DNA of 64,000 bases. Source: Calditrichota bacterium (GTDB lineage: Bacteria; Zhuqueibacterota; Zhuqueibacteria; Thermofontimicrobiales; Thermofontimicrobiaceae). Shown piece after piece: positions 1-64,000 of the stretch. Below the pieces are notes generated by a model, which did not search any database, was not told the origin of the DNA, and was given only the letters and a program-made list of their open reading frames with translations. The position numbers and the translations under genes are program-made. Each line of letters begins with the position of its first letter. Positions within the stretch are counted from its first letter, which is position 1. The stretch spans positions 1,804-65,803 of the forward strand of contig JAADFU010000075.1 of NCBI GenBank assembly GCA_013152715.1. The letters are read 5' to 3'.

Positions 1-1718
1 TTTCGCAATGAATCCGGCAGCGTGGGATCGCGGTAAATATTAGCCGGTTTGAACGGATTGAAAATATTCGGATCGGTCGGATCCGATAGAATTTTCGCCC
101 GGGAGTTGAAATAGTCAAAGCGCAAGCCCAGATTCACAATCATGCTTCTATATTCAATTTTATCCTGCACGTACGCGGAAAATTCAATCGGGCGGGTGGT
201 GTAATTGTTGTGCGCCGGATTCTCCGGTCCCAGAATGGCCGTCCGAAACGGCACGACGTCAACGCCCATGGAATCCCTCAATGCCGTGAGCCAGATATCA
301 TCGAGATAAAGTTTGTGCAACCGGCCTTCCAACCCAGCCTTCAACTGATGCATTTCATTGAGCTGAATAGTATAGTCGAATTTTCCGACCCAGGTGTTTG
401 TATTGCGCTGAAAATGATGCATATTTGTCCCTTTACTCAAAAATCCGTAGCTGGGCGCAAAAAGAGAATCCGGATGGACATAGCGCGCATCGTGCGGGTC
501 TTTGTAAAGATATTCTTTGAACTGCTTGTAATAGTTGGAAATATTAATCGTGTAAAAAGATCGTTGGCTGAGCGTGTGCGTCAGGAGCGCGGACAAATTG
601 TAGCCGTCGTCAAATTTTTCCACATCGCCGGTGGGATTCCATTTGAAGCCGTGATTGTAATCGCGAAAATTCATTTTGCTTCCCAACGCGCCAATGCTGA
701 GTTTCATTGTCGGCGCCAACCGCGCCGTCACTTTCGCCTGTCCGGATAATTTGTGACGAAAATTCATCGGCACGGGTTTGCCATCACCAGGTTTACCTGA
801 TGGCAAATATTTATTCTGTCCGTACAGCCAGCCATCAGTGGAATAGTAGCGCGCCGTGACGAAAAAGTTCAATTTATCTGCAAAAGGAACAGGCCCGTCG
901 AGGCTGGTTTGTAAATTGTAATTCGCAACCGGATTATTGTTTTTAATATCGTAAAAAATTTGATTGTGCTCGCTGACGTAATCGCCGCTGTGGCCGGAAA
1001 AATTAACATGATACTTGCTGCCGCCTTCTTTGGTCACGATATTTACGATTCCCGACATCGCCTGCCCGTATTCGGCGTTGAACGTTCCGCTGATCACCTG
1101 CAACTCCTGCACCGATTCATTTTCCACCTGCACCGAAATTGCGCCGTCGTAAACATCGGTCACCGAGACGCCGTCCACCCAGTACGCCACTTCCGACGAT
1201 CTGCCGCCGCGAATGTGGATGCCGCCGTAGCGGTCAACGGTCACGCCCGATTGCAAGGCTAAAACTTCGCTCACTTCCTGCACCGGCAAATTCGCAATCT
1301 GATCGGCGTCCACGTGAGCTTCCGCTGAAGTCAGATCTTTGGTCACCAGTGGCCTCTTTGCCGTGACTACTACTTCTTTCCCCAGATCGAGAATTTCAGT
1401 GCTCAACTTAAAATTTATCGTCGTTGTCAAGTCGATGGAAACCTTCACGCCGGTAAATGTTGACTTTTGGTAACCAATCATGGAAGCGGACAATGTGTAG
1501 CTTCCGGGCGGCACATTCAAAATCACGTAGTAACCGTCCAAACTGCTTGCCGCGCCCATGGTCGTTCCTTCGATAAGCACATTCACACCGGGAAGCGGAT
1601 CTCCGGTCTGGACGTCGACAACCCGACCAGTTATTTTCCCGGTTGTTCCGGCAAAAAGATATTGGAATGACAATAGTAGTATTCCCAAAATCAGGAACAT
1701 CTTTCGTTTTAAAATCAT
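1..1718 (-). CDS. TonB-dependent outer-membrane receptor with CarboxypepD_reg-like N-terminal domain (first ~572 aa; ORF runs off the left window edge)
   Basis: Not in the ORF track because it has no stop inside the window. My translation of the minus strand from ATG 1718 (GGAGG upstream) reads MILKRKMFLILGILLLSFQYLFAGTTGKITGRVVDVQTGDPLPGVNVLIEGTTMGAASSLDGYYVILNVPPGSYTLSASMIGYQ...IHIRGGRSSEVAYWVDGVSVTDVY...ISGTFNAEYGQAMSGIVNIVTKEGG. I checked codon by codon that the frame stays open to base 1. It is colinear with, and paralogous to, the 935-aa receptor at 10840-13647. Track ORF 1408-1761 is an out-of-frame shadow. Confidence 0.85.
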   Translation of the reverse strand, partial: MILKRKMFLILGILLLSFQYLFAGTTGKITGRVVDVQTGDPLPGVNVLIEGTTMGAASSLDGYYVILNVPPGSYTLSASMIGYQKSTFTGVKVSIDLTTTINFKLSTEILDLGKEVVVTAKRPLVTKDLTSAEAHVDADQIANLPVQEVSEVLALQSGVTVDRYGGIHIRGGRSSEVAYWVDGVSVTDVYDGAISVQVENESVQELQVISGTFNAEYGQAMSGIVNIVTKEGGSKYHVNFSGHSGDYVSEHNQIFYDIKNNNPVANYNLQTSLDGPVPFADKLNFFVTARYYSTDGWLYGQNKYLPSGKPGDGKPVPMNFRHKLSGQAKVTARLAPTMKLSIGALGSKMNFRDYNHGFKWNPTGDVEKFDDGYNLSALLTHTLSQRSFYTINISNYYKQFKEYLYKDPHDARYVHPDSLFAPSYGFLSKGTNMHHFQRNTNTWVGKFDYTIQLNEMHQLKAGLEGRLHKLYLDDIWLTALRDSMGVDVVPFRTAILGPENPAHNNYTTRPIEFSAYVQDKIEYRSMIVNLGLRFDYFNSRAKILSDPTDPNIFNPFKPANIYRDPTLPDSLR

Positions 1719-1890
1719 AAGGTTTATTCCTCCATGGTAATGGACGAAAATCTTTTCTCACTTTGATGTTTAGAGTTTTAAATCAAAGATCAGCTTTTAA
1801 AATCTAACGATTGTGTCAAGTAGATTCGCCTTTATTTCTTCAGAACGAATATAGCTCCCTGCTCAACTCGAAACCCAAAACCTAACAACT

Positions 1891-2544
1891 TCAATTTTTC
1901 AAAGAATCAATAGCAGCAGTAGGGATCGTTCCGGTATTTTTGTCTAATTTATCCAAAATTTCCTGGTAAATTTCCACCAAACCCTGCTCAGTGGAAATCA
2001 AATCAGTCAGCACAATGAAAACCGGGCCGACAACTTCTTCCGTGGCCCTATTTTTAAAAAAATCAGAACCGTAAAAAATTTTTGTCAGAGACTGGAATCG
2101 GGAGTTGAGCAATTTGTTTTGCTCCTCCATTTCTGAAAATTTCATCGCCAGAGAATAATCAATATCCCGAATAATCCCCAATTCTTTCGCAGTAGTCCAG
2201 GCCGTGGAAAGCATCGGCGCAATTTGCAAGCCCTCATTAATTTCTCGCTGCAAATCAGAGTAAATTTTGGCAAACGATTGATTTTTCAGTCGCCTTTTTG
2301 ATTTTGAAAATAAAATTGCCTTGAGTGAATCGCGATAAGCGATTTGGTTGGCGATTGAGTGTTCCATTCCATCTTTATTTTGCACTATTTCGCTGCGAAC
2401 CAATGCCAAAGCGCGCGACACAGCGCGGTTCCGATTGTAATTTTGCCGCCATTCATTCACGACCAGCGCCAGAATTACCGCGAAAACGATGGAAAAAATC
2501 TCCACTCCAATCCTTTGCCAGCTTTTTCGATTATTTTCACTCAT
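1891..2544 (-). CDS. hypothetical single-pass membrane protein
   Basis: Track ORF 1891-2586. I prefer the internal ATG at 2544 (MSENNRKSWQRIGVEIFSIVFAVILALVV...) because it removes the overlap with the upstream PpiC gene (stop at 2565). One N-terminal hydrophobic helix. No family recognised. Confidence 0.5.
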   Translation of the reverse strand: MSENNRKSWQRIGVEIFSIVFAVILALVVNEWRQNYNRNRAVSRALALVRSEIVQNKDGMEHSIANQIAYRDSLKAILFSKSKRRLKNQSFAKIYSDLQREINEGLQIAPMLSTAWTTAKELGIIRDIDYSLAMKFSEMEEQNKLLNSRFQSLTKIFYGSDFFKNRATEEVVGPVFIVLTDLISTEQGLVEIYQEILDKLDKNTGTIPTAAIDSLKN

Positions 2545-2564
2545 CAATTTTGCTCCACTAACGC

Positions 2565-4271
2565 TCACTCGGAAAACACTGTCCAACGTAATTTTTCTTT
2601 GTCAATCCGAATATTAGCTTGCTGGTGTAATTGTTCAACAAAATTATGCAGGCGAATTCGCCGCCATTTCCAGAGCAATTCAGTGGCAATTTGCTCTTTT
2701 GCTTCTTCAAATGTTTTTGGACGCGCCGGTTTTTTTTTAATCATTTGCACGATGGCGTAAAATCCTTCCACCGGAAAGGGTCCGGCAATCTCGCCGGGGT
2801 TCAATTGGAAAATGGAATCTGCCAGAGACCCAAATCGCGACCGGGGAGAAAATCCGAGTTCGCCGCCGCGCTCTGCCGCCCATTTGCGAAGCGAATATTT
2901 TTTAGACAATCCCGCAAAAGACTCGCCATTGCGGACTTTTTGCAATAATCTTCGCGCCGCACCCTCCTCGCCGACGAGAATTTCCCGCACATTCGCCTGC
3001 TCCTGAAAAAAATAGCCGTCCGCATTCTTCTCGTAAGCTTCTTTCAAAGCCTCTGTGGGCACAGTCACGGTGTCCGAAATCACGCGCAGCATTCTGCCGA
3101 CAATAGCGCCGTCAATGGCGTGGGCAATTTCTTTCTGCAGTTTTTTGTCTTCTTTCACTCCTGATTTTTCAGCCGCTTTTAACAATTCCTGCCGTACGCG
3201 CAACCCGACAACGAATTGTTTCAAATCATCTGACGTTTCAATTCGCCGTTGCTGCCGCGGAGAAGTGTGCTTTGCCTGCTCCAGAAAATCCGCCACCGTC
3301 CATTTCCCGCCTTTGAAATTTACCAAAGTTTCTTCGGCGACATCTGCGAGAGCCACCGACAACGACCGCTCTTCCGAATCAAGATTTCGCGACGTCCTTT
3401 TGTTAAATTCTTTCATTCTGGAAAAAATAAATTGCACTAACTTTTGGTTGAATTCCGGCCTCAAATTTTCTGCCAATTTTTTTCCCAATTTTTGTGCGTA
3501 CTGAATATTTTTCTCCAGCCGAATTTCTTTTTCCAGTTTAGGTTTCGCCGCAATGAAATCAGATTCGCTGGCAATGGGAATGAAAATTCTGTCTTCCAAT
3601 TTGATAATGCTGTAACCGTATCTGGTTTTCACCGGACGGGAAATTTCGCCGACTTTCAGGGAAAAAGCCGCCTTCTCAAATGCCGGATCCATTTCTCCTT
3701 TTCCGAAATAACCGAGATAACCGCCGTTTTCCGCCAGCGTCGCATCCTGAAAAGTAGCATGAGCAAGTTCAGAAAAATCTTCCCCGTTTTGCAAACGCGC
3801 GTACAATTCTTCCGCCTGTTCACGGGTGCGCGCGTACAGATGCCGGGCAGCCACTTTTTGTTTGGAAAGGCGGAATTGTTTGGCAAGTTCCTTCTCGCTC
3901 ACGGAAACCGTGTCAAAGAACATCTTTTTGCGGTAAGTGTCCAGATAATATTGCGCGCGAATGCTCTCTGCTATCCGCCGAAAATCAGCGTCGCTGTCCC
4001 AGCCCCGGCGGTGGAAATCCTGAATCAGAAGCTGCTCGTTGATCATTTGATTGAGCAAATCCTCGCGCGTCTGGAGATTATCTTTGATGCCGGTAATGCG
4101 CGAAAAAAAGTTCAGCCGTCTGCCAAAGTCAGCCACAGAGATTACGTCGTTATTGACTTGCGCCAAAGGGACTGATTTTTTATTTTTTGAACAAAAAACA
4201 AACGCAGTGATCAGTAAAATTTCGCTGATCAAAAAAAATTTGCTCGCCCTTGGAAAAGAAATACTCTTCAT
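2565..4271 (-). CDS. PpiC/parvulin-type peptidyl-prolyl isomerase, SurA/PpiD-like envelope chaperone
   Basis: Lipoprotein-like leader (LLITAFVFCSKN) and a rotamase core RHLYARTREQAEELYARLQNGEDFSELA...GGYLGYFGKGEMDPAFEKAAFSLKVGEISRPVKTRYGYSIIKLEDR. The ATG at 4271 overlaps the GH13 stop (TGATG); the track start at 4274 is a TTG one codon upstream. Paralogue of 24017-25771. Confidence 0.8.
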   Translation of the reverse strand: MKSISFPRASKFFLISEILLITAFVFCSKNKKSVPLAQVNNDVISVADFGRRLNFFSRITGIKDNLQTREDLLNQMINEQLLIQDFHRRGWDSDADFRRIAESIRAQYYLDTYRKKMFFDTVSVSEKELAKQFRLSKQKVAARHLYARTREQAEELYARLQNGEDFSELAHATFQDATLAENGGYLGYFGKGEMDPAFEKAAFSLKVGEISRPVKTRYGYSIIKLEDRIFIPIASESDFIAAKPKLEKEIRLEKNIQYAQKLGKKLAENLRPEFNQKLVQFIFSRMKEFNKRTSRNLDSEERSLSVALADVAEETLVNFKGGKWTVADFLEQAKHTSPRQQRRIETSDDLKQFVVGLRVRQELLKAAEKSGVKEDKKLQKEIAHAIDGAIVGRMLRVISDTVTVPTEALKEAYEKNADGYFFQEQANVREILVGEEGAARRLLQKVRNGESFAGLSKKYSLRKWAAERGGELGFSPRSRFGSLADSIFQLNPGEIAGPFPVEGFYAIVQMIKKKPARPKTFEEAKEQIATELLWKWRRIRLHNFVEQLHQQANIRIDKEKLRWTVFSE

Positions 4272-6121
4272 CAATGGTTCTCCTGCGCGAGTCTCGTTTC
4301 CATCCCCGGAATCAAAATCACGCCGGACTTGCTGTCCAGAGAAATTTCCAATTGGTCATCCACTCCGATGAATTGATCGCCGGAAATTAAATCCATCCAG
4401 TACTTTCCCGGCAAATTCAATCGCACGTGTTGGATTCTTTCGGCATTATTGACGGCAACCACAATTTTTTCAGTTTCTGTAGCGCGTTCAAAAACAAAAA
4501 TATCTCTGTCGCCATCCGCCAAAATTGTCCGGTAATTTCCCAGCATCAACGCCGAATGTTGTCGGCGAATTTTTATCAGCCCTTGATACCAGCGAAACAA
4601 ATCTTCGTTGAACACATTTTTATCGCGCGGCCGCTCCAGCCCAAAGGGGTGACTGACTTCGTCCTCGTAAGTCATGTCCTGCCAGAGCATCGGTTTCCGC
4701 TCATCCGGATCGCTGGCGCCCCACATACCGGCTTCGTCGCCGTAAAAAATCATCGGCGCGCCGATGTAAGTCATCTGAAAAAGTACGATTAGTTTTTGAA
4801 TTTTAATTTCATCGGCGTGAGGTTTGCGCACATTGTAATTTTTATTTGACTGCAAAGTATTATTGTGCCCGTAAATTCTGTCCGGATTGACAATCATCGA
4901 ACCGAGTCGATCCGTGTCGTGGCTATCCATGAGATTTTGCAGCACAAAATTGACCTCAGCCGGGTAGTCTTTCCGAATCTGTTCCAATTCCTGATCAAAA
5001 GCCGAAGCGGTTATTTTTTTATTTTTGTTGATGAAAAATTTAGTGACTGCGTTGGCAAACCGGTAATTCATTACCGCGTCAAACATATCGCCCTGAAGCC
5101 AGCCCGCGGCATTGAACATTTTCACAGGGAATTTTTCCCACCAAACTTCTCCGCTGAGGTACGCCTGCGGATTAACGGAACGAACGAATTTGCGAAATTT
5201 CACCCACGAAGGTCTGGTTACTTTTTCCGCCACATCAAGCCGCCAGCCGTCGATCCCATCGGAGGGATCACCGTCATTGTTCGGATCCATCCAGCGATGA
5301 ATCGCCGCCCGCATGTAGCGCCAGGCGCCGCGGTCAAATCCGCTTTTGCCCTCGCGGATTTCCGGAAGGCTGCGCACGTTTGCCCAGCACTCATAATCGA
5401 ACTCGTCTTCCGGCGTATTCGGATCATCCCAGGATTTGACGGTGAACCAATTTTTGTATTTTGATTTTTGCTGATTTTTTTTCAAATCCTCAAACGCGAA
5501 AAATTTTACCCCGACATGATTAAAAACGCCGTCGATGATCACTTTAATCCCGCGTTTGTGACATTCATCAATTAATTTGAGAAACAATTTATCCGCCGCC
5601 GTCCATTCCCACGTAGAAGGATCATCGGGGATTTCGCGACGCATAATTTTTTTGTCGCCATCCGGTTCAGGACCAAAATTGTCATCAATATGATGGTAAC
5701 ACACAGCATCGTATTTGTGCAAAGACGGCGCTTCGAACAGCGGATTGAAATAAATGGCATTGATGCCCAAATTTTGCAGATAATCCAATTTATTCAAGAC
5801 ACCCTGCAAATCGCCGCCGTAGCGCCGACGCTGAGCATGATAGTAAAATCCCTTTCCGTCCTGCTCCCAGGGCTGCAATTTGTACCAATCGGAAGTCCAG
5901 GGAACAATCCGAATTTCCCGATCGTCGCCAAAAGGCCAGGCGCCCTGAATATCTGCCGTGGACGGATCGTTGGACGGATCGCCGTTGCGGAATCTTTCCG
6001 GAAAAATCTGATACCAGACCACAGTTTTTGCCCACTGCGGAACCTCGTAATTTATTTCTTTCTTACTGCAAAATGAAAATGACAAAATCAATAATCCAAT
6101 AATAACTTTTTTCAAATGCAT
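4271..6121 (-). CDS. GH13 alpha-amylase-family enzyme (neopullulanase/cyclomaltodextrinase-like), probable lipoprotein
   Basis: All four GH13 conserved regions are present: VIIDGVFNHVG, DGWRLDVAEK, GEVWWE, NLMDSHDTDR. I place the start at ATG 6121 (MHLKKVIIGLLILSFSFCSKKE, signal plus Cys) with GGAG upstream. The track's GTG at 6148 lies inside the 6136-6168 hairpin. Confidence 0.88.
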   Translation of the reverse strand: MHLKKVIIGLLILSFSFCSKKEINYEVPQWAKTVVWYQIFPERFRNGDPSNDPSTADIQGAWPFGDDREIRIVPWTSDWYKLQPWEQDGKGFYYHAQRRRYGGDLQGVLNKLDYLQNLGINAIYFNPLFEAPSLHKYDAVCYHHIDDNFGPEPDGDKKIMRREIPDDPSTWEWTAADKLFLKLIDECHKRGIKVIIDGVFNHVGVKFFAFEDLKKNQQKSKYKNWFTVKSWDDPNTPEDEFDYECWANVRSLPEIREGKSGFDRGAWRYMRAAIHRWMDPNNDGDPSDGIDGWRLDVAEKVTRPSWVKFRKFVRSVNPQAYLSGEVWWEKFPVKMFNAAGWLQGDMFDAVMNYRFANAVTKFFINKNKKITASAFDQELEQIRKDYPAEVNFVLQNLMDSHDTDRLGSMIVNPDRIYGHNNTLQSNKNYNVRKPHADEIKIQKLIVLFQMTYIGAPMIFYGDEAGMWGASDPDERKPMLWQDMTYEDEVSHPFGLERPRDKNVFNEDLFRWYQGLIKIRRQHSALMLGNYRTILADGDRDIFVFERATETEKIVVAVNNAERIQHVRLNLPGKYWMDLISGDQFIGVDDQLEISLDSKSGVILIPGMETRLAQENH

Positions 6122-6135
6122 TTCTCCATTCCTCA

Positions 6136-6168
6136 AGGTGTAGTCCACTTCAGAAGTGGACTACACCT
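6136..6168 (-). repeat. 33-nt perfect hairpin (16-bp stem) immediately 5' of the GH13 Shine-Dalgarno; copy 1 of a two-member family
   Basis: aggtgtagtccacttc-a-gaagtggactacacct is a perfect inverted repeat, 14 nt upstream of ATG 6121. A related copy lies at 17823-17855 in the same position relative to another start codon. Confidence 0.75.
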
Positions 6169-6211
6169 AAAATAGCTCACCTAAATATTTCGTGGTTAAA
6201 AAAAATTATTT

Positions 6212-7228
6212 TTAAAATTTCAACCCAACCGAAAACTGCTGCACATCTTTCAATACCCCGAACTGATGAAACGCATAATTCACTTTGACGCTCAGTCCGC
6301 GGACCAGGGGATAGGAAAATCCCACGCCAAGAGACACCCCCTCTTCGGAGTCTTTGGCAAAAAGCGTTTTGTAGCCGCCGCTCAGTGAAAATATTTCGTT
6401 GAAAGTGTAAATTGCGCCAAAATTGAGATATTCCACATCATCGTTGGGGTGCAGCGCATCGACGGCAAAAATCAGATTGCTGTTGCCGCGGCCTTTCAAC
6501 ACGTCCATGGACACTCCGACGCGAAACATGAGCGGCAAATCGTAACTTTCCGTCTTCAGTTCCGCATTGATATTTTCGTTATTCCCGGAAATGAGCGGAT
6601 TGACATCGTACTGAATGAGCAAATCTCTGCCACTCATGCGCATTTTTGTACCAAAGTTGGAAATGGACATGCCGATCTTTAATCCATTGAACTGGGTGGT
6701 AAACAGCGTTCCCAGATCGAACGCGATGCCCGTAGCAGAAGAATTGTAAATGTACTCATGGATGTATTTTAAATTAACTCCGATGCGAAAGCGATCCGTC
6801 AGCGCGCGAGCGTACGCCAGACCGAAAGCATAGCTGCCTGCGGAAAATTTTTCTCCGTTGCCCATGGGATAGTCGATTGTTGTGCGCTCCATATCGCCCA
6901 TGCTGAGAAAAGTCGCGTTGACGCCGATCGTTCCGAAACTGAGCGGCATGACCACGCCGGCATAATTAAAGCTGATATCGGCAATCCAGTTGTTGTAGCT
7001 AAAAACAGCTTCGTTTTTGTTGAGCAGCGCCATGCCCGCCGGATTCCAGTACATGGCCGTGGCGTCGTCGGCAACGGACACAAAAGCACCGCCCATGCCG
7101 ACTGCTCTGCCGCCGACATCGATGTTCAAAAAACCCGCCGCCGTCGTGCCTACTTTTGTGACTTGTTCCTGCGCCAGCGCCGCCTGAATCAAGACCATTA
7201 TTGTCAACATCACGTATCTGAGTTTCAT
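6212..7228 (-). CDS. PorV/PorQ-family outer-membrane beta-barrel protein (T9SS-associated)
   Basis: Signal peptide MKLRYVMLTIMVLIQAALAQ followed by the family hallmark GTTAAGFLNIDVGGRAVGMGGAFVSVADDATAMYWNPAGMALL. Alternating beta-strand pattern and a C-terminal aromatic residue (GLKF). GGGAG upstream of the ATG. Confidence 0.75.
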   Translation of the reverse strand: MKLRYVMLTIMVLIQAALAQEQVTKVGTTAAGFLNIDVGGRAVGMGGAFVSVADDATAMYWNPAGMALLNKNEAVFSYNNWIADISFNYAGVVMPLSFGTIGVNATFLSMGDMERTTIDYPMGNGEKFSAGSYAFGLAYARALTDRFRIGVNLKYIHEYIYNSSATGIAFDLGTLFTTQFNGLKIGMSISNFGTKMRMSGRDLLIQYDVNPLISGNNENINAELKTESYDLPLMFRVGVSMDVLKGRGNSNLIFAVDALHPNDDVEYLNFGAIYTFNEIFSLSGGYKTLFAKDSEEGVSLGVGFSYPLVRGLSVKVNYAFHQFGVLKDVQQFSVGLKF

Positions 7229-7290
7229 GGATATTCTCCCTTGTAATGTATTTACAAAACTTTGGAGATTTTTAATTCAATTTTTGAAAA

Positions 7291-10200
7291 CTATTTGATC
7301 ACCGCAAACTTTCCGATCTTCTGCCCCCATTTCCCGGCATCAATATGATAGACATAAACGCCGTAGGAAATGTCGAGATTATCTCTGGTCAGCATGTTCC
7401 AGATCTCAGTCCCGTTCCAGATTTGCGGATCGCCCGCGCCAATGTAGGCATCGTGCTCAATAGTGTTGATCAACTGACCGCGCACGTTAAAAATGCGAAT
7501 CGTACATTTGGGCGGCAGATTAATGAAATGCAACTCTCTGGGGCCATGACCGCTGGAATAGGGATTTAACGGTTCCCAGCTATTGGTCACAATGTACGGA
7601 TTGGGAACAACACGAATTTTGTCTAAATCTGACTTTGCCTGTTCATCGTCAATTTTTTCCTTGTGCGTGGTAAATTCCAGCGTCATGGAAGAGAGGAATG
7701 GTTTGGACAAAATCACGTAAGCTGTGTCCCCGGCTGCCGGAGCCTTGAGCCGGGCGTCGTAAACTGTTTTGAATTCCCAGGTGACGATCAACGAGTCGTT
7801 TTCGTCTCTTTCCAGTAAAATTATTAAATCCTGATCGTTGTAATCAGATGAAAAAACTCCGTCATCGCCATGGACTTCCCAAAAAGCGAAATCAATGAAT
7901 CGGGCAGTTGACATATTGTAAACGCGAAAATTCACCGGCTTTGGCATTAACTCAACGCGCGTAACCTTAAGATATTTCGACGTGTCCATACCTACTTCGC
8001 CGAAAATAATCTTGTAATCGGAGGGATACATTGTACCGGTGACAAATCCAACCTTAAAAACTTTGAAACTCATGGTGTACAAACTGTCCCGACTCCAGTG
8101 GCTTTTGCTGCGATCAATTTGAATGAATTTGCTGTTGTGTGTCGACAATTGAAAGCCGTCAATGATCGGTTGTTCGTCCAGGGGACTTAACTTCCGCGAA
8201 CGTTCGATTAATGTATCGATTGTTCCCTCGCTTTCAAAAGTAACGTCGGCGAGAGTCCAGCATTTCGTAGAAAGCGTATCGCCCTCGGCAACGCTTCCCG
8301 AACGAACCGAATCTTCAAAAGTAATGCGATAATGATGATTATCTTTCACCATCGCCGGGTCGACAATTTCGTAGGCGAAATATCCGGAAGGTTTCAGCGC
8401 AGACACTGCCGCAATCGTGTCAATATCCGCCGCAACAAATCCTGCCGACGGCGATTCGGGCTGCACAATGGCGACATTCCTGCCTTTGGAAATATTCCCG
8501 GACGCATCGATGGAAATCTGAATGGCAGATTCAGTGGGAGGAATCTGCTTGTCAGGACTCGGATCGCCGTGGTCGTAAGCAGTAATGGCGTAATAATAAG
8601 TGTAGCCATTCTTCACATCCGTGTCCACAAAGCTGTGCTTGAGCCCGGAATTGTTTCCCAGGTAAAATTGCACGCCTTTCACCGGCACCACCTGATAGTC
8701 AGTCGTGGAATTGTCCGGATTTCTGTGCGTGTAAGTGAATCCCTGATATTCATTCACTAAATCAAATTGCGCAATCGGCTCCATGAAAGTTTCCGAGCCA
8801 AAAGCGTCGGTAATTTGCGTCATATCTTTGAACTGAGTATCGGTGGAACGATAAATGCGATAGCCTTCAAAATCTTTTCCGGTGATCGGATCTTCTGACT
8901 CTTCAGCAATAGAATCCCAGTACAACGTCACTTTTCCGTCTCCGGGAACAGCCGTCAGAGTCGGCGCGTAGGGCGCTTTGGCGAAATTGTAATTTTCATT
9001 ATACGCCTTGCTCACCCACTCTTTGTTGCGATAAATATCGCTGTTTTTGTCGTGTCGCGGGCCATCACCGAAAATCATGGCAATGGAAAATCGTTCCGTC
9101 TGTCCGACTTTCAGCGGGAAATAGCCAGAGCCAAATTGAAAATCGGCATCTTTATTTTCAATAACTTCCGCCTTCAAATAGCCGGGCTGCATGTATTTCC
9201 AGATTTTGTTATCATCGTAAAGCGGAATGGCATCGAACGGATAAAAAATGTAGAGAGAAGTCAAGCCAATCATGTCAGACTCATCAATGTCAGTTTTGTC
9301 GATGTGTGGTTCTCCGGGAAGATCCGTGCCCCTGCCGCTGGTGGGAACGCCGTCTCCTTCGCCGGGATCGCCGGTATTGGCTTTTCCGTCCAGGCCAACA
9401 TCGTCAGCCAGCGGGTCCCAATCACCGTCGTTGTCGATGCCGTCATCGCGGCGTTCGTCAATCAACGGATTGGATAGACCGGCGCCCAGAATGTAGTCTT
9501 TGTACGGCAGGCCAATGTACAAATAGACATGCGTTGTGTCCGGGGGCGTGCCAATGACTGCACCGTTATTTTCATCGATGATGCCGTTCAAATTATTGTC
9601 GATATTGTCATCGGGAATTTCGCGAACAGTTTGATTCGGCAAAACAGTGTACGTTTTTCCGTTATGGCGATAAGTAATACCGTCCGCCGGCATCGTTGTT
9701 ACAGTTCGTTCGTAAGTTTCATAATCAATCAAAACGATCTGTTCGCCGACCTGATAACTTCTCGGGGCAAACATGTCCTCGGAGATTGTGGGACCGGCAA
9801 AGGCCAAACCGTCGCCATCGTTGTCAATTCCATCGTAGGGATTGCCCGGGCTTTCCAGAAATGCGTAACCAAGAACGCCGACGGGTCCCCAACCACCACT
9901 GCCAATTCCGTCGTAGTCATAGCTGATTGCCAAATCTTCCAACAAATCATATTCCGCAGAATCATCGTTAAAATCGCCCTGCATGGTACGCGTGTTTCCG
10001 AGCATATTTCCGATCATCATGCCGAAAATCATTTTCGTGTAATTCGTTGTTCCGATATTTGTAATGTCAAACAGCCAGAAAAGCGCATCTTCAACCAATG
10101 CATTCGACCACTGAAATCCGCGCACGGTCGCTCTCAGCCCCAGACCGCGACGAGTCGTATCTGTGCTGTCGGGATAAAACGGATATTCAGCGTCCTGATA

Positions 10201-10821
10201 ATCGTCCATCACGTAAAAGCTCTCCTGATCCGCGTTGAACACATTTTTTCCGAAATAGCCATTCCAAGCAGCCACATTGGGATCGCCGTCTTCGGCGTCA
10301 TTTCGCCAGCCGGGATCAACCATATCGCCCATTTTGTCAGGCCAAAAAGCAGGCCAGGTCGCTCGATATTGCGGACTGGCGTTGAGGTCGGTCATGGCGA
10401 CGTCATTGCTGTCGGGATTGGCGTAGCCAGGCAGCGGCATCCAGGTGAACCACTCGCCGTTGGGACCAATCTCGCCGCGTCTGGCGCTGCCGGTTCCTTT
10501 CAGCGGACCGTCCGGCGTGATTACGATTGGCTGCCCGTTTGCGCCGAGCGAATCGATGATCGTGCCCACGATTGTACAGGCATCACCCACGTAAATGTGT
10601 CCCGAATTTTTAGGCCACTCGCCGCCGAAGTCGTTGGGATTGTCCACTTTCCTGCCAAAAAATCCGGTATTGTAAAAAGTTGTTTTTATTTGATTCCCGG
10701 AATGAAGTCCGCTGCGAACTTCGCCAGGATCGCCGTGTGGAGTAATTTGAGCAAAAGCGAGGTAAGGCGTGAATGCCCAGATCGCCATTAAGCCAGTGAG
10801 AAAACGTTTCACATATCGCAT
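7291..10821 (-). CDS. large secreted surface protein with Ca-binding DxDxDG repeats, an Fn3-like module and a T9SS C-terminal sorting domain
   Basis: Signal peptide (LMAIWAFTPYLAFAQ). Aspartate-rich repeats (DGIDNDGDGL, DDNIDNNLNGIIDENNG, DDGIDNDGDWDPLADDVGLDGKANTGDPGEGDG). Fn3-like segment (GDGKVTLYWDSIAEESEDPITGKDFEGYRIYRSTD). C-terminus VVPNPYIV...TIRIFNVRGQLINTIEHD...YGVYVYHIDAGKWGQKIGKFAVIK resembles the FlgD-Ig/T9SS type sorting domain. Confidence 0.8.
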   Translation of the reverse strand: MRYVKRFLTGLMAIWAFTPYLAFAQITPHGDPGEVRSGLHSGNQIKTTFYNTGFFGRKVDNPNDFGGEWPKNSGHIYVGDACTIVGTIIDSLGANGQPIVITPDGPLKGTGSARRGEIGPNGEWFTWMPLPGYANPDSNDVAMTDLNASPQYRATWPAFWPDKMGDMVDPGWRNDAEDGDPNVAAWNGYFGKNVFNADQESFYVMDDYQDAEYPFYPDSTDTTRRGLGLRATVRGFQWSNALVEDALFWLFDITNIGTTNYTKMIFGMMIGNMLGNTRTMQGDFNDDSAEYDLLEDLAISYDYDGIGSGGWGPVGVLGYAFLESPGNPYDGIDNDGDGLAFAGPTISEDMFAPRSYQVGEQIVLIDYETYERTVTTMPADGITYRHNGKTYTVLPNQTVREIPDDNIDNNLNGIIDENNGAVIGTPPDTTHVYLYIGLPYKDYILGAGLSNPLIDERRDDGIDNDGDWDPLADDVGLDGKANTGDPGEGDGVPTSGRGTDLPGEPHIDKTDIDESDMIGLTSLYIFYPFDAIPLYDDNKIWKYMQPGYLKAEVIENKDADFQFGSGYFPLKVGQTERFSIAMIFGDGPRHDKNSDIYRNKEWVSKAYNENYNFAKAPYAPTLTAVPGDGKVTLYWDSIAEESEDPITGKDFEGYRIYRSTDTQFKDMTQITDAFGSETFMEPIAQFDLVNEYQGFTYTHRNPDNSTTDYQVVPVKGVQFYLGNNSGLKHSFVDTDVKNGYTYYYAITAYDHGDPSPDKQIPPTESAIQISIDASGNISKGRNVAIVQPESPSAGFVAADIDTIAAVSALKPSGYFAYEIVDPAMVKDNHHYRITFEDSVRSGSVAEGDTLSTKCWTLADVTFESEGTIDTLIERSRKLSPLDEQPIIDGFQLSTHNSKFIQIDRSKSHWSRDSLYTMSFKVFKVGFVTGTMYPSDYKIIFGEVGMDTSKYLKVTRVELMPKPVNFRVYNMSTARFIDFAFWEVHGDDGVFSSDYNDQDLIILLERDENDSLIVTWEFKTVYDARLKAPAAGDTAYVILSKPFLSSMTLEFTTHKEKIDDEQAKSDLDKIRVVPNPYIVTNSWEPLNPYSSGHGPRELHFINLPPKCTIRIFNVRGQLINTIEHDAYIGAGDPQIWNGTEIWNMLTRDNLDISYGVYVYHIDAGKWGQKIGKFAVIK

Positions 10822-10839
10822 ACGTTACCTCTATTTTCA

Positions 10840-13647
10840 TTAAAAATTAAAAGCCAAACCGAGTTGCACCTGTCTCGGCTCTGTGTACCATTCGGGATGT
10901 GTGAAAAATTCTTCCAGAGAGCCCACTCGTTTCGGATCTCCTGAAATCCCCAGCGCGTCCAGGGTGTAATCCGGCGAGCCGGTGTCTGTCCAGACCCAGG
11001 TCGCATTGGGCGTATCGAAAATATTGTAAATATTGACAAAAATATTGGCATTGAAATTGGAAATTTTAATGGCATAATTAAAATACATATCAAACGAATA
11101 TTGATTGGGCAGACGATCGCTATTATCGCGCAGCGCATTGTAAACGCCGCCGCCAGTGACAGTGCCCTTGGGGAAACGAGGCGTGTAAGGCATGCCGCTC
11201 CAAAATCTGCCGAGAAATGAAACGCGCCATTTTTGCGTGCCGACGCCGAGAGAGCCGTTCAGTGTGTGCCGGCGATCCCAACTCATGGGAATCAACTGCC
11301 GCTGCGGCTCGCGCTGAGCATTTTCAGCAAAATAGGCATCCGCCGGATTGGAATGACTGCCATCGGCAATCATAAATGAGTAATCAACGCTGGCGGAAAA
11401 ATAATGAGAATAGCGCTTATTCAACGACAGCGTGAAACCGCGCACGTTGGAATAATCTTTATTTTCAAAACGGGAATATTTGACGCTGCCGTAGGTGTCG
11501 ATGAGCGGGCTGGTTCCCACCCAATCGCGCACGTCACGGTAAAACATGGTCACATCAATTCCCACGTCATCAGCGATTTGCTGCTGCAAGCCAATTTCGT
11601 ACATGACGGTCTTCTGCGGCCGCAAATCCGCGTTTCCGATGATGCGCGACCCCTCGGCTTCGGTGACTTTAAAATCGGGGCTGGAATAAAGATAATTAAA
11701 AAGCGGAATCTGGAAAAAATGACCGTAGGAAAAATGAATCACGCCGCGCGACGTGATCGGATAAGCGATGCCCAGACGCGGACTGACCTTGTATTTTGCT
11801 GTTGCGTCTTTGTACCAAAATTTTCTCCGTTCTGCGAGGGGAATAATATTAGACGCATCGTCAAGTTGCGGCTCGGGCAGATCCGGATCATAATATTTGT
11901 GCGCAGCAAGCTGCGGCTGAAAAATGTTCGGATCTTTGGGATCAGCCAGAACAACGCCATCGGGCTCGAAATAGTCAAACCGAACCCCAATGTTCACGAT
12001 CATATCTTTGAGTTCAATTTTATCCTGCAAATACGCGGCAAACTCCAGCGGGCGATGCGTGTATTTATCGTGGTAGGGCGTCGTTACATCCGGAACATAG
12101 GGCTGAAAAGGTACAATTTCCGTATTTCCTTTACGCTTCGGCTGGATATTGAACCATTCCAGATTTAGCTCATGCCGCCGCAATTCTATCCCTGCTTTGA
12201 ATTGGTGCGCTTTATTCCATTGATTCACCAGATCAAATTTCACAATACGATAGCCGGTGCTGCGAAAAAAATGATCCATTTTCGTGCCGGCGCGTTTGAA
12301 GCTGTAAGAAACCGGATCGCGCAGAGAATCAGGATGCACGTAGCCGAGCGGGCTATTGGGATCGATGATAAACGTATTTCCGCTCGTATCCGCCGGGTTG
12401 GGAATGTAACGCACGGTTTGATAGGGATTTTTGAAAACGTATTGCTGGTAGTCAGTGTAAAAATCTGTAAATTTTAGTTCGTAAAATGTTCTCGGTGAAA
12501 GTACGTGATTGAGACTGACGATGTGAGTTCTGCCCGTCTCAAATCGCTCGTAGTCGCCTTCGGGATTGTATTTGAACGAATGGTCGTAATTGCGAAATTT
12601 GTTATCGTTCCAGAACAAGCCATAAGTCAATTTCATCATTGACGTCAAGTTGTAACTCACTTTAATTTGAGAAGAAATTTTTCGAAATGGATTGAGAGAA
12701 ACCCACTCGTCAGTAGAGCGATAGCCTGTGGGGAGATATCGTTTCCTGCCGTAAAACCAACCTTCATTTTTAAAATAGCGTATCATGGAGAAAAAATGTA
12801 ATTTTGATTTCAGAAAAGGAATCGGGCCGCTCAAATTCCCCTGCAAATTAGCAACGGACAATGGGTTGATGTAATCCAGATGGTCGAAAATATTCGTTCT
12901 GTCGGTCACATAATCGCCCATGTAATACCGGATTTCACCGTGATAATCCTTGCCGCCTTCTTTGGTAACGATATTCACGATACCGGACATTGCCTGACCG
13001 TATTCCGCATTAAAAGTTCCGCTCACGACCTGCAATTCCTGAATGGACGCATTTTCCACTTGCACGCCCAAATTTCCCGAATAAACGTCCGTGGCAGCGA
13101 TGCCGTCGATCCAATATGCCACTTCTCCGGAACGACCGCCACGCACGTGGAGTCCGCCCACAGGGTCTTTCACCAGACCGGCTTGCAACTCCAGCACATC
13201 GCCCATCTCCTGTACCGGCAGACCTTTGATTTCGTCAGCGCTTACAGCGGAAAGGGATGACGTCATGTCTTTCTGAACAATTTCGCGTTCAGCGACCACA
13301 GTCACCTCGCCCCCTAAATCCACAACTTGAGTACGAAGGCTAAAATTCACTGTCGTCGTCAAATCAATAGACACGCGCACTTTTTCCATTCGCTGCGCCT
13401 GATAACCGATCATACTCGCCTTTAAAGTGTACGTCCCGGGAGGAATGTTGATGATGACAAAATAGCCTTCCAGATCGCTCGCCGCGCCCATTGTCGTGCC
13501 TTCCATAATAATATTGGCACCAGGCAGCGGATCGCCGGTCTCGGCATCTTTCACATAGCCGGTAATCTTCCCGGTAATTCCCGCCATCGCCGCAGTTGTG
13601 AAAAACAAAAAACAAACGATAAAAAAGAACTTTCCTGCAATTTTCAT
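10840..13647 (-). CDS. TonB-dependent outer-membrane receptor with CarboxypepD_reg-like N-terminal domain
   Basis: Signal peptide; GKITGYVKDAETGDPLPGANIIMEGTTMGAASDLEGYFVIINIPPGTYTLKASMIGYQ (CarboxypepD_reg-like); plug motifs (LHVRGGRSGEVAYWIDG, SGTFNAEYGQAMSGIVNIVTKEGG); long beta-barrel ending in the aromatic residue LGLAFNF. Confidence 0.9.
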   Translation of the reverse strand: MKIAGKFFFIVCFLFFTTAAMAGITGKITGYVKDAETGDPLPGANIIMEGTTMGAASDLEGYFVIINIPPGTYTLKASMIGYQAQRMEKVRVSIDLTTTVNFSLRTQVVDLGGEVTVVAEREIVQKDMTSSLSAVSADEIKGLPVQEMGDVLELQAGLVKDPVGGLHVRGGRSGEVAYWIDGIAATDVYSGNLGVQVENASIQELQVVSGTFNAEYGQAMSGIVNIVTKEGGKDYHGEIRYYMGDYVTDRTNIFDHLDYINPLSVANLQGNLSGPIPFLKSKLHFFSMIRYFKNEGWFYGRKRYLPTGYRSTDEWVSLNPFRKISSQIKVSYNLTSMMKLTYGLFWNDNKFRNYDHSFKYNPEGDYERFETGRTHIVSLNHVLSPRTFYELKFTDFYTDYQQYVFKNPYQTVRYIPNPADTSGNTFIIDPNSPLGYVHPDSLRDPVSYSFKRAGTKMDHFFRSTGYRIVKFDLVNQWNKAHQFKAGIELRRHELNLEWFNIQPKRKGNTEIVPFQPYVPDVTTPYHDKYTHRPLEFAAYLQDKIELKDMIVNIGVRFDYFEPDGVVLADPKDPNIFQPQLAAHKYYDPDLPEPQLDDASNIIPLAERRKFWYKDATAKYKVSPRLGIAYPITSRGVIHFSYGHFFQIPLFNYLYSSPDFKVTEAEGSRIIGNADLRPQKTVMYEIGLQQQIADDVGIDVTMFYRDVRDWVGTSPLIDTYGSVKYSRFENKDYSNVRGFTLSLNKRYSHYFSASVDYSFMIADGSHSNPADAYFAENAQREPQRQLIPMSWDRRHTLNGSLGVGTQKWRVSFLGRFWSGMPYTPRFPKGTVTGGGVYNALRDNSDRLPNQYSFDMYFNYAIKISNFNANIFVNIYNIFDTPNATWVWTDTGSPDYTLDALGISGDPKRVGSLEEFFTHPEWYTEPRQVQLGLAFNF

Positions 13648-13698
13648 GACCTGTCCCTTTCGAAGAAAATTTTATATTTTTTTAAGGACAATCACTAA

Positions 13699-14754
13699 TT
13701 AACCGGCTTGTTTCAATTCCGGCCTTGTACCGCAAGTATCTCGAATGATAAGTTTGGGATGGAGCAATTTATGGAACACACCTTTATGCTCCACGCCGTT
13801 GTTGATTTTTCCGATGAGATGATCGACAGCAATTTCCCCCATTTCACGCATGGGCTGTTTCATCGTCGTCAATCCAAGATATTCTGATAATTCGATTCCA
13901 TCAAATCCGATGATTGCAATATCTTTGGGGATTCTCAAACGATTACGTTTTACCTCTTGCATTGCGCCAGCCGCCTGAATGTCAGAAGCGGCAAAAATCG
14001 CCGTCGGTCTGTCCTCGGCCAAAGAAAGAATCTGCCGCACTCCTTCTATTCCTGCCTGCTTATTAAAACCATCGTTGTGATAGATTTCAGGATCGGCATC
14101 GTCATTCACATGAAAAATCGCTCTTTTATCGGGAATCAAATTATTATCGCCAAGCGCCTGCATGAAACCTTCGAGCCGTGTTTTTGCCGGATTGCTGCGC
14201 AAATTGCCATTGATCATACCAATTTTTTTGTGACCTAACTTTATTAGATGCTCAGTTGCCTGAAAAGCACCTTCTTTATTTTCTACACAAATGGAATCCA
14301 GCAGCGGATGGTAAGCATCAACAAGGATTATTGGCAATTTAGACTGGACAAACTTTTCCGCCAGAGAATCGTTGATTGCCATCGACGAAAGCAGCACGCC
14401 ATCCACGCGACGTTCGCGCAGCGCTTTTTTCAGAAATTGATCTTTTCTTTCAATTTGATCCACACTGTACAAAATCAAATCATAGCCGTACTGACTGAGC
14501 GCCTGCTGCACGCCATTCAGCATTTCAAAATAAAAATAGCCTGTAAAAAACGGTACAATACAGGCTATGGTGTTCGTCCTTCTGCGTGCCAATCCCTGAG
14601 CCATGACCGACGGCTGATATTTTAACTCCTTAATCACCCGCAGCACTTTTTCTCTGGTCTTCGGCGAAATCTGAGGGCTGTCGTTGATCACCCGGGAAAC
14701 AGTACCAATACCCACGCCGGCTTTTCTGGCAACATCGTAAATAGTAACTCTCAT
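13699..14754 (-). CDS. LacI-family transcriptional regulator
   Basis: N-terminal HTH MRVTIYDVARKAGVGIGTVSRVINDSPQISPKTREKVLRVIKELKYQPS followed by a periplasmic-binding-protein-like sugar-binding fold. ATG at 14754; the track start at 14757 is a TTG one codon upstream. Confidence 0.9.
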   Translation of the reverse strand: MRVTIYDVARKAGVGIGTVSRVINDSPQISPKTREKVLRVIKELKYQPSVMAQGLARRRTNTIACIVPFFTGYFYFEMLNGVQQALSQYGYDLILYSVDQIERKDQFLKKALRERRVDGVLLSSMAINDSLAEKFVQSKLPIILVDAYHPLLDSICVENKEGAFQATEHLIKLGHKKIGMINGNLRSNPAKTRLEGFMQALGDNNLIPDKRAIFHVNDDADPEIYHNDGFNKQAGIEGVRQILSLAEDRPTAIFAASDIQAAGAMQEVKRNRLRIPKDIAIIGFDGIELSEYLGLTTMKQPMREMGEIAVDHLIGKINNGVEHKGVFHKLLHPKLIIRDTCGTRPELKQAG

Positions 14755-14774
14755 CAAAATTTATTCCCATTTTA

Positions 14775-14788
14775 TGGAAGCGGTTCCA
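14775..14788. promoter_or_regulatory. candidate LacI-family operator (14-bp near-palindrome TGGAAGCGGTTCCA)
   Basis: Fits the generic LacI/CcpA-type half-site arrangement TGnAAnCGnTTnCA, with 12 of 14 positions symmetric. It lies 21 nt upstream of the lacI-family ATG and just downstream of the predicted -10 box. I found no second copy in the window. Confidence 0.55.
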
Positions 14789-14797
14789 AAGATGTCT

Positions 14798-14827
14798 ATA
14801 ATATAAAAATTTTTACAAAGATGTCAA
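14798..14827 (-). promoter_or_regulatory. sigma70-like promoter for the LacI/TonB-receptor operon
   Basis: The minus strand reads TTGACA (14827-14822), an 18-nt spacer, then TATTAT (14803-14798), followed by the operator. Confidence 0.45.
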
Positions 14828-15029
14828 GGATTTTTTTACATTTTTGAAAAAAATTTGACGGAGGGGAAAAATTGGGAGAGATCAGTTTGATGGGGAAATG
14901 TTTTTTCGATGGCAGGAAAACTTTTATCATGTAATCTGTGCCAAGTCAACTTATTTAATATCCGCGAAAATCCGCCTGATCCGCGTGTTTCCGTGTGCCA
15001 TTCTTTTAATCCAATTTTCAGAAAATACC

Positions 15030-15473
15030 TCATGACGAGCTAAAATAATCTCCTTTTTTCATTTTTTCTCTGATGATTTGGTTCCTTTTCTCGATAAAAG
15101 GCTTCCAATCCAGATAATCGCGAACCGTAATTTCCCAGAAATGTGCCCTTGCTTTTTTGTCTCGTTCAAAAATTAACTTCCCGTCGCGAATGACGCGATA
15201 ATTGAGATCAAGCGGCGTTTCATTCAAAAAGACAAGATCGATCTGCTCCGCGCCCAACAGATTCATCAACGCAGCTAATTCTTTGAGCCTCAACCTGAAC
15301 AAATCTTCCGCTATTTTCGTCTGATCGATATAGACTGCAATATCGATGTCGCTCAATGGCGTAAATTTCCCTCTCGCCATGGAACCAAAAAGGTAAGCAA
15401 AAGCAATGTAATCTTTGCCGGCAAAATATTTTTTTAGTTTCTGTTCAATTTTTGAAAATGGAAGATTTTTCAT
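15030..15473 (-). CDS. MntA-like minimal nucleotidyltransferase (type VII antitoxin-like)
   Basis: NTase signature FAYLFGSMARGKFTPLSDIDIAVY (GS-x9-DxD). I prefer ATG 15473 (MKNLPFSKIEQKLKKYF...) over the track's GTG at 15530. Confidence 0.7.
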   Translation of the reverse strand: MKNLPFSKIEQKLKKYFAGKDYIAFAYLFGSMARGKFTPLSDIDIAVYIDQTKIAEDLFRLRLKELAALMNLLGAEQIDLVFLNETPLDLNYRVIRDGKLIFERDKKARAHFWEITVRDYLDWKPFIEKRNQIIREKMKKGDYFSSS

Positions 15474-15641
15474 TTCAACATCATCAAATTTGTATTTAAT
15501 CGAAAAATTAGTACACCCAATTTCTGGCACATCATTTTGCTTGCTATAGAGAAGCTAACAAATTATTTTTACGAAATCAAGTATTTTTTGAAAACAAAAG
15601 AAAAGGAAAAGTTCTCATTTCTCATTACGATTTTTCATTTC

Positions 15642-17804
15642 TCAAATAAAATCCGCACCTCGCGGTCCTGAATCCGGCGTAACTCGTTTGTATTTCCCGG
15701 AAAGCCAATTTTTCAAATCTGAGCAATACCATTTGGAAAATCGCCGGTCAGAAGGACCGCCGATGAGATTGGTGAAAATTTCGTCGGCGGCAAAATCGGT
15801 GACAAAACGGAACGACGGCAAAAAGGTCGTGTCCCTGCCAGCGCTGCGGTAAATCTGCCCCTGGTGAATCGTGGCGCGTCCGCCGATACTCACCACAGGG
15901 CCGCGATCAAAGCCGAGAAAACGCGGCAATTTTCCGCCGAACAGAATATTTGTCAGCGTGAATTCTTGTACGGATTTCCATTTCTTCGGTTTTGTCTTGA
16001 GCGCCCGTTCCGCTGCCGCGCGAAAAATTTCTTCCCTACTTCTCCCTTCAAACCACGCCGAATTTTCCGAGAGTAAAACCCGGTCAAAATTCTCGTAAAA
16101 ATCAACAAAAATTCCTGTCTCCCCTTTCAGATGATCCACAACCTGCTCACCAATTCCTCCTTTGCCGAAAACCTCGCGATATAGTTCAGCATAAAATTTT
16201 TCAAACAAATACGCCCCCTCGGAATCGGCTGAATATTGCAAATCCCACTCTCGCAGAATTTTCCCCTGCGCCGTGTCCGGCAACAACGGCTTTAAAATTT
16301 TCATGAAATATTCCGCTTGCAGCGAGTAAACATCGTAGTGCATACGAAAAACATCTTCAATGGAGAAATTGTCACTTTTTTCAAGCAAACTTTTGATTCG
16401 ATCTGCCCGGTAGGCGCCCATGGGCATATTGATTGGTTTCGCTTTGCCAAATTCATTTAAATTGTTATTTGCCGTCACCAAAAAGCCTTCGCTGGAATTT
16501 TTCGCGCGCGGCAATTCTTCAGCAGAATAAAAACCTTGCCACGCATTTTCCTTCTTCCACGCTGGCAAAGGCACAAATCCACTCACTCCTTTTCTTCGTT
16601 TGGGAATTCTTCCGGTCATTTGATAGCCGATTTCACCATGTGCGTCCGCGAAAAGAAAATTCCAGCTACTTTCCAGAGGTCCCAATGTCGCCATTCCATC
16701 ATCCACCGTTTTAGCGTCCCACATACGGAGAACGCCCGAAATCGCCAGTGCCCCGGAATCTGCAGCCGCCCATTTGATCGTCAAATAAAATCCCTCCTGA
16801 AACGGATCGCCGTCCAGTGTGCCGAGCTCATTTTCAAAAAAGATGATTTCCTGCGGTTCTTTCTTTTTTCTTTTGATGATTTCTTTCCGTTGCCGGAATT
16901 TCAGCCACTGATTTTTTTCTTCGCGAAAATATTCGCCGTCTTTGCATTTTTCGACCCAGGAATCCACCGCATCAGCGAAAGTGTAGGTAACGCCCCAGGT
17001 AAGGTCGGGATTTCTGCCGACCAAAACTCCCGGAAAACCGGGCATCGCGCCGCCCATGATGTAGCGGTCGCCGGATTTGAGCACAATTTCGCTCCACACA
17101 TTGGGCAGGCGATTGACTTCGAGATGGGGATCGTTCGCCGCAAGAGGTTTTCCTGAACGAGTTTTTTCCCCGGAAATCACCCAATTGTTCGACGCCATCA
17201 TCCGCGGCGCGCCAATTCCCCAGAGCAAATTTGGCGGGACAACTCGTTCGGGCAAAGTCACTTTCTTGAGCAATTCCGTGTCCAGCCCGCCCAAAATTCC
17301 CGGAAAAAGTTCATTGAGTTTTTCTTCGGGAATTGCTGCCTGCACCATTTCCACGAACAACCTCTCCATTTCCGCCTGTGATTGCGCCAGCGACAAATAG
17401 CCGATCATGCGGGAAATCAGCACAGAATCTTCCGGCTGCCACTTTTCCGGTTTGTAGCCCAACAATTTAAATTCCCACGGAACCCGTTCAGCAAAACCGG
17501 CATTGACGCCGTCGCAGTAGGAAATTACGTACTGCCTGATGCGGTCGTCTAACTTTTCGATTTCCTGCGCTGTGTTGTTCGCCCAGTTCATTTTGCGGAA
17601 AAAGATGTCTATTTTCAGGGAATCCTCGCTGGAATCGAGCAATTCAGACACGCGCCCCTGTCCCAAAATCCGCATCAGCAATAGCTGCATGCCGCGATCA
17701 GTTGCGTGGACGTAACCCTGTCCTCGATACATGTCGTTTTCATTTTCAGCTTCCACGTGCGGAATGCCATTTTTATCCCGCCAGATTTTGAAGTTCTTTT
17801 TCAT
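15642..17804 (-). CDS. penicillin-acylase-family (Ntn hydrolase) protein, no signal peptide
   Basis: Autoprocessing/catalytic motif MASNNWVISGEKTRSGKPLAANDPHL, with colinear alpha- and beta-subunit regions. I place the start at ATG 17804 (MKKNFKIWRDKNGIPHVEAEN), which has GGAG upstream. The track's longer N-terminus is read through the 17823-17855 hairpin. Confidence 0.85.
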   Translation of the reverse strand: MKKNFKIWRDKNGIPHVEAENENDMYRGQGYVHATDRGMQLLLMRILGQGRVSELLDSSEDSLKIDIFFRKMNWANNTAQEIEKLDDRIRQYVISYCDGVNAGFAERVPWEFKLLGYKPEKWQPEDSVLISRMIGYLSLAQSQAEMERLFVEMVQAAIPEEKLNELFPGILGGLDTELLKKVTLPERVVPPNLLWGIGAPRMMASNNWVISGEKTRSGKPLAANDPHLEVNRLPNVWSEIVLKSGDRYIMGGAMPGFPGVLVGRNPDLTWGVTYTFADAVDSWVEKCKDGEYFREEKNQWLKFRQRKEIIKRKKKEPQEIIFFENELGTLDGDPFQEGFYLTIKWAAADSGALAISGVLRMWDAKTVDDGMATLGPLESSWNFLFADAHGEIGYQMTGRIPKRRKGVSGFVPLPAWKKENAWQGFYSAEELPRAKNSSEGFLVTANNNLNEFGKAKPINMPMGAYRADRIKSLLEKSDNFSIEDVFRMHYDVYSLQAEYFMKILKPLLPDTAQGKILREWDLQYSADSEGAYLFEKFYAELYREVFGKGGIGEQVVDHLKGETGIFVDFYENFDRVLLSENSAWFEGRSREEIFRAAAERALKTKPKKWKSVQEFTLTNILFGGKLPRFLGFDRGPVVSIGGRATIHQGQIYRSAGRDTTFLPSFRFVTDFAADEIFTNLIGGPSDRRFSKWYCSDLKNWLSGKYKRVTPDSGPRGADFI

Positions 17805-17822
17805 TGAGACGCTCCGTTTTTT

Positions 17823-17855
17823 AAGTGTGCGCCACCTCGAAGGTGGAGTACACTT
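17823..17855 (-). repeat. 33-nt hairpin immediately 5' of the acylase Shine-Dalgarno; copy 2 of the 6136-6168 family
   Basis: aagtgtgcgccacct-cga-aggtggagtacactt. It is 23 of 33 nt identical to the 6136-6168 copy, with three compensatory base-pair changes, and sits 18 nt upstream of ATG 17804. Confidence 0.65.
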
Positions 17856-18151
17856 TTGCTTCAAAGTTAAATTAATCAAAATTGCTTCAGCAAACAGGTT
17901 ATTCTAATAAGACAAATTTTTTGCAGAAAGTCAAGGGAGAAATTCGTTGCTGGTAAAAAATTCTTCCTATTATTTTTAAGGATAATTGCTATTTTCTATT
18001 TACGCATCCAATGAGCCATTTTAAAATTTGCAGGCGGCATGATTATTGTTGTTTGTCTGCTACAGTCATTAAATAGCAATTTATTCATTTTTGCAATTTC
18101 GATTTGACAATAAAAATGGACAAACAATTTTCAAAATGAACTACTTTTGTA

Positions 18152-18180
18152 TTGACTTTTTCAAAATTATCTTTTATAAT
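18152..18180 (+). promoter_or_regulatory. sigma70-like promoter of the DUF3365 histidine kinase gene
   Basis: TTGACT (18152-18157), a 17-nt spacer, then TATAAT (18175-18180), about 78 nt upstream of ATG 18258. Confidence 0.5.
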
Positions 18181-18257
18181 AGAGAGAGAAATTGGAATTT
18201 TTGCTTCTCTATCCTTAAGTCGTCCCAATTTTTCGCCCATTTCAAAAAAGGAAAAAA

Positions 18258-19640
18258 ATGTCAAAGCGGCGAACTTCCTTCAAGGAATTAAACAAGTATC
18301 GATGGTTTCTTTGTTTTTTCTGGCTGTTAACCATTGTATTGCTCATCATAGCGAACATGATTCAAATTCATCAGTCGATTTACGAAATGGCTCGCAATGA
18401 AGCGCGCGGATCTTTTCAGCGCGACATCGCTTATCGACTCTGGAATGCACAGAATGGGGGAGTCTATGCGCCCGTGAACAAAATGACCCCACCGAACCCC
18501 TATCTGAAAAACATCAAGGAACGTGATATTGTTACGCCCGATGGACGACATTTGACGCTAATAAATCCGGCTTACATGACGCGTCAAGTACACGAACTTG
18601 CCAGAAAACATTTTGGCATTATATCACACATAACCAGCCTAAAACCAATTCGTCCGGCAAACAAAGCTGATGCCTGGGAAACAGAGGCACTGAAAAAATT
18701 TGAAATGGGTAAAGATGAAGTGTTTTCAACAGAAAAAATTGGAGATGGCGAGTATGTTCGGCTAATGCGTCCACTGAAAACAGAACAAGCTTGTCTACAG
18801 TGTCACGCTGCACAAGGTTATAAAGTGGGCGATATACGCGGCGGTATTAGCATCGCCATTTCGACCGATCCACTAAAAGCCATTGCTCGGAAACAAGTTT
18901 TCCAAATGGTTGGCGAGTATGCAATTTTGTGGCTTATTGGTATCGGTGGGATCATATTTGGAACGAATCAGCTTAAAAAAAGCGGAATCAAAAGAGATAA
19001 TATAGAAACCGATTTAAGACGCACGTTAAAACAAAAAGAAACACTCATGCGGGAAATGCATCATCGTGTAAAAAACAATTTGGCCATTGTCTCCGCGCTA
19101 CTCAGCATTCAATCAAGGCGAATTTCTGATCCTAATACAAAAAAGATATTCAATGAAAGCCAAAGTCAAATACAGACAATTGCCAAATTGCACGAGTTTT
19201 TTTACCGATCTAACGCTGTCGAACTTGTTGACATGAAAAAATATTTGCAAAATGTCATTGATAATTTGAATAATTTTTTTGAGATTGATTTCAAAAAAAT
19301 AAAAGTTTCCACCGATATTGATCCCATCGAAGTGAATTCCAAATGTGCCACTTACTGCGGGCTCATTTTGAACGAGCTTTTCACAAATGCCTTCAAATAT
19401 GGGAGAAATGCAAATGACGAAGGAGAAATTCAAATAAAATTCAAAAAACAAAGTGAAACGGGAGAAATCTTACTGGCAGTACATAATTCCGGAAAATCCC
19501 TCCCGGAAAATTTTGACCTTTCCGAATTAAATTCAATGGGATTACAGTTAGTTACTATGCTTGCCAATCAACTTGAAGGAAAATTATCAATTTTCCGTGA
19601 AAACGGTACGACTTTCCAAGTGCAATTTAGTAATTCATAG
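18258..19640 (+). CDS. sensor histidine kinase with periplasmic DUF3365 (Tll0287-like, c-type heme CxxCH) sensor, HisKA_2 and HATPase domains
   Basis: N-terminal TM helix. DUF3365-like segment with PVNKMTPPNPYL...INPAYMTRQV...LKTEQACLQCHAAQGY (CLQCH heme-c motif). Second TM helix. H-box MREMHHRVKNNLAIVSALL. ATPase N/G boxes (LNELFTNAFKYG..., MGLQLV). Confidence 0.85.
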   Translation: MSKRRTSFKELNKYRWFLCFFWLLTIVLLIIANMIQIHQSIYEMARNEARGSFQRDIAYRLWNAQNGGVYAPVNKMTPPNPYLKNIKERDIVTPDGRHLTLINPAYMTRQVHELARKHFGIISHITSLKPIRPANKADAWETEALKKFEMGKDEVFSTEKIGDGEYVRLMRPLKTEQACLQCHAAQGYKVGDIRGGISIAISTDPLKAIARKQVFQMVGEYAILWLIGIGGIIFGTNQLKKSGIKRDNIETDLRRTLKQKETLMREMHHRVKNNLAIVSALLSIQSRRISDPNTKKIFNESQSQIQTIAKLHEFFYRSNAVELVDMKKYLQNVIDNLNNFFEIDFKKIKVSTDIDPIEVNSKCATYCGLILNELFTNAFKYGRNANDEGEIQIKFKKQSETGEILLAVHNSGKSLPENFDLSELNSMGLQLVTMLANQLEGKLSIFRENGTTFQVQFSNS

Positions 19641-19710
19641 GATAGAAAATAAACGTGTCTTAAAATCATTGGCTTCAGCAAAAAAATTCTCTTTTGCAGG
19701 CGATTTGTAG

Positions 19711-22700
19711 CTACAGCACAAATCGTACAAGAAAACCTGTCCCCTTTTTGTCCAACAACCTGATTTTGCCTTCGATCTGATCTGCCAGTTGACGGATTAA
19801 TGCCATGCCCAGCGAATCGCTCGTTTGAAAATCTATTTCCGGCGCCAGACCAACGCCGTCGTCCATGACTGTCAGTTCACAATGACCTTCCTTGATTTCT
19901 TTGAAAGCAATAAAAATCTTTCCTCGCCGATCATCGGGAAAAGCATATTTCATGGCGTTGGTAATTAACTCATTGAGCAGCAATCCCAGCGGCACCGCCT
20001 TTTCAATGTTCAGAAAAATCGGCTCCAGATCCATTTCCAGTTTCACACGGCGGCTGATGTCGTAATTGAAATAGACATGCCGCGCGATGGTGCTGATAAA
20101 TTCTTTGAAATCCACCTCGGAAAGACTTTTCGACTGATAAAGTTTCTGGTGCACCATTGCCATGGAATAGACGCGATTAATGCTGTCCTTGAACGCCTCA
20201 ATCGCTTCTTTGTCAGAAATGCGGCGCGACTGCAAGCCGAGCAGGCTGGTGACGACCATGAGATTATTTTTCACGCGATGGTGGATTTCTTTAATCAATG
20301 TCTCTTTTTCTCGTAAGTCTTTTTTGATTTGTTCTTCCGCGCGTTTTTTATCGGTGATGTCACGGATAAGGACCTGAATCGCAGGCTTATTTTCAAAAGT
20401 AACGGGAAAACCTCTGACTTCGACATCGATCACCGAACCGTCTAATCTCAAAAATTTCTCATCCATTACAGGAAAAGCCTTTCCGGTTTGCATCGCTTCA
20501 GCTATTCTCTTAACAACATCTCTGCGGAAATCAGGGTGAACAAACTCAATTGCAGGCTTTCCAATCAACTCACCAATTGTGGATGCACCTATTAGGTCAA
20601 CGCTTGCTTTATTGGCAAAAACAATTTTGCCTTCACAATGAATAACAATTGCGTCCGGCAAATCTTCTACCAGTTTGCGGTATTTTTCTTCGCTTTCCAT
20701 TAGCGCTTTCACGGCACGCTTACGTTCGGTAATGTCGCGCAGAATTCCCTGAGTGGCAACGCCTTCTTTGTACTTGATGTACGAGACAGAAGCTTCCAGG
20801 TCAATTTTTTCTCCATTTTTTGCAATGGCAGTAAATTCATATTTGGGGCTAAGTGGTTCGCCTGCGACAAAGCGCTTCATTCTTTCTTCCACAACGGGCC
20901 GGCTCTCGGGAGCCACCAGATCCATAAAATCAAAGTCAGGGCTATTCGCATCTTCCAGAGCCACGCCGAACATCTCAGTAAATTTGTCGTTAATCACTTC
21001 AAACTTTCGGTCGTGCAGCAAATAAATGGCATCGTTGGAGCCCTGAATCAAGTGACGATATTTTTCCTCGCTCTCTTTGAGCGCCTTTTCAGCGGCTTTT
21101 CTTTCCGTAACATCTCGCACGATCGCCTGAATGTGTTTCTTTCCTTTCAATTCGATCAAGGCAAGAGTAACTTCGGCATTGAAAACAGTCTTGTCGCATC
21201 TACAATGGAGCCATTCAAAAGAAGGCGATTTGCCTTTCAGCGCCAGGTTTATCTTTTCTAATGCTGCTTCTTTTGAGTTTCTTCCGTCTGCTTGTTCCGG
21301 CGGGGAGAAATCAGAAGGCGTTTTGCCAATAATCTGCTCGCGTGTGCAGCCAAAAATTTCCAGGGTTTTGCGGTTGCAATCAACGAAAACATTGTCTTTC
21401 ATCAGAAAAATAGCGTCATTCGCTTCTTCAAAAAGCAGCCGAAATTTATTCTCATTTTCCCGCAACTGTTGTCCAATCAAACGTTGTTCAGTGATGTCTT
21501 TCAAAATGTAAACAAAACCAATCAGCTTTCCTTCATCGTCTTTTACCGGATCAACAATAATTTCGTACCAGCGGTCCCCGAAAGTAATCTGTTTCGTTTC
21601 TCTTTGCTTCGATTTTTTCGCTTTTTTCAAAGGGCAATCTTTAGCTGTTTGATCAATTGAAAAAATTGTTTCAGCGACTGATTTGCCAATAATATCAGTG
21701 AACGTTCTGCCGGCGAGTTTTGCCAGGGATTTATTGCAGCGAATGATTTTCTCATCCAGAGCCAACAGAGCGATGGCATCGTTCATGGAATCAAAAGTAG
21801 AACGCCATTGGAAAGAAGCCTGACGCAATTTTTCTTCTGCTTGTTTCCTTGCGGAAATATCAATCGCAAATGCCACCACCACATCTCTGCCAAAATAGTT
21901 TCCCTTATTCAAGCGAACAATCTTCGGAAAAACCCGTCCATTTTTATCAAGGCCCCAAAACTCAAACTGCTGCGGCTCGCCTTGAAACGCTTTCTCGACA
22001 AAACCGGCAATCTTTGCCAGATCGTTTTTCCCCGGCGCAGACAGAAATTCCGGCGTTTTACCGATAAAATATTCCCGCGGATAGCCATACATTTTTTCAG
22101 CGCCATCGTTCACGTCAAGGAATCTTCCCTGCTCATCTTGAACATAAATGGCATCGGAAGCATTATTAAAGATACTGCGGTAGCTCAGTTCAGACTGCTC
22201 TAATGCTTTTCTTGTCAAAATGCGATCTGTAATATCTTCAATGACAACGGAAACGCCAATTTTTTCATCGCCTGCCGTGATAAACGAAGGAAGCAGCGAG
22301 ATAAAAATTTTCGTGCCATCCTGTCTTCTGATGCTCCATTCAGTACGCCGACTTTCTCCCTGAAAGAATTTTCTCACTTCGGTTGCTAATCTTGGTCTTT
22401 CAATTTTAACCAACCGCGCCAGATGAAAAAGATGCTTATGCAGAATCTCCTTTTCAGAAAATCCGATCATCTGCAAAAATTTTTGATTAACATCCTGAAT
22501 TATGCCAGCCATATTCAGGATTAAAATGCCCTCATTCGCAGCGCTGAAAAGCAGGCGGAATTTTTTCTCGCTTTCGTTCAAGGCCTGTTCCGTTTTTTTG
22601 CGATCTGTGATGTCAGTGGCAATATGAATAATTTTATCCAATCGTCCCTGGCTGTCGAACACTGGCGTGCAAGAAACCATGAACCAGGCATCGAGCGCTT

Positions 22701-23724
22701 CCATTTCCATTTCCACGGCTTCCATTCTGCCCGATTTTAGCAATTTTTCCAGGGGACAGCCTTCAGGCGGTTCAGCCGCATTTTCATGAAAAATTTCAAA
22801 ACAATATTTTCCGATAATCTCTTCCGTTGACATACCTGTCGCACGAAGAGCGGCATTGTTCACAGCGCTTACTCTGTGGTCCGGTTCCAGAATAATGGTG
22901 GGATGACCAATGGCGTGAAAAATGCTCTCCCAATCATGAATCGCTCGATTTAAATCATGTTCGCGCTTTATTTTTTCACTGATGTCCTGAAAAACAAACA
23001 CACACCTATCGTGTTTTTTTGTGCAAGGCGCTGCGCTGGCTGAAATGGGGATTTTTGTCCCGTCTTTGCGAATGAGCATTGGGCTTTGCACGAGGCTGAC
23101 GATGACGCCTTCTGTTAAAGCGCGAGAAACCGGCTCCGGCGCTGATTCTCCTGTCTTCTCATCAATGACCCGGAACACTTTCGCGTAATTTAGACGCAGC
23201 GCCTCCTCTCTTTTCCAGCCGGTCACTTTTTCTGCCGCCGCATTAAAAAAAACAATTTCGCCGCTCTTCTTCGCCACAATGACCGCTTCGCTGATCCCTT
23301 CCAATTTTGACTGTTGCCAATCGCTGCCTTTTTTGAGAGATTTTCTCACCTTCTGCAACTGAAGCATTGCTTCCAGTTGTGTTAAAAATGTTTTTTTCTC
23401 AAAAGGACGCACTGCGTAGCCGTCAGCGCCGCGCGATAGCCCCTGCGCTTGTTTTTTTGCTGAAATTCTTTTGTCAGCAACCAGCACTACCAAACTGCCT
23501 GCCAATCTGGCATCTGCTTTAATTCGCTGACAAATTTCCAGCGGATCAAGATCGGAGAGATTCATGTCCAGTAAGATTAAATAAGGCTGATTTTCTTTGG
23601 CGAGTTCCAAACATTTTCGTCCACTCTTCGCTGTGAGCACCTCGAACCCACCGGATTTGACCATGCCGGCTGTCGCCAGCAAAGCTTTAGCATCTTTGTC
23701 AGCAATGAGAATTTTCGGCGCCAT
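19711..23724 (-). CDS. hybrid signalling protein: N-terminal receiver (REC), eight PAS domains, HisKA_2/HATPase histidine kinase
   Basis: REC domain (KILIADKD...YLILLDMNLSDLDPLEI...). Eight PAS units, each closed by a D(I/V)(T/S)(D/E)RK-like junction (FQDISEKIK, ATDITDRKK, IEDITDRIL, AIDISARKQ, LKDITEQRL, VRDVTERKA, LRDITERKR, IRDITDKKR). H-box KEIHHRVKNNLMVVTSLL. ATPase boxes (LNELITNAMKYAF, DDGVGL, LGMALIRQL). ATG 23724 is preferred over the track's GTG at 23745. Confidence 0.88.
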   Translation of the reverse strand: MAPKILIADKDAKALLATAGMVKSGGFEVLTAKSGRKCLELAKENQPYLILLDMNLSDLDPLEICQRIKADARLAGSLVVLVADKRISAKKQAQGLSRGADGYAVRPFEKKTFLTQLEAMLQLQKVRKSLKKGSDWQQSKLEGISEAVIVAKKSGEIVFFNAAAEKVTGWKREEALRLNYAKVFRVIDEKTGESAPEPVSRALTEGVIVSLVQSPMLIRKDGTKIPISASAAPCTKKHDRCVFVFQDISEKIKREHDLNRAIHDWESIFHAIGHPTIILEPDHRVSAVNNAALRATGMSTEEIIGKYCFEIFHENAAEPPEGCPLEKLLKSGRMEAVEMEMEALDAWFMVSCTPVFDSQGRLDKIIHIATDITDRKKTEQALNESEKKFRLLFSAANEGILILNMAGIIQDVNQKFLQMIGFSEKEILHKHLFHLARLVKIERPRLATEVRKFFQGESRRTEWSIRRQDGTKIFISLLPSFITAGDEKIGVSVVIEDITDRILTRKALEQSELSYRSIFNNASDAIYVQDEQGRFLDVNDGAEKMYGYPREYFIGKTPEFLSAPGKNDLAKIAGFVEKAFQGEPQQFEFWGLDKNGRVFPKIVRLNKGNYFGRDVVVAFAIDISARKQAEEKLRQASFQWRSTFDSMNDAIALLALDEKIIRCNKSLAKLAGRTFTDIIGKSVAETIFSIDQTAKDCPLKKAKKSKQRETKQITFGDRWYEIIVDPVKDDEGKLIGFVYILKDITEQRLIGQQLRENENKFRLLFEEANDAIFLMKDNVFVDCNRKTLEIFGCTREQIIGKTPSDFSPPEQADGRNSKEAALEKINLALKGKSPSFEWLHCRCDKTVFNAEVTLALIELKGKKHIQAIVRDVTERKAAEKALKESEEKYRHLIQGSNDAIYLLHDRKFEVINDKFTEMFGVALEDANSPDFDFMDLVAPESRPVVEERMKRFVAGEPLSPKYEFTAIAKNGEKIDLEASVSYIKYKEGVATQGILRDITERKRAVKALMESEEKYRKLVEDLPDAIVIHCEGKIVFANKASVDLIGASTIGELIGKPAIEFVHPDFRRDVVKRIAEAMQTGKAFPVMDEKFLRLDGSVIDVEVRGFPVTFENKPAIQVLIRDITDKKRAEEQIKKDLREKETLIKEIHHRVKNNLMVVTSLLGLQSRRISDKEAIEAFKDSINRVYSMAMVHQKLYQSKSLSEVDFKEFISTIARHVYFNYDISRRVKLEMDLEPIFLNIEKAVPLGLLLNELITNAMKYAFPDDRRGKIFIAFKEIKEGHCELTVMDDGVGLAPEIDFQTSDSLGMALIRQLADQIEGKIRLLDKKGTGFLVRFVL

Positions 23725-23750
23725 TTTTATTCCCCAAAGGACCACTTACT

Positions 23751-23777
23751 TATTTTCAAAACGCGGATGTTCCGCGT
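23751..23777 (-). terminator. possible intrinsic terminator after the mla/ppiC operon
   Basis: The minus strand reads ACGCGGA-aca-TCCGCGT followed by TTTTGAAAATA. The stem is 7 bp and GC-rich, but the U-tract is short, and the structure lies only about 27 nt upstream of the hybrid kinase ATG. Confidence 0.3.
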
Positions 23778-24016
23778 CACTGCCGCGACTTCGCGCTTTG
23801 GTTTTTCATTAACTTGAAAATAAAAATAGATTACAACCGTGAACGACCAGTTGAAAATTTTTGTGTCGAGAATTGAGAAAAAATAATAAAAGTTTGACAA
23901 CTTGATTCCGTTACCGATTTGAATTTTAGGCGTTCGCTTTGTAAAATCAGGAAATTAGCGTTTTAAATTTAGCTTTAACCGATCATTCGCACGACAAGAT
24001 TGCAGCCACATCTTTG

Positions 24017-25771
24017 TCAACTTCCCACCCTGATCATTTCCACGACATTGCCGTCTTCCTGTTTGCCGAACTTTCTCAATTCATTCTCAAAAATTTTCAC
24101 CGGGTATTTTTTCTCTGTCTCCGCACAAATTTTTGCAATGGCTTTTCGCATCAACTCGTTCTTGGTGTCGGTTTTCACCAAATCTTCCACATCGGAGAAT
24201 GACAGCGGCTGCGGCGGAATTCGTTCGATGAGTTGCAGTAAAAAATAATTCTCGTTCAGGAAAAATGGCGCCGTAACCTGTCCCAATTGCAAATTACCTA
24301 CTCGCGCCGCAATTTGCGGATGATCCGGCGCCGCCCAAAGTCCCAGGTCTCCTCCTTTTTCCGCCGTATTTTTGCGCAGCGAGTACTTTTTTGCCAGCGC
24401 GGCAAAATCTTCACCGGTTAAGATTTTCGCGTAGATTCGCTGCGCCAATGCCGAATCCGAGACCGCTATTTCGCGCAAGTGAAGCTTTTCCGGCGAAGAA
24501 TATTTTTCCCGATGGGATTGGTAATAATTTTGAAAATCCTGCGGCGAAGGCTGAATATTGTCCACAATGTCCGCTCTGACAAGTTTGGCAATCAAGCGGT
24601 TTTTTTGCTTGCGAATTTGTCGTCGGACTTCGGGAATTTGATCCACCTCGGCAGCCAGCGCCTCTTTCAGTAAAAATTCATTGCGCACCATTACCGCCAA
24701 TTTTTCAGCGATGTCCAGATGGGAAGTCAGATCAGGCCTGTCCTGCGGCAGCGATTCTGCTATTTTTTGAAAAAAAGTTTCCACGTCCCAACTGCCGCCG
24801 GCAAATTCGACAACCGTGTCGTGCAAATGATTTTCCACGTCTTTCTGCACCGACTGAATTTCTTCGTCCGTCAATACGGGAAATTTGTTCGGCAGCAGTG
24901 CGTCAGTCCGTTTTTTGATTTTTCGCGCCGCCCGCACGAGAAAATTCACCGCATCGGCTTTGACAATGACATGTTTGTCTTTCATCAGATTTTTGACATA
25001 TTCGTTCGCCAACGCCGTTTCTTTCCGTTCGCGAATGACGCGCGCGATGCGATGTTTTTGTGCTTGAAATTCACTCTCCGGTAAAATTGGCGAGACCACT
25101 TTGTCTTCGACTTTAATGATGTGAAAGCCCCAGCGGGTTTTCACTGGCTGGGAAATCTCGCCCACGCGCAGTCTGTACGCTGCGTTCTCAAAATTTTCGT
25201 CCATGTCGCCGAAAGAAAAATAGCCCAGATCGCCGCCATTTTTCGCCAGCGTCGTATCGCGGAAAAGATTGTGACTGAGCTGCTGAAACGAATAGCCTTT
25301 TTTCAGCAGAGACAACAGCGAATCCGCCTGCTGCTTTGTTTTCACAAATAAATGCCGGGCGCGGATTTTTGTTTTCGATTTGAGGTAACCATCGCGCAAT
25401 TCAGATTCGGAAATCATCACTTGATCCGCGACTTTTTGTCGGTAGAGTTCTTTGATGAGCGCATCTTTTTCAATGGCTTTCAATTGGTGGGAAATTCGCG
25501 GATCGCTGGCGTAGCCATTCTCCAGACCGTACAGCGCCAGCAGCCGATTCTCAATCATGCGCTGCAAAAATCTTTTTCTATCATCGTACGTTCTGGGTCG
25601 CGCGCCGGGCTTTGCCTGTAGCTCGAAATTTAGAATAAAATCTTCGCTACCAATGGTCTCGTCGCCCACGCGCGCCAAAATGCCGGAGTCGTTTTTTTTG
25701 CCGCAAAATGAGAACAGAACAACGAAAATGAGAAAGAAGATAAAATAATTTTGTCGGAATTTGTCTTTCAT
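24017..25771 (-). CDS. PpiC/parvulin-type peptidyl-prolyl isomerase, SurA/PpiD-like envelope chaperone (second paralogue)
   Basis: Lipoprotein-like leader (FVVLFSFCGKKN). Rotamase core RHLFVKTKQQADSLLSLLKKGYSFQQLS...GGDLGYFSFGDMDENFENAAYRLRVGEISQPVKTRWGFHIIKVEDK. Same architecture as 2565-4271. Confidence 0.8.
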   Translation of the reverse strand: MKDKFRQNYFIFFLIFVVLFSFCGKKNDSGILARVGDETIGSEDFILNFELQAKPGARPRTYDDRKRFLQRMIENRLLALYGLENGYASDPRISHQLKAIEKDALIKELYRQKVADQVMISESELRDGYLKSKTKIRARHLFVKTKQQADSLLSLLKKGYSFQQLSHNLFRDTTLAKNGGDLGYFSFGDMDENFENAAYRLRVGEISQPVKTRWGFHIIKVEDKVVSPILPESEFQAQKHRIARVIRERKETALANEYVKNLMKDKHVIVKADAVNFLVRAARKIKKRTDALLPNKFPVLTDEEIQSVQKDVENHLHDTVVEFAGGSWDVETFFQKIAESLPQDRPDLTSHLDIAEKLAVMVRNEFLLKEALAAEVDQIPEVRRQIRKQKNRLIAKLVRADIVDNIQPSPQDFQNYYQSHREKYSSPEKLHLREIAVSDSALAQRIYAKILTGEDFAALAKKYSLRKNTAEKGGDLGLWAAPDHPQIAARVGNLQLGQVTAPFFLNENYFLLQLIERIPPQPLSFSDVEDLVKTDTKNELMRKAIAKICAETEKKYPVKIFENELRKFGKQEDGNVVEMIRVGS

Positions 25772-25784
25772 TCACTGAGTTTAA

Positions 25785-26387
25785 TTATTTTTGGCTAAAA
25801 AACTGATCCAGTTCTTTGATTAATTCATACACACAAGCCTGCGCGCTGGCATTAATGCTTTTGACGATTTCCAGCGGCGCTTTTTTGTTCACCACCGTTT
25901 TTTTGTCGAAAGTTTTTTGCCAGAGCAACTTTCTGTTCGCATCCGAAAGGGCAAATGCCACTTTCACGCGCCCAAACCATTGTGCGCCCTCATCCACTTC
26001 TTCGATGGCTTCGATTTCACCGGACAAGCGATAATCTGATTTGTTATAATTGTAGCCATTTATCACTTGCTGAAACAAATTGGCAGCGCGCAACTGCTCG
26101 ACTAATTTATCGGTGAATAATTCCGCCGGAGAAGCGGCCCAGCGCTGGTAGTGATAACGTTTGCCTTCGTACAAATTCTCCCGATAAACAATGCGATCTC
26201 CGGCATAAAATGGTTTGGCAGTAAATTTTGTCACTTCGAGAGAAACATCGTATTTGGGCGTCGCGCTTGCCGAAGTTTGCTGGTTTTCAAACTCCATGAA
26301 ATAAAAATGGGTATCGGGCACACTGGCGCACTGCCAAAAAATCGTCAATGTCAATAATATCAAAAAATAAACGGAAAATTTCCTCAT
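25785..26387 (-). CDS. ABC-transport auxiliary lipoprotein (PqiC/YmbA-like, DUF330-type)
   Basis: ATG 26387 with GGAG upstream. Leader MRKFSVYFLILLTLTIFWQCAS. Family-like core DRIVYRENLYEGKRYHYQRWAASPAELFTDKLVEQLRAANLF. Located directly downstream of the MCE gene. Confidence 0.65.
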   Translation of the reverse strand: MRKFSVYFLILLTLTIFWQCASVPDTHFYFMEFENQQTSASATPKYDVSLEVTKFTAKPFYAGDRIVYRENLYEGKRYHYQRWAASPAELFTDKLVEQLRAANLFQQVINGYNYNKSDYRLSGEIEAIEEVDEGAQWFGRVKVAFALSDANRKLLWQKTFDKKTVVNKKAPLEIVKSINASAQACVYELIKELDQFFSQK

Positions 26388-26567
26388 TTGTGATTCTCCA
26401 ATCATGTTTATTTCATTTCTGTCGGACGCGTATCTTTTTAAAATGCTGACGCCTTAACTCATTGAAAAACCATTAATTAGACCGTGAGACTTTTACCCCC
26501 TTGTTTTGAACGAGTATTTTTTAAAAGCGGTCGCTTTACTTCCAAAGAAAAAGACCAGTTTGAAAAT

Positions 26568-27467
26568 CTACTTTTCAAACTCCCGCGGCGCCGGCGCAGA
26601 TTTTCGAATTAAACTCCAGGGTTTTTCTTTAATCAGTTTAGTGAACTCATCCAGATTCTGCGTGGTGCGGTTCAGATTTTCCATGATATCCTGATAATTC
26701 ACATTCTGCGACGATAGCATTCCATTGAACATGGTCAGTGTGGACTGGAATTCTTTGATTGCATTTTTCGACTCTTTCAGCGTTCCTTCCAGATGAGAAA
26801 TGGAAGTGGAAATTTCATCCTGATTGTCGCCGACCATTTTGTCCAATTTGCTGCTCATGCTGTGCAAATCCGCCAGCACCAAATTCATATTTTCCATCAT
26901 CGAGGAAACGGACTGCTGGTTTTGATCGAGCAGTTGATTGAAATTCGCCAGAATTTGGTGAAATTCCTGCTGATTATCCTGGCCCAGCAACTGGTTGATG
27001 CCGTCGATGGTCTCGGACAATTGATTGGTCAGTTTGTCCACATTTTCCGTGAGCATCATCAGCGGCGTGACTTCCTTGCAATTCAGCAAACTCCCCGGCT
27101 TTGCCCGTTTGGCGTCAGGGCTGCCAGTGGAAATTTCGATGTAATATTCCCCCATGATGCCAATGGAAGTGATGAAAACTCGGGAGTCTTGTTTCACCGG
27201 CACATCTGCATTAATCTCGATGAGAAATTCTATGTAGCTGTCGTCTTCCGGTGAGATACGCATTTCTTTGATTTTGCCGACTTCCATTCCGCCGTAACGC
27301 ACCAGCGAGCCAACCTCCAGACCGCTAGTGTATTTGAAGTGCGTCAAATAGGTGTTTGTTTTTTTCAACAAATCCATTCCCGAAACGACTATCAGGAAAA
27401 AAACCAACAGCAGAATGCTGAAAACGACAAAACAACCGGCCTTTACTTCATTCGCTTTGTATTCCAT
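26568..27467 (-). CDS. mlaD: MCE-domain (MlaD-family) protein with long C-terminal helical extension
   Basis: N-terminal TM helix (AGCFVVFSILLLVFFLIVV). MCE domain (GLEVGSLVRYGGMEVGKIKEMRISPEDDSYIEFLIEINADVPVKQDSRVFITSIGIMGEYYIEI). About 160 aa of Q/N/L-rich helical repeats follow. Confidence 0.85.
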   Translation of the reverse strand: MEYKANEVKAGCFVVFSILLLVFFLIVVSGMDLLKKTNTYLTHFKYTSGLEVGSLVRYGGMEVGKIKEMRISPEDDSYIEFLIEINADVPVKQDSRVFITSIGIMGEYYIEISTGSPDAKRAKPGSLLNCKEVTPLMMLTENVDKLTNQLSETIDGINQLLGQDNQQEFHQILANFNQLLDQNQQSVSSMMENMNLVLADLHSMSSKLDKMVGDNQDEISTSISHLEGTLKESKNAIKEFQSTLTMFNGMLSSQNVNYQDIMENLNRTTQNLDEFTKLIKEKPWSLIRKSAPAPREFEK

Positions 27468-27512
27468 GGTTCCCCGTGCAGTTGAAGTTCATTCAAAAAA
27501 AAATTATTTTAT

Positions 27513-28319
27513 TTATTCATCTGTCTCGCCAATGAGCGATTTGAGATAACTGTCTTTGTCAATTTTTTCCGGATCGGGAATACGCTGAAAAAACTGCTGC
27601 ACTTTGGGATTGTCAGAATTCTTCAGTTCATCCACAGTGCCCAACGCAATAATTTTTCCGTCGTCCAAAAGCGCCACGCGATCTGCGATCAGATACACTG
27701 ATTCCAGTTCATGCGTCACGATGACGATGGTCATGTGGAACGCTTTTTTTAATTTCAAAATTAAATTGTCAATACCCACCGCAACAATGGGATCCAGTCC
27801 GGCAGAAGGCTCGTCGCAAAAGAGGATGTCTGGATCCATGGCAATAGCGCGCGCCAATGCGGCGCGTTTTTTCATTCCCCCGGACAACTGCGACGGCAAA
27901 AAATCCTCAAAACCAGCCAGGCCGACTTGATCCAGTTTCATCCGCGTCATAATCTTGATGGTCGAATCTTCCAGTTCTGTGTGCTCGCGCAACGGCAGCG
28001 CCACATTGTCGCCCACAGACATGGAATTGAATAAAGCACCGCCTTGAAATAACATGCCGATTTTGCGGCGAATCGGCAGCATTTCTTCTTCGCTGAGTGC
28101 CGTAATATCCTGTCCCTTGATCCAAATTGTCCCGGCCGTGGGTTTGGAAAGGCCAATAATGTGCCGCAGCAGCGTGCTTTTTCCGCAGCCGGAACGCCCC
28201 AAAATTGTCACCGTCTCGCCCGGGAAAATTTGCAAATTAATGCCATCCAAAACCTTCCGCGATCCGTAGTAGGTAACCAGATCCTGTATGTCAATGATGG
28301 GTTGTTTTGAATTAGTCAT
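27513..28319 (-). CDS. mlaF: ABC transporter ATP-binding protein, MlaF-like
   Basis: Walker A GRSGCGKST, signature LSGGMKKR, Walker B ILFCDEPSAGLD, H-loop VTHE. Confidence 0.9.
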   Translation of the reverse strand: MTNSKQPIIDIQDLVTYYGSRKVLDGINLQIFPGETVTILGRSGCGKSTLLRHIIGLSKPTAGTIWIKGQDITALSEEEMLPIRRKIGMLFQGGALFNSMSVGDNVALPLREHTELEDSTIKIMTRMKLDQVGLAGFEDFLPSQLSGGMKKRAALARAIAMDPDILFCDEPSAGLDPIVAVGIDNLILKLKKAFHMTIVIVTHELESVYLIADRVALLDDGKIIALGTVDELKNSDNPKVQQFFQRIPDPEKIDKDSYLKSLIGETDE

Positions 28320-28416
28320 GATGGTCCTGATTAGTCAAGAGTATCATTTTTTTTTGCTGATTAGAACTACCAGTCAGATTGTTCTGTTTAACAATATTTT
28401 GTTATCGGGTCATCTG

Positions 28417-28578
28417 ACATCCCCCTAAATCCCCCTTCAAAGGGGGACTTCCTTGGATCTTCGCTTCAAAGTGGGACTTTCTTGAATCACCCCTTCAATT
28501 GGGAACTTCCTTTAATCTCCCCTTCAGAGGGGAACTTCTTTGACTCCCCCCTTTGAAGGGGGGAACAAGGGGGGATGT
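28417..28578. repeat. array of five tandem ~29-nt G/C hairpin units bracketed by an inverted repeat, in the mlaE-mlaF spacer
   Basis: CCCCC-ttcaaa-GGGGG (28431-28446); degenerate tcgc-ttcaaa-gtgg (28461-28474); CCC-ttcaatt-GGG (28491-28503); TCCCC-ttcaga-GGGGA (28518-28533); CCCCCC-tttgaa-GGGGGG (28546-28563, loop inverted). A conserved ACTTyCTT spacer follows units 1-4. The outer inverted repeat is ACATCCCCC (28417-28425) / GGGGGATGT (28570-28578). Confidence 0.85.
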
Positions 28579-28691
28579 TCAAATCAAAATCGAATTAGAA
28601 ACTAAAAATATCCAGAAAAGATTCGCTTCCCTTTAATCTAAAATAATTTCGTGCAAAAAAATCGTTACAGAAATATGATAATTTTTAAAAA

Positions 28692-29516
28692 CTACAACGT
28701 TGAATAAAAAATCATCGTCATTACCAGATCAGCGACAATAATGAGAAAAATCGACGTCACTACCGACGCTGTTGTAGATTTTCCCACGCCTTCGGCGCCG
28801 CCTTTGACGATGAAACCCTGATAGGCGCCAACTTGTGAGATAATGGTCGCGAAAAAGAAAGTCTTCACCAGTCCGGTGAGCAAATCTTTCATTACTAACG
28901 CATCCGCTGTCTGGTTGAAATAACGGATGAAAGAAATGTGCAAATTTACAATCGCCAGAAAAAAACCGCCGAGAATGCCCAGCACATCTGCCATCAGCGA
29001 CAAACAGGGCAGCACAATCAACAGCGCTAAAAATCTGGGAACCACTAAAAACCAGACCGGATTAAAGCCCATGGTGCGCAGCGCGTCGATTTCTTCGTTG
29101 ACTTTCATGGTGCCGATTTCCGCGGCGATAGCTGAGCCGCTCCGCCCGGCGACAATGATTGCCGTCAGCAAAGGTCCCAGTTCCCGGGTCATGGAAACGC
29201 CCACTAAATCCGCTGTATAAATGGACGCGCCAAATCGTTCCAATTGATACGCCGCCTGCATCGCCATAATCAAGCCTACGAAAAAGCAAATTGTCGCCAC
29301 GATGGGAATGGAATTGTAGCCGATGTAAATCATCTGCTGCACGGTGCTCTGCCAGCGGATGCCGCCTTTGCCGCGAAAAGGAGCCACAAATATCCAACGC
29401 AGGGCATCTCTGGTCAGTTTAACCATGCGCCCCACGTGGGCCATGTACATCAAAGATTGCCGTCCGATTGAGCCAAATGTTTGCGTAACAAAATGTTTCG
29501 TTTCTCTGTCTGACAT
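28692..29516 (-). CDS. mlaE: ABC transporter permease, MlaE-like
   Basis: A 274-aa polytopic membrane protein of typical MlaE size and hydrophobicity pattern (...IVATICFFVGLIMAMQAAYQLERFGASIYTADLVGVSMTRELGPLLTAIIVAGRSGSAIAAEIGTMKVNEEIDALRTMG...). In an operon with mlaF and mlaD. Confidence 0.88.
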   Translation of the reverse strand: MSDRETKHFVTQTFGSIGRQSLMYMAHVGRMVKLTRDALRWIFVAPFRGKGGIRWQSTVQQMIYIGYNSIPIVATICFFVGLIMAMQAAYQLERFGASIYTADLVGVSMTRELGPLLTAIIVAGRSGSAIAAEIGTMKVNEEIDALRTMGFNPVWFLVVPRFLALLIVLPCLSLMADVLGILGGFFLAIVNLHISFIRYFNQTADALVMKDLLTGLVKTFFFATIISQVGAYQGFIVKGGAEGVGKSTTASVVTSIFLIIVADLVMTMIFYSTL

Positions 29517-29858
29517 TTACTCCTCACTGACGGCTGTCATCGCCTGGCTTTCATCTTCGCAAATATCAAAAACTTTGTCCAGACGGCTGAGTTCAAAAAC
29601 GTCCCGAATTGCCGGTTTCAAATTAAAAAGTTTGAGTTTCCCGTGTCGTTTGTTCATGAGTTGCAGCGCTTCCACCAGCGTCGCGACGCCGGAACTGTCC
29701 ATGTAGGAAACGCCGTCCAGATCGACAAGAAGATTTTCAATTTTCTTTTTCATCAAAGCTAATATTTTCTTGCGCACCTGAGGAGAAGAATAAAGATCAA
29801 CATCTCCCGCGATTTTCAAAATTGCCACATTCTTCTTTTCAAAAACTTCCAGTTCCAC
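29517..29858 (-). CDS. STAS-domain protein (anti-sigma-factor-antagonist type; candidate MlaB equivalent)
   Basis: A 113-aa protein with the SpoIIAA/RsbV-like layout VAILKIAGDVDLYSSPQVRKKI...LLVDLDGVSYMDSSGVATLVEAL, including the phosphorylatable DSSG serine context. Its TAA stop directly abuts the mlaE ATG. Confidence 0.85.
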   Translation of the reverse strand: MELEVFEKKNVAILKIAGDVDLYSSPQVRKKILALMKKKIENLLVDLDGVSYMDSSGVATLVEALQLMNKRHGKLKLFNLKPAIRDVFELSRLDKVFDICEDESQAMTAVSEE

Positions 29859-29870
29859 AAACTTCCCCTT

Positions 29871-30308
29871 CTATTTCTCTTCAATATATTTGACTAATTT
29901 CACCTGATTTCCCTGTTCGAACTGATTGTCATATTCCACTTCATCCATCACCGCATTGATGAAATGGACGCCCAGTCCTCCTGGTCTGATTTCATCCAAT
30001 TTTCTCGGTTTGATTTTTTTAATATCAATTTTCTTGCCAAAATCGCGCAATCGGATTTCGATCTTCCCCTGGCAAATCAAAATCGTCGCCCGAATCGGCT
30101 CATCACTGGGACCGCCGTAAGTGTGTTTGATGATATTGCTGCACGCCTCGTCCACCGCCAAAATCACGTTGTGCAAATCATCCAGACAAATGCCGCTAAT
30201 TTCACAGATGCTCCCCACTGCCGCGCGAATTATTTTCAGAAACTGCGGCTTGGCAGGAATCCGGATTTCAATCGTTTCCACTTTTTCACTCGTCTGCTGT
30301 TGGGTCAT
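29871..30308 (-). CDS. RsbW/SpoIIAB-like serine kinase (HATPase_c anti-sigma regulatory factor type)
   Basis: A 145-aa protein with N-box DEACSNIIKHTYGG and G-box RPGGLGVHFINAVMDEVEY. Its start overlaps the stop of the upstream phosphatase by 4 nt (ATGA). Confidence 0.8.
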   Translation of the reverse strand: MTQQQTSEKVETIEIRIPAKPQFLKIIRAAVGSICEISGICLDDLHNVILAVDEACSNIIKHTYGGPSDEPIRATILICQGKIEIRLRDFGKKIDIKKIKPRKLDEIRPGGLGVHFINAVMDEVEYDNQFEQGNQVKLVKYIEEK

Positions 30309-31585
30309 TGCAACCTCAAAGCTAACAGTGTAATATCATCGTGCTGATTGACTTTCCCCTGAAATTTCTTGATATCGTCGATAATCCGTTCGATAAAATC
30401 TTGCGGACTCGGAATCGGAGCGCGAATCCCGTCGATAAGTTTGTCCAGCGTGTACATTTTATTCATGGCATCGTGGGCTTCAATGACGCCGTCGGTGTAG
30501 AGCAAAATTGTGTCTCCCGGCCGCAAGTTCACTACTTCATTATCGTAATTTGCGTTCGCCAGAATTCCCAGTGGGATGCCGGAATCATTCTCAATGCGTT
30601 CTATTCGCTTTTCTTTTTCCCGCCACCACAGCGGAGGCAAGTGGCCCGCATTAGAGATGGTCAGTTTTCCGGCTCTCGCGTCCAATACCATGGAAACGAG
30701 CGAAACAAACATGCCCCGTTGGCTTCTCTTCAACAACGCTTTGTTCAAAAATTCCATCATATTTGCCGGCGATTCTGCGAGATGACAGTAATAACGAAAA
30801 TCGCTGATCAACCGCGCCATGAATAACGCCGCCGGAATCCCTTTCCCGGAAACATCGCCGATCACAATCGCCAGCTTGTCTTCGTCCAAAAGCACAAAAT
30901 CGAACAAATCGCCGCCCACAGCAGTCGCCGGAATATTTTTACCATAAATTAAAAATCGTTCCTGATCGCCCTTCGGGAACGACTGCGGCATAAAACTTTG
31001 CTGAATGCGGTGAGCGGACTCCAATTGCTGTCGCAAACGCTGCTGTTCCAGCACGTAATGGTGCATGCGCGCGTTTTCGATCGCCAGCGCCACCTGACGA
31101 CAAAAAGTCTCAAAAATTTCCAGATTTTCTTTGGTGAACGGATGCGCATCGAGACGATTGATCACTTCTGCCACGCCGATCACTTTGTTTTTCACTTTCA
31201 GCGGCGCCGCCAGAATCGACCGCGTCTCAAAACCAGTATTTTGATCAATCTCCGAAAAAAAACGGCTATCGCTGGAAACGTCGGGAACGATGATCGACTC
31301 GCCTGTTTGGGCGACCCAGCCGGCAATGCCCTGCCCTATTTTCAATTGAATTTTATTTTTTACTTTATCCTGAACCTTGCCCAGAGCAATTTGACATTCC
31401 AACAAACCAGTGTCTTCGTTGAGCAACATGATCGAGCTTGCCTCAGCGTGCATCACCTCTTGCGCTTTTTCCATGACCAGCGCCATGAGCTCATCCAGGT
31501 CAAGTGTGGATGTGATAATTGAAGTGACGTCGATTAAACTGGTGAGGTCTTTTATTTTTTGCCGAAGCTGTCCAAGTTCGTTCAT
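30305..31585 (-). CDS. GAF-domain PP2C (SpoIIE/RsbU-type) serine phosphatase
   Basis: N-terminal GAF domain (DLDELMALVMEKAQEVMHAEASSIMLLNEDTGLLECQIALG...GIAGWVAQTGESIIVPDV). C-terminal SpoIIE/PP2C motifs (GGDLFDFVLL, VIGDVSGKGIPAALFMARL, LLYTDGVIEA, DDITLLALR). Confidence 0.88.
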   Translation of the reverse strand: MNELGQLRQKIKDLTSLIDVTSIITSTLDLDELMALVMEKAQEVMHAEASSIMLLNEDTGLLECQIALGKVQDKVKNKIQLKIGQGIAGWVAQTGESIIVPDVSSDSRFFSEIDQNTGFETRSILAAPLKVKNKVIGVAEVINRLDAHPFTKENLEIFETFCRQVALAIENARMHHYVLEQQRLRQQLESAHRIQQSFMPQSFPKGDQERFLIYGKNIPATAVGGDLFDFVLLDEDKLAIVIGDVSGKGIPAALFMARLISDFRYYCHLAESPANMMEFLNKALLKRSQRGMFVSLVSMVLDARAGKLTISNAGHLPPLWWREKEKRIERIENDSGIPLGILANANYDNEVVNLRPGDTILLYTDGVIEAHDAMNKMYTLDKLIDGIRAPIPSPQDFIERIIDDIKKFQGKVNQHDDITLLALRLQ

Positions 31586-31752
31586 TTTTGTTACCTTGCA
31601 AGTTGAAATTCAAGTAAGAACAAAGAAGCAAATCATATAAAGATATAATAAAAGGATAATAAAAGCAAGCATAAAATTAAAGTAACTTTTTTTTAACAAT
31701 TGGCGATTTTTGTCCAAAGCCGGATTTTTTCAATGATAGCCCAAATAGGCAG

Positions 31753-31890
31753 GTTGTTACTTCAATGCAATGGGACGGTAAAAACGAAGCAGGGGATCAA
31801 ATGAGCAGCGGAATTTACTTTTTTAAAATCGCGGCACGCAGCAAACATGTTCGCTTTGAAAAAATCATCAAGGAAATTTTGATGAAATAA
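31753..31890 (+). pseudogene. relic of a T9SS C-terminal sorting domain (last ~45 codons of a deleted cargo gene)
   Basis: My translation is VVTSMQWDGKNEAGDQMSSGIYFFKIAARSKHVRFEKIIKEILMK*. This matches the terminal strands of the sorting domains of the intact cargos in this window (compare EWDGTDQFGRKVVSGVYFYQLKINNFQEVKRMILTK at 57196). The open frame begins only at 31681, there is no signal peptide or body, and the divergent phosphatase gene starts at 31585. Confidence 0.6.
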
Positions 31891-31932
31891 TTTTTCGGGG
31901 GAGGTTGGTGCCTTCGTGGTGAAATTTTATCT

Positions 31933-31970
31933 CAAAAAAAAAACCGCAATCGAAATGCTTCGACAACGGT
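31933..31970 (-). terminator. intrinsic terminator downstream of rplS
   Basis: The minus strand reads AACCG-ttg-TCGAA-gcat-TTCGA-ttg-CGGTT (a bipartite stem) followed by a run of about 10 T. It begins 34 nt after the rplS stop. Confidence 0.6.
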
Positions 31971-32003
31971 TCTATTTTGATAAAATTTTTACGGGAAAAC
32001 GAA

Positions 32004-32345
32004 CTAACGCTTTTCCTCAATCCGCGCTGCTTTTCCGCGCAAACCGCGGAGGTAGTACAATTTCGCGCGTCTCACTTTACCGGAACGTAATTTTTCAATT
32101 TTTGCAATTCGCGGCGAATGCAGCGGAAAAATTCTTTCCACGCCAACCCCCTGAGAGATTTTGCGTACAGTAAAAGTTGCGTCAATATCTTTGCCTTTCC
32201 GCTTGATTACCACACCCTCAAAAACCTGAATACGTTCTTTGTCGCCTTCAACCACTTTGGCGTGTACCGCCACCGTGTCTCCGGGGCCAAAATCCGGAAC
32301 GTCGGTCCGAAGCTGGTCGGCGACCGCCATTTTCACCTTGTCCAT
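32004..32345 (-). CDS. rplS: 50S ribosomal protein L19
   Basis: Typical L19 sequence ([33 protein letters not shown]...[28 protein letters not shown]) in the conserved position after trmD. Confidence 0.95.
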
Positions 32346-32364
32346 CTATCTTGCCTCCTCAAAA

Positions 32365-33087
32365 TTACTTTTCGTCATTCACATCTGTAAATTCTTGATC
32401 GTTTTTCGAATCCAACAAATCCCGCCGATGCTGCAGTGTTCTTTCCCACGATTTTTGTTCCTGCCATTTTTTAATTTCGGCGTGATGACCTGACCGTAAA
32501 ACTTCCGGCACCTTCATTCCCCGGTACACCTCAGGCCTGGTGTAATAGGGACAATCGAGCCGATTTTTAAAAAAAGAATCTGTCGTCGCGGAATTTATGT
32601 CGCTGATAACCCCCGGAATGAGCCGCACTACTGAATCAACGACCACCAGCGCCGGCAACTCACCTCCGCTGAGCACGTAATCGCCGACGGAAATTTCATC
32701 CATCTGCCAATATTCGCGGACCCGCTCGTCCACTCCTTTGTAATGTCCACAAAGAAAAATCAAATGCTCTTTGAGCGATAGTTCCACTGCTTTTTTTTGA
32801 TTGTATTTTTTCCCCTGTGGAGTGAGAAAAATAAGATTCGGTTTTTCAATTTCAAAATCGCGTAAGACAGCTTCGATACAATTGAAAATCGGCTCCGGTT
32901 TCAACACCATTCCCGGCGCGCCGCCGTAGGGATAGTCATCTACTTTATGATGCTTATTCTCGCTGTAATCACGCAAATTGTGTACAAAAATTTCAACGAG
33001 CCCTTTTTCCTGCGCCCGTTTGATAATGCTCTCGCTCAACGGGCTGCGAATCAGATCAGGGAAAGCTGTAATAATATGAATTTTCAT
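32365..33087 (-). CDS. trmD: tRNA (guanine37-N1)-methyltransferase
   Basis: MKIHIITAFPDLI...DDYPYGGAPGMVLKPEPI...SVGDYVLSGGELPALVVVDSVVRLIPGV. In the conserved rimM-trmD-rplS order. Confidence 0.95.
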   Translation of the reverse strand: MKIHIITAFPDLIRSPLSESIIKRAQEKGLVEIFVHNLRDYSENKHHKVDDYPYGGAPGMVLKPEPIFNCIEAVLRDFEIEKPNLIFLTPQGKKYNQKKAVELSLKEHLIFLCGHYKGVDERVREYWQMDEISVGDYVLSGGELPALVVVDSVVRLIPGVISDINSATTDSFFKNRLDCPYYTRPEVYRGMKVPEVLRSGHHAEIKKWQEQKSWERTLQHRRDLLDSKNDQEFTDVNDEK

Positions 33088-33093
33088 TAACTT

Positions 33094-33612
33094 TTACGAC
33101 AACAAACCTTCCATCGGTTCAATGTAAACAACTTCATTTTCCAGATCAACGCGCTTGACCACAGACTTGATCACCGGGATCAAAATTTCTCGGGAATTCT
33201 TCCGCACAACGTAAACATCATTCGCCGGAAGAACGAGCACATCCGCGATGATTCCGAGATCAACTCCGTCAATCGTTTTGACGGTCAAACCGATGAGATC
33301 AAAAATAAAATATTCGTCTTGAGCCAGATTTTCATCATCACTCAGCCGCCGCTGCAAATAGCGATGGCAAATTTCTTCTGCGGCATTTCGATCGTTAATG
33401 CCACGAATTTTGACGATGAAGCTGCCTTTTCTGGCGCGCACTCGCTCGATGACGATTCTTTCTCTTGAATCCTGATCATCGGAAAGGAAAAACTCCATCG
33501 GACGCATAAACTGTTCCGGATCATCAGTAATGGGAAAAACAGCTACTTCTCCTTTGATGCCATGCGCCCTGCTAACGTACCCGATGGAAACAAATTCCGG
33601 ACGAGGTTTCAT
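33094..33612 (-). CDS. rimM: 16S rRNA processing protein RimM
   Basis: VSIGYVSRAHGIKGEVAVFPITDDPEQF... followed by a PRC-barrel-like C-terminus. Conserved synteny. Confidence 0.9.
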   Translation of the reverse strand: MKPRPEFVSIGYVSRAHGIKGEVAVFPITDDPEQFMRPMEFFLSDDQDSRERIVIERVRARKGSFIVKIRGINDRNAAEEICHRYLQRRLSDDENLAQDEYFIFDLIGLTVKTIDGVDLGIIADVLVLPANDVYVVRKNSREILIPVIKSVVKRVDLENEVVYIEPMEGLLS

Positions 33613-33670
33613 AATTACCCGAATTTTTGCCGAGGTCGTTCATTCGTTTTTGCCAAAAATTGCTCGATGG

Positions 33671-33970
33671 TTATTCCAGAATTTCCAGAACAGCGCGTTT
33701 CCCTCTTTTTGCTGATGCAGCCGCCAGTAAAATGCGGATCGATTTGGCTGTCTGACCGCGTTTGCCGATCACTTTTCCTAAATCTCCGTATCCCACCCGC
33801 AGTTCATACACAATCGTGCGCTCACCATCGATCTCTGTGACGCTAACCTCTTCGGGCTTGTCGACCAGATGTTTGGCGATGGTTTCAATGAACCTTTTCA
33901 TGTCTCCAACCTGCGCATTCTCAGATTGTTGTTCTTTAGGCTCCATCGTCTCATTGGATTCCGCGAACAT
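33671..33970 (-). CDS. KH-domain RNA-binding protein (YlqC/KhpA-like)
   Basis: Core [55 protein letters not shown], with the GxxG KH motif. Strong GAGGAGG upstream of ATG 33970. In the usual slot between rpsP and rimM. Confidence 0.85.
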
Positions 33971-34111
33971 AATATCCCCTCCTCAATTAGCTCGTAATAG
34001 TAGAGATCGGATTATTTGATTTATCTTTCTGCGAACTCGTTCAAAGAACAACCGAATCTATATTTGATCAAAATTTATCCAAAAGAGAAGCGCACGTTTT
34101 TATAGACTACT

Positions 34112-34828
34112 TTATTCCGAAGCTGATTCTTGTTTTTTCTCTTCGCTATCAGCAGTTTCTTCGGCAGCCGGCTCCGCTGCTTCAGCGGCTGGTTCTTCTG
34201 CCGCCTCCTCAACAGGTGCAGTTTCCGCCGCAGCTTCAACCTCAGCTACCTCTATCGTCGGCTCGGTTTCTGCTGCTTCTGCCGCCTGTTCAATTTCAGC
34301 AGTTTCAGTTGTCGGTTCAGTTTCTTCAGCTTCCGCCGCCTGTTCGGTTTCAACAACTTCAGTTGCTGGCTCAATTTCTTCAGCTTCTGCCGCTTGTTCA
34401 GTTTCTCCAGCTTCTGCCGCTACCGCTTCCTCTTCTTCAGCGGCTTTCGCTTCTTCTTTGTCTCTTTTCTTTTGCGCCTCAATCGCTTCCAGACGTTTTT
34501 GTCGTTCTAATTGTAAAACTTCCCACTTTTTCACTTCTTCTTCAATTTTCTTCTCATCTGCACCCTGTTTCATCAAAGACCATTTCATCCAGATGCCGTG
34601 TTCGCTCAGCAAATTTTTCACCGTATCCGTGGGGATGGCGCCATTTTTCAGCCAATAAAAAACCTTTTCCTCATCAATCAGCACTTCAGCCGGATTGGTC
34701 AAAGGATTGTAATGACCGATCTTTTCAATGTATTTTCCGTCGCGTTTAGCACGCGAATCGATAGCGACGATTCTATAAAAAGGCTGTTTCTTTTTTCCTC
34801 GTCGTGTCAATCGTAATTTTACTGCCAA
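34112..34828 (-). CDS. rpsP: 30S ribosomal protein S16 with ~150-aa charged, repeat-containing C-terminal extension
   Basis: S16 core [43 protein letters not shown] place the start at TTG 34828, 8 nt after GAGGAGG. This gives the canonical (M)AVKLRL N-terminus and removes the overlap with ffh that the track's 34870 start implies. Confidence 0.9.
34232..34420 (-). repeat. in-frame 54-nt (18-aa) tandem repeats inside the S16 tail
   Basis: Three to four units of [18 protein letters not shown] / [18 protein letters not shown] / [18 protein letters not shown]. At the DNA level the unit starts recur at 34286, 34340 and 34394. Confidence 0.7.
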
Positions 34829-34859
34829 TTCTTTTACCTCCTCACGTTCAAATTTTTCA

Positions 34860-36176
34860 CTAAAAACCAATCGGCAAACCCTTGAAGCCGATCTTGTTAA
34901 TATTTTTCATCATTTTTTGCATCATTTTAAATTGCTTCAGCAATTGATTCACATCCTGAATACTGGTACCGCTGCCCCTGAAAATTCTTTTTCGCCGGCT
35001 GCCGTCGATGATGTGCGGTCGCTGTCTTTCGTCCGGAGTCATGGAATTGATGATCGCCTCAATTTTCACCAAAGCGCGGTCATCGACATCGAGGCCTTTC
35101 ATCATTTTTCCCTGCGCCCCGGGCAACATGCCGATCAACTGACTCAGCGGGCCCATCTTTTTTATCTGCTGCAATTGATCGTAAAAATCCTGCAACGTAA
35201 ATTGCTGCCGGCGAAGTTTTTTCTCTAATTTCGCCGCCTGCTCTCGGTCAACTGCATCCTGGGCTTTTTCCACCAGAGTAACGACATCGCCCATGCCCAA
35301 AATCCGCGACGCCATCCGTTCCGGATGAAACGTCTCCAACGCAGCAAATTTCTCGCCCGTGGAAATAAGTTTAATGGGCTTATTCGTCACCATGCGCATG
35401 GAAAGAGCAGCGCCGCCACGAGCATCGCCGTCCATTTTCGTCAACACAATCCCGTCGAAATCGAGCCAATTTTGAAATTCCTTGGCGGTATTCACCGCAT
35501 CCTGGCCCGTCATGCCGTCGGCGACGAACAGAATCTCTGTCGGATTCGTTTTTTTCTTTATCTCCAACAGTTCGTTCATCATAGCGTCGTCGATGTGCAG
35601 CCGCCCGGCAGTGTCAAAAATTGCCACGTCGTGGCTGTGTTTGCGGCAAAAGTCCACCGCGGACAAACAAATTTCCACGGCTGATTTTTTGCTGTCAGAG
35701 ATAACCGGCGCTTCGATCTTTTCGCCGACAATCTCCAACTGGCGCACCGCCGCCGGCCGATAAATATCAGCGGCGACCAAAACCGGCTTGCGACCTTTTT
35801 TTCTCAAAAATAAACCCAACTTTCCGGCGAGCGTGGTTTTTCCTGATCCCTGCAAACCGGAAAGCATGATGATCGACGGAATCTGTCCGGAAATTTTCAA
35901 AGGAACGTCAGATTTCCCCATCAAGTTTACCAACTCGTCGTGAATAATTTTCACGATTTGCTGCCCCGGGGTAATGCTTTTCAGCACCTTCTGGCCTAAC
36001 GCTCGCTCTTGCACCGCGGCGATAAATGTCTTGGCAACTTTGTAATTGACATCCGCTTCGAGCAAAACGCGACGCACTTCTTTGAGGGCATCACTGACGT
36101 TCTTTTCGGACAATTTACCATGACCGCGAAGTTTCTTGAATACGCTTTCTAATTTTTCCGTCAAATCCTGAAACAT
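34860..36176 (-). CDS. ffh: signal recognition particle protein Ffh
   Basis: N and G domains with [20 protein letters not shown] and [10 protein letters not shown]. Methionine-rich M domain (MMKGL..., MMQKMMKNI). Confidence 0.97.
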
Positions 36177-36396
36177 AACTTCAACTCAACCTGCTCGATT
36201 AAATTTGCTCCGCAGCCTTATCTTTCAAATTAACAGACAACTAGGCAAATAAGCTTAATTCGTCGATAGCTTTTAAATATAATAAAAAATATTAAGATAT
36301 GCAAGTAAATTTTGCGCACAGGACATTCCACTGCATTTCCCGGCACCGAATCAAAAAAAATTTTCGGCCGTTAGAATATTTTTACGCTTTTTATCA

Positions 36397-37158
36397 TCAA
36401 AGGATTTTCAATTGCCGGAGCGCGTTTTTCGCGGCAATTTGCTCCGCTTTCTTTTTGCTATTCCCCTTTCCTGATCCCAGATCCCTGTTTTTGATCAGTA
36501 CGTCTATGGTAAAAATCTTCTTGTGATCAGGCCCTTCCTCTTTTTTCACCACGTAATGAGGCACTCCCATGCCGCGACTTTGCGCATATTCCAACAGCAT
36601 ACTTTTGAAATTTTTGTACTGCTCCTTTGAGAGAATATCATCGATTTGGCTCAAAAGTTTGTCGCTGATGAACTCCACCGCGGTTTTTAAGCCGCCATCG
36701 AGATAAATCGCCCCGGTAATCGCTTCGAAAGTGTCCGCCAAAATAGAAGGTCTGTTCCTTCCGCCGGCTTTTTCTTCAGCGTCGTTAAGCAAGACGACAT
36801 CGCCCAAGCCGATCTGTCGGGCAACATTTGCCAATATTTTTCGGCTTACTACAAGAGATTTTATCGCCGTCAGCTCGCCCTCACCTTTTTCAGGAAATCG
36901 TCGGTACAAATGCTCCACGACGACCATTCCCAACACCGCGTCCCCCAACAGTTCGAGCCGCTCATTGGATTGCAGCCGAGGCTCATTCGTGACCGCCAAA
37001 AAAGAACGATGTTTCAGCGCCTGAAAAATCAGTTGTTTGTTCGAAAAATGGTAATTTAGTTTTAGTTCAATTCTTTCAATATCTCTTTTCGTCAACGATC
37101 TCGCTTGAGAATGAGGATGAAAGAGTTTGGCGACGAAAGTATTCAGTTTGTTCAACAT
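36397..37158 (-). CDS. rnc: ribonuclease III
   Basis: RNase III signature NERLELLGDAVLG plus a C-terminal dsRBD (KSMLLEYAQSRGMGVPHYVV...GSGKGNSKKKAEQIAAKNAL). Confidence 0.95.
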   Translation of the reverse strand: MLNKLNTFVAKLFHPHSQARSLTKRDIERIELKLNYHFSNKQLIFQALKHRSFLAVTNEPRLQSNERLELLGDAVLGMVVVEHLYRRFPEKGEGELTAIKSLVVSRKILANVARQIGLGDVVLLNDAEEKAGGRNRPSILADTFEAITGAIYLDGGLKTAVEFISDKLLSQIDDILSKEQYKNFKSMLLEYAQSRGMGVPHYVVKKEEGPDHKKIFTIDVLIKNRDLGSGKGNSKKKAEQIAAKNALRQLKIL

Positions 37159-37172
37159 GAGCGTTCTGGTTT

Positions 37173-38420
37173 TTACCGTGATGCCTCATATTTTTTGACA
37201 ACCAGGGTTCCGTTGTGCCCGCCAAAACCGAATGAATTTGAAATAGCCACATTGACGGGTTTTTTAACTGGCACATTAGGGGTATAATTTAAATCGCACT
37301 CAGGATCCGGCGTCTCGTAATTAATCGTTGGATGAATTATGTCATTCAAAACCGAAAGAATCGCGGCAATAATCTCAACGCCTCCGGAAGCACCAAGCAA
37401 ATGTCCGACCATAGACTTGGTTGAACTGATGTGAAGAGTCCTGGCATGTTCGCCAAAAACCATCTTGATCGCCTTGGTTTCCATGATGTCGTTATAACGC
37501 GTCGAGGTACCGTGTGCGTTGATATAATCGACTTCATCCGGAGAAATCCCGGCATCTTCGAGCGCGATCTTCATCGCTTGCGCGGCTCCGGCTCCCTCAG
37601 GGTCTGGCGCAGTTACATGATAAGCGTCGGCTGTCGCGCCCGCGCCGGCTAATTCTGCGTAAATTTTCGCTCCGCGTTTCAGTGCGTGCTCTTCAGACTC
37701 CAAAATCAATATTCCCGCTCCTTCTCCGACGACAAATCCATCTCTGTTCAAATCGAACGGACGGCTTGCCTTTTGCGGGGCGTCATTTCGAGTTGACAAA
37801 GCTCTTATCGAATTAAAGCCGCCGATACAAAGATAAGTTATGGTAGATTCCGTTCCTCCGGTCACCATCACATCAGCATCGCCGTAACGGATTAATCGCA
37901 ACGCTGTATTAATGCTGTGCGCGCTGGATGCGCAAGCAGACACCGTGGAAAAATTGGGGCCTTTAAAACCAAAACGAATGCTCACATATCCCGGCGCAAT
38001 ATCAGGAATCAACATGGGGATAAAAAACGGACTGATTTTCCGAGGCCCGTGCTTCAAAAGATTAAGCGTTTCATTGTGATAAACCTGCATTCCTCCGATT
38101 CCGGTGCCCAGCACAACGCCGATGCGATTGCGGTCTTCTTTTTCCGGTTGAAGCCCGGCGTCGTCGACTGCCTGCTGGGCCGCAACCACAGCATATTGGG
38201 AAAACAAATCCATTCGCCGCACTTCTCTTTTCTCAATATATTGAAGAGGATCAAAATCTTTAACTTCAGCGGCAAATTTTGTGGTGAACTGTTCCGCATC
38301 AAAACGAGTGATATAATCCACACCGCTTTTTCCTTGCAACAACGCTTCCCAGTATTCGTTCACGGTATTACCGATAGGACTGATCGCGCCTAACCCGGTA
38401 ACGACGACTTTTCTTCTCAT
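37173..38420 (-). CDS. fabF: beta-ketoacyl-ACP synthase II
   Basis: MRRKVVVTGLGAISPIG..., active-site region VSACASSAHSI, and HGTSTRYND/GHLLGASG motifs. ATG 38420 with GAGGTG upstream is preferred; the track's GTG at 38429 lies inside that SD. Confidence 0.95.
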   Translation of the reverse strand: MRRKVVVTGLGAISPIGNTVNEYWEALLQGKSGVDYITRFDAEQFTTKFAAEVKDFDPLQYIEKREVRRMDLFSQYAVVAAQQAVDDAGLQPEKEDRNRIGVVLGTGIGGMQVYHNETLNLLKHGPRKISPFFIPMLIPDIAPGYVSIRFGFKGPNFSTVSACASSAHSINTALRLIRYGDADVMVTGGTESTITYLCIGGFNSIRALSTRNDAPQKASRPFDLNRDGFVVGEGAGILILESEEHALKRGAKIYAELAGAGATADAYHVTAPDPEGAGAAQAMKIALEDAGISPDEVDYINAHGTSTRYNDIMETKAIKMVFGEHARTLHISSTKSMVGHLLGASGGVEIIAAILSVLNDIIHPTINYETPDPECDLNYTPNVPVKKPVNVAISNSFGFGGHNGTLVVKKYEASR

Positions 38421-38764
38421 AAAAAACACCTCGGACTTTTTTTACTATCATTTTTAAAATAGAAAATTGGAAACATTTGCCACATTCGCCGCCCCGAACA
38501 TGACTCTATTGAAAGGCGAGCGTCGACGATTGATGCAAAATTTTCTCTGACAAAATCAAGAGCCGAAAAACCGCTTTTGAAAATGGCAAGCCTTCAGCGC
38601 GCGAATCAACAGGCATTTTTTTAAATTTGTAAGAGAAACGCTTTTGAACGGCATCTCTTTTCGGCGCATTTTTTGAATCAAGCAATTAATAAACCCGGCA
38701 AACACAAGAAATGGGTTAAGCTCTGACACAGCGACGCAGCGCTCAACCCATTGAAACTCGTGTA

Positions 38765-39001
38765 TTATTCAACTCCCTTTTCTTTCAGATATTCGATGGC
38801 AGAGCCGACCGTCGTGATTTTTTCGGCATCTTCATCGGGAATCTCAACCTTGAATTCGTCCTCTAACGCCATGACCAATTCAACGGTATCCAGAGAATCA
38901 GCGCCAAGATCTTCGATGAAATGAGCTTCATCTGTTACTTCGCTCGGTTCAACGCCAAGCTGCTCGACGATGATATTTTTTACTTTGTCTTCTACTGACA
39001 T
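38765..39001 (-). CDS. acpP: acyl carrier protein
   Basis: A 78-aa protein with the phosphopantetheine site [16 protein letters not shown]. Confidence 0.97.
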
Positions 39002-39073
39002 GTGTTGTCCTCCTGGTTTTTCTCACCAAAATTTAATTAATTAAAGCAGGTGCTTTTTTCTAAAAATATGAAT

Positions 39074-39808
39074 TTACATTACCATTCCGCCGTCAATATG
39101 AATGACCTGGCCGGTCACATAATCCGCTGCCGGAGACGCCAAAAACGCCACCACGTTCGCTACATCTTCCGGCATGCCCGGACGTTTCAACGGAATAATT
39201 TTGAGATAATTTTCCTTTACATCGTCCGACAGTGTCTTCGTCATCTCCGTTTCAATGTAGCCCGGCGCCACCGCATTGACAGTAATCCCGCGAGCAGCAA
39301 GCTCTTTGGCAACGCTTTTTGTGAATGCGATCACTCCGCCTTTGGACGCGGAATAATTCGACTGGCCGACATTTCCCATGACGCCGACGACAGAAGAAAT
39401 ATTCACGATTTTTCCGCTGCGCTGTTTCATCATAATTTTTGCGGCAGCTTTGGTGCACAGAAAAATCCCTTTGAGGTTCACCGTCATTACTGCGTCCCAA
39501 TCGTTTTCCCGCATTCGAATGAGCAGCGTGTCTTTGGTGATGCCGGCGTTGTTTACTAACACATCGATTCTGCCGAACGCTTTTGTCGTTTCCGCAAACA
39601 AATTGTCCACATCGGCGGCATTGGTCACATCTACTTTAACGCCAATGGCCTTTGTACCCAGTCCTTCAATTTCCTTGACGGTGGACTGAATCTGCTCCTC
39701 GTTGATATCGCAAATGACAATCTGGTAGCCGGATTGGGCAAATTTCTCCGCAATCGCTTTGCCAATCCCGCGCGCCGAACCGGTTATCACGGCAACTTGT
39801 TGCTCCAT
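39074..39808 (-). CDS. fabG: 3-oxoacyl-ACP reductase
   Basis: SDR motifs VTGSARGIGKAIA, NNAGIT and YSASKGG. fab cluster context. Confidence 0.95.
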   Translation of the reverse strand: MEQQVAVITGSARGIGKAIAEKFAQSGYQIVICDINEEQIQSTVKEIEGLGTKAIGVKVDVTNAADVDNLFAETTKAFGRIDVLVNNAGITKDTLLIRMRENDWDAVMTVNLKGIFLCTKAAAKIMMKQRSGKIVNISSVVGVMGNVGQSNYSASKGGVIAFTKSVAKELAARGITVNAVAPGYIETEMTKTLSDDVKENYLKIIPLKRPGMPEDVANVVAFLASPAADYVTGQVIHIDGGMVM

Positions 39809-39837
39809 TTTTCCTCCCGTATTTGAAGCACTGCCGC

Positions 39838-40761
39838 CTACGGCAGCAATGCGTTTATCTCTCCAACTGTGCCCATTGTTTTAATATTTGCCCGCCGATT
39901 TATTCGTTTCATCAAGCCGGTGAGCACTTTTCCCGGTCCCACTTCAAAAAAGGAATCCGCGCCGTCAGCGACCATGCGCTCGACAGTTTCCGCCCATCTC
40001 ACTGGCGAAGTAAGCTGTTGAATCAGCAGAGGCAAAATTTCATCAGCCTTTCGATGGGCGTTAGCGCTCACATTTGCGTAAACGTCGATTTCGGCGTCAA
40101 CAAAAGGCAATTGCGCCAAAAATTTCTGCAACTCTTCCTGCGCCGGCGCCATTAACGGTGAATGAAACGCGCCGCTCACGACCAGCGGCACAACTTTCAT
40201 CGCCTTTTTCTCCTTCGCCAGTTCCATCGCTTTGGACACCCCGGCGACGCTTCCGGAAATAACAATTTGACTCGGAGAATTGAAATTCGCCGGCTGCACA
40301 ACGCCTGCCCCGGATGCTCCCAGACAAACTTCTTCCACATCTTCCGCCGACAAACCGACAATCGCCGCCATTGTTCCTGGCTGATTTTCACCAGCGACCT
40401 GCATCAACTCGCCGCGTTTTTTGACAGCGCGCAGACCGTCCTCAAATGGAAGGACTTTTGCCGCTACGAGCGCAGAATACTCTCCGAGACTATGTCCCGC
40501 TGCCATGTCCGGCTGCAAACCTCTTTCCGCCAAGATTTTCACCACGATGTAGCTGTGGATAAAAATCGCCGGTTGAGTGATGCGGGTCTGTTTTAGTTCT
40601 TCCTCGGGACCTTCAAAACAAATTTTTGTAATATCAAAACCGAGAATTTCGTTCGCATGTTGAAAAATTTCCCTGGCCTGTGGAAATTCATCGTACAAAT
40701 CTCTCGCCATGCCCACAAATTGAGAAGCCTGACCGGGAAATAAAAATGCCCTTTTTGCCAT
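39838..40761 (-). CDS. fabD: malonyl-CoA:ACP transacylase
   Basis: FLFPGQASQFVGM..., active-site GHSLGEYSA, and the SGAFHSPLM region. Confidence 0.95.
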   Translation of the reverse strand: MAKRAFLFPGQASQFVGMARDLYDEFPQAREIFQHANEILGFDITKICFEGPEEELKQTRITQPAIFIHSYIVVKILAERGLQPDMAAGHSLGEYSALVAAKVLPFEDGLRAVKKRGELMQVAGENQPGTMAAIVGLSAEDVEEVCLGASGAGVVQPANFNSPSQIVISGSVAGVSKAMELAKEKKAMKVVPLVVSGAFHSPLMAPAQEELQKFLAQLPFVDAEIDVYANVSANAHRKADEILPLLIQQLTSPVRWAETVERMVADGADSFFEVGPGKVLTGLMKRINRRANIKTMGTVGEINALLP

Positions 40762-40821
40762 AAATTTAATTCCGTTCCCACAAAATAGTGCCGCGACGCG
40801 TGCGCTTCACACAGAATTTTT

Positions 40822-41859
40822 TTATTTCATTTTTTCTTTTTCCGCCCAGACCTTGCGGATTCTTTTGACCGCTTTCCGATATTTTCTATTTTCCGGCGCC
40901 AGAAGTCCGGCTTTCAAATAATACATTTCCGCTAATTTGTAATCGCCCACCGCCTCTTGCGCCAAACCGATATCGAAATAGACGCTGGCATTGTTCGGGT
41001 ATTTCTCCTCAGCGCGATTCAAAATTTTCAGCGTTCGAGTCCAATCGTTTTGACGGGCGAAAACAATGCTGCTGTCCAATTCCGCGATCCCGCCTTCCGG
41101 CTGACGTTTCACAAATTCGATCCGCGGACCTATTTCTTGCACAAACTCGCGGATAACTTTTTCCATCAGCATTTGCTTGATGTCGTTTTCCGAGCGAAAT
41201 TTCTGTGATCGGTCGCCTTCAACAATATCTTCGATGTAGTGTTCTTCTTTATCCCAGGAGCCGATAATTCGCCCGACTTGAAAATCCACCAGCCGAAATA
41301 CCGCTTCGGCTTTGGCGTCGCGCAATTGGAACTTTTGTTCGATGAATTTGACTTTCAATTTTTTCTTTTTCACTTGTGCGCCGGTGGAATCCTGTTCCAT
41401 CACAATCTCGCCAAACTCATCGCGCTCGTACTCGCCGGTCCAGACTAATTTTTCAACTTTTTCCGAACCCAGCGCGAGATAATTAATATCAAGGTCTTTC
41501 AATTCACAGAACAAAATTCCGTCAGCCTGCAGCCAGGAAGCCACTTCGCTCAAACGCAGCGAGTCAGCCGCAGCGATATCATCGTACGTCACGCCGTGCC
41601 GGAGCAGGGCTTTTCGCACATCAGCGTCCCGCAGAATTGTGTAAAAGCCGCTCTTTTCCAACTCTGCGACTAATTTTTCCTCAAATTGCGACGCTTGTCT
41701 GATGCCAGTCACTGGCGCCACGACCAGCCGTTTTATTCCGGCAAAAGCAATCTGCCCCGGTCGTGTGAATTGTAATTTTATCCCGGAAGCGCACGCACCG
41801 ATCAAAATCATCAAAATAACAATCAACAAAATCTGCCGTGCAGAAGCTCCCTTTGACAT
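40822..41859 (-). CDS. hypothetical lipoprotein with C-terminal TPR-like repeats, embedded in the fab cluster
   Basis: Lipobox-like leader LMILIGACASG. The central region is not recognised. The C-terminus NDWTRTLKILNRAEEKYPNNASVYFDIGLAQEAVGDYKLAEMYYLKAGLLAPEN looks like two TPR motifs. Confidence 0.6.
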   Translation of the reverse strand: MSKGASARQILLIVILMILIGACASGIKLQFTRPGQIAFAGIKRLVVAPVTGIRQASQFEEKLVAELEKSGFYTILRDADVRKALLRHGVTYDDIAAADSLRLSEVASWLQADGILFCELKDLDINYLALGSEKVEKLVWTGEYERDEFGEIVMEQDSTGAQVKKKKLKVKFIEQKFQLRDAKAEAVFRLVDFQVGRIIGSWDKEEHYIEDIVEGDRSQKFRSENDIKQMLMEKVIREFVQEIGPRIEFVKRQPEGGIAELDSSIVFARQNDWTRTLKILNRAEEKYPNNASVYFDIGLAQEAVGDYKLAEMYYLKAGLLAPENRKYRKAVKRIRKVWAEKEKMK

Positions 41860-42015
41860 GAAAAATATTTCCCTGATAAATTAAAAAGCTGATAAATTTC
41901 CTGTCCTTGTCAAAAATTCGCACCGATTCAGAGCGAACAATGAGACCTGAATTTAAACAGGCTGTCCCCTCCGAAAAGTCACCCTGGCTTGGCAGCAAAT
42001 TTTTTCCCCAAAAAA

Positions 42016-43062
42016 TTAGTATTTCAACAAAACTGCTCCGATAGTAAAACCGCCGCCGAAGCTGACAAGCAAGCAATAATCGCCATGTTTGAGCTTTCCT
42101 TCCTCAATGGCCTCGGTCAAGGCAATGGGAATTGACGCCGCTGAGGTATTGCCATATTTTTGAATATTCACGTACACTTGCTCCATTGGCAATTTTATTC
42201 GCCGGGCTGTCGCCTGAATGATGCGATCGTTCGCCTGGTGCGGTATCATTAAAGCCAAATCTTTCGATGAAACGCCGGTTTCTTCCAGGACCTTCACTGC
42301 GGCGTCGCCCATGGCTTTCACTGCATATTTGAAAACATCCTGGCCTTCCATTTTAATATAATGAAGACGTTGATCCACTGATTCGTGAGACGTCGGAATG
42401 CGACTTCCGCCGCCAGGCAAAATCAATAAATCTGTCAGCCGCCCATCGCTGCTGATAAATGTCTTTATAATTCCTCTTGTTCCGTCTGAAGGTTGGACGA
42501 CTGCCGCTCCGGCGCCGTCGCCGAAAAGGACACACGTCGAGCGATCCGTCCAATCCGTAATTTTACTCAGCGTCTCTGCTCCGATGACTAAAATATTTTT
42601 GTACAGTCCGCTGCGAATAAAGCTATCCGCAACCGTTAATCCGTACAAAAAACCGGAACATGCCGCGCTGATATCAAACGCTGCCGCATTTGTCGCACCG
42701 AGATTTTTTTGCACGTAACAAGCCGCCGAGGGAAATATCGTATCCGGCGTCACTGTGGCGATAATAATGACGTCAATATCTTTTGCCGATAGCCCGGCAT
42801 CTTTAAGAGCCATTTCCGCCGCTTCTGTGCACAGATCCGACGTCGCCGTATTTTCATCGGCAATGTGCCTCTCGACCATTCCGGTGCGCGTCCGAATCCA
42901 TTCATCGGTGGTATCTACCATTTTCTCAAGATCAAAATTTGTAAGAACTTTCTCGGGTACCGCCATACCCATGCCGGTAATCATTGCACCAAGTTTTTCA
43001 TCCACTTTCGCTTCCGTCTCCTTAATGTTGGTTCGCTTGACGAGAAAGCGTTTTAATTTCAA
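42016..43062 (-). CDS. fabH: beta-ketoacyl-ACP synthase III
   Basis: FabH motifs (TDEWIRTRTGMVERHI, AACSGFLYGL, HQANDRII, GNTSAASIPIAL). The start is uncertain: the track's TTG at 43062 adds about 26 atypical residues, and ATG 42984 (MITGMGMAVPEK) gives the usual N-terminus. Confidence 0.9.
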   Translation of the reverse strand: MKLKRFLVKRTNIKETEAKVDEKLGAMITGMGMAVPEKVLTNFDLEKMVDTTDEWIRTRTGMVERHIADENTATSDLCTEAAEMALKDAGLSAKDIDVIIIATVTPDTIFPSAACYVQKNLGATNAAAFDISAACSGFLYGLTVADSFIRSGLYKNILVIGAETLSKITDWTDRSTCVLFGDGAGAAVVQPSDGTRGIIKTFISSDGRLTDLLILPGGGSRIPTSHESVDQRLHYIKMEGQDVFKYAVKAMGDAAVKVLEETGVSSKDLALMIPHQANDRIIQATARRIKLPMEQVYVNIQKYGNTSAASIPIALTEAIEEGKLKHGDYCLLVSFGGGFTIGAVLLKY

Positions 43063-43077
43063 CCGCTATTCACTCGC

Positions 43078-44079
43078 CTATTTATTAATAGCTTCTAATT
43101 CCGCTTCGATCGCCCCATTGACATTTTCGTTGACCATTTTTTCCGCCTCAAAAATTGCATTGGTCACCGCCTTGGGAGATGAGCCTCCGTGCCCAATAAT
43201 GACCACGCCATTAACGCCAAGCAATGGCACGCCGCCATATTCGGCATAATCGAATGTTTTTTTTAACCGCCGAAAAGCCGGCCGCAATAAATACGCGCCA
43301 AATTTGTATTGCAGCCTTTTTCCGATTCGCCCCCGTAAGCTTCGCGTATAAACCGAACTGATCGATTCGGCGAATTTCAGAATAATATTTCCGACAAATC
43401 CGTCGCATACCACCACATCGACCGTCTCGCTTAAAATAGACCGACCTTCGACATTGCCAATGAAGTTAAACGGCGCGTCTAAAAATAGTTGGTACGTTTT
43501 CTGAACATGATCCGAGCCTTTGCTGGATTCTTCGCCGATGTTCAGCAGGCCGACACGCGGATTTTCAACGCTAAAAAGTTTTTTAACAAAGATACTCCCC
43601 ATGACGCCAAATTGCATGAGTTGCTGCGGCTTGGAATCCACATTCGTCCCCACATCGATGAGAAAATTCCTTCCCTTGCCAGTGGGTAAAATCGAACCGA
43701 TCGCCGGACGCAAAACGCCGCGAATTTTTTTTAACTTCATGAGCGCTGCGCCCAAAACAGCGCCCGTGTTGCCGGCGCTGACAACGGCAGCGACTTCGCC
43801 TTTTTTGTGTAATTCCATAGCGACGCTGATTGAACTGTCGCGTTTTCTGCGAAGCGCATGAGCCGGCGAGTCCTTCATTTCGATGACCTGGGACGCGTGA
43901 TGAATCGAAATGGGCAACTCTTGCGTGCGAAAATGAAGAGACAACTCACGCTTTACTGCCTCCTCATCCCCAACAAGCACGATCTCCAGATTTCTGTCTG
44001 TTCTGGCGGCTGAAATCGCGCCCGTCACAACGGCGCGCGGAGCAAAATCACCGCCCATAGCGTCAACTGCAATCTTCAT
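43078..44079 (-). CDS. plsX: phosphate acyltransferase PlsX
   Basis: MKIAVDAMGGDFAPRAVV..., VSAGNTGA, and the GGSSPKA-type C-terminal region. Conserved rpmF-plsX-fabH order. Confidence 0.95.
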   Translation of the reverse strand: MKIAVDAMGGDFAPRAVVTGAISAARTDRNLEIVLVGDEEAVKRELSLHFRTQELPISIHHASQVIEMKDSPAHALRRKRDSSISVAMELHKKGEVAAVVSAGNTGAVLGAALMKLKKIRGVLRPAIGSILPTGKGRNFLIDVGTNVDSKPQQLMQFGVMGSIFVKKLFSVENPRVGLLNIGEESSKGSDHVQKTYQLFLDAPFNFIGNVEGRSILSETVDVVVCDGFVGNIILKFAESISSVYTRSLRGRIGKRLQYKFGAYLLRPAFRRLKKTFDYAEYGGVPLLGVNGVVIIGHGGSSPKAVTNAIFEAEKMVNENVNGAIEAELEAINK

Positions 44080-44102
44080 CTTTTCTGGTTTTCCTCGCTA
44101 AG

Positions 44103-44285
44103 CTATGCTTCTTTAGGCACAAAGACCATTCGTCCGTTATAATAGCCGCAATTGGGGCAAGCGCGATGCGGTAATTTCGGCTGCGCGCAGTTCGGACAAT
44201 CGACGACATTCATCGCCGTTAATTTCCAATGCGTGCGTCGTTTATCTCGTCTTGATTGAGAGTGTCTTCTCTTAGGTAATGCCAT
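44103..44285 (-). CDS. rpmF: 50S ribosomal protein L32
   Basis: MALPKRRHSQSRRDKRRTHWKL...CPNCAQPKLPHRACPNCGYY. Confidence 0.95.
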   Translation of the reverse strand: MALPKRRHSQSRRDKRRTHWKLTAMNVVDCPNCAQPKLPHRACPNCGYYNGRMVFVPKEA

Positions 44286-44405
44286 AATCGTTCTTCCTTC
44301 TTATTTTTTAATTGCAATCCAGAAAGCCTGGTACGGCTTTAATAATGGTAATTAAACCTTGCATTTGTTTGATTTTGATTACAGGATATAAACATAAAAC
44401 CAAAT

Positions 44406-44457
44406 CGCTCATATCGGGAATGACAAAGAGCAAAGACAGAGAAAGCCGATATGAGCG
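44406..44457. repeat. 12-bp perfect inverted repeat (28-nt loop) in the yceD-rpmF spacer
   Basis: CGCTCATATCGG (44406-44417) and CCGATATGAGCG (44446-44457) are exact reverse complements. Confidence 0.7.
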
Positions 44458-44474
44458 TTTTAATAATCTCTTAT

Positions 44475-44996
44475 TTATTTGTCACTTACAAACAGTTGAC
44501 GAAGTTTTTCCCAGCGCGGATCAATAATTTTGCTTTCGCAACTGCACTGGCCAAGATTCAAATTCGCCCCGCATGTCGGACACAAACCGCGACAACTTTC
44601 TTTACAAACATGCTTCATTGGAACTTCAAGCAACAAATTTTCAATCACATCTTCGGTAATATCAATGGTATTTTCATGTGCATCAAGAACGCGGTATTCA
44701 TCGTTCTCTTCAGTGGCGCTTTCTTGTAATTTGCGCACAACATAAAACCGAAACGAACTTTCCAATATTTGATCAAATTTTTCCAAACAACGATCACAGA
44801 CGTAGCGCGCCTTTGTTTTCACATGAGACTTCACGTCAAAATGTTCGGAAATTTTATATATTTCTGTATCAACAAAAATCGCATGAGGGAATAAAGCCAT
44901 TTTTTCTTCATCTTCATCATAGCCGAGCTCCGTCATCGAGGTCTTAAAATGAACCTCATTCATTCCCTCTTCTAACGCATTAATCTCTATCTTCAT
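44475..44996 (-). CDS. yceD: DUF177/YceD-family protein (ribosome-associated, upstream of rpmF)
   Basis: C-terminal Cys cluster CKESCRGLCPTCGANLNLGQCSC and the conserved position upstream of rpmF-plsX. Confidence 0.75.
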   Translation of the reverse strand: MKIEINALEEGMNEVHFKTSMTELGYDEDEEKMALFPHAIFVDTEIYKISEHFDVKSHVKTKARYVCDRCLEKFDQILESSFRFYVVRKLQESATEENDEYRVLDAHENTIDITEDVIENLLLEVPMKHVCKESCRGLCPTCGANLNLGQCSCESKIIDPRWEKLRQLFVSDK

Positions 44997-45117
44997 CTAA
45001 TAATCCAAACGCTCTTAAAATTCCTTCAATTTAATAATAATTTCCTAAATTGTCAAGTCAAAAATTACTGCTTTTCAAATTTAAGAAATTTTGATGCCAA
45101 CGTCCCTCTCAGACGAA

Positions 45118-45918
45118 TCAATTTATTCCCCTGCCCAGACTTTGAAAATGTCGCTCAATCAACTCATACGAACGTCGCTGCAATTGATTTTTGCTGTCGA
45201 TTGTTTTTTGAAATTCTCTGTCGGTGATGAATTTCTGCAGTGCAATGCCGGTCGCCAGCTTGCTGTAAGCCCAGAGTAACATGCGATTGTGAAATTTTTC
45301 CAAAAAATATTTTTTTAATTTTGCAACAACCCGCTCGCCCCCCGCTTCTTTTTGTTCTAATTCAATTTCGAATAATTTTAACTTTCTTCCGCCGAGCGGA
45401 AAAGTCATCTCGTCAATCGCCATCTCGACCAGGATTGCTTTCGGATTGCCAACGATGACAATGTTTTTCAAACGACGATCATTAAAACGCTCGTGAATGA
45501 CTTGCAGCCCCATCTGTTCAAAAAGGCGCGCCGGATTTTGCTGTTGCCAATTCAAGGCATCAACAGGAGCAACAATTTTTCTTTCGCGAAAAAATTGGCG
45601 CACCATCTCCCCGGCCGAGTCACTCCAAGGCTGCTCCATTTCCAGACGGCGCACGCTGCCATTTTTCAGTAATTCCGGCTCTCCTTTAATAGTAATAAAA
45701 ACGGAGCTATCCAGGGCGCGGATTCTGATACCAAAATTCTGTTTTGCCAGAGCGCCATCTGCCGTATCAAAATAGACGTCATGAATTCGTCGTGTTCCCG
45801 CGTCCGCGAACGAATAATTTTCCCAGCGCTCGAGCTGGCTTATCTCCTTGGCAACGCCGCGCTGATCGTCGCCGACAATGACCAGCCGAAGTTCAATTTC
45901 CTGATTTGATGTTTCCAA
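45118..45918 (-). CDS. CYTH-like domain protein (triphosphate tunnel metalloenzyme family), C-terminal ~90 aa unknown
   Basis: N-terminal ExExK-like signature (QEIELRLVI) and the beta-rich pattern HDVYFDTADGALAKQNFGIRIR...ITIKG. The assignment is from motifs only. Confidence 0.5.
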   Translation of the reverse strand: METSNQEIELRLVIVGDDQRGVAKEISQLERWENYSFADAGTRRIHDVYFDTADGALAKQNFGIRIRALDSSVFITIKGEPELLKNGSVRRLEMEQPWSDSAGEMVRQFFRERKIVAPVDALNWQQQNPARLFEQMGLQVIHERFNDRRLKNIVIVGNPKAILVEMAIDEMTFPLGGRKLKLFEIELEQKEAGGERVVAKLKKYFLEKFHNRMLLWAYSKLATGIALQKFITDREFQKTIDSKNQLQRRSYELIERHFQSLGRGIN

Positions 45919-46501
45919 AGAAAAGCCTTCTTCGCTTACTTTTCAATTTTTTTGTCCGGAATTGTGATCCTGCTCAAAATGCGCTTTCTCTTCCAAGCAA
46001 AAAAACACTTTTCAGACGATTTTGTCTCATAAACTTTATGTAATGCATCAACGACAGATTTGTTCCGACCGTGCAAAGCCCCAATTTCATATTTGTCACA
46101 CATTCGAACATTGCAACGGACGGGGAACAACATTTTGAAATGCAATTTTTTTTAACAATTGTAATATTTCAATTCAACTCTCTATTAATTTTGGTCTTAA
46201 AAAATGCTTTACACATAACAATTTAATTCAATTGTAAATCTACCCTAAAAATCAATACTCCTTTTCCGAAGTATTTCAAAATAAAATAGCTATCTACTTA
46301 ATTACCAATCTGATATAACAAAATTAAATATTGTTTCAAAAGCCCATTTTTTTAAAACATAGGATAATTATTTGTTTTATCTATTGTTAAAAATATATTT
46401 TTCTTTTGGCACAAATTTTGTTATTTCCATAAGTATAAAAATTTCAATTACTTTAAATTTTCACCTTGGAAATAAACAGTTAGAGCTACGGGGAAACAAC
46501 T

Positions 46502-49500
46502 TTGTCCGTCAACAAAAAAGTATTTTTATTTGTCTACATCATCATTTTATTTGCTTCCACTGCATCCTGGGCGCAGCAAAACGACGTGACAACGATTCAG
46601 GTGCAAGCAGCAGGCGATATTTTTACGCTTCCAACTAACCCAGACAGTATTGGCGTTTGCGTGGATCGCTGCCAAAAAGAGATGGACGCAGCGACTATTC
46701 GCATCGTCCAGCCGGGATTCTACCGAATTTTCACCGGCGTCGAATATTCAGAAGGACAGGGGAACGAATCTTTTTACGTTCAATTTCGACAGTCGGACAG
46801 TTCCCTGGTCCCGCAATTGGAGCCCAACGCCGGAATCGAGAAGGTTGTGCCAGACACTTCTTTTCGACCGTCGCTGACATCTCGCGATGCAGGAAAATTT
46901 TATTTCCCGCCGGGAATTTACACCATTCATCTGAAGCATTACTACTTTTTGCAATATCAATACCCGCAATTCCTCAACCCGCCCGATGTGCCCATGCATG
47001 GTCAAAGCCCGGAAAGCGTGCACATTTACAATTTTCAATTTGCCTACGAAGGCGACAAGCCGCCCCAATTTGATATTTCAATCGAGAAATCGGCAAATTA
47101 CGATTCCGTGTTTCCAGGCGAGGAGATTGAATTTGAACTGCAAATTGCGAACTCTGGTCCCGATACGGCCGGCACAATTCACATCAGCGACGCCATGCCT
47201 GAATTCCTGCAATTCATCGCTGCGAATCCGACTCCGGATTCTGCCCAGGGCCGGGTCGTGCACTGGAATTTTACTAATTTGAGTGCCAATGAGACGCAAC
47301 GAATCAGCTACACCGCCGTTGTTCAGGAAGATATCCCGGACACGGTCACCCAAGTAGTCAATTTTTCCGCTGTCGACGCGCCCGGCGACACAGATTTGAC
47401 AAACAACCAGGCGACGGACACTGTTTCCATCAAGCGAAAAAAACCCACACCTGCGCCGCGCTGCGATTTGACAATCAACAAAACTGTCAGCGCGGATTCT
47501 GTGACAGGATTTTCTCCGTTCAGCTATCGCATCATTGTCAAAAACATGGGGCCAGATTCAGCGTTTCGGGTGATTGTGACCGATTCCCTGCCGGCGGAAA
47601 TCTCCGTAACTGAGTTTTCGCCCGCGCCGGACTCTGTCGCCGGGCAGAAAATTTTCTGGTTCACCGAAGCGCTTGCCGCTGGCGACAGTTCGGTTTTTTC
47701 GCTAAACGCGCAAGCTGACAGCTCTCTCGCTGATCATGACTCGACCGTTGAAAATCATGCCAGCGCCGACGCGGCAAACGACACACTGAAAACCAACAAT
47801 CAGGCGCAATGCTCCACTTTTATTTATTGGAACACGCCGCCACAGCCGAAATTTTGCGATGTGAGCCTCAGCAAAACAGTTTCTGCGGACACTATTCGCC
47901 AAGGAGACGCAGCGACGTTTCGCTTGTCGATCAGCAATGTGGGGCCCGCGACAGCGAAAAAAATCACCGTCGCCGACAGTCTGCCGCCGACGCTGGCGCC
48001 GCTCGATTTTTCCATTGCGCCGGATTCCGCGGCGAACTCGTTGCTTTTCTGGAAATTTGATTCCCTGGAAATCAACGCTGAAATCGCAATCACGTTTCAG
48101 GCACGCACGCGACAAAGTTTTTCCGACACGACCTTTCAAATCGTCAATTATGCCAACGTCTCTGTTCCGCTCGACACATTTTCCGTCAACAATTACGACA
48201 GCGCAGCGGTCATTTTTTGGGACAGGACAAAAGAGAAAATTTTCAATTGCGATTTATTGATTGAAAAACTCGCGTCAAAAGACTCCCTTTTCGCTGGCGA
48301 CACCTTGCGCTATTTTCTCAAAATTCAGAATTTGTCGAAAAACACCGCCCAGCGAGTAACGCTGGTCGATTCGCTGCCGGATTTTCTTTCGCCAAAAATT
48401 TTCTCTGAAAATCCTGATTCAACGGCAGAAAATTTGCTTTTCTGGCATTTTGATTCACTAACAGGGCGCGGAGAAAAAACGATCTCTTTCATCGCGCAAG
48501 TCGATTCCCATTTGACTGAAAACATTTCTCTGAAAAATGTTGGCGCAGTCGCTGCGGAGAATGACACCAATCTCGCTAACAATCGGGATTCATTTTCCGT
48601 TTTCGCGCAGAAAAAATGGACGCCGCCGCCGGTCTTTCACTGCGATTTGCAATTGGCAAAAACAGCGGACAAAGACACCGTTCGTTTTGACGAGCAATTG
48701 CGCTACTTGCTCACCGTGGAAAATTTAGGACGAGAGACAGCGCGGCAAATTACGGTCAGCGACACTTTGCCGGCGATGCTCACTGTTCTGGGCACAAGCC
48801 CGAAGCTCGACTCGTTAAATTCACCGCTCACCTGGCAATTTGATTCACTGGCAGCCGGTGAAAAAATCCGGATTTCGATCTTCACACGTCTGGCGACAGC
48901 CGATTACGACACCGCTTTTCCAATGACTAATTTCGCCTTTGTGAACGCGTCGAACGACTCTGATCTGAGCAACAATTCCGGCCACGCTACCACGACTGTG
49001 GCTGTTGCGAATGAACCCGCACAGTATCAGCTCGAACTAAAAAAAGAGGTCAGCAAAGACAGCGTCAAAATTAACGAGGAGTTCGATTACGAAATTTCCC
49101 TGCGCAATCTGGGACCTGACGTGGCACGGGAAATCACCCTCGTCGATTCCATGACCAGCGCCATCATTCCGCTCGCTTTTGCGCCGCAGCCGGATTCTGT
49201 CGTCGGCCGAATGTATTTCTGGTTCATCGATTCAATCACTGTTGGGCAGACGAAAATGTTTGTCGTCACGGCAAAATTAGATTCTCAGTACGCGACAGCA
49301 GACAGTGCTGTTTTCAATGTCGCCGGAATTTTTGACTCTGACAAAGAAGAAATCCGCGGCTACCGTGTGCGGGCGCGGGTCATTCCGGTGGACGAAAGAG
49401 AAAAAAAACCATTCGGCTCGCCAAAACTTGAATTGTCAAAATCAGCGGACAAAGACACCGTCAAAGTTGGGGAATCTTTCACTTATTCCATTCAAATCTC

Positions 49501-50491
49501 CAACATCGGGGACGGCGCCGCCTATCACATCGCTGTCTCGGACACGCTGCCGGAAAATATTTCAGTCGCGAACGTCAATCCGCTGCCCGATTCCGCGAAG
49601 GGCAGAATTCTTTTCTGGAGTTTTGACTCGCTCGCCGGGGGCGGAACGATTCTCATTCAGTACGACGCCGCCATCGATCGCGCGCCGGATTCCACGCCTT
49701 TTTCCCTGCAAAATGTCGCCGTTGTGAGCGCAGAAAACGACACCAATCTTGTCGGCGAACGCACAAAAAGACACCGCATCGTCATCGCTGAGGAGAAACC
49801 GGAAAAACCGGAGCACTACAATTTAGAAATTCAAAAAACAGCAGACCGCGATACGGTGCAAGCCGGCGACAGCTTCACTTATCAACTCAAAGTGTTCAAC
49901 CATGGCCCGGGCGTTGCTTTTCACGTGACGCTGTTTGACTCGCTGCCGGAACTGATTACCGGTTCGGATTTTCAACCGGCGCCGGACTCGGTGCATCAAA
50001 AAAAATTGTTCTGGTTCATTGACACGCTGCAACCGGGGCAGCAATTTGTGGCTTCTTTCAAAGCAACGCTGGAATTGACGCTGCCCAAAACGATCATGCC
50101 GATTATGAACGTGGCAGGAATCTACTCGCCGGACGACACCAGCACAACAGACGACGAAGACGAAGCAGAGATTGTCGCCAATATTGAGACAAAAGAAATC
50201 GATTGCGATCATTCTTATTATTTTGATGTGAATGTCTTTCAGCCAGATCTGGGACGGCCTTTGCAAATTCATTTTCATCTCAGCCAGAGCCAGACCATTG
50301 AGCTCGATTTGTACGATATTCGCGGCTATCACATTTCCACCATTGCTGAAAAATTTTATCATCAGGGAGAAAATACTTTTTCCTGGGACGGCCGCACAGC
50401 TTCCGGACAACCCGTGGGAAGCGGCGTGTACATCATCGCTTTACGAACTCAGGAAATGGATTGTTGGAAAAAAATAATCATAGTCAGGTAA
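46502..50491 (+). CDS. 1329-aa secreted protein: unique N-terminal domain, eight DUF11-type repeats, T9SS C-terminal sorting domain
   Basis: TTG start and signal peptide (LFVYIIILFASTASWAQQ). Eight ~130-150-aa repeats share the pattern [CY](D/N/Q)L-x-(I/L)-x-K-x(3)-D(S/T)V...(I/L)-x-(V/I)-x-N-x-GP(D/A)-x-A...V-x-D-x-LP...P-x-PDS....(L/I)FW-x-F(D). The C-terminus ELDLYDIRGYHISTIAEKFYHQGENTFSWDGRTASGQPVGSGVYIIALRTQEMDCWKKIIIVR is sorting-domain-like. Confidence 0.85.
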   Translation: MSVNKKVFLFVYIIILFASTASWAQQNDVTTIQVQAAGDIFTLPTNPDSIGVCVDRCQKEMDAATIRIVQPGFYRIFTGVEYSEGQGNESFYVQFRQSDSSLVPQLEPNAGIEKVVPDTSFRPSLTSRDAGKFYFPPGIYTIHLKHYYFLQYQYPQFLNPPDVPMHGQSPESVHIYNFQFAYEGDKPPQFDISIEKSANYDSVFPGEEIEFELQIANSGPDTAGTIHISDAMPEFLQFIAANPTPDSAQGRVVHWNFTNLSANETQRISYTAVVQEDIPDTVTQVVNFSAVDAPGDTDLTNNQATDTVSIKRKKPTPAPRCDLTINKTVSADSVTGFSPFSYRIIVKNMGPDSAFRVIVTDSLPAEISVTEFSPAPDSVAGQKIFWFTEALAAGDSSVFSLNAQADSSLADHDSTVENHASADAANDTLKTNNQAQCSTFIYWNTPPQPKFCDVSLSKTVSADTIRQGDAATFRLSISNVGPATAKKITVADSLPPTLAPLDFSIAPDSAANSLLFWKFDSLEINAEIAITFQARTRQSFSDTTFQIVNYANVSVPLDTFSVNNYDSAAVIFWDRTKEKIFNCDLLIEKLASKDSLFAGDTLRYFLKIQNLSKNTAQRVTLVDSLPDFLSPKIFSENPDSTAENLLFWHFDSLTGRGEKTISFIAQVDSHLTENISLKNVGAVAAENDTNLANNRDSFSVFAQKKWTPPPVFHCDLQLAKTADKDTVRFDEQLRYLLTVENLGRETARQITVSDTLPAMLTVLGTSPKLDSLNSPLTWQFDSLAAGEKIRISIFTRLATADYDTAFPMTNFAFVNASNDSDLSNNSGHATTTVAVANEPAQYQLELKKEVSKDSVKINEEFDYEISLRNLGPDVAREITLVDSMTSAIIPLAFAPQPDSVVGRMYFWFIDSITVGQTKMFVVTAKLDSQYATADSAVFNVAGIFDSDKEEIRGYRVRARVIPVDEREKKPFGSPKLELSKSADKDTVKVGESFTYSIQISNIGDGAAYHIAVSDTLPENISVANVNPLPDSAKGRILFWSFDSLAGGGTILIQYDAAIDRAPDSTPFSLQNVAVVSAENDTNLVGERTKRHRIVIAEEKPEKPEHYNLEIQKTADRDTVQAGDSFTYQLKVFNHGPGVAFHVTLFDSLPELITGSDFQPAPDSVHQKKLFWFIDTLQPGQQFVASFKATLELTLPKTIMPIMNVAGIYSPDDTSTTDDEDEAEIVANIETKEIDCDHSYYFDVNVFQPDLGRPLQIHFHLSQSQTIELDLYDIRGYHISTIAEKFYHQGENTFSWDGRTASGQPVGSGVYIIALRTQEMDCWKKIIIVR

Positions 50492-50493
50492 AA

Positions 50494-53400
50494 ATGAAAC
50501 CGCGCGGGACAAAAATATCTGCATCAATCGCCATCTGGCTGACGCTGTGGCTCGTCGCCGCAGTCGCCGGATACAGCCAGATTCGCTCCGGAGCCACGTT
50601 TTTGAACATGATGCCCGGCTCCCGGCAGCAGGCGCTGGGTTCCAGTCTGAGCGGCGGAATAGATGATTTTCAATCATTTTACGCCAACCCGGCGGCGATT
50701 GGATTCTATCGCGAATATCATTTTTGCGGCTCGTACACCCGCTGGTTTGCCGACATTTACCACCTTTCTCTGAACGCCGGGAAACGATTCCAGTCTCCGC
50801 TCAGTCGGCGCACTCAGCTTGTCTTCGGTCTTCGCTATTTGGGCGTGAAAAAATTTGACTCCACGCTGCGAAATCGCGCCATGGCCTCGGCCAGTGATAT
50901 GCTGGCATCTTTTGGCCTGGGAACGCCGCTGAGTTTCCTCTCTGACAATTTTGCCATCGGCGTCAATTTAAAATACCTGCAAAGCGAGCTTTACACGTTC
51001 CGCGCGTCTTCGTTCAATGCCGACGCCGGAATTTTGTGGCGCTCTCCTCGTTTTCAGCTCAGAAACCCGCTTTTCGAGTACGCACATCTTTCTGCGGGAA
51101 TTTCTCTCAGCCACTGGGGTCAATCGCTGAGATTCAAAAATACCGCCACTCCGCTACCGCAAACCATGCGTTTCGGAATCGCTGTAGCGATCGGCTCCCA
51201 CGACGGTTTGCAGTTGCAGCTTTCTTCGGATTATCAGAAGACAAAAGACGAATCCGGCTATTTCAACATCGGCGGAGAATTGAGTTTCGCCTATCGTTTT
51301 TCTTTGCAAGCCGGCTACCATTTCGACGATCATTTTCTGAGCAAATTCAGCATGGGAATGAGCTTCAGGCTGGACAACAATTCGAAATTAGCGCGGCAGG
51401 TCGTTCGCGAAAACAGTGCGCTGCGGTTTGATTTCGCCGGGTTAGAAAAAAATGAATTCTTTTCCGCGTCCTACCGCGGCAGTGCGTCCGCGTATCCCGT
51501 CGCTCCCGAAGCATTTCGCCTGATCACACCGGCGCACAACGACACTTTTGCTGTCAACAAAATTACTTTTGCCTGGGAAAAATCAAAAGACCCGGATCTG
51601 TACGATGATGTGAGTTACCTTTTCCTTCTGGAAAAACAAGAAAATGCGGCAGAATTGTCCGCCCTTTACCGCTGGCAGCTACACTCGGACGAAAGCATCA
51701 AAGAGATGAAAACACTACTGCGTTTTCATGCGGCCAAATTTTTCCGTATCGATACTTTGCGAAATTTTTCAGAAAAAGGCAAACAAATTGCCCATTCCGA
51801 AACCGATCTTCCGGCAGGAGACTACTGGTGGACCGTGCTCGCCGTCGATCGCGACGATCATTTTCGCGTTGCCGAACAGGGTGTTCGCCATTTTTATGTG
51901 CTTTTTCCTGACATTAAAATTAAAGAAATGCAATTCAAACCAAGTCCGTGGATCACGGAAAGCGATACCCAAGGCGTTATTTCTGTCACCCTCGCCAACG
52001 TCGGCCATCTGGACGCGGAAAATATCAATTTGGTCGTCAGCACAATTTCGCCGCGCGCCCAGCTCGATACTTTTTTAGTAAAAAAAATCGATCGTCTCAA
52101 CCGCGGCGATTCGCTGCAAATTTCCATTCCCTGGTTGACGCCGGAGAAAGGAAAATTTATCTTTTCGGCAGAAGCGAGAATTTTGAAATCGGAAACAGAA
52201 ATGGGACTTGAGGTAAATCTGGCGAACAATCATTTTGAAACAGAATTTTACACGATTCCCAAAGGTCGCCTCGATTTGCCCGATACCGTGAACGCCTATC
52301 TGCTGCCGCGAACGGATCACAATTTGCCGCTATTGCCGAGAGTCTTTTTCGATGCGAACTCCGCTTCCATGCCGCTGGCTTATTACCAATCGACGGAAAA
52401 CTGGCTCTACCCGCCGCTTAAAATTATCGCCGAACGGCTCAAAAAGCGACACGATTTGTACCTTGAATTGGAGGGGTTCTGCGACAACACTTCCGGCGAA
52501 CCGCTCGAGTTAGCGCGCGAACGAGTGTACGCTGTCAGAAATCTGCTGCTGCAATTTGGCATTTCCGAAGAGCAAATTCCGGATTCGCTCTGTCTCTGGA
52601 ATCGCACTCATTACCAGCGCCCGACCTGGAACAAGGACGTTCGCGAAGAACGGCGCTTCGTCAAAATCACCGCCTACAACGTGGACACGCACGAAGCGGA
52701 CATCACATTGTTTGCGCCGATTCCTTTCAAAACTTTTGAGGAGCCGGCGATTCCGTTGCCGGTGAAATGGGGTTCCACAATCAAGTCACAGGTTGGCGTT
52801 GAAGACGGGTATTTGAGCATCCGCTCTCCTGCAAAAAAAGACTTTTTGCCCTACAGAGCAGACGTCGATTCAATCGATTGGCCGCACTCTGAAAAGGGAA
52901 AAACCGATTGGCTGAATCAACCGATTGCTTATTTTGCAAGTTTGAAAGACAGTCTGGGAAGACAGTTCAAAACAAGACCGCAACGCTCCTATTTGACGGG
53001 TTTCGAAACGCACATGCCCATAGTCGTAGGATTGGCAGATTTCAACAATCAACACCCCTATCCGATTATTCCCTGGGATGATTTGTTTGCCAAACTCGAG
53101 TTGCGATTGAAATGGATGAAAAATACGCGCATTCGTTTTGTGGGGCACGCCTGTGGCATTCCGCCGAATACAGTCAATAATATTTTTTCCAGAAAACGGG
53201 CTGCCAATTTTCAGGCTAAATTTTTGGCGGAATTGGAAAAGCGAAAATACCAAAATCCCGAGCTTTACCGACTGATTTACGAGCATCTTGACATCAACGG
53301 TATTATTGGAAAAGGGTCAAACAATCCATTCTCTTATTCAATAGACACACTCAATTTCCTGAATAATCGCGAAGATTTTGAACCAGGCTGCTACGAACAT

Positions 53401-53595
53401 ATCCGCCAACTGCTGCCGCAAATGCCGAAACAAGTGATGCTGGAACCTTTCGTCCTGATCCTCCGCAACGATCAAATCACACTCATCGGCGACAACGCAA
53501 CGCCGGAAGGACGGCAGATTAATCGCCGTATTGAGATGGAATTTTACACTCCTAAAAGCAAAAAGCAACTGGCATTGCAAAGCGGGGAGAATTAA
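50494..53595 (+). CDS. fusion protein: PorV/PorQ-like beta-barrel, Ig/CARDB-like middle region, two OmpA-like peptidoglycan-binding domains
   Basis: ATG 50494 lies 2 nt after the upstream stop (the track's TTG at 50461 overlaps it). The N-terminus SGATFLNMMPGSRQQALGSSLSGGIDDFQSFYANPAAIGF...YTRWFADIY parallels the 6212-7228 protein. The middle has a CARDB-like segment (ISVTLANVGHLDAENINLVVS...GDSLQISIPW). There are two OmpA-like segments: LYLELEGFCDNTSGEPLELARERVYAVRNLLLQFGI...EERRFVKI, and RIRFVGHACGI...SRKRAANFQAKFL...GDNATPEGRQINRRIEMEFY. Confidence 0.75.
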   Translation: MKPRGTKISASIAIWLTLWLVAAVAGYSQIRSGATFLNMMPGSRQQALGSSLSGGIDDFQSFYANPAAIGFYREYHFCGSYTRWFADIYHLSLNAGKRFQSPLSRRTQLVFGLRYLGVKKFDSTLRNRAMASASDMLASFGLGTPLSFLSDNFAIGVNLKYLQSELYTFRASSFNADAGILWRSPRFQLRNPLFEYAHLSAGISLSHWGQSLRFKNTATPLPQTMRFGIAVAIGSHDGLQLQLSSDYQKTKDESGYFNIGGELSFAYRFSLQAGYHFDDHFLSKFSMGMSFRLDNNSKLARQVVRENSALRFDFAGLEKNEFFSASYRGSASAYPVAPEAFRLITPAHNDTFAVNKITFAWEKSKDPDLYDDVSYLFLLEKQENAAELSALYRWQLHSDESIKEMKTLLRFHAAKFFRIDTLRNFSEKGKQIAHSETDLPAGDYWWTVLAVDRDDHFRVAEQGVRHFYVLFPDIKIKEMQFKPSPWITESDTQGVISVTLANVGHLDAENINLVVSTISPRAQLDTFLVKKIDRLNRGDSLQISIPWLTPEKGKFIFSAEARILKSETEMGLEVNLANNHFETEFYTIPKGRLDLPDTVNAYLLPRTDHNLPLLPRVFFDANSASMPLAYYQSTENWLYPPLKIIAERLKKRHDLYLELEGFCDNTSGEPLELARERVYAVRNLLLQFGISEEQIPDSLCLWNRTHYQRPTWNKDVREERRFVKITAYNVDTHEADITLFAPIPFKTFEEPAIPLPVKWGSTIKSQVGVEDGYLSIRSPAKKDFLPYRADVDSIDWPHSEKGKTDWLNQPIAYFASLKDSLGRQFKTRPQRSYLTGFETHMPIVVGLADFNNQHPYPIIPWDDLFAKLELRLKWMKNTRIRFVGHACGIPPNTVNNIFSRKRAANFQAKFLAELEKRKYQNPELYRLIYEHLDINGIIGKGSNNPFSYSIDTLNFLNNREDFEPGCYEHIRQLLPQMPKQVMLEPFVLILRNDQITLIGDNATPEGRQINRRIEMEFYTPKSKKQLALQSGEN

Positions 53596-53771
53596 TTTTG
53601 TCGCAAGCCGTACCCAAAATTTTCAAATTAGCAACCTTAATAGGCACAATGCTACAAAACAATGCATCAGCATAAAACTCCCAGTTTTTCAGCTATTCCC
53701 AAAGCCCCTCAGGGGTGAAAACCGTAAAATCGATAGGGATAAATTGCCATTCGCTCAAATCAACAAATTAG

Positions 53772-53800
53772 TTGACAATCAAGAAAAAAAATGTTATATT
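53772..53800 (+). promoter_or_regulatory. sigma70-like promoter of the DKRFE-repeat gene
   Basis: TTGACA (53772-53777), a 17-nt spacer, then TATATT (53795-53800). GAGGA lies 6 nt before ATG 53847. Confidence 0.5.
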
Positions 53801-53846
53801 CAGTAGCAGCAGTCATGTAATTTTCATCAAATAACGTGAGGATCAC

Positions 53847-54254
53847 ATGGAAGATTTAGCAGAACTTTTAGAGCAACAATTAGAGCGGGCATTTGAAGTA
53901 AAAGATAAACAATCTCTTCGCCAATACGTGAACTTACTGACGCAAAACATTGTGCCCAAAGAAAGCTACGAGCGGCAGCTACTGGAATTAAAAAATGAAA
54001 TTCGCTTGCTCGCCGAAACCATGAAAGAAGGCTTTAAATTGATCGATAAGCGCTTCGAAGCTGTAGACAAACGCTTTGAAGCAATCGATAAGCGCTTTGA
54101 AGCCGTGGATAAACGCTTTGAGGACATGTACCATTATATGGACAAACGCTTCGAGGATATGAATAAACGATTTAACATGTTATTTACTTTCATGAATTTC
54201 GGCTTTGGCATCATCATTTTAATGACTATTTTGTTCAAGTTTTTCATTCAGTAG
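53847..54254 (+). CDS. small tail-anchored coiled-coil protein with DKRFExx heptad repeats
   Basis: A 135-aa protein with N-terminal helical region, LIDKRFEAVDKRFEAIDKRFEAVDKRFEDMYHYMDKRFEDMNKRFNML, then a C-terminal TM helix FTFMNFGFGIIILMTILFKFF. It has its own promoter and SD. Confidence 0.7.
   Translation: MEDLAELLEQQLERAFEVKDKQSLRQYVNLLTQNIVPKESYERQLLELKNEIRLLAETMKEGFKLIDKRFEAVDKRFEAIDKRFEAVDKRFEDMYHYMDKRFEDMNKRFNMLFTFMNFGFGIIILMTILFKFFIQ
54045..54182 (+). repeat. in-frame 21-nt tandem repeats (6 units, one 12-nt interruption)
   Basis: gataagcgcttcgaagctgta / gacaaacgctttgaagcaatc / gataagcgctttgaagccgtg / gataaacgctttgaggacatg / (taccattatatg) / gacaaacgcttcgaggatatg / aataaacgatttaacatgtta. 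Most differences between units are at synonymous third positions. Confidence 0.85.
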
Positions 54255-54328
54255 TTCAAATATGGCGCTTGTTAACTCATTTGTTCCGTCGCTATCAGAA
54301 AAACACCCGTTCTGTGCCCTTTCATTTT

Positions 54329-55261
54329 TTAGATTCGTCGCCGAAACCCTTCTCCGAGCACCTCATGCACGTTGTTCACAATCACAAACGCTTTGGGATC
54401 TACCGATTTCACGATATCCACCAATTGAGTAATTTCTTTTCGCGTCACTACTGTCAAAATTACTTCACGCTCCGCGTTTGTGTACAACCCTCTTCCGTTC
54501 AAGGCTGTGGCGCCACGGCTCAGGTCTTCCATGATGATTTTCCCGATTTTCTCATATTCAGGGGAAATGATAATCGCTGCTTTTGCGTAATCCATGCCCT
54601 CAATAATCACATCGATCAATCTCGAGGAAATGAACAGCAAAATGAATGCATATAGTGTAAGTGTAAGCGCTGGTTTGACAACAGCCAATCCTTTGACTTG
54701 CAGCACAATTCCGGCGGCGGAAATTACCAAAAAATCAATAAACATAATCGCCTGCCCGGGTTTCCAGCCTAAACGTTTTTGCATGATCGCCGCTACAATA
54801 TCTGAGCCTGCCGTTGAGCCCCTAAATTTAAAAATAATACCCAGACCGACTCCTAATAAAATCGCACCGAACAGCACTACCAGAATAAAATCATGCTGAT
54901 ACAAATCCTGAATTGCGCCTGCTTTCTGGAGATGAATGAAACGAAATCCAGGAATACTGCCGCGCAACAGATCGATAAAAAAAGAATTCAACGAAAAACC
55001 AACCAGAGTGCGCACGCCGAATCTGCCGCCTAATTCCCTGATGCCCCAGAGAAAAAGCGGCACGTTGAACAACCACATCATCAACCCCACGGGAACTTTG
55101 TAGTCAGTTAAATAGTGTACTGTCATCGCCAGTCCACTGACGCCGCCGGGCACGACTTTTGCATCGACGAGAAAGACGCCAATGCCGACCGACATGATAA
55201 ATGCGCCGATGGTGATGGCAGAATAATCGCGAATCAAAATCTTTGTCGACGCTTTCAACAT
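54329..55261 (-). CDS. YitT-family membrane protein (DUF2179 C-terminal domain)
   Basis: Five to six TM helices, then a soluble C-terminal domain (AAIIISPEYEKIGKIIMEDLSRGATALNGRGLYTNAEREVILTVVTRKEITQLVDIVKSVDPKAFVIVNNVHEVLGEGF) typical of the family. Confidence 0.75.
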   Translation of the reverse strand: MLKASTKILIRDYSAITIGAFIMSVGIGVFLVDAKVVPGGVSGLAMTVHYLTDYKVPVGLMMWLFNVPLFLWGIRELGGRFGVRTLVGFSLNSFFIDLLRGSIPGFRFIHLQKAGAIQDLYQHDFILVVLFGAILLGVGLGIIFKFRGSTAGSDIVAAIMQKRLGWKPGQAIMFIDFLVISAAGIVLQVKGLAVVKPALTLTLYAFILLFISSRLIDVIIEGMDYAKAAIIISPEYEKIGKIIMEDLSRGATALNGRGLYTNAEREVILTVVTRKEITQLVDIVKSVDPKAFVIVNNVHEVLGEGFRRRI

Positions 55262-55532
55262 TTTCTCCTTTGCAGTAAAATTTGGATTGAGCCATCAAAA
55301 TTTGTAATTATTCAGCCTCGAAGTCTCTAGGACTCAAAGGGCAAAAAAAACCGATATATTCTCATCAACAAAGAAAAATTTTCAGCAAATGTTCTTTTGT
55401 CCGGCAATATACAAAATTTAAATGAAAAAATCAATTCTCTCATTGGCAAAATTGGGAAACAGCGCAAAAAAGTAATTGCTTTTTTCTGATAAAATATTAA
55501 ATTATCGTTCTTCAACTATTGGGGCTACAACG

Positions 55533-55745
55533 ATGGCACGACTTCGACGACGAAAAAATACGAAAAAAAATGAAAAGGACAACAATGACGACGATCTGCT
55601 AATTTCCGATTTTCAATTTGGAGAAATGTTGAGCAAAAAACAATTGGAATTGGAGCTGCAACATCTGCGTCTGGAAATTAAATTGAATGATCAGATTCGT
55701 CGGCTGATAGACAGACAGATGGATGAGCTTATTAAGCAGAATTAG
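55533..55745 (+). CDS. hypothetical small basic/coiled-coil protein
   Basis: ATG 55533 gives MARLRRRKNTKKNEKDNNDDDLLISDFQFGEMLSKKQLELELQHLRLEIKLNDQIRRLIDRQMDELIKQN. No family recognised and the SD is weak. Confidence 0.35.
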   Translation: MARLRRRKNTKKNEKDNNDDDLLISDFQFGEMLSKKQLELELQHLRLEIKLNDQIRRLIDRQMDELIKQN

Positions 55746-55844
55746 CGTAACGAAAGAAAATTTTAATTGAACTTTTGCAAAAGAATTTGACAAATGAACA
55801 TAAACAAAAAACTGATCACCGAAAAGAGAAATGAGAGGAGAAAT

Positions 55845-56759
55845 ATGAGTAAACCAAAAACATGGGTGATGGCTGTTCGTGCTCCGTTTTTCACTGCGAG
55901 TATTGTCCCTGTTTTATTGGGAACCTCGATTGCCTATTATCAAAACGTTTCCATTAATTGGCTTTACTTTTTGCTGACGCTTATTGCTGGCGTGTTCTTG
56001 CACGCAGGCGCAAATGTAATTAATGATTATTTTGATCACGTGACACAAAATGATGAAATCAATACAGAATTTGTGCGACCATTTACCGGCGGCAGCCGTA
56101 TGATCCAAAACGGGTTGATGACTCCGAAAGAGGTGCTCGCGGAAGGGCTGATTTGTCTGTTCATTGGCAGCGCCATTGGTTTTTATCTTGTCTATCAATT
56201 CGGTTGGGTCATTTTGGCGCTGGGCGTTTTCGGTGTATTTTCTTCTGTTTTTTACGTGGAACCGCGAGTGAATCTGGTAAGCCGTGGTATCGGAGAGCTT
56301 TTGATTGGATTGAATTTTGGCGTTTTGATGACCTTTGGCGCCTTTTACGTTCAAACTCAAAGTTTTTCCTGGCTGCCAATAATCGCTTCTCTGCCGGTGG
56401 CGCTGCTCATCGCTGCGGTTCTGTACATTAACGAATTTCCGGATGCCAAAGCGGATTATGCCGTGGGCAAATTGCATCTGGTGGTTCGCCTGGGGAAAGA
56501 AAAAGCAGTCAAGGGCTTTGTACTGATGATCATGCTCACTTATTTGGTTGTTATCGTCGGCGTGGCAGTCGATTTTCTGCCGCCAATGGCATTGATTTCG
56601 CTGCTCACTTTGCCGCTGGCTTTGAAAGCGATCAAAGTGGCGCAGGCGAATTACGACGATAGCCTCAAACTAGTCCCGGCGAACGCCAGCACGATCATGA
56701 ATCATCTGTTCACAGGTTTGTTGCTGACGATTGCGTTTTTCATTGACCGATTAATTTAG
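55845..56759 (+). CDS. menA: UbiA-family prenyltransferase, MenA-like (1,4-dihydroxy-2-naphthoate polyprenyltransferase)
   Basis: ATG 55845 after GAGGAG. N-terminus WVMAVRAPFFTASIVPVLLGTSIAY. First Asp-rich motif NVINDYFDH. Eight to nine TM helices. Second motif region INEFPDAKAD. Confidence 0.7.
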   Translation: MSKPKTWVMAVRAPFFTASIVPVLLGTSIAYYQNVSINWLYFLLTLIAGVFLHAGANVINDYFDHVTQNDEINTEFVRPFTGGSRMIQNGLMTPKEVLAEGLICLFIGSAIGFYLVYQFGWVILALGVFGVFSSVFYVEPRVNLVSRGIGELLIGLNFGVLMTFGAFYVQTQSFSWLPIIASLPVALLIAAVLYINEFPDAKADYAVGKLHLVVRLGKEKAVKGFVLMIMLTYLVVIVGVAVDFLPPMALISLLTLPLALKAIKVAQANYDDSLKLVPANASTIMNHLFTGLLLTIAFFIDRLI

Positions 56760-56787
56760 TCTGCGGGCAAATTGTACAGGGAAAAGT

Positions 56788-57132
56788 ATGGCAGAACAGC
56801 ATAAAATCGTGCTTCGTCGTGTCGGCGAAAAAAGTGACATCATCAAAATCCAGTTCACTGCAACGGTGCCGACGGATATTGCAGACAGTTATTTAGCGGC
56901 TGCTTTTGGCAAGTGCTTCAAGAATAAATTTTACAAAATCATTCTTGACATGAAACACATTGACGAACCCAATTACCGTTTCATCGCCACTGTCATCGAA
57001 GCCACGACAAAAGTTCGTTCACGAAATGGAGACGTCAAGCTGATTAATGTATCTGATGCGGCAAATCACACGATTAATTCCTTCAATGCCTACACTTATT
57101 TGACAATCGACGAAAAGAAAAAGAATAAATGA
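56788..57132 (+). CDS. hypothetical protein, possibly STAS-fold (weak)
   Basis: A 114-aa protein with a beta-alpha pattern (DIIKIQFTATVPTDIADSYLAAAF...KIILDMKHIDEPNYRFIATVIEA...GDVKLINVSDAANHTI) reminiscent of STAS, but without a DSSG serine. Confidence 0.4.
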   Translation: MAEQHKIVLRRVGEKSDIIKIQFTATVPTDIADSYLAAAFGKCFKNKFYKIILDMKHIDEPNYRFIATVIEATTKVRSRNGDVKLINVSDAANHTINSFNAYTYLTIDEKKKNK

Positions 57133-57135
57133 AAT

Positions 57136-57178
57136 AAAAAAAGTGATGCCGAAGTTGACCTACGGCATCACTTTTTTG
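57136..57178. terminator. bidirectional intrinsic terminator between convergent genes
   Basis: An A-tract, AGTGATGCCG (57142-57151), an 11-nt loop, CGGCATCACT (57163-57172), then TTTTTT. The 10-bp perfect stem is flanked by A and T runs, so it can serve both 56788-57132 (+) and 57196-59085 (-). Confidence 0.75.
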
Positions 57179-57195
57179 TCTGAAGTCGATTGCAA

Positions 57196-59085
57196 TTACT
57201 TCGTGAGAATCATGCGTTTAACTTCCTGAAAATTATTAATTTTCAACTGATAGAAATAAACGCCGCTGACCACCTTCCTGCCAAACTGATCCGTGCCGTC
57301 CCATTCAATTTCATGACTGCCGGCGCTGATTCTGCCATTTTGCAATACTTTCACCAACTGACCTGAAGCATTGAAAACTGACAAAGTCACATGCTCAGGC
57401 TGCGGCAACTCAAATCGAATTTGAGTCGTGGGATTGAACGGATTGGGGAAATTCTGGAACAAATGAATCGTCGTGGGCTGCAAAATTCTGTCTTTTACTG
57501 CCACTCCGCTTCCGGGCGACAACACAAAATCCTGTCCTGTCAAATCCACACCTGTGGATAAATAGAAAGATCGTTGCGCCGGATCAGACGAATATCCGGA
57601 AAGATAAACGCCCGTATGGTAGTCGCCTTCCAGAATATTTTCAAAATTATAATTTCCGCTGGCGTCGGTGTAAGTGATCAGAAAGCCTTCCGGTGACTCT
57701 TCAAAGTTATTCTCCGCGACCACGTAAACATTACCGGCGCCGGAGCCATCAGCAAAAGTCACCACACCGGAAATACCGGTCACGCCGCCCACTGGTTGAA
57801 ACTGAAAATCTTTGCCCGTCACAGTTTGATTTGGCGCGACATTAATTTGCATGTAGCCGCCCATAGGCGAAGTAATATTATATCCTTCTTTGTAAGCGAC
57901 AAGCGTGCTAATCATGCCGGGCAAAACTCCCAGACGATACTCTCCGTTTTCGTCGGTATTTGTCATGTACATGTGGAATTGAAAAGTCGTAACATCCAGA
58001 GACATAGCAGTAATTTGCACATCAGCCAGCGGCTCGCCGTTCGTTGTACATTTTCCCGTGATAAACGAATGATATGGTCTAAAAACAAAATCTGCTGTGA
58101 GATCCTGTCCGCTTCCGACCATTAAAGTGTCAGCCTCCGGGTGCACGTAATAATCTGAAGGCCAATTTTCATTACGCATATTTAACATGGGAGACGGAGA
58201 GACGATCACCAGGCCCGGCATAACGCCGATTTGATAATTTCCCTGCGCATCAGTAGTAGACATGCTTCCAAAAGGATTCGTCGGATCGGTGCTTATCGCA
58301 AAAACCATAATTCCCGCGACTGGCGTGCCATCATTTTTCTTGACATTGCCGTGCACTGAACTCTCGAAAGCTTCCAGTTGAAAATCGACTGTCTGGCTTT
58401 GATCGTTGCTCACAGTCACTGTGACTGTGTCTGAGGGTTGATAATCCACCGAAGGAAATTGCATGGCGACGGCGGCATAAGTTCCGTTGGTAACGGAAAT
58501 CTTATAATCACCATCTTGATCTGTGATGCCAAAAAAGGCGTCCTCATTTTCGCCGTTCGCCGCGATGACGAAAACATTTTGTATGGGTGCGCCGGTTGAT
58601 TTGGCAGTTACTTTTCCCTGAATGAACGGCGGCTGCGGCTCAACCTGAATGTGCATTTTCACAAAATCTTCGCTGCCATCTTCATCCACAAAACGGATAA
58701 GCATGGTCAAACCAGTCGGCAGTAAAACTTCCGTGGGGTCGATGGTAAATGTCGTATGAATTTTGCCATCAACGCCGGTTTCGTCGCCGGCAAAATCATT
58801 TTCCGAATCCTGCGGGTCTTTGATCCAGCCGATGCCGTCGGTCAGGTAGAAAAATTCTACGATCTCTTCCATGGCGCCGATTTTCCCGTCATTATCCATA
58901 TCGACGTAATATTCGACGGCAACTTTGTTCCCCGGCGCAGCGAGATCACAAGTAAAAACCAGATCGACGGGCAGTTGAGTAATCGTAATTTCTTTTTGGC
59001 CGTTTATTTTGGCATTAGTCACTGCAAGGACTAATGTCGGCAGCGCAATCAAAATGACGACTAAAATTGTAAGCTTCTTTGCCAT
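57196..59085 (-). CDS. secreted protein with repeated CarboxypepD_reg/Ig-like beta-sandwich modules and a T9SS C-terminal sorting domain
   Basis: Signal peptide (LTILVVILIALPTLVLAV). Several (G)xVxxxxGxPxxxVxVxA...DxxGxYxI modules. C-terminus LFQNFPNPFNPTTQIRFELPQPEHVTLSVFNASGQLVKVLQNG...WDGTDQFGRKVVSGVYFYQLKINNFQEVKRMILTK. GGAGG upstream of the ATG. Confidence 0.85.
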   Translation of the reverse strand: MAKKLTILVVILIALPTLVLAVTNAKINGQKEITITQLPVDLVFTCDLAAPGNKVAVEYYVDMDNDGKIGAMEEIVEFFYLTDGIGWIKDPQDSENDFAGDETGVDGKIHTTFTIDPTEVLLPTGLTMLIRFVDEDGSEDFVKMHIQVEPQPPFIQGKVTAKSTGAPIQNVFVIAANGENEDAFFGITDQDGDYKISVTNGTYAAVAMQFPSVDYQPSDTVTVTVSNDQSQTVDFQLEAFESSVHGNVKKNDGTPVAGIMVFAISTDPTNPFGSMSTTDAQGNYQIGVMPGLVIVSPSPMLNMRNENWPSDYYVHPEADTLMVGSGQDLTADFVFRPYHSFITGKCTTNGEPLADVQITAMSLDVTTFQFHMYMTNTDENGEYRLGVLPGMISTLVAYKEGYNITSPMGGYMQINVAPNQTVTGKDFQFQPVGGVTGISGVVTFADGSGAGNVYVVAENNFEESPEGFLITYTDASGNYNFENILEGDYHTGVYLSGYSSDPAQRSFYLSTGVDLTGQDFVLSPGSGVAVKDRILQPTTIHLFQNFPNPFNPTTQIRFELPQPEHVTLSVFNASGQLVKVLQNGRISAGSHEIEWDGTDQFGRKVVSGVYFYQLKINNFQEVKRMILTK

Positions 59086-59711
59086 AAAAAAACCTCCATA
59101 GTTTGTTTTAACTTATTGAATTTTAATAAAAATTTTTAGCAATTCTCATCAAAAAGGATACCGGGGATACAGCAATGACTGAAAGAAGAAACCGCTGCTC
59201 TGCATTGATCTAATAAGTTTTGTACAAATTTTCAAGCGTCTTTTTTCAGCCACCGCTAAAAATTTCCTATCACCCCTCCTGGGATTGCCCTGCATTGTCA
59301 AATGAATTCAATTTTCCAAACCTTTAAAAAAGCGAGCGCAAAACAGAAAGACATCACGCTACAAAAACAGGCTTATCGACAATCCAGGAATGTAACATAG
59401 AGATGCAGATATTTTTAACTGTTATTATATATCATTTTCTTTCAAAAAATGCAAGCATTTTTTGAAAAATTTTTATTTTAAATTAAGTTAAAAAATTTTG
59501 CGCACTATCAATATGATGGATGTCACATTTGGGGAAGAATTCATTTTTCGGCGAGAAAACGATCTCTAAATAGCCGCAAAGACGCTCGAGATGAAAAAAA
59601 ATTAGCCGAGTGAAAAAGATTATCACTAACACGAAAAAAAGGACCTCGGGCTTTTTTGCTGATCCTGGAATTTTGTCAACACGCGTAAGTGAGATTAGAT
59701 TTATCTCCAAT

Positions 59712-61496
59712 TTATTGGCTTGTTTCTTCCTTCATTTCGATCAGAGGAAAAATGAGCAATTCGCCGACTTTGAGCTTGTTCAGCGCGCGATCAGGGTTGT
59801 ATTTGGCGACAAGCCAGTAGGGCACATTGTACCTGTTATTGCATAAATCCCAGATGTTATCACCGGATTTGACGCGATGCATCTTGAGGCCTTTTATCTG
59901 ATAGCGGGAAAAGAAATTATTCTCCTGAGCCTGGCGATACTCAATTCGTTTTCTGTCAAATTCCGCTCTGGTCACATTTTTGAACGATAGTTTGATTTTT
60001 TGATCCATACGAATCGGTTCCCCGAAAGAAAGGCCATTGATGCGTCGCAACTCGCGCGTCGAAATTTTGAGCCAGTCAGCAAAATGACCCAGCGTTTCAT
60101 TGGACCCTACTTTTACAAAATCATAACTGCTATTTTCGCTTGCTTCTGCTTTTTTCGGTAGAGCAAAGGAGCGAAGCGATTCTTTGACGCTGTTTTTCTG
60201 TGATGATTCCCGTTCTGCCCGCTTGACAGCAGTAGATTTTTCACTCGCTGCAAGCTGCGGCGTCTGCGAGTTAGTTCCTTCATTCAAAGCATATTTTTCA
60301 TGCCCCGAAATCAGAGACCAGGCAACTCCGTATTGAGCGTCTTCACGATAAGGTATTTTCAATTTGTAACCGCGCGGGATTCTTCTCTGGGACTGCAACG
60401 TGCGTTTTTTCAGCGACGGATTGAACTCGCGAATGACATCCTCCGGCAACTTCAATATTCGGGAAATATGTTTGAAATAACTGTTAGACGGCAAGCGATA
60501 TTCCACGTATCGCATCGGCGGCTCAAAATTGATTTCGCCAAAGTAAATGCGATAATTTCTGCTCACTTCCAGAGCCGCCAAAAACTCGGCGTAAAAATTT
60601 TTCGAAGCAAATTTAAATGATCTGCTGTTGTATTTTTGAATTATTTCTCCGATGTCGCGGGCGCCGACTTTTTTAACCGCCTTTTCCATGCCATGCACGC
60701 CGTGGTTGTAAGCCGTGATGGCAAGGGGCCAGTTGCCCAGTTTTTCGTAATTCTCTTTCAACAATTTCGCCGCCGCGACAGTGGCAGAGATGGGATCAAA
60801 TCGTTCGTCCACGGTGTAGTTTATCTTCAAAAATCGCCGTCCGGTGCGGCGCGTGAACTGCCAGATGCCGGCAGCGCCTACTTTCGAATAGGATTTTACA
60901 TGAAAAAGCGATTCTACAAAAGGTAACGCCGCTAATTCCAGTGGCAAATCAAACTCTCGAAAGATGCGATTAATGTGCTCTGCATAACGGCCAGAGCGAA
61001 TCAATCCTTCACGGAATTGATCGCGAAGACCCTGCTGTCCTCGAATATTGTCGATTGCTCTTAAAAATGTCTCAGGGGTAGGATTCTCATGGAAAAGATT
61101 GTACACATAACGCTCGCGCGCGTGCAGGGTGTCCGGGTTCAAAGTATCGGCGGAGGCTAGTTTTTTCAAAATTTGACAATATCTGTCTTTGACAGAATCG
61201 GCGTAATTCCATTTGGCTTTTTCGGTAACCGCTTCTTCGGGAAATGCATCGTCTAAATCGATCACTTCGTAAATTATCGACAAATTTTCCGAATCATGAA
61301 TGACGATCTGGTCGCTGTCGTAAAGCGTGTAAATGGAGGTCCAAAACCGAATATTCGGTCGCAGGACATCGGGCTGCGGGAACAAATCCTGATCGATCTC
61401 CAGCGCATGCAACGGCGCAATCAGTAAACAGCCAAAAACCCAGCTTCGGACGAGCCAGTGATTCAAACTTCGCAGCAAAAACAATGTTGTCTTCAT
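59712..61496 (-). CDS. MltD-like lytic transglycosylase with two C-terminal LysM domains
   Basis: SLT catalytic region (LPFVESLFHVKSYSKVGAAGIWQFTRRTGR...AITAYNHG). LysM-like segments (VKVGSNETLGHFADWLKISTRELRRINGL; HRVKSGDNIWDLCNNRYNVPYWLVAKYNP). Confidence 0.85.
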   Translation of the reverse strand: MKTTLFLLRSLNHWLVRSWVFGCLLIAPLHALEIDQDLFPQPDVLRPNIRFWTSIYTLYDSDQIVIHDSENLSIIYEVIDLDDAFPEEAVTEKAKWNYADSVKDRYCQILKKLASADTLNPDTLHARERYVYNLFHENPTPETFLRAIDNIRGQQGLRDQFREGLIRSGRYAEHINRIFREFDLPLELAALPFVESLFHVKSYSKVGAAGIWQFTRRTGRRFLKINYTVDERFDPISATVAAAKLLKENYEKLGNWPLAITAYNHGVHGMEKAVKKVGARDIGEIIQKYNSRSFKFASKNFYAEFLAALEVSRNYRIYFGEINFEPPMRYVEYRLPSNSYFKHISRILKLPEDVIREFNPSLKKRTLQSQRRIPRGYKLKIPYREDAQYGVAWSLISGHEKYALNEGTNSQTPQLAASEKSTAVKRAERESSQKNSVKESLRSFALPKKAEASENSSYDFVKVGSNETLGHFADWLKISTRELRRINGLSFGEPIRMDQKIKLSFKNVTRAEFDRKRIEYRQAQENNFFSRYQIKGLKMHRVKSGDNIWDLCNNRYNVPYWLVAKYNPDRALNKLKVGELLIFPLIEMKEETSQ

Positions 61497-61846
61497 CGTC
61501 GCCTTTTGGAATTAGGAAAGATTTCTATGTTGCCGATTTATTTACTTCGCCCTTTTTTTACGCCTCCGTCAAATAATCAGAGCAAAAAAGATACCAGAGT
61601 TATTTTGCTGATAAAAAATTAAATACGTTAAATATTATTTTTTAATCTATATTTATCAATATGTTAGAACGCTAAATTGAACCATCAGCAATTTATTGTA
61701 GTTTTAACAAGTTAAAAAATAAGTAGTTAACTGCTTCAGCAGTTTTGCTTTAGATTTATTACTTTGTCGATTACCAACTTTTCGGAATTACGACCACGAT
61801 AGCAACACAGCGGTCGCACGCCATCATTTCAAAATGAAATCAAAAA

Positions 61847-62326
61847 TTAAAATAAATCATCAATGTCTTCGTCCACGTCAAATTCGTCCTCGTAGCGACG
61901 TTTGAGAAAGCGCGCTTTTGAAGGATCTGTGCGCAAAATCCGCTCGATAACTTCGACTAATTCTGACTTTTCCATGGAGTCGAGATTTTCCACCATTCTG
62001 CCCACATCCAAAAAATCTTCCCGATCATTGACCCAGGAATACAGCAACGAAATCACATGTTTGCACAAGCGGTCTCTGGCGCCGCAGCTACAGGAAGACA
62101 AAAGCTGGCGACCGTCAGCGATAATTTGAATCTGAAACTCATCAACGACCTCACGAACGGTTGCGGTAATTTTATTGCGAAAGACAGCCGCTTTGACGAC
62201 CTGACCATTGCAATAATAATCCCAGCTTTCTCCGTCAGTGTTTTCATTGTCTAACAGCGCCACCATTCTCTCGGAAATATTCATCAATTCTTCGACTATC
62301 TTATTATCTTCATCGTAAGTAATCAT
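61847..62326 (-). CDS. SWIM zinc-finger protein
   Basis: CxCx(6)CxH motif SCSCGARDRLCKHVISLLYSW. Acidic C-terminus. No other domain recognised. Confidence 0.65.
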   Translation of the reverse strand: MITYDEDNKIVEELMNISERMVALLDNENTDGESWDYYCNGQVVKAAVFRNKITATVREVVDEFQIQIIADGRQLLSSCSCGARDRLCKHVISLLYSWVNDREDFLDVGRMVENLDSMEKSELVEVIERILRTDPSKARFLKRRYEDEFDVDEDIDDLF

Positions 62327-62460
62327 TGATTGTGCCTTTGGAAAAATTCATCTTAAATTTATCAAAAAAAATATCCGCCCCAAATTGAAAGCGGAAATTG
62401 ACTGGAAATAATAATTTTATTTTCAACAAAAAATAGCTATCAATTACCTGAGCTAACCTT

Positions 62461-62811
62461 TCACAAAATAATATATTTAATTTTAGGCAAAAAATCAAGT
62501 GATTTTTTACTGATTTTTCGACCAAATTGAATTTTCTCAAAATTGGGTCTTGCAATAATGTCATTATTTGCACCATCGGCGTACAAAATAAAACTGGCGA
62601 CGCTATCTTTGACAAGCTGAAGATTATCGTGCCGGCGTACTGACAGACGAATATTTCGAAACAGCTTTGCTCTCTCCAGATCACGTTGCGCGTAAATCTT
62701 CGTCAAAAGCTGCTGCACACGATTGCAAACCAGCGCCTGATTGAAATGAATGAAGAAATCCGCACTATCAAAAATTTGATGATTCAATTTTTGCAAAAAG
62801 AATCCGGCCAC
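62461..62811 (-). CDS. hypothetical protein (weak call)
   Basis: A 116-aa ORF with GTG start. Its composition is more protein-like than the overlapping 62310-62684 ORF. AT-rich surroundings and no family recognised. Confidence 0.3.
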   Translation of the reverse strand: MAGFFLQKLNHQIFDSADFFIHFNQALVCNRVQQLLTKIYAQRDLERAKLFRNIRLSVRRHDNLQLVKDSVASFILYADGANNDIIARPNFEKIQFGRKISKKSLDFLPKIKYIIL

Positions 62812-62902
62812 GGCATGAGGGAATCAAAAACGGCGACTGATTAATCTGCTATTTTAAGCCTACATTTTTCCAAAAAGCGAATTCCAAAATTCAATTGAGA
62901 TT

Positions 62903-64000
62903 CTATTCCCCGACCGGCACAATCATCATCGCCAGCCCATTATTCGCTGCTACATTTCTTCGAATAATATGATTCTTTTCAACATCCATTTTTTGGATGC
63001 GGACGTGTGTTCTGCTCGGGAAAGCCGCATCGTCAGAATAGATTGACGCTGCATATTTTACGCCCGGCTTCAAAAATGATAGTTTGACTTCAAAAACACG
63101 TGGTTCTTCTCCGTTCACGCAACCGACAAACCAGTTTTCTCCGCTGCGTCGGGCAACCGTAGCGTATTTTCCGATTTCACCGGAGAGAAACTTTGTGTCA
63201 TCCCAAACAGTCGGGACTTCATCAAAAAATTCCAATTCTGGAGTTTCACTGATTACTTTTTCCAAATTTCCCGCCGGTAGTCCGCGCCGCGGCGGACTAT
63301 CATACCAGTAGAGAAATTGCCACGGGCTATACAGACAAACAGCTTTCGCCAACTGCGATGCATGAGACCCCATTCTTTCATCAACTCGTTTGGAAAAATA
63401 ACAGTTCGTATTATCTCCGGCGCCGGCAATCATTCGCGTGAAAAGTGTGATCAACGTATGCTCGTTGGTCGGCGCTTCCTCGTCGCCGCGAATGCCCTCG
63501 ACAGTCATCAAATTGGGGTAGGTGCGGGAGTAACCTGTGGGACGATATTCGTCGTGAATGTCCACCATCAACTTATTTTCCGCAGCTTTGCGGATCGCCT
63601 CATGCAGCCAGCGCGTCCAATATTGAGAGCCCACGTTCACAAAACCGTATTTCACCCCCGAAATACCCCATTTTCGATACAACGGCAAAATTTCATCCAA
63701 CTGTTTTTCCATCGCTCGGCGGTTCACATAAAGAATAATACCCACGCCTTTTTTGTGCGCATAGTTCACAACTTCAGCCAGATCAAGGGGGCCCGGCGAA
63801 CGTTTGGGATCGACGGTTACCGTTGTGGCGTCAGACGAATCGTCATACTCGTGGCCATACCAGCCGGCATCAAATTCCACAAACTGAAGATTATGTTTCG
63901 CGGCGAAATCCACGCAGGCTTTTCCGCCAGCCGTCGTCAAGGTAATTTCCCGAATGACTTTTCCGGGGCGAATCCAGGACGTATCTTCAATCTTGCACGG
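62903..64000 (-). CDS. GH97-family glycoside hydrolase (alpha-glucosidase/alpha-galactosidase type), C-terminal ~365 aa; ORF runs off the right edge
   Basis: The track's M at 63940 is an internal TTG. The frame stays open to base 64000 (my translation: PCKIEDTSWIRPGKVIREITLTTAGGKA...). GH97-like catalytic-barrel segments: FVEFDAGWYG, GIILYVNRRA, YRKWGISGVKYGFV, MVDIHDEYRPTGYSRTYPNLMTVEGIRGDE. Confidence 0.8.
   Translation of the reverse strand, partial: PCKIEDTSWIRPGKVIREITLTTAGGKACVDFAAKHNLQFVEFDAGWYGHEYDDSSDATTVTVDPKRSPGPLDLAEVVNYAHKKGVGIILYVNRRAMEKQLDEILPLYRKWGISGVKYGFVNVGSQYWTRWLHEAIRKAAENKLMVDIHDEYRPTGYSRTYPNLMTVEGIRGDEEAPTNEHTLITLFTRMIAGAGDNTNCYFSKRVDERMGSHASQLAKAVCLYSPWQFLYWYDSPPRRGLPAGNLEKVISETPELEFFDEVPTVWDDTKFLSGEIGKYATVARRSGENWFVGCVNGEEPRVFEVKLSFLKPGVKYAASIYSDDAAFPSRTHVRIQKMDVEKNHIIRRNVAANNGLAMMIVPVGE

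Follow-up and report, generated by a model that had tools for sequence, protein, structure and literature searches.

The window analyzed here is a 64-kb stretch of DNA from an FCB-group bacterium outside the classical Bacteroidia. All genes of the locus lie close-packed on its minus strand, in the order LacI-family repressor, non-SusC TonB receptor, a secreted protein of 1,176 residues that we call BIG, a barrel of the PorV/PorQ family, a GH13 enzyme, a SurA-like PpiC protein and a second TonB receptor (Table 1). An earlier reading made from the sequence alone (hereafter the sequence-only reading) had proposed this gene string, and strand, packing and Pfam/NCBIfam identities agree with it. Pfam and the ORF coordinates likewise confirm the LacI protein, the CarboxypepD_reg-type receptor and the gap of 18 nt between the stop codon of receptor 1 and the BIG ORF. 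The GH97 gene expected at the far end of the window is present as a fragment. Other proteins encoded in the window bear FlgD_ig or Por_Secre_tail tails.

Table 1. Features of the locus, with positions in the window
Feature	Position	Strand	Basis or remark
Sigma-70-like promoter TTGACA-16-TATATT upstream of lacI	14800..14827	-	Consensus match only
Candidate LacI-type operator palindrome TGGAACCGCTTCCA	14775..14788	.	Between -10 element and lacI start
LacI-family repressor	13699..14757	-	Pfam LacI HTH and Peripla_BP_1/3; likely ATG at 14754
TonB-dependent receptor 1, 935 aa	10840..13647	-	Pfam CarbopepD_reg_2, Plug, OMP_b-brl_4
BIG, 1176 aa	7291..10821	-	ORF; secreted all-beta protein, unannotated family
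BIG residues ~25-615, conserved N-terminal beta-rich region with invariant Asp/Asn-rich loops	8977..10749	-	Invariant acidic columns, conservation profile
BIG residues ~616-785, Fn3-like domain (motif DFEGYRIYRS...YYYAITAYD)	8467..8976	-	Fold matches to FnIII arrays
BIG residues 790-1062, most variable region, candidate specificity domain	7636..8454	-	Lowest family conservation
BIG residues ~1065-1176, divergent T9SS-type C-terminal domain	7294..7629	-	hhalign, sub-threshold HMM matches
PorV/PorQ-family outer-membrane barrel, 338 aa	6212..7228	-	NF033709, 208 bits (cutoff 90)
GH13 alpha-glucan hydrolase with signal peptide	4271..6121	-	Pfam Alpha-amylase and Malt_amylase_C
SurA-like periplasmic chaperone with two PpiC domains	2565..4271	-	Pfam Rotamase x2 and SurA_N
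TonB-dependent receptor 2, 5' part	1..1718	-	Translation; second module leaves the window here
GH97 fragment	62903-63940

A promoter-like site and a candidate operator are both present in the lacI leader, where they had been placed. The promoter matches the consensus at 11 of 12 positions and is the top promoter-like match in window positions 1-15700, and the palindrome occurs as a single copy in the window. A motif of the same type, TGNAANCGNTTNCA, is also found just upstream of lacI in related loci L027, L037, L012, L058 and L074 and at the lacI start in L011, with 9 matches in 1.02 Mb compared with the ~1 expected. The LacI protein scores under every NCBIfam equivalog cutoff. These features constitute a LacI-family repressor and, in its control region, a predicted palindromic operator of the TGNAANCGNTTNCA type. 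LacI would occupy the palindrome, which lies past the promoter and ahead of the lacI start codon, thereby repressing the operon and regulating its own synthesis.

The GH13 protein carries an Alpha-amylase domain (PF00128, 161 bits) with the four conserved regions readable in its translation (DGVFNH, GWRLDVAEK, GEVWWE and DSHDTDR), and it matches the maltodextrin glucosidase and cyclomaltodextrinase NCBIfam models in part. By sequence it is neopullulanase/cyclomaltodextrinase-like and probably periplasmic. It had been called a lipoprotein, which is uncertain: the signal peptide is followed by a Cys, but position -1 is occupied by Phe. GH13 and LacI share one operon, and the locus thus combines the co-localized CAZyme and dedicated regulator by which PULs are recognized.

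The GH13 stop codon and the PpiC start codon have one base in common (TGATG), as the sequence-only reading noted, and the PpiC gene is translationally coupled to GH13. Its assignment as a chaperone partner of GH13 is less secure. A PpiC homologue is found in only a minority of related loci, but in at least 14 of them it lies directly upstream of a receptor, and in L083, the contig most closely syntenic with the window, it leads straight into receptor 2. The gene is probably the leader of the next receptor module rather than a chaperone for GH13.

Receptor 1 consists of an N-terminal CarboxypepD_reg-like domain, a plug and a barrel. Assignment to SusC/RagA was rejected, as TIGR04056 gives 75 bits against a cutoff of 368 and matches only residues 27-244. 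Receptor 2 starts exactly at 1718, as had been predicted, and shares 50% identity with receptor 1 across 573 aa. As the sequence-only reading had claimed, a SusD-like (SusD/RagB) gene is missing from the annotated ORFs in the 64-kb window. That reading also survived a check for a susD gene just beyond the window edge: in L083, receptor 2 is followed after 24 nt by a paralogue of BIG (39% identical, E 1e-159) and not by susD. Receptor 2 is the start of a second module.

The secreted protein BIG

BIG has no sequence match in Pfam, NCBIfam or the PDB. Its family comprises more than 3,400 homologues, every one named 'hypothetical', that form 1,171 clusters at 50% identity (E<=1e-30). A Sec-type signal peptide, MRYVKRFLTGLMAIWAFTPYLAFA, can be read at the start of the translation; it ends in AFA, is followed by Q and has no lipobox cysteine. 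An AF2 model of the protein has a pLDDT of 75.

The conserved N-terminal region includes the invariant loops DGIDNDGDG and DDGIDNDGDWD and, at residue 333, a single DxDxDG motif in its strict form. Although ~80% conserved, residues 466-518 are modeled with low pLDDT. The Asp repeats previously proposed to bind Ca are recognizable by motif and invariance, but reach no Pfam/NCBIfam threshold. The fold of this region weakly resembles the beta-supersandwich domains of GH94 and YidC P1. An Fn3 domain had also been claimed, and whole-chain Foldseek searches return FnIII arrays of insulin/IGF1 receptors as top matches (E 5e-5 to 1e-3), but the Pfam fn3 model gives no match and NCBIfam thresholds are likewise not reached.

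Variability within the family is greatest at residues 841-1020. Modeled alone, the variable domain is predicted with high confidence (pLDDT 94.7, pTM 0.87), and it yields no structural match in the PDB (best E 0.019, probability <0.1), so that glycan binding by BIG draws no support from homology. Across Pfam, NCBIfam, PDB sequence and fold searches of the whole protein, neither a carbohydrate-binding module, a receptor-docking module nor a known lid fold was recognized.

The C-terminus had been read as a T9SS sorting domain. It falls under all curated HMM thresholds, both type A (PF18962/TIGR04183) and type B (PF13585), but profile-profile comparison by hhalign with the canonical type-A tails of neighboring genes indicates homology (95.6% probability, E 1.1e-8). 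The most frequent sub-threshold match is the type-B model CHU_C, found in 14 of 15 BIG members (best E 4.8e-5); Por_Secre_tail appears below threshold in 8 of 15 (best E 0.021). The domain has seven predicted strands and a conserved insertion of ~20 aa behind the first, and it ranks among the best-conserved stretches of the protein. As judged from these profiles, the C-terminus of BIG appears to be a divergent T9SS sorting domain homologous to T9SS tails.

The PorV-like barrel and conservation of the triad

The claim of a PorV/PorQ-like barrel holds, with NF033709 matching the protein over its full length (residues 28-338) far above cutoff. Its sole solved relative is PorV of F. johnsoniae (6h3i_F, E 1.3e-7). 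Candidate assignments to PorV proper (NF033710, 80 bits against a cutoff of 250), to PorQ proper (NF033711, 98 against 220) and to the PorV2 equivalog (79 against 325) were each rejected. On these scores the barrel is a distinct subfamily of the PorV/PorQ family. PorV is itself a FadL homologue (PMC12578637), and the barrel has a weak Toluene_X/FadL match (29.5 bits, cutoff 29.7), both of which would suit a FadL-type channel that passes some small hydrophobic or amphipathic solute and has no part in localizing BIG. We regard such a channel as very improbable, given the PorV-family score, the strict placement of the barrel gene beside a protein with a T9SS-type tail and the carbohydrate orientation of the loci.

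We compared 80 related loci from Stahlbacteria, Calditrichota, KSB1, Marinimicrobia/Neomarinimicrobiota/Fidelibacterota, Ignavibacteria, Rhodothermales, Balneolaceae and Eisenbacteria, and counted adjacency among those that were testable. The Ignavibacteria loci include one from a Melioribacter roseus MAG. A receptor homologue lies immediately upstream of BIG in all 62 testable loci, and a PorV-like barrel adjoins BIG in 62 of 63. The pairwise-identity matrices of receptor, BIG and barrel correlate with r = 0.82-0.88 over 43 complete triads. Conservation of the triad as a unit, on which the sequence-only reading depended, is therefore borne out across several phyla by both adjacency and co-divergence. 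Inheritance of the cassette alone could also produce co-divergence. Tandem cassettes occur on one contig, and one of these has no barrel of its own, such that the barrel is not strictly one-to-one.

Among 94 sampled neighbor genes, 28 carry Por_Secre_tail; others encode CBM20, CBM48, CBM9, X25, GH13, GH16, GH26 or glucoamylase-like domains or sugar symporters. Paralogous cassettes of one genome differ in their CAZymes. The locus belongs to a family of PUL-like loci with CAZymes and CBM proteins.

This distribution bears on whether BIG might act by itself, as a surface enzyme or adhesin (a new glycan-cleaving or particle-attachment protein) that is co-regulated with the transporter and not docked to it. 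The many invariant acidic and aromatic residues toward its N-terminus could make up an active site or a platform for binding, and there is a weak fold resemblance to the supersandwich domains of glycoside phosphorylases. However, the supersandwich matches have low TM-scores and involve non-catalytic domains. Moreover, the family accompanies loci for different glycans (GH13/CBM20, GH16, GH26, CBM9, glucoamylase-like), which argues against a single catalytic specificity, and it is more tightly linked to the receptor (62 of 62 testable loci) than is any CAZyme of these loci. An independent role is improbable.

It is also conceivable that BIG and its PorV/FadL-like barrel, along with the SurA-like PpiC protein, are dedicated biogenesis or structural factors of the large transporter rather than ligand binders. 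The analogy would be with the BAM complex of Bacteroidota, with its FadL-like barrel BamG and its surface dome; in that complex a FadL-like barrel grips a surface protein by its loops (PMC12578637). A SurA-like chaperone gene often adjoins the cassette, the barrel has a weak match to BamG (E 1.2e-5), and BIG has no recognized CBM. Nonetheless, the BamG score is only 24.5 bits against a cutoff of 250, compared with 208 bits for the PorV family model, and the PpiC gene is confined to a minority of loci. Every paralogous receptor comes with a BIG and a barrel that co-diverge with it, a better fit to stoichiometric partners than to general assembly factors, and a hypervariable domain would be unexpected in a generic chaperone. 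We consider an assembly role quite unlikely.

How BIG might be held at the surface is suggested by known T9SS cargo. The C-terminal domains of PorU and PorZ stay in place on PorV and PorQ, and it has been proposed that cognate PorV-like barrels shield C-terminal domains from cleavage (PMC10202324). For type-B cargo, a barrel (PorP/SprF) is encoded alongside, as in SprB-SprF, and the retained domain serves as a non-covalent anchor (PMC10202324). The present locus resembles PorZ-PorQ, PorU-PorV and SprB-SprF in pairing cargo bearing a T9SS-type C-terminal domain with a PorV-like barrel, and the genes for BIG and its barrel are clustered. It differs in that the barrel is neither a PorV, PorQ nor PorV2 equivalog, and in that the pair belongs to a nutrient-uptake cassette, which includes a TonB transporter and is present in multiple copies per genome; here the C-terminal domain is presumed to be retained.

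A classical T9SS route would instead make the barrel a locus-specific shuttle that collects BIG at the translocon and delivers it to the PorU sortase, after which the C-terminal domain would be cleaved. BIG, attached covalently to anionic LPS or released, would still capture glycans for the transporter. Consistent with this route, the BIG tail is homologous to canonical type-A tails, which are normally cleaved, the barrel is of the PorV/PorQ family, and canonical tails are found on many neighboring cargo proteins. That canonical cargo has no private barrel in the same loci, however, and the general PorV should therefore be enough for it. In addition, the conserved insertion and high conservation of the BIG tail are more in keeping with a lasting interface than with a signal to be discarded, and known cargo encoded with a cognate PorV-like barrel keeps its C-terminal domain (PMC10202324). 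The classical route is credible though unlikely. We judge retention of the C-terminal domain on the cognate barrel to be no less likely than the classical hand-over by PorV with covalent anchoring, the route that the sequence-only reading followed in having cargo handed to PorV and anchored on the surface. The broader proposal of that reading, a T9SS-anchored surface partner of the receptor served by a locus-specific PorV paralogue, gains from triad conservation, tail homology and the PUL-like context, but no binding or docking module was recognized.

We give about even chances to the locus being a LacI-autoregulated, Sus-like operon for alpha-glucan uptake in which T9SS-exported BIG is kept on its cognate barrel by a retained C-terminal domain and partners the transporter. 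BIG would cross the inner membrane via Sec and the outer membrane via the type IX secretion system. Its C-terminal domain would stay uncleaved and bind non-covalently to the neighboring PorV-like barrel as a membrane anchor, from where BIG would serve the adjacent transporter as its partner outside the cell. Generic contacts might fall to the conserved N-terminal, Asp-rich and Fn3 parts, with substrate specificity provided by the variable domain just ahead of the tail, and GH13 would cut imported malto-oligosaccharides in the periplasm. We infer the surface location of BIG, retention of its C-terminal domain, its contact with the transporter and its binding of glycans.

Relation to other TonB-dependent capture systems

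The locus shares with the SusC/SusD system of Bacteroidota PULs a regulator, a TonB-dependent transporter with a CarboxypepD_reg-like N-terminal domain, a secreted partner encoded next to it and a GH13 enzyme. Surface CBM20 starch-binding proteins in orthologous loci and multiple paralogous cassettes per genome are further likenesses. In contrast, the transporter fails the SusC/RagA model, and the annotated ORFs of the window include no SusD/RagB gene. At twice the size of SusD, the partner is all-beta and not a lipoprotein, and it comes with a PorV-family barrel of its own; in these loci the accessory enzymes and binding proteins are carried on T9SS tails and not on lipid anchors.

Non-SusC transporters of Bacteroides with alternate, non-SusD lipoprotein lids have been inferred from conserved proximity (Price, Deutschbauer, Arkin preprint, 10.1101/2023.03.17.533168). 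These are likewise non-SusC TonB transporters with a conserved adjacent partner that is not SusD. However, the alternate lids are surface lipoproteins for smaller substrates, whereas BIG has no lipobox, bears a T9SS-type tail and comes with the barrel as a third component.

SusD is also dispensed with in TbpA/TbpB pairs and in the CUT loci of Xanthomonas, where a TonB-dependent receptor cooperates or is clustered with dedicated genes for substrate capture or degradation. TbpB is a lipoprotein that has an iron carrier as its ligand, and fold matches of BIG to TbpB are non-significant (probability <0.1). Unlike the cassette described here, the SusD-less receptor loci of Xanthomonas (PMC1790865) have no conserved large partner or barrel. 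Our literature search found no paper describing a cassette of receptor, BIG and PorV-like barrel.

The triad may, with a likelihood that we place somewhat short of even, represent a third architecture for TonB-dependent nutrient capture, beside SusD-type lids and TbpB-type surface lipoproteins. It would be a three-component outer-membrane 'utilisome' in which a T9SS-delivered partner sits on a private PorV-family barrel and the hypervariable domain of BIG is a new glycan-binding fold. If so, several little-studied FCB phyla would depend mainly on this architecture for glycan import, namely Calditrichota, KSB1, Marinimicrobia/Fidelibacterota, Ignavibacteria and Rhodothermia.

Genes of the locus and their regulation

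All genes of the locus are encoded by the minus strand and separated by only short gaps. Their identities (see table) agree with a reading made earlier from the sequence alone, as do an overlap of one base between the GH13 stop and the PpiC start codon (TGATG), a second TonB-dependent receptor starting exactly at position 1718, a GH97 fragment as the last gene of the window, and the absence of SusD among the window's annotated ORFs. The second receptor is 50% identical to the first, and the remaining genes of the window serve housekeeping (Mla, trmD, rimM, ffh, rnc, fab) and signalling functions. No Rfam RNA family was matched in the window.

Features of the locus, of the protein BIG and of the block beside lacI
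Feature	Position in window or protein	Strand	Basis or character
LacI-family regulator	13699-14757	-	Pfam/NCBIfam
TonB-dependent receptor, 935 aa	10840-13647	-	CarbopepD_reg_2, Plug, OMP_b-brl_4 domains
BIG, 1176 aa	7291-10821	-	ORF beginning 18 nt past receptor stop
BIG N-terminal region	residues about 30-615		well conserved; invariant Asp/Asn-rich loops
BIG Fn3-like region	residues about 616-785		top Foldseek matches are insulin-receptor FnIII arrays
BIG variable domain	7636-8454; residues 790-1062	-	most variable part of family
BIG C-terminal domain	last ~110 residues		seven-strand domain (AF2 model)
PorV/PorQ-family barrel, 338 aa	6212-7228	-	NF033709, 208 bits vs cutoff 90
GH13	4271-6121	-	Pfam/NCBIfam
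SurA-like protein, two PpiC domains	2565-4271	-	Pfam/NCBIfam
Pol-beta-type nucleotidyltransferase	15030-15530		block beside lacI
Penicillin amidase	15642-17879		block beside lacI
Tll0287-like histidine kinase	18258-19640		block beside lacI
Multi-PAS hybrid kinase, 1344 aa	19711-23745		block beside lacI

Sequence searches returned no close solved relative of the first receptor, which scores below the cutoff of the NCBIfam SusC model. The locus is predicted to work like a PUL; it is not a SusC/SusD PUL, since the transporter fails this model and no SusD occurs among the window's annotated ORFs. The secreted protein encoded beside the receptor, BIG, begins with a Sec-type signal peptide that lacks a lipobox. 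The barrel scores below the cutoffs of the PorV, PorQ and PorV2 equivalog models of NCBIfam; given its match to the PorV/PorQ family model, we find it scarcely credible that it is a FadL-type channel.

At two places, the gene order near the string differs from that in some related loci on other contigs. Between the PpiC gene and the second receptor, a minus-strand ORF (1891-2586, probable start 2544) encodes ~217 aa with one N-terminal TM helix and no family match. An insertion specific to the lineage, or a spurious ORF within ~850 nt of intergenic sequence, seems likely, since the closest relatives, L005 and L083, run directly from PpiC to receptor. The block at 15030-23745 parts lacI from PpiC2 (24017-25771) and Mla (25785-29516) genes, and likewise looks like an insertion because PpiC and one 309-aa gene immediately precede lacI in the relative L084.

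The top sigma-70-like match within 15.7 kb is TTGACA-16-TATATT (14827-14800, minus strand), a match to consensus only. The palindrome TGGAACCGCTTCCA (14775-14788), present as a single copy in the window, is situated between that site and the start of lacI. The generalised motif TGNAANCGNTTNCA has 9 matches in 1.02 Mb of related loci, versus ~1 expected; 6 of them coincide with the lacI homologue of their own locus or shortly precede it, and 2 further matches are upstream of PpiC-receptor or GH13-receptor strings. This recurrence near lacI homologues gives good comparative support for a predicted autoregulated LacI operator at TGGAACCGCTTCCA. A terminator scan of the gene string revealed no convincing internal terminator, with total sites no higher than in shuffles. 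A search of sequencing runs matched one hydrothermal-vent DNA run, with 8% of sampled words, and no RNA run.

Conservation and context of the cassette

We scanned one genome for every species and obtained 80 loci, spanning Stahlbacteria, Calditrichota, KSB1, Marinimicrobia/Neomarinimicrobiota, Ignavibacteria, Rhodothermales, Balneolaceae and Eisenbacteria. A receptor homologue lies immediately upstream of BIG in all 62 loci with sufficient flank, and a PorV-like barrel adjoins BIG in 62 of 63. Among 43 complete triads of receptor, BIG and barrel, the pairwise-identity matrices correlate with r = 0.88 (receptor-BIG), 0.86 (receptor-barrel) and 0.82 (BIG-barrel). The three cassette genes co-diverge as one unit, and the joint conservation of the triad, which the sequence-only reading had proposed as a check, holds in these loci. 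That the BIG member of such a unit acts as an independent enzyme or adhesin seems quite improbable.

The cassette is also found in MAGs of Ignavibacteria, Caldithrix and Rhodothermales. A few loci have the order receptor-barrel-BIG, among them L006, L077 and L034, the last in a MAG assigned to Melioribacter roseus (Ignavibacteria); L006 and L077 carry a PpiC gene downstream. At L001:1-23378, three to four receptor-BIG(-barrel) cassettes stand in tandem, the second without its own barrel, which suggests that barrels may be shared between paralogous BIG proteins. The L001 barrels are ~62% identical to that of the window, versus ~50% for BIG.

A SurA-like PpiC gene lies directly upstream of a receptor in at least 14 loci, and we therefore rejected the idea that it encodes a GH13-specific chaperone. 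The closest syntenic contig (L083) has the order LacI-receptor-BIG-barrel-GH13-PpiC-receptor2-BIG2, where BIG2 is 39% identical to BIG (E 1e-159). From this order, the window PpiC gene is most simply read as the leader of a second module, and a second BIG and barrel, not susD, should lie just past the window edge. The earlier reading had conceded that a susD-like gene just outside the window would tell against it; the gene that follows receptor2 in L083 is BIG2.

We surveyed a random sample of 94 neighbouring genes in related loci. A canonical Por_Secre_tail is present on 28 of the 94, and other domains include CBM20 (9), FlgD_ig (9) and Alpha-amylase (8), along with X25, CBM48, CBM9, GH26, glucoamylase-like proteins and sodium:solute symporters. 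More distant cassettes adjoin GH16, a PF10091 glucoamylase-like enzyme and CBM9 proteins, and downstream of a Calditrichaeota orthologue come a SusE/F-like, T9SS-tailed CBM20 protein and a sugar ABC transporter. With such varied CAZyme neighbours, the cassette is generic and the enzymes around it change. The window locus and its orthologues are probably of alpha-glucan type, judging from their GH13, LacI and CBM20 neighbours.

In a 629-aa protein elsewhere in the window (57196-59085, minus strand), four CarboxypepD_reg repeats are combined with a FlgD_ig / Por_Secre_tail / CHU_C domain at the C-terminus, showing that typical cargo bearing T9SS-type tails is among the organism's gene products. 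The gene at 46502-50491 (plus strand), for a 1329-aa protein that has eight DUF11 repeats and a tail of FlgD_ig type, overlaps the following gene, for a 1044-aa protein with a weak OmpA-like match (50461-53595, plus strand); the two may be another T9SS-linked pair of surface protein and anchor.

Domains of the BIG protein

The AF2 model of BIG (pLDDT 75, pTM 0.63) is almost all beta, and five items can be distinguished in it: the N-terminal, Fn3-like, variable and C-terminal parts and a similarity to supersandwich domains. The N-terminal loops (DGIDNDGDG, DDGIDNDGDWD, DKTDIDESD) are poorly modelled yet ~80% conserved, and so are consistent, by motif only, with Ca2+-dependent loops. In BIG2 of L083 (L083:21065-23500), several additional Asp/Asn-rich loops of the 'DDNGNGLIDEN' type stand in place of the stretch equivalent to residues about 340-450; the number of putative Ca-binding repeats thus varies between BIG paralogues.

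Whole-chain Foldseek searches returned FnIII arrays, PorZ, and supersandwich domains of GH94 and YidC P1, all with low TM-scores; the PorZ match has an E of 9.6e-5 but a TM of ~0.1. The Fn3-like region would explain the insulin-receptor matches, while the supersandwich and PorZ likenesses are only suggestive and do not settle function. Modelled alone, the variable domain is well defined (pLDDT 94.7, pTM 0.87). Foldseek found no significant match to it in the PDB (best E 0.019, probability <0.1), TbpB, lectin and GFP-like matches were discarded at probability <0.1, and no CBM was recognised in it. The domain may represent a new fold.

The C-terminal domain, among the best-conserved parts of BIG, gives sub-threshold matches to CHU_C in 14 of 15 members and to Por_Secre_tail in 8 of 15. 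Against a profile of canonical tails from neighbouring genes, hhalign yields 95.6% probability (E 1.1e-8). Unlike canonical T9SS tails, that of BIG carries ~20 inserted residues behind its first strand (NSWEPxNPYSxGRGPRELHF), and this insertion is conserved. Pfam/NCBIfam scans of BIG and 42 diverse members found nothing beyond weak T9SS-tail model matches, and a PDB sequence search with BIG gave chance-level matches only. The Fn3, Ca-loop and T9SS-tail assignments of the sequence-only reading gain no confirmation from curated HMMs; the tail is supported by hhalign, and Fn3 only by fold matches.

A word-indexed search recovered more than 3,400 full-length BIG homologues, all named 'hypothetical', from Fidelibacterota, Calditrichaeota, KSB1 and unclassified MAGs, several of them on one contig. 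Among 1.84 billion cluster representatives, the BIG profile matches 1,171 clusters at E<=1e-30 and 4,081 at E<=1e-10.

A proposed tethered surface partner for glycan uptake

PorV binds the C-terminal domains of cargo, PorU and PorZ retain theirs while bound to PorV and PorQ, type-B cargo relies on cognate PorP/SprF barrels encoded next door, and cognate PorV-like barrels have been proposed to shield C-terminal domains from cleavage (PMC10202324). On the basis of these precedents, the strict adjacency of BIG to both barrel and TonB transporter, and the conserved, modified tail, we propose a model that has about an even chance of being correct. BIG would be exported by the T9SS, stay tethered by its tail to its own non-PorV, non-PorQ barrel, and serve as the extracellular partner of the adjacent transporter. 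Its variable pre-tail domain would give specificity, and GH13, acting in the periplasm, would process the malto-oligosaccharides taken up. This is the most economical reading of the combined evidence: it builds on the observed identities of the genes, the conservation of cassette and operator, the homology of the tail and the CAZyme context, and would have BIG exposed at the surface, retaining its tail, docking on the transporter and binding glycan.

The same tail and barrel could instead reflect classical cleavage and LPS anchoring of BIG, with the barrel as a private shuttle, which we regard as unlikely. A role in biogenesis or as a canopy, modelled on BamG/BamH of the Bacteroidota BAM complex (PMC12578637), is an improbable alternative by analogy.

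Alternate lipoprotein lids have been proposed for non-SusC transporters in Bacteroides (10.1101/2023.03.17.533168). Like the tethered-partner arrangement, these combine a non-SusC transporter with a non-SusD partner; however, BIG is no lipoprotein, and the cassette adds the barrel as a third component. The pairing of cargo and barrel resembles PorZ-PorQ and SprB-SprF, but the BIG-barrel pair would be part of nutrient uptake and is multiplied per genome. We found no published description of the cassette in open-access papers or preprints, although an earlier description may exist elsewhere; it is also absent from the papers on the Caldithrix and Melioribacter genomes. The kind of system, a TonB transporter with a surface partner, is already known, and the cassette would be a variant of it.

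SusC/SusD pairs are the accepted signature of PULs, on which PUL predictors rely. SusD genes are few or absent in many FCB lineages that abound in oceans, sediments, hot springs and hydrothermal systems, despite their many CAZymes. Several phyla share the very large and wholly unannotated BIG family, and the hypothesis is directly testable in cultivable carriers. If it is true, the SusD-independent cassette would be a marker for glycan-uptake loci of SusD-poor FCB lineages, a 'hypothetical' protein family of more than 1,000 50%-identity clusters would gain a role, and the function of PorV-family barrels would widen from shuttles in secretion to lasting anchors within complexes for nutrient uptake.

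Follow-up and report, generated by a model that had tools for sequence, protein, structure and literature searches.

What does a partner-switching trio of phosphatase, kinase and STAS protein control when the gene directly following it encodes the permease of a lipid transporter? This question is raised by a locus in the window (the whole 64 kb stretch of DNA analysed here, from an uncultured sediment-type bacterium of the KSB1/FCB group), for which a sequence-only reading had proposed a sigma-less module coupled to an Mla-type ABC transporter. Its ORF coordinates and domain calls all hold when checked by ORF calls and Pfam profiles (Table 1), and both gene junctions that it described are real by sequence: the phosphatase TGA and the kinase ATG overlap in an ATGA (ttgcaATGAcc), and the mlaE ATG lies immediately 3' of the STAS TAA, the junction reading gagTAAATGtca. 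In the gap that precedes the phosphatase gene, a T-run lies just past the rplS stop and sigma-70-like matches are weak only. We consider it reasonably probable, if far from certain, that the locus forms one functional unit with two layers, namely an Mpc-like transporter with a STAS subunit and a sigma-less partner-switching input that would toggle this subunit. The locus is a real, conserved and apparently undescribed variant, and its module likely has an MCE lipid transporter of the Mpc/Mla type as output.

Table 1. Features of the locus, with their coordinates in the window
Feature	Coordinates	Strand	Basis or remark
GAF-PP2C (SpoIIE-family) serine phosphatase, 426 aa	30305..31585	-	Pfam SpoIIE 4.7e-53, residues 234-425; GAF 1.7e-21, residues 29-169
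RsbW/SpoIIAB-type GHKL serine kinase, 145 aa	29871..30308	-	Pfam HATPase_c_2 9.4e-24
STAS protein, 113 aa, GTG start, putative phospho-acceptor Ser55	29517..29858	-	Pfam STAS 1.3e-22
MlaE-family ABC permease, 274 aa	28692..29516	-	Pfam MlaE 1.8e-80; TIGR00056 259.5 bits vs cut-off 212
MlaF-type ABC ATPase, 268 aa, C-terminal extension	27513..28319	-	Pfam ABC_tran 5.7e-35
Elongated single-MCE protein (MlaD/MpcD-like), 299 aa	26568..27467	-	Pfam MlaD 1e-15, residues 37-115; TIGR00996 Mce family 1.3e-21
PqiC/MpcA-like ABC-transport auxiliary lipoprotein, 206 aa	25785..26405	-	PF03886 (ABC_trans_aux) 2.9e-10
PpiC-type double-rotamase chaperone, 584 aa	24017..25771	-	Pfam Rotamase x2; co-oriented, peripheral
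Tandem G/C hairpin array within the mlaE-mlaF spacer	28428..28562		TRF score 144
Intergenic rplS-phosphatase region, likely operon promoter (inferred)	31586..32003	-	418-nt gap

Is the adjacency of these genes meaningful in the first place? Eighty genomes picked by MlaE similarity only yielded 79 testable loci (KSB1-like and Acidobacteriota), and the STAS gene lies directly 5' of mlaE in every one of them (79/79), with a STAS-mlaE spacing between -4 and +4 nt in the window's own locus and in 7 of 11 relatives with annotation. A kinase gene stands beside the STAS gene in 14 of the 79 and a phosphatase gene in 11 (L007, L010 and L012 have the kinase without an adjacent phosphatase), and both kinase and PP2C are absent within 8 kb in 62 STAS-mlaE loci. 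Since the STAS gene is kept in these 62 loci, it belongs to the transporter; the kinase and phosphatase come on top of the STAS-transporter unit as an added layer. When the kinase served as the anchor, covering two divergent branches at 50-59% identity to their respective queries, seven look-ups out of seven gave the order PP2C, kinase, STAS, MlaEFD and lipoprotein between unrelated flanks, and all four STAS-anchored look-ups agree with this block, again with differing flanks. The suggestion that the trio stays welded to mlaE in relatives is thus borne out, and the kinase is dedicated to the transporter block, all sampled kinases of both branches being Mla-linked.

Could the genes nonetheless be neighbours by chance, or travel as a hitch-hiking mobile cassette, their adjacency being functionally meaningless? 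Operon composition does vary, the PpiC and PP2C genes being variably present, and small insertions occur between mlaE and mlaF, namely the hairpin array in the window and a DUF2442 gene in L093. Yet gene order is kept at 46-87% MlaE identity, in two phylum-level groups, amid unrelated flanks and with frequent overlaps, and conservation across two phylum-level groups excludes chance adjacency, so that this explanation is effectively refuted. The PpiC gene lies downstream in L001, L005, L007, L008, L014 and L086 and is absent from the other loci; linkage of the chaperone is confined to close KSB1-like relatives.

The hairpin array occupies part of a 372-nt spacer between mlaE and mlaF (28320-28691) and comprises 4.7 copies of a G/C unit of about 29 nt; the motif CCCCYTTSAARGGGG occurs five times in it, where 0.35 would be expected, and is absent from the rest of the window. 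No such array is present in the mlaE-mlaF spacers of the relatives examined, and it is a genome-specific REP-like insert. Because this hairpin-bearing spacer, which the sequence-only reading had passed over, parts mlaE from mlaF, tight coupling of the module to the transporter is shown only for the STAS-mlaE link; a single transcript joining mlaF-D to the regulators is a candidate only, which counts against the two-layer unit favoured here.

The transporter itself, as the sequence-only reading had likewise not noted, is of the Mla-Pqi chimeric (Mpc-like) type and not of the E. coli Mla type, since its MlaD is long and its lipoprotein PqiC-like. After an N-terminal TM segment, its MCE protein has the MCE domain and then a long, helical C-terminal part with coiled-coil-type matches at 136-280, and a lipoprotein gene lies 3' of MlaD in nearly every locus reaching that far. 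The closest PDB matches of MlaF are P. aeruginosa MlaF (4e-64) and E. coli MlaF (8.6e-59). Its C-terminus (DSY258LKSL262I263GETDE) retains a Y-x3-L-[LI] motif, in which Y258, L262 and I263 align with E. coli Y261, L265 and L266, the residues that occupy the MlaB-MlaF groove (PMC7367683); conservation of the tail Tyr and Leu across 75 loci is 90% or higher. Retention of this docking motif supports a tie between the STAS protein and the transporter, as does, in the manner of a Rosetta stone, Brucella abortus MpcE, a MlaE homologue with an N-terminal STAS fusion (PMC12436622). In Veillonella, MlaF bears a C-terminal extension though there is no MlaB, an observation that counts against the favoured two-layer unit.

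What kind of STAS protein is it? Its motif YMDS55SGVATLVEAL has the phosphorylatable-serine context of SpoIIAA/RsbV that had been read from the sequence, Ser55 aligning with the phospho-Ser of these proteins and with Thr52 of E. coli MlaB. A score of 91.5 bits against TIGR00377 (cut-off 53) places it in the anti-sigma-antagonist superfamily of NCBIfam; its sequence matches are TM1442, RsbV and SpoIIAA (1e-13 to 1e-10), and P. aeruginosa MlaB follows at E = 0.14. The AF2 model (pLDDT 90) presents a complete, SpoIIAA-like STAS fold of five strands and four helices, beta5/alpha4 being extra relative to MlaB, with Ser55 capping the N-terminus of helix alpha2, and its top fold matches are kinase-bound SpoIIAA and RsbV (TM 0.91). 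By sequence and modelled fold, the protein is a canonical SpoIIAA/RsbV-type antagonist. Membership of the MlaB family is rejected, given 21 bits against mlaB_1 (NF033618; cut-off 90), the SpoIIAA-like fold and the position of E. coli MlaB at rank 49 among structural matches to the model (TM 0.61), so that of the proposed MlaB equivalence there survives at most a functional one.

Does the kinase then act on a sigma factor after all? In a conventional partner switch, it would act as anti-sigma factor on a sigma factor, or on another regulator, encoded elsewhere in the genome, the STAS protein would be its antagonist, and the mla genes co-transcribed or co-regulated cargo, e.g. of an envelope-stress regulon. 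The affinities of the STAS protein and kinase to RsbV/RsbW and SpoIIAA/SpoIIAB in sequence and fold, including the NCBIfam score just given, speak for it; the closest PDB match of the kinase is B. subtilis RsbW (3.2e-15), and its match to NCBIfam RsbW (7e-27) falls under the equivalog cut-off. Moreover, the view is limited to 64 kb of the genome, and a sigma factor or second STAS target could be elsewhere. Within the window, as had been claimed, no sigma factor was found, either among the ORFs, of which the unclear ones were profiled and the remaining housekeeping genes judged by eye, or when three E. coli sigma factors were compared with all stop-to-stop ORFs. Nor does a sigma-70-family gene occur in any of the approximately 25 kinase-bearing loci probed, or a sigma gene in Pfam-annotated relatives, and the only two sigma matches in 1.39 Mb both fall in kinase-less loci. 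These results, the attachment of the STAS gene to mlaE where kinase and PP2C are missing, its fusion to MlaE in Brucella and the Mla linkage of the sampled kinases of both branches argue against the conventional arrangement, which we regard as unlikely. The three genes form a sigma-less partner-switching set tied to an MCE/Mla-type transporter and, because what is conserved downstream of them is an ABC transporter and no sigma factor, the STAS protein rather than the kinase is likely the output.

Whether the STAS protein would be phosphorylated is a separate matter. Kinases of the RsbW/SpoIIAB family phosphorylate their STAS partners on this very Ser, as established for SpoIIAB and RsbW. All ATP-binding motifs are retained in the kinase (N, G1 and G2 boxes, kept in 19 copies) and all metal ligands in the phosphatase (GGD226, D243, D365-G and D416-D417, kept in 18 Mla-linked copies). 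DSSG is found in 18 of 18 kinase-linked STAS proteins and DSAG in most kinase-less ones, a split that, at the level of sequence, suggests co-adaptation around the site. All this weighs against a constitutive structural STAS subunit, with the kinase and phosphatase acting on MlaF, MlaE or another protein, or with the kinase merely sequestering the STAS protein without catalysis. That alternative, which strikes us as quite improbable, draws on the loci with a kinase and no adjacent phosphatase and on the Asp-Ser motif, which is also kept where no kinase is nearby, suggesting a structural role, so that its conservation is no proof of phosphorylation. In E. coli MlaB, for which no kinase is known, Thr52 is central in the MlaF interface and T52E lowers MlaF pull-down, but T52A is also non-functional (PMC7367683); residue 52 of MlaB therefore has roles beyond phosphorylation.

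How might the favoured two-layer unit operate? The first layer would be an envelope lipid ABC transporter made up of the MlaE permease, MlaF ATPase, MCE needle and PqiC-like outer-membrane lipoprotein, with the STAS protein as its putative cytoplasmic accessory subunit, functionally equivalent to MlaB in E. coli and to the STAS domain in Brucella MpcE. In the second layer, the RsbW-like kinase would phosphorylate Ser55, and the GAF-PP2C, proposed from its domains to be the sensor or input, would strip the phosphate from the STAS protein upon ligand sensing by its GAF domain; the sensor part varies among loci (GAF or FHA+GAF), whereas the wiring on the output side does not change. If E. coli is a guide, STAS protein without the phosphate may dock on MlaF, at its helical subdomain, and aid the stability and ATPase activity of MlaF, turning transport on, and the phosphorylated or kinase-held form would be released from MlaF, turning it off. 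The switching partner would thus be the STAS protein, not the kinase, moving between kinase and ATPase. The STAS protein is always carried by the transporter's relatives, and envelope lipid trafficking in the host is therefore probably turned on and off by phosphorylation.

As in E. coli MlaFEDB (Thong 2016, PMC5016091; Kolich 2020, PMC7367683), a small STAS protein is encoded in a MlaE/MlaF/MCE operon, an Asp precedes the Ser/Thr of the alpha2 N-cap (T52, S55 here), and MlaF carries a C-terminal motif, Y-x3-L-L in E. coli. However, mlaB comes last in its operon, whereas the STAS gene here is first; the present cluster has no MlaC or MlaA, its long MlaD and PqiC-like lipoprotein set it apart, its STAS protein has a full SpoIIAA-type fold outside the MlaB family, and it encodes a dedicated kinase and phosphatase, neither of which is known for MlaB. 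Brucella abortus MpcEFDA (PMC12436622) shares the order STAS-E-F-D-lipoprotein, an MCE needle of about 300 aa and the lack of MlaC/MlaA, but its STAS domain is fused to the permease instead of being encoded by a separate abutting gene, and the paper describes no kinase or phosphatase. That MlaB is phospho-regulated had already been proposed as a hypothesis (Kolich et al. 2020, PMC7367683), to which no enzyme is known to have been linked, and the claim that the wiring is uncharacterised holds to the extent that the literature searched contained no case of partner switching with an MCE-family lipid ABC transporter as effector. The Bacillus RsbU/RsbP-RsbV-RsbW-sigmaB and SpoIIE-SpoIIAA-SpoIIAB-sigmaF systems comprise the same three protein families, including the motifs for catalysis and for the acceptor site, and RsbV/RsbW in 6M36 and SpoIIAA/SpoIIAB in 1TH8 are the nearest matches here in sequence and fold; by contrast, neither the operon, the window nor the related kinase-bearing loci yielded a sigma factor, and it is an ABC transporter that is conserved downstream. 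Partner switches without a sigma factor and with a STAS output include Pseudomonas HsbR-HsbA, Bordetella BtrU/V/W and Chlamydia Rsb. Others of this kind are V. fischeri SypE-SypA (PMC10120452) and Anabaena HenR/Alr3423-All4160 (bioRxiv 10.64898/2026.04.08.717354). In such sigma-less systems, an RsbW-like kinase phosphorylates the STAS protein, a PP2C reverses this, and the effector is a non-sigma one, often concerned with the envelope or exopolysaccharide; what would set the present case apart from these systems is its effector, a lipid ABC transporter of the MCE family.

The eight genes of the operon lie in series on the minus strand. Every gene coordinate and the gene order put forward by the sequence-only reading were reproduced in the ORF list, and Pfam confirmed its domain calls for the phosphatase, kinase, STAS protein, MlaE, MlaF, MCE protein, lipoprotein and PpiC protein, with matches far exceeding the cut-offs for all eight. 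The two tight junctions that it had described were likewise seen in the sequence: the stop codon of the phosphatase gene overlaps the start codon of the kinase gene in an ATGA, and the ATG of mlaE comes straight after the TAA of the STAS gene.

Genes of the partner-switching/lipid transporter operon
Feature	Position	Strand	Description
SpoIIE-family (PP2C) phosphatase with GAF	30305-31585	-	426 aa; Pfam GAF + SpoIIE
RsbW/SpoIIAB-type kinase	29871-30308	-	145 aa; Pfam HATPase_c_2 9.4e-24
STAS protein	29517-29858	-	113 aa, GTG start; Pfam STAS
MlaE permease	28692-29516	-	Pfam MlaE
MlaF ATPase	27513-28319	-	Pfam ABC_tran
MCE protein (MlaD)	26568-27467	-	299 aa; Pfam MlaD
PqiC-like lipoprotein	25785-26405	-	Pfam ABC_trans_aux (PF03886)
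PpiC protein	24017-25771	-	two rotamase domains (Pfam)

Elsewhere, PorV and Por_Secre_tail genes are present in the window; with the names borne by homologues (candidate division KSB1, Zhuqueibacterota, Calditrichota), they assign it to an uncultured bacterium of the FCB group. The window also encodes two large paralogous double-rotamase proteins of the PpiC type (2565-4274 and 24017-25771, both on the minus strand); linkage of the latter to the mla block is limited to close KSB1-like relatives. Just downstream of the operon lie genes for two HisKA_2/HWE-type histidine kinases (19711-23745, minus strand; 18258-19640, plus strand), one of which is 1344 aa long and combines a receiver domain with some eight PAS domains, whereas the other has a Tll0287-like domain with a CxxCH motif. 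Ribosomal protein S16 (34112-34870, minus strand) is lengthened at its C-terminus by about 130 aa, a very acidic stretch that consists of E/A/T-rich repeats (TEQAAEAEE and similar).

To which of its neighbours does the STAS protein primarily belong? One genome per species was scanned with the window MlaE only, which yielded 80 loci (46-87% identity) and makes the sample blind to STAS, and the six-frame ORFs of these loci were then searched with the window proteins. In 79 loci the gene next upstream of mlaE, in the same orientation, encodes a STAS protein; the 80th locus starts inside mlaE. The order STAS-MlaE-MlaF-MlaD-lipoprotein is universal in this MlaE-selected sample, which is drawn from KSB1-like genomes and from many Acidobacteriota (Terriglobia, Acidiferrales, Thermoanaerobaculia). 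The phosphatase/kinase/STAS trio that the sequence-only reading had placed beside mlaE is conserved in relatives as well, with the kinase directly upstream of STAS in 14 of the loci and the phosphatase joining it in 11 of these 14. The block lacks both enzymes in 65 loci; when both strands were searched again with profiles, 62 of these showed neither a kinase nor a PP2C within 8 kb, and the remaining three have a convergent stand-alone PP2C. Since STAS accompanies mlaE in 79 loci, mostly without a kinase, it belongs first of all with the transporter, and kinase plus phosphatase are an additional layer upon the STAS-transporter unit. The three stand-alone enzymes, of the SpoIIE type and 267-285 aa long, follow right after the lipoprotein gene in Terriglobia loci without an adjacent kinase (L023, 11537-12340; L045, 11535-12392; L064, 11441-12298), and the STAS proteins there read DSSG as in kinase-linked loci.

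Searches anchored on the other components lead to the same block. Four kinase homologues taken from long contigs (50-59% identity) all lie in the series GAF-SpoIIE/HATPase_c_2/STAS/MlaE/ABC/MlaD/ABC_trans_aux, embedded in unrelated flanks (DHH/LacI; Por_Secre_tail/LacI; polA-HEPN/Uma2; Pkinase/sigma-54 activator), and a distant Acidobacteriota-type kinase, used as a second query, returned the same block in three of three loci, here with a phosphatase of FHA+GAF+SpoIIE composition. Four STAS-anchored loci agree with this order, and of 11 annotated relatives 7 keep STAS and mlaE within -4 to +4 nt of each other. Complete MAGs, too, carry the block (CP070762.1 and OY843751.1). At least two phylum-level lineages share the design. 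Their sensor modules differ (GAF versus FHA+GAF) and the output wiring stays the same, which is what one would expect of a signalling input to a fixed effector. One long-read MAG (L091, 5688-8543) has its phosphatase and MlaE genes each split into two ORFs, with MlaD not annotated; the splits are probably assembly frameshifts and not real pseudogenes.

Partner-switching kinases usually share an operon with a cognate sigma factor. None was found in the 64-kb window, in line with what had been read from the sequence, when unclear ORFs were profiled, housekeeping genes were inspected by eye and all ORFs were compared with three E. coli sigma factors. Nor did the three E. coli probes, run with phmmer, or the annotated relatives reveal a sigma-70-family gene in any kinase-bearing related locus; throughout 1.39 Mb of loci there were only two sigma-70-family matches, each lying on the opposite strand of a locus without the kinase, although, because this probe set is small, divergent ECF sigma factors may escape it in loci without Pfam annotation. 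The main rival explanation, in which a sigma factor from another part of the genome is a further, or the actual, target of the kinase, appears improbable to us. A further signalling context is seen in several KSB1-like loci, where genes for Hanks-type Ser/Thr kinases (Pkinase-PEGA) and FHA/FG-GAP proteins stand upstream of the module in divergent orientation (L010, 1544-6863; L088, 2626-5184; L094, 1-3835), and in the Acidobacteriota branch, where the FHA domain is part of the phosphatase itself (L017, L020, L090, L092). Both arrangements hint at cross-talk with pThr signalling.

The proteins have the make-up of a partner-switching set, comprising a single-domain STAS antagonist, a serine kinase of the GHKL type in which the N, G1 and G2 boxes are present, and a sensory PP2C. 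The N-box (E54, N58, H62), G1 (D89-x-G91) and G2 (GGLG) residues are invariant or nearly so in 19 kinase copies, and the metal-binding aspartates of the PP2C are conserved in 18 copies. The best match of the kinase is B. subtilis RsbW (6M36_A, 3.2e-15); it scores 93.8 against an equivalog cut-off of 145 and falls under the cut-offs of both RsbW and SpoIIAB, and is therefore an orthologue of neither. Residues D54-S55 of the STAS protein align to SpoIIAA and RsbV, and an Asp-Ser acceptor is found in all STAS copies compared, with a single Asp-Thr exception. The notion that conservation of the phospho-serine tracks the presence of the kinase was rejected, because Asp-Ser is near-universal and only the next residue differs, DSSG occurring in 18 of 18 kinase-linked STAS proteins and DSAG in most kinase-less ones; this S/A difference may be a mere clade signature. 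A 114-aa ORF of the window (56788-57132, plus strand), situated just after a UbiA prenyltransferase gene (55794-56759), gave a sub-threshold STAS match (18 bits, cut-off 22.6) and has no Asp-Ser acceptor motif.

Is this STAS protein an MlaB? The sequence-only reading had called it the MlaB equivalent, and here family and context part ways. It scores 21 bits against NF033618, the NCBIfam model for E. coli-type MlaB (cut-off 90), and 91.5 bits, above the cut-off, against the anti-sigma-antagonist superfamily TIGR00377. A PDB search with it retrieved TM1442, RsbV and SpoIIAA at 1e-13 to 1e-10 and P. aeruginosa MlaB at E = 0.14, with no match to E. coli MlaB. Its model (pLDDT 90) has the fold beta1-beta2-alpha1-beta3-alpha2-beta4-alpha3-beta5-alpha4, in which Ser55 caps alpha2 at the start of helix 55-70, beta5 spans 98-100 and alpha4 103-111; MlaB lacks beta5 and alpha4, having a minimal STAS fold of four strands and three helices (Kolich et al. 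2020, PMC7367683). Foldseek placed kinase-bound SpoIIAA and RsbV first (TM 0.91) and E. coli MlaB at rank 49 (TMq 0.61). Membership of the MlaB family is thus ruled out by the NF033618 score, the full fold and the Foldseek rank, but the operon context with MlaE, MlaF and an MCE protein stands, the STAS gene abutting mlaE in the window and sharing its operon in 79 of 79 loci; the claim that the STAS protein would work like MlaB rests on this context.

A contact with MlaF can be approached from both partners. MlaB of the E. coli type contacts the MlaF helical subdomain and, with it, the C-terminal extension of the adjacent MlaF. In MlaB, Thr52 sits at the centre of the MlaF interface, and T52E weakens binding (PMC7367683); this residue aligns with Ser55 of the window STAS protein. 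When the E. coli operon sequence was aligned with the window proteins and 75 loci, the MlaF tail GDY261HADL265L266 of E. coli fell opposite DSY258LKSL262I263 of the window, so that the Y-x3-L-[LI] motif of the tail is kept, with the Tyr and first Leu at least 90% conserved across the 75 loci; in a phmmer search of the PDB with the tail alone, the alignment stops at residue 250. Both alignments are supportive, not decisive, for a putative STAS-MlaF contact; Veillonella, which has no MlaB, has a shorter C-terminal MlaF extension too (phylogenomic Mla survey). The non-redundant STAS-MlaF pairs, about 44 from three clades, carry too little signal for covariation/DCA.

The mlaE-mlaF spacer of the window measures 372 nt (28320-28691) and encloses an array of 4.7 tandem copies of a 29-nt unit (28428-28562), each unit folding as a G/C hairpin (CCCCYTTSAARGGGG). 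The motif has no occurrence elsewhere in the window and none in the relatives' spacers, and the array looks like a REP-like insert. As a conserved regulatory element it was rejected, because the relatives' spacers are unrelated. The junction is shorter than 90 nt in most loci and seems to be an insertion hot spot in this clade. Among related loci, it holds a DUF2442 gene in L093 (7509-7793), another, different inverted repeat in L007 (8804-9003), and unrelated spacers of 300-530 nt in L085 (8591-8895) and L086 (8722-9253).

In the mechanism that we propose, the kinase would phosphorylate the STAS protein on Ser55 and the GAF-PP2C would reverse this on sensing a ligand. STAS without phosphate would dock on MlaF and support its ATPase, and phospho-STAS, or STAS bound by the kinase, would do neither; we infer this direction of the effect because E. 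coli T52E weakens binding. We lean towards this mechanism as a whole, that is, kinase/PP2C-controlled docking of STAS on MlaF. The wider proposition is that an MCE lipid transporter spanning the envelope is gated by a reversible phospho-switch: a ligand-sensing PP2C (GAF or FHA+GAF) would control whether a canonical SpoIIAA-type STAS pairs with the RsbW-like kinase or with the MlaF ATPase, in a design found in two or more phylum-level lineages. It might as readily prove false as true.

MCE systems (Mla, Mpc, Mce) matter for outer-membrane integrity and virulence, and, to our knowledge, the regulation of phospholipid traffic between the two membranes of bacteria is largely unknown. Were the mechanism true, an MlaB-like subunit would for the first time have a natural kinase and phosphatase of its own, and bacterial intermembrane lipid transport its first signalling input at the post-translational level. 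If confirmed, it would carry partner switching beyond transcription, with an ABC transporter under its direct control, offer a mechanistic handle on MCE systems, and show MCE transporters to be equipped with STAS accessory subunits far more widely, and with another subtype, than MlaB-HMM surveys detected. Genomes with the block offer a ready-made test system, since they encode kinase, sensor phosphatase and STAS together with the transporter.

The wiring had been thought uncharacterised, and full-text searches indeed turned up no paper in which Mla, MCE or ABC transporters are brought together with partner switching, RsbW or PP2C; Mla is absent from a review of STAS-only proteins. In the phylogenomic Mla survey, MlaB was sought by the NF033618 HMM plus synteny to other mla genes and was reported as sparsely distributed; given the 21 bits of the window STAS, we infer that such a survey would miss this subtype. 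The idea that MlaB is phospho-regulated was put forward in 2020, with no kinase named (PMC7367683), and sigma-less partner switching with a STAS output is known for other effectors, the latest being a glycosyltransferase in Anabaena (bioRxiv 10.64898/2026.04.08.717354). The module is conserved and testable, and not categorically new.

On the transporter side, MlaE scores above the TIGR00056 cut-off, and among solved structures MlaF is matched best by its P. aeruginosa, A. baumannii and E. coli namesakes; both are clear family members. The transporter as a whole is not of the E. coli type, given the long MCE protein (MCE domain 37-115, then a helical region), the PqiC-like lipoprotein, and no MlaC or MlaA domains seen among the window ORFs profiled. 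The cluster instead unites MlaE, MlaF, an elongated single-MCE protein and a PqiC-like lipoprotein, the gene set of the Mla-Pqi chimeric system MpcEFDA of Brucella abortus, in which the N-terminus of the MlaE protein MpcE bears a STAS domain, described as MlaB-homologous, and MpcF, an elongated MpcD and a PqiC-like MpcA follow (PMC12436622). No STAS-MlaE fusion occurs among the closest 150 STAS representatives, only tandem or multi-STAS proteins having been seen instead, so the Rosetta-stone evidence rests on the Brucella paper (PMC12436622). Together with the linkage of STAS to mlaE, that fusion is the strongest argument that the STAS protein may be a transporter subunit. The window has the same gene series as Brucella in the same order, but here STAS has an ORF to itself, which ends in a stop codon of its own right before mlaE and is not fused to the permease; the STAS/MlaE pair is a split version of the Brucella STAS-permease arrangement.
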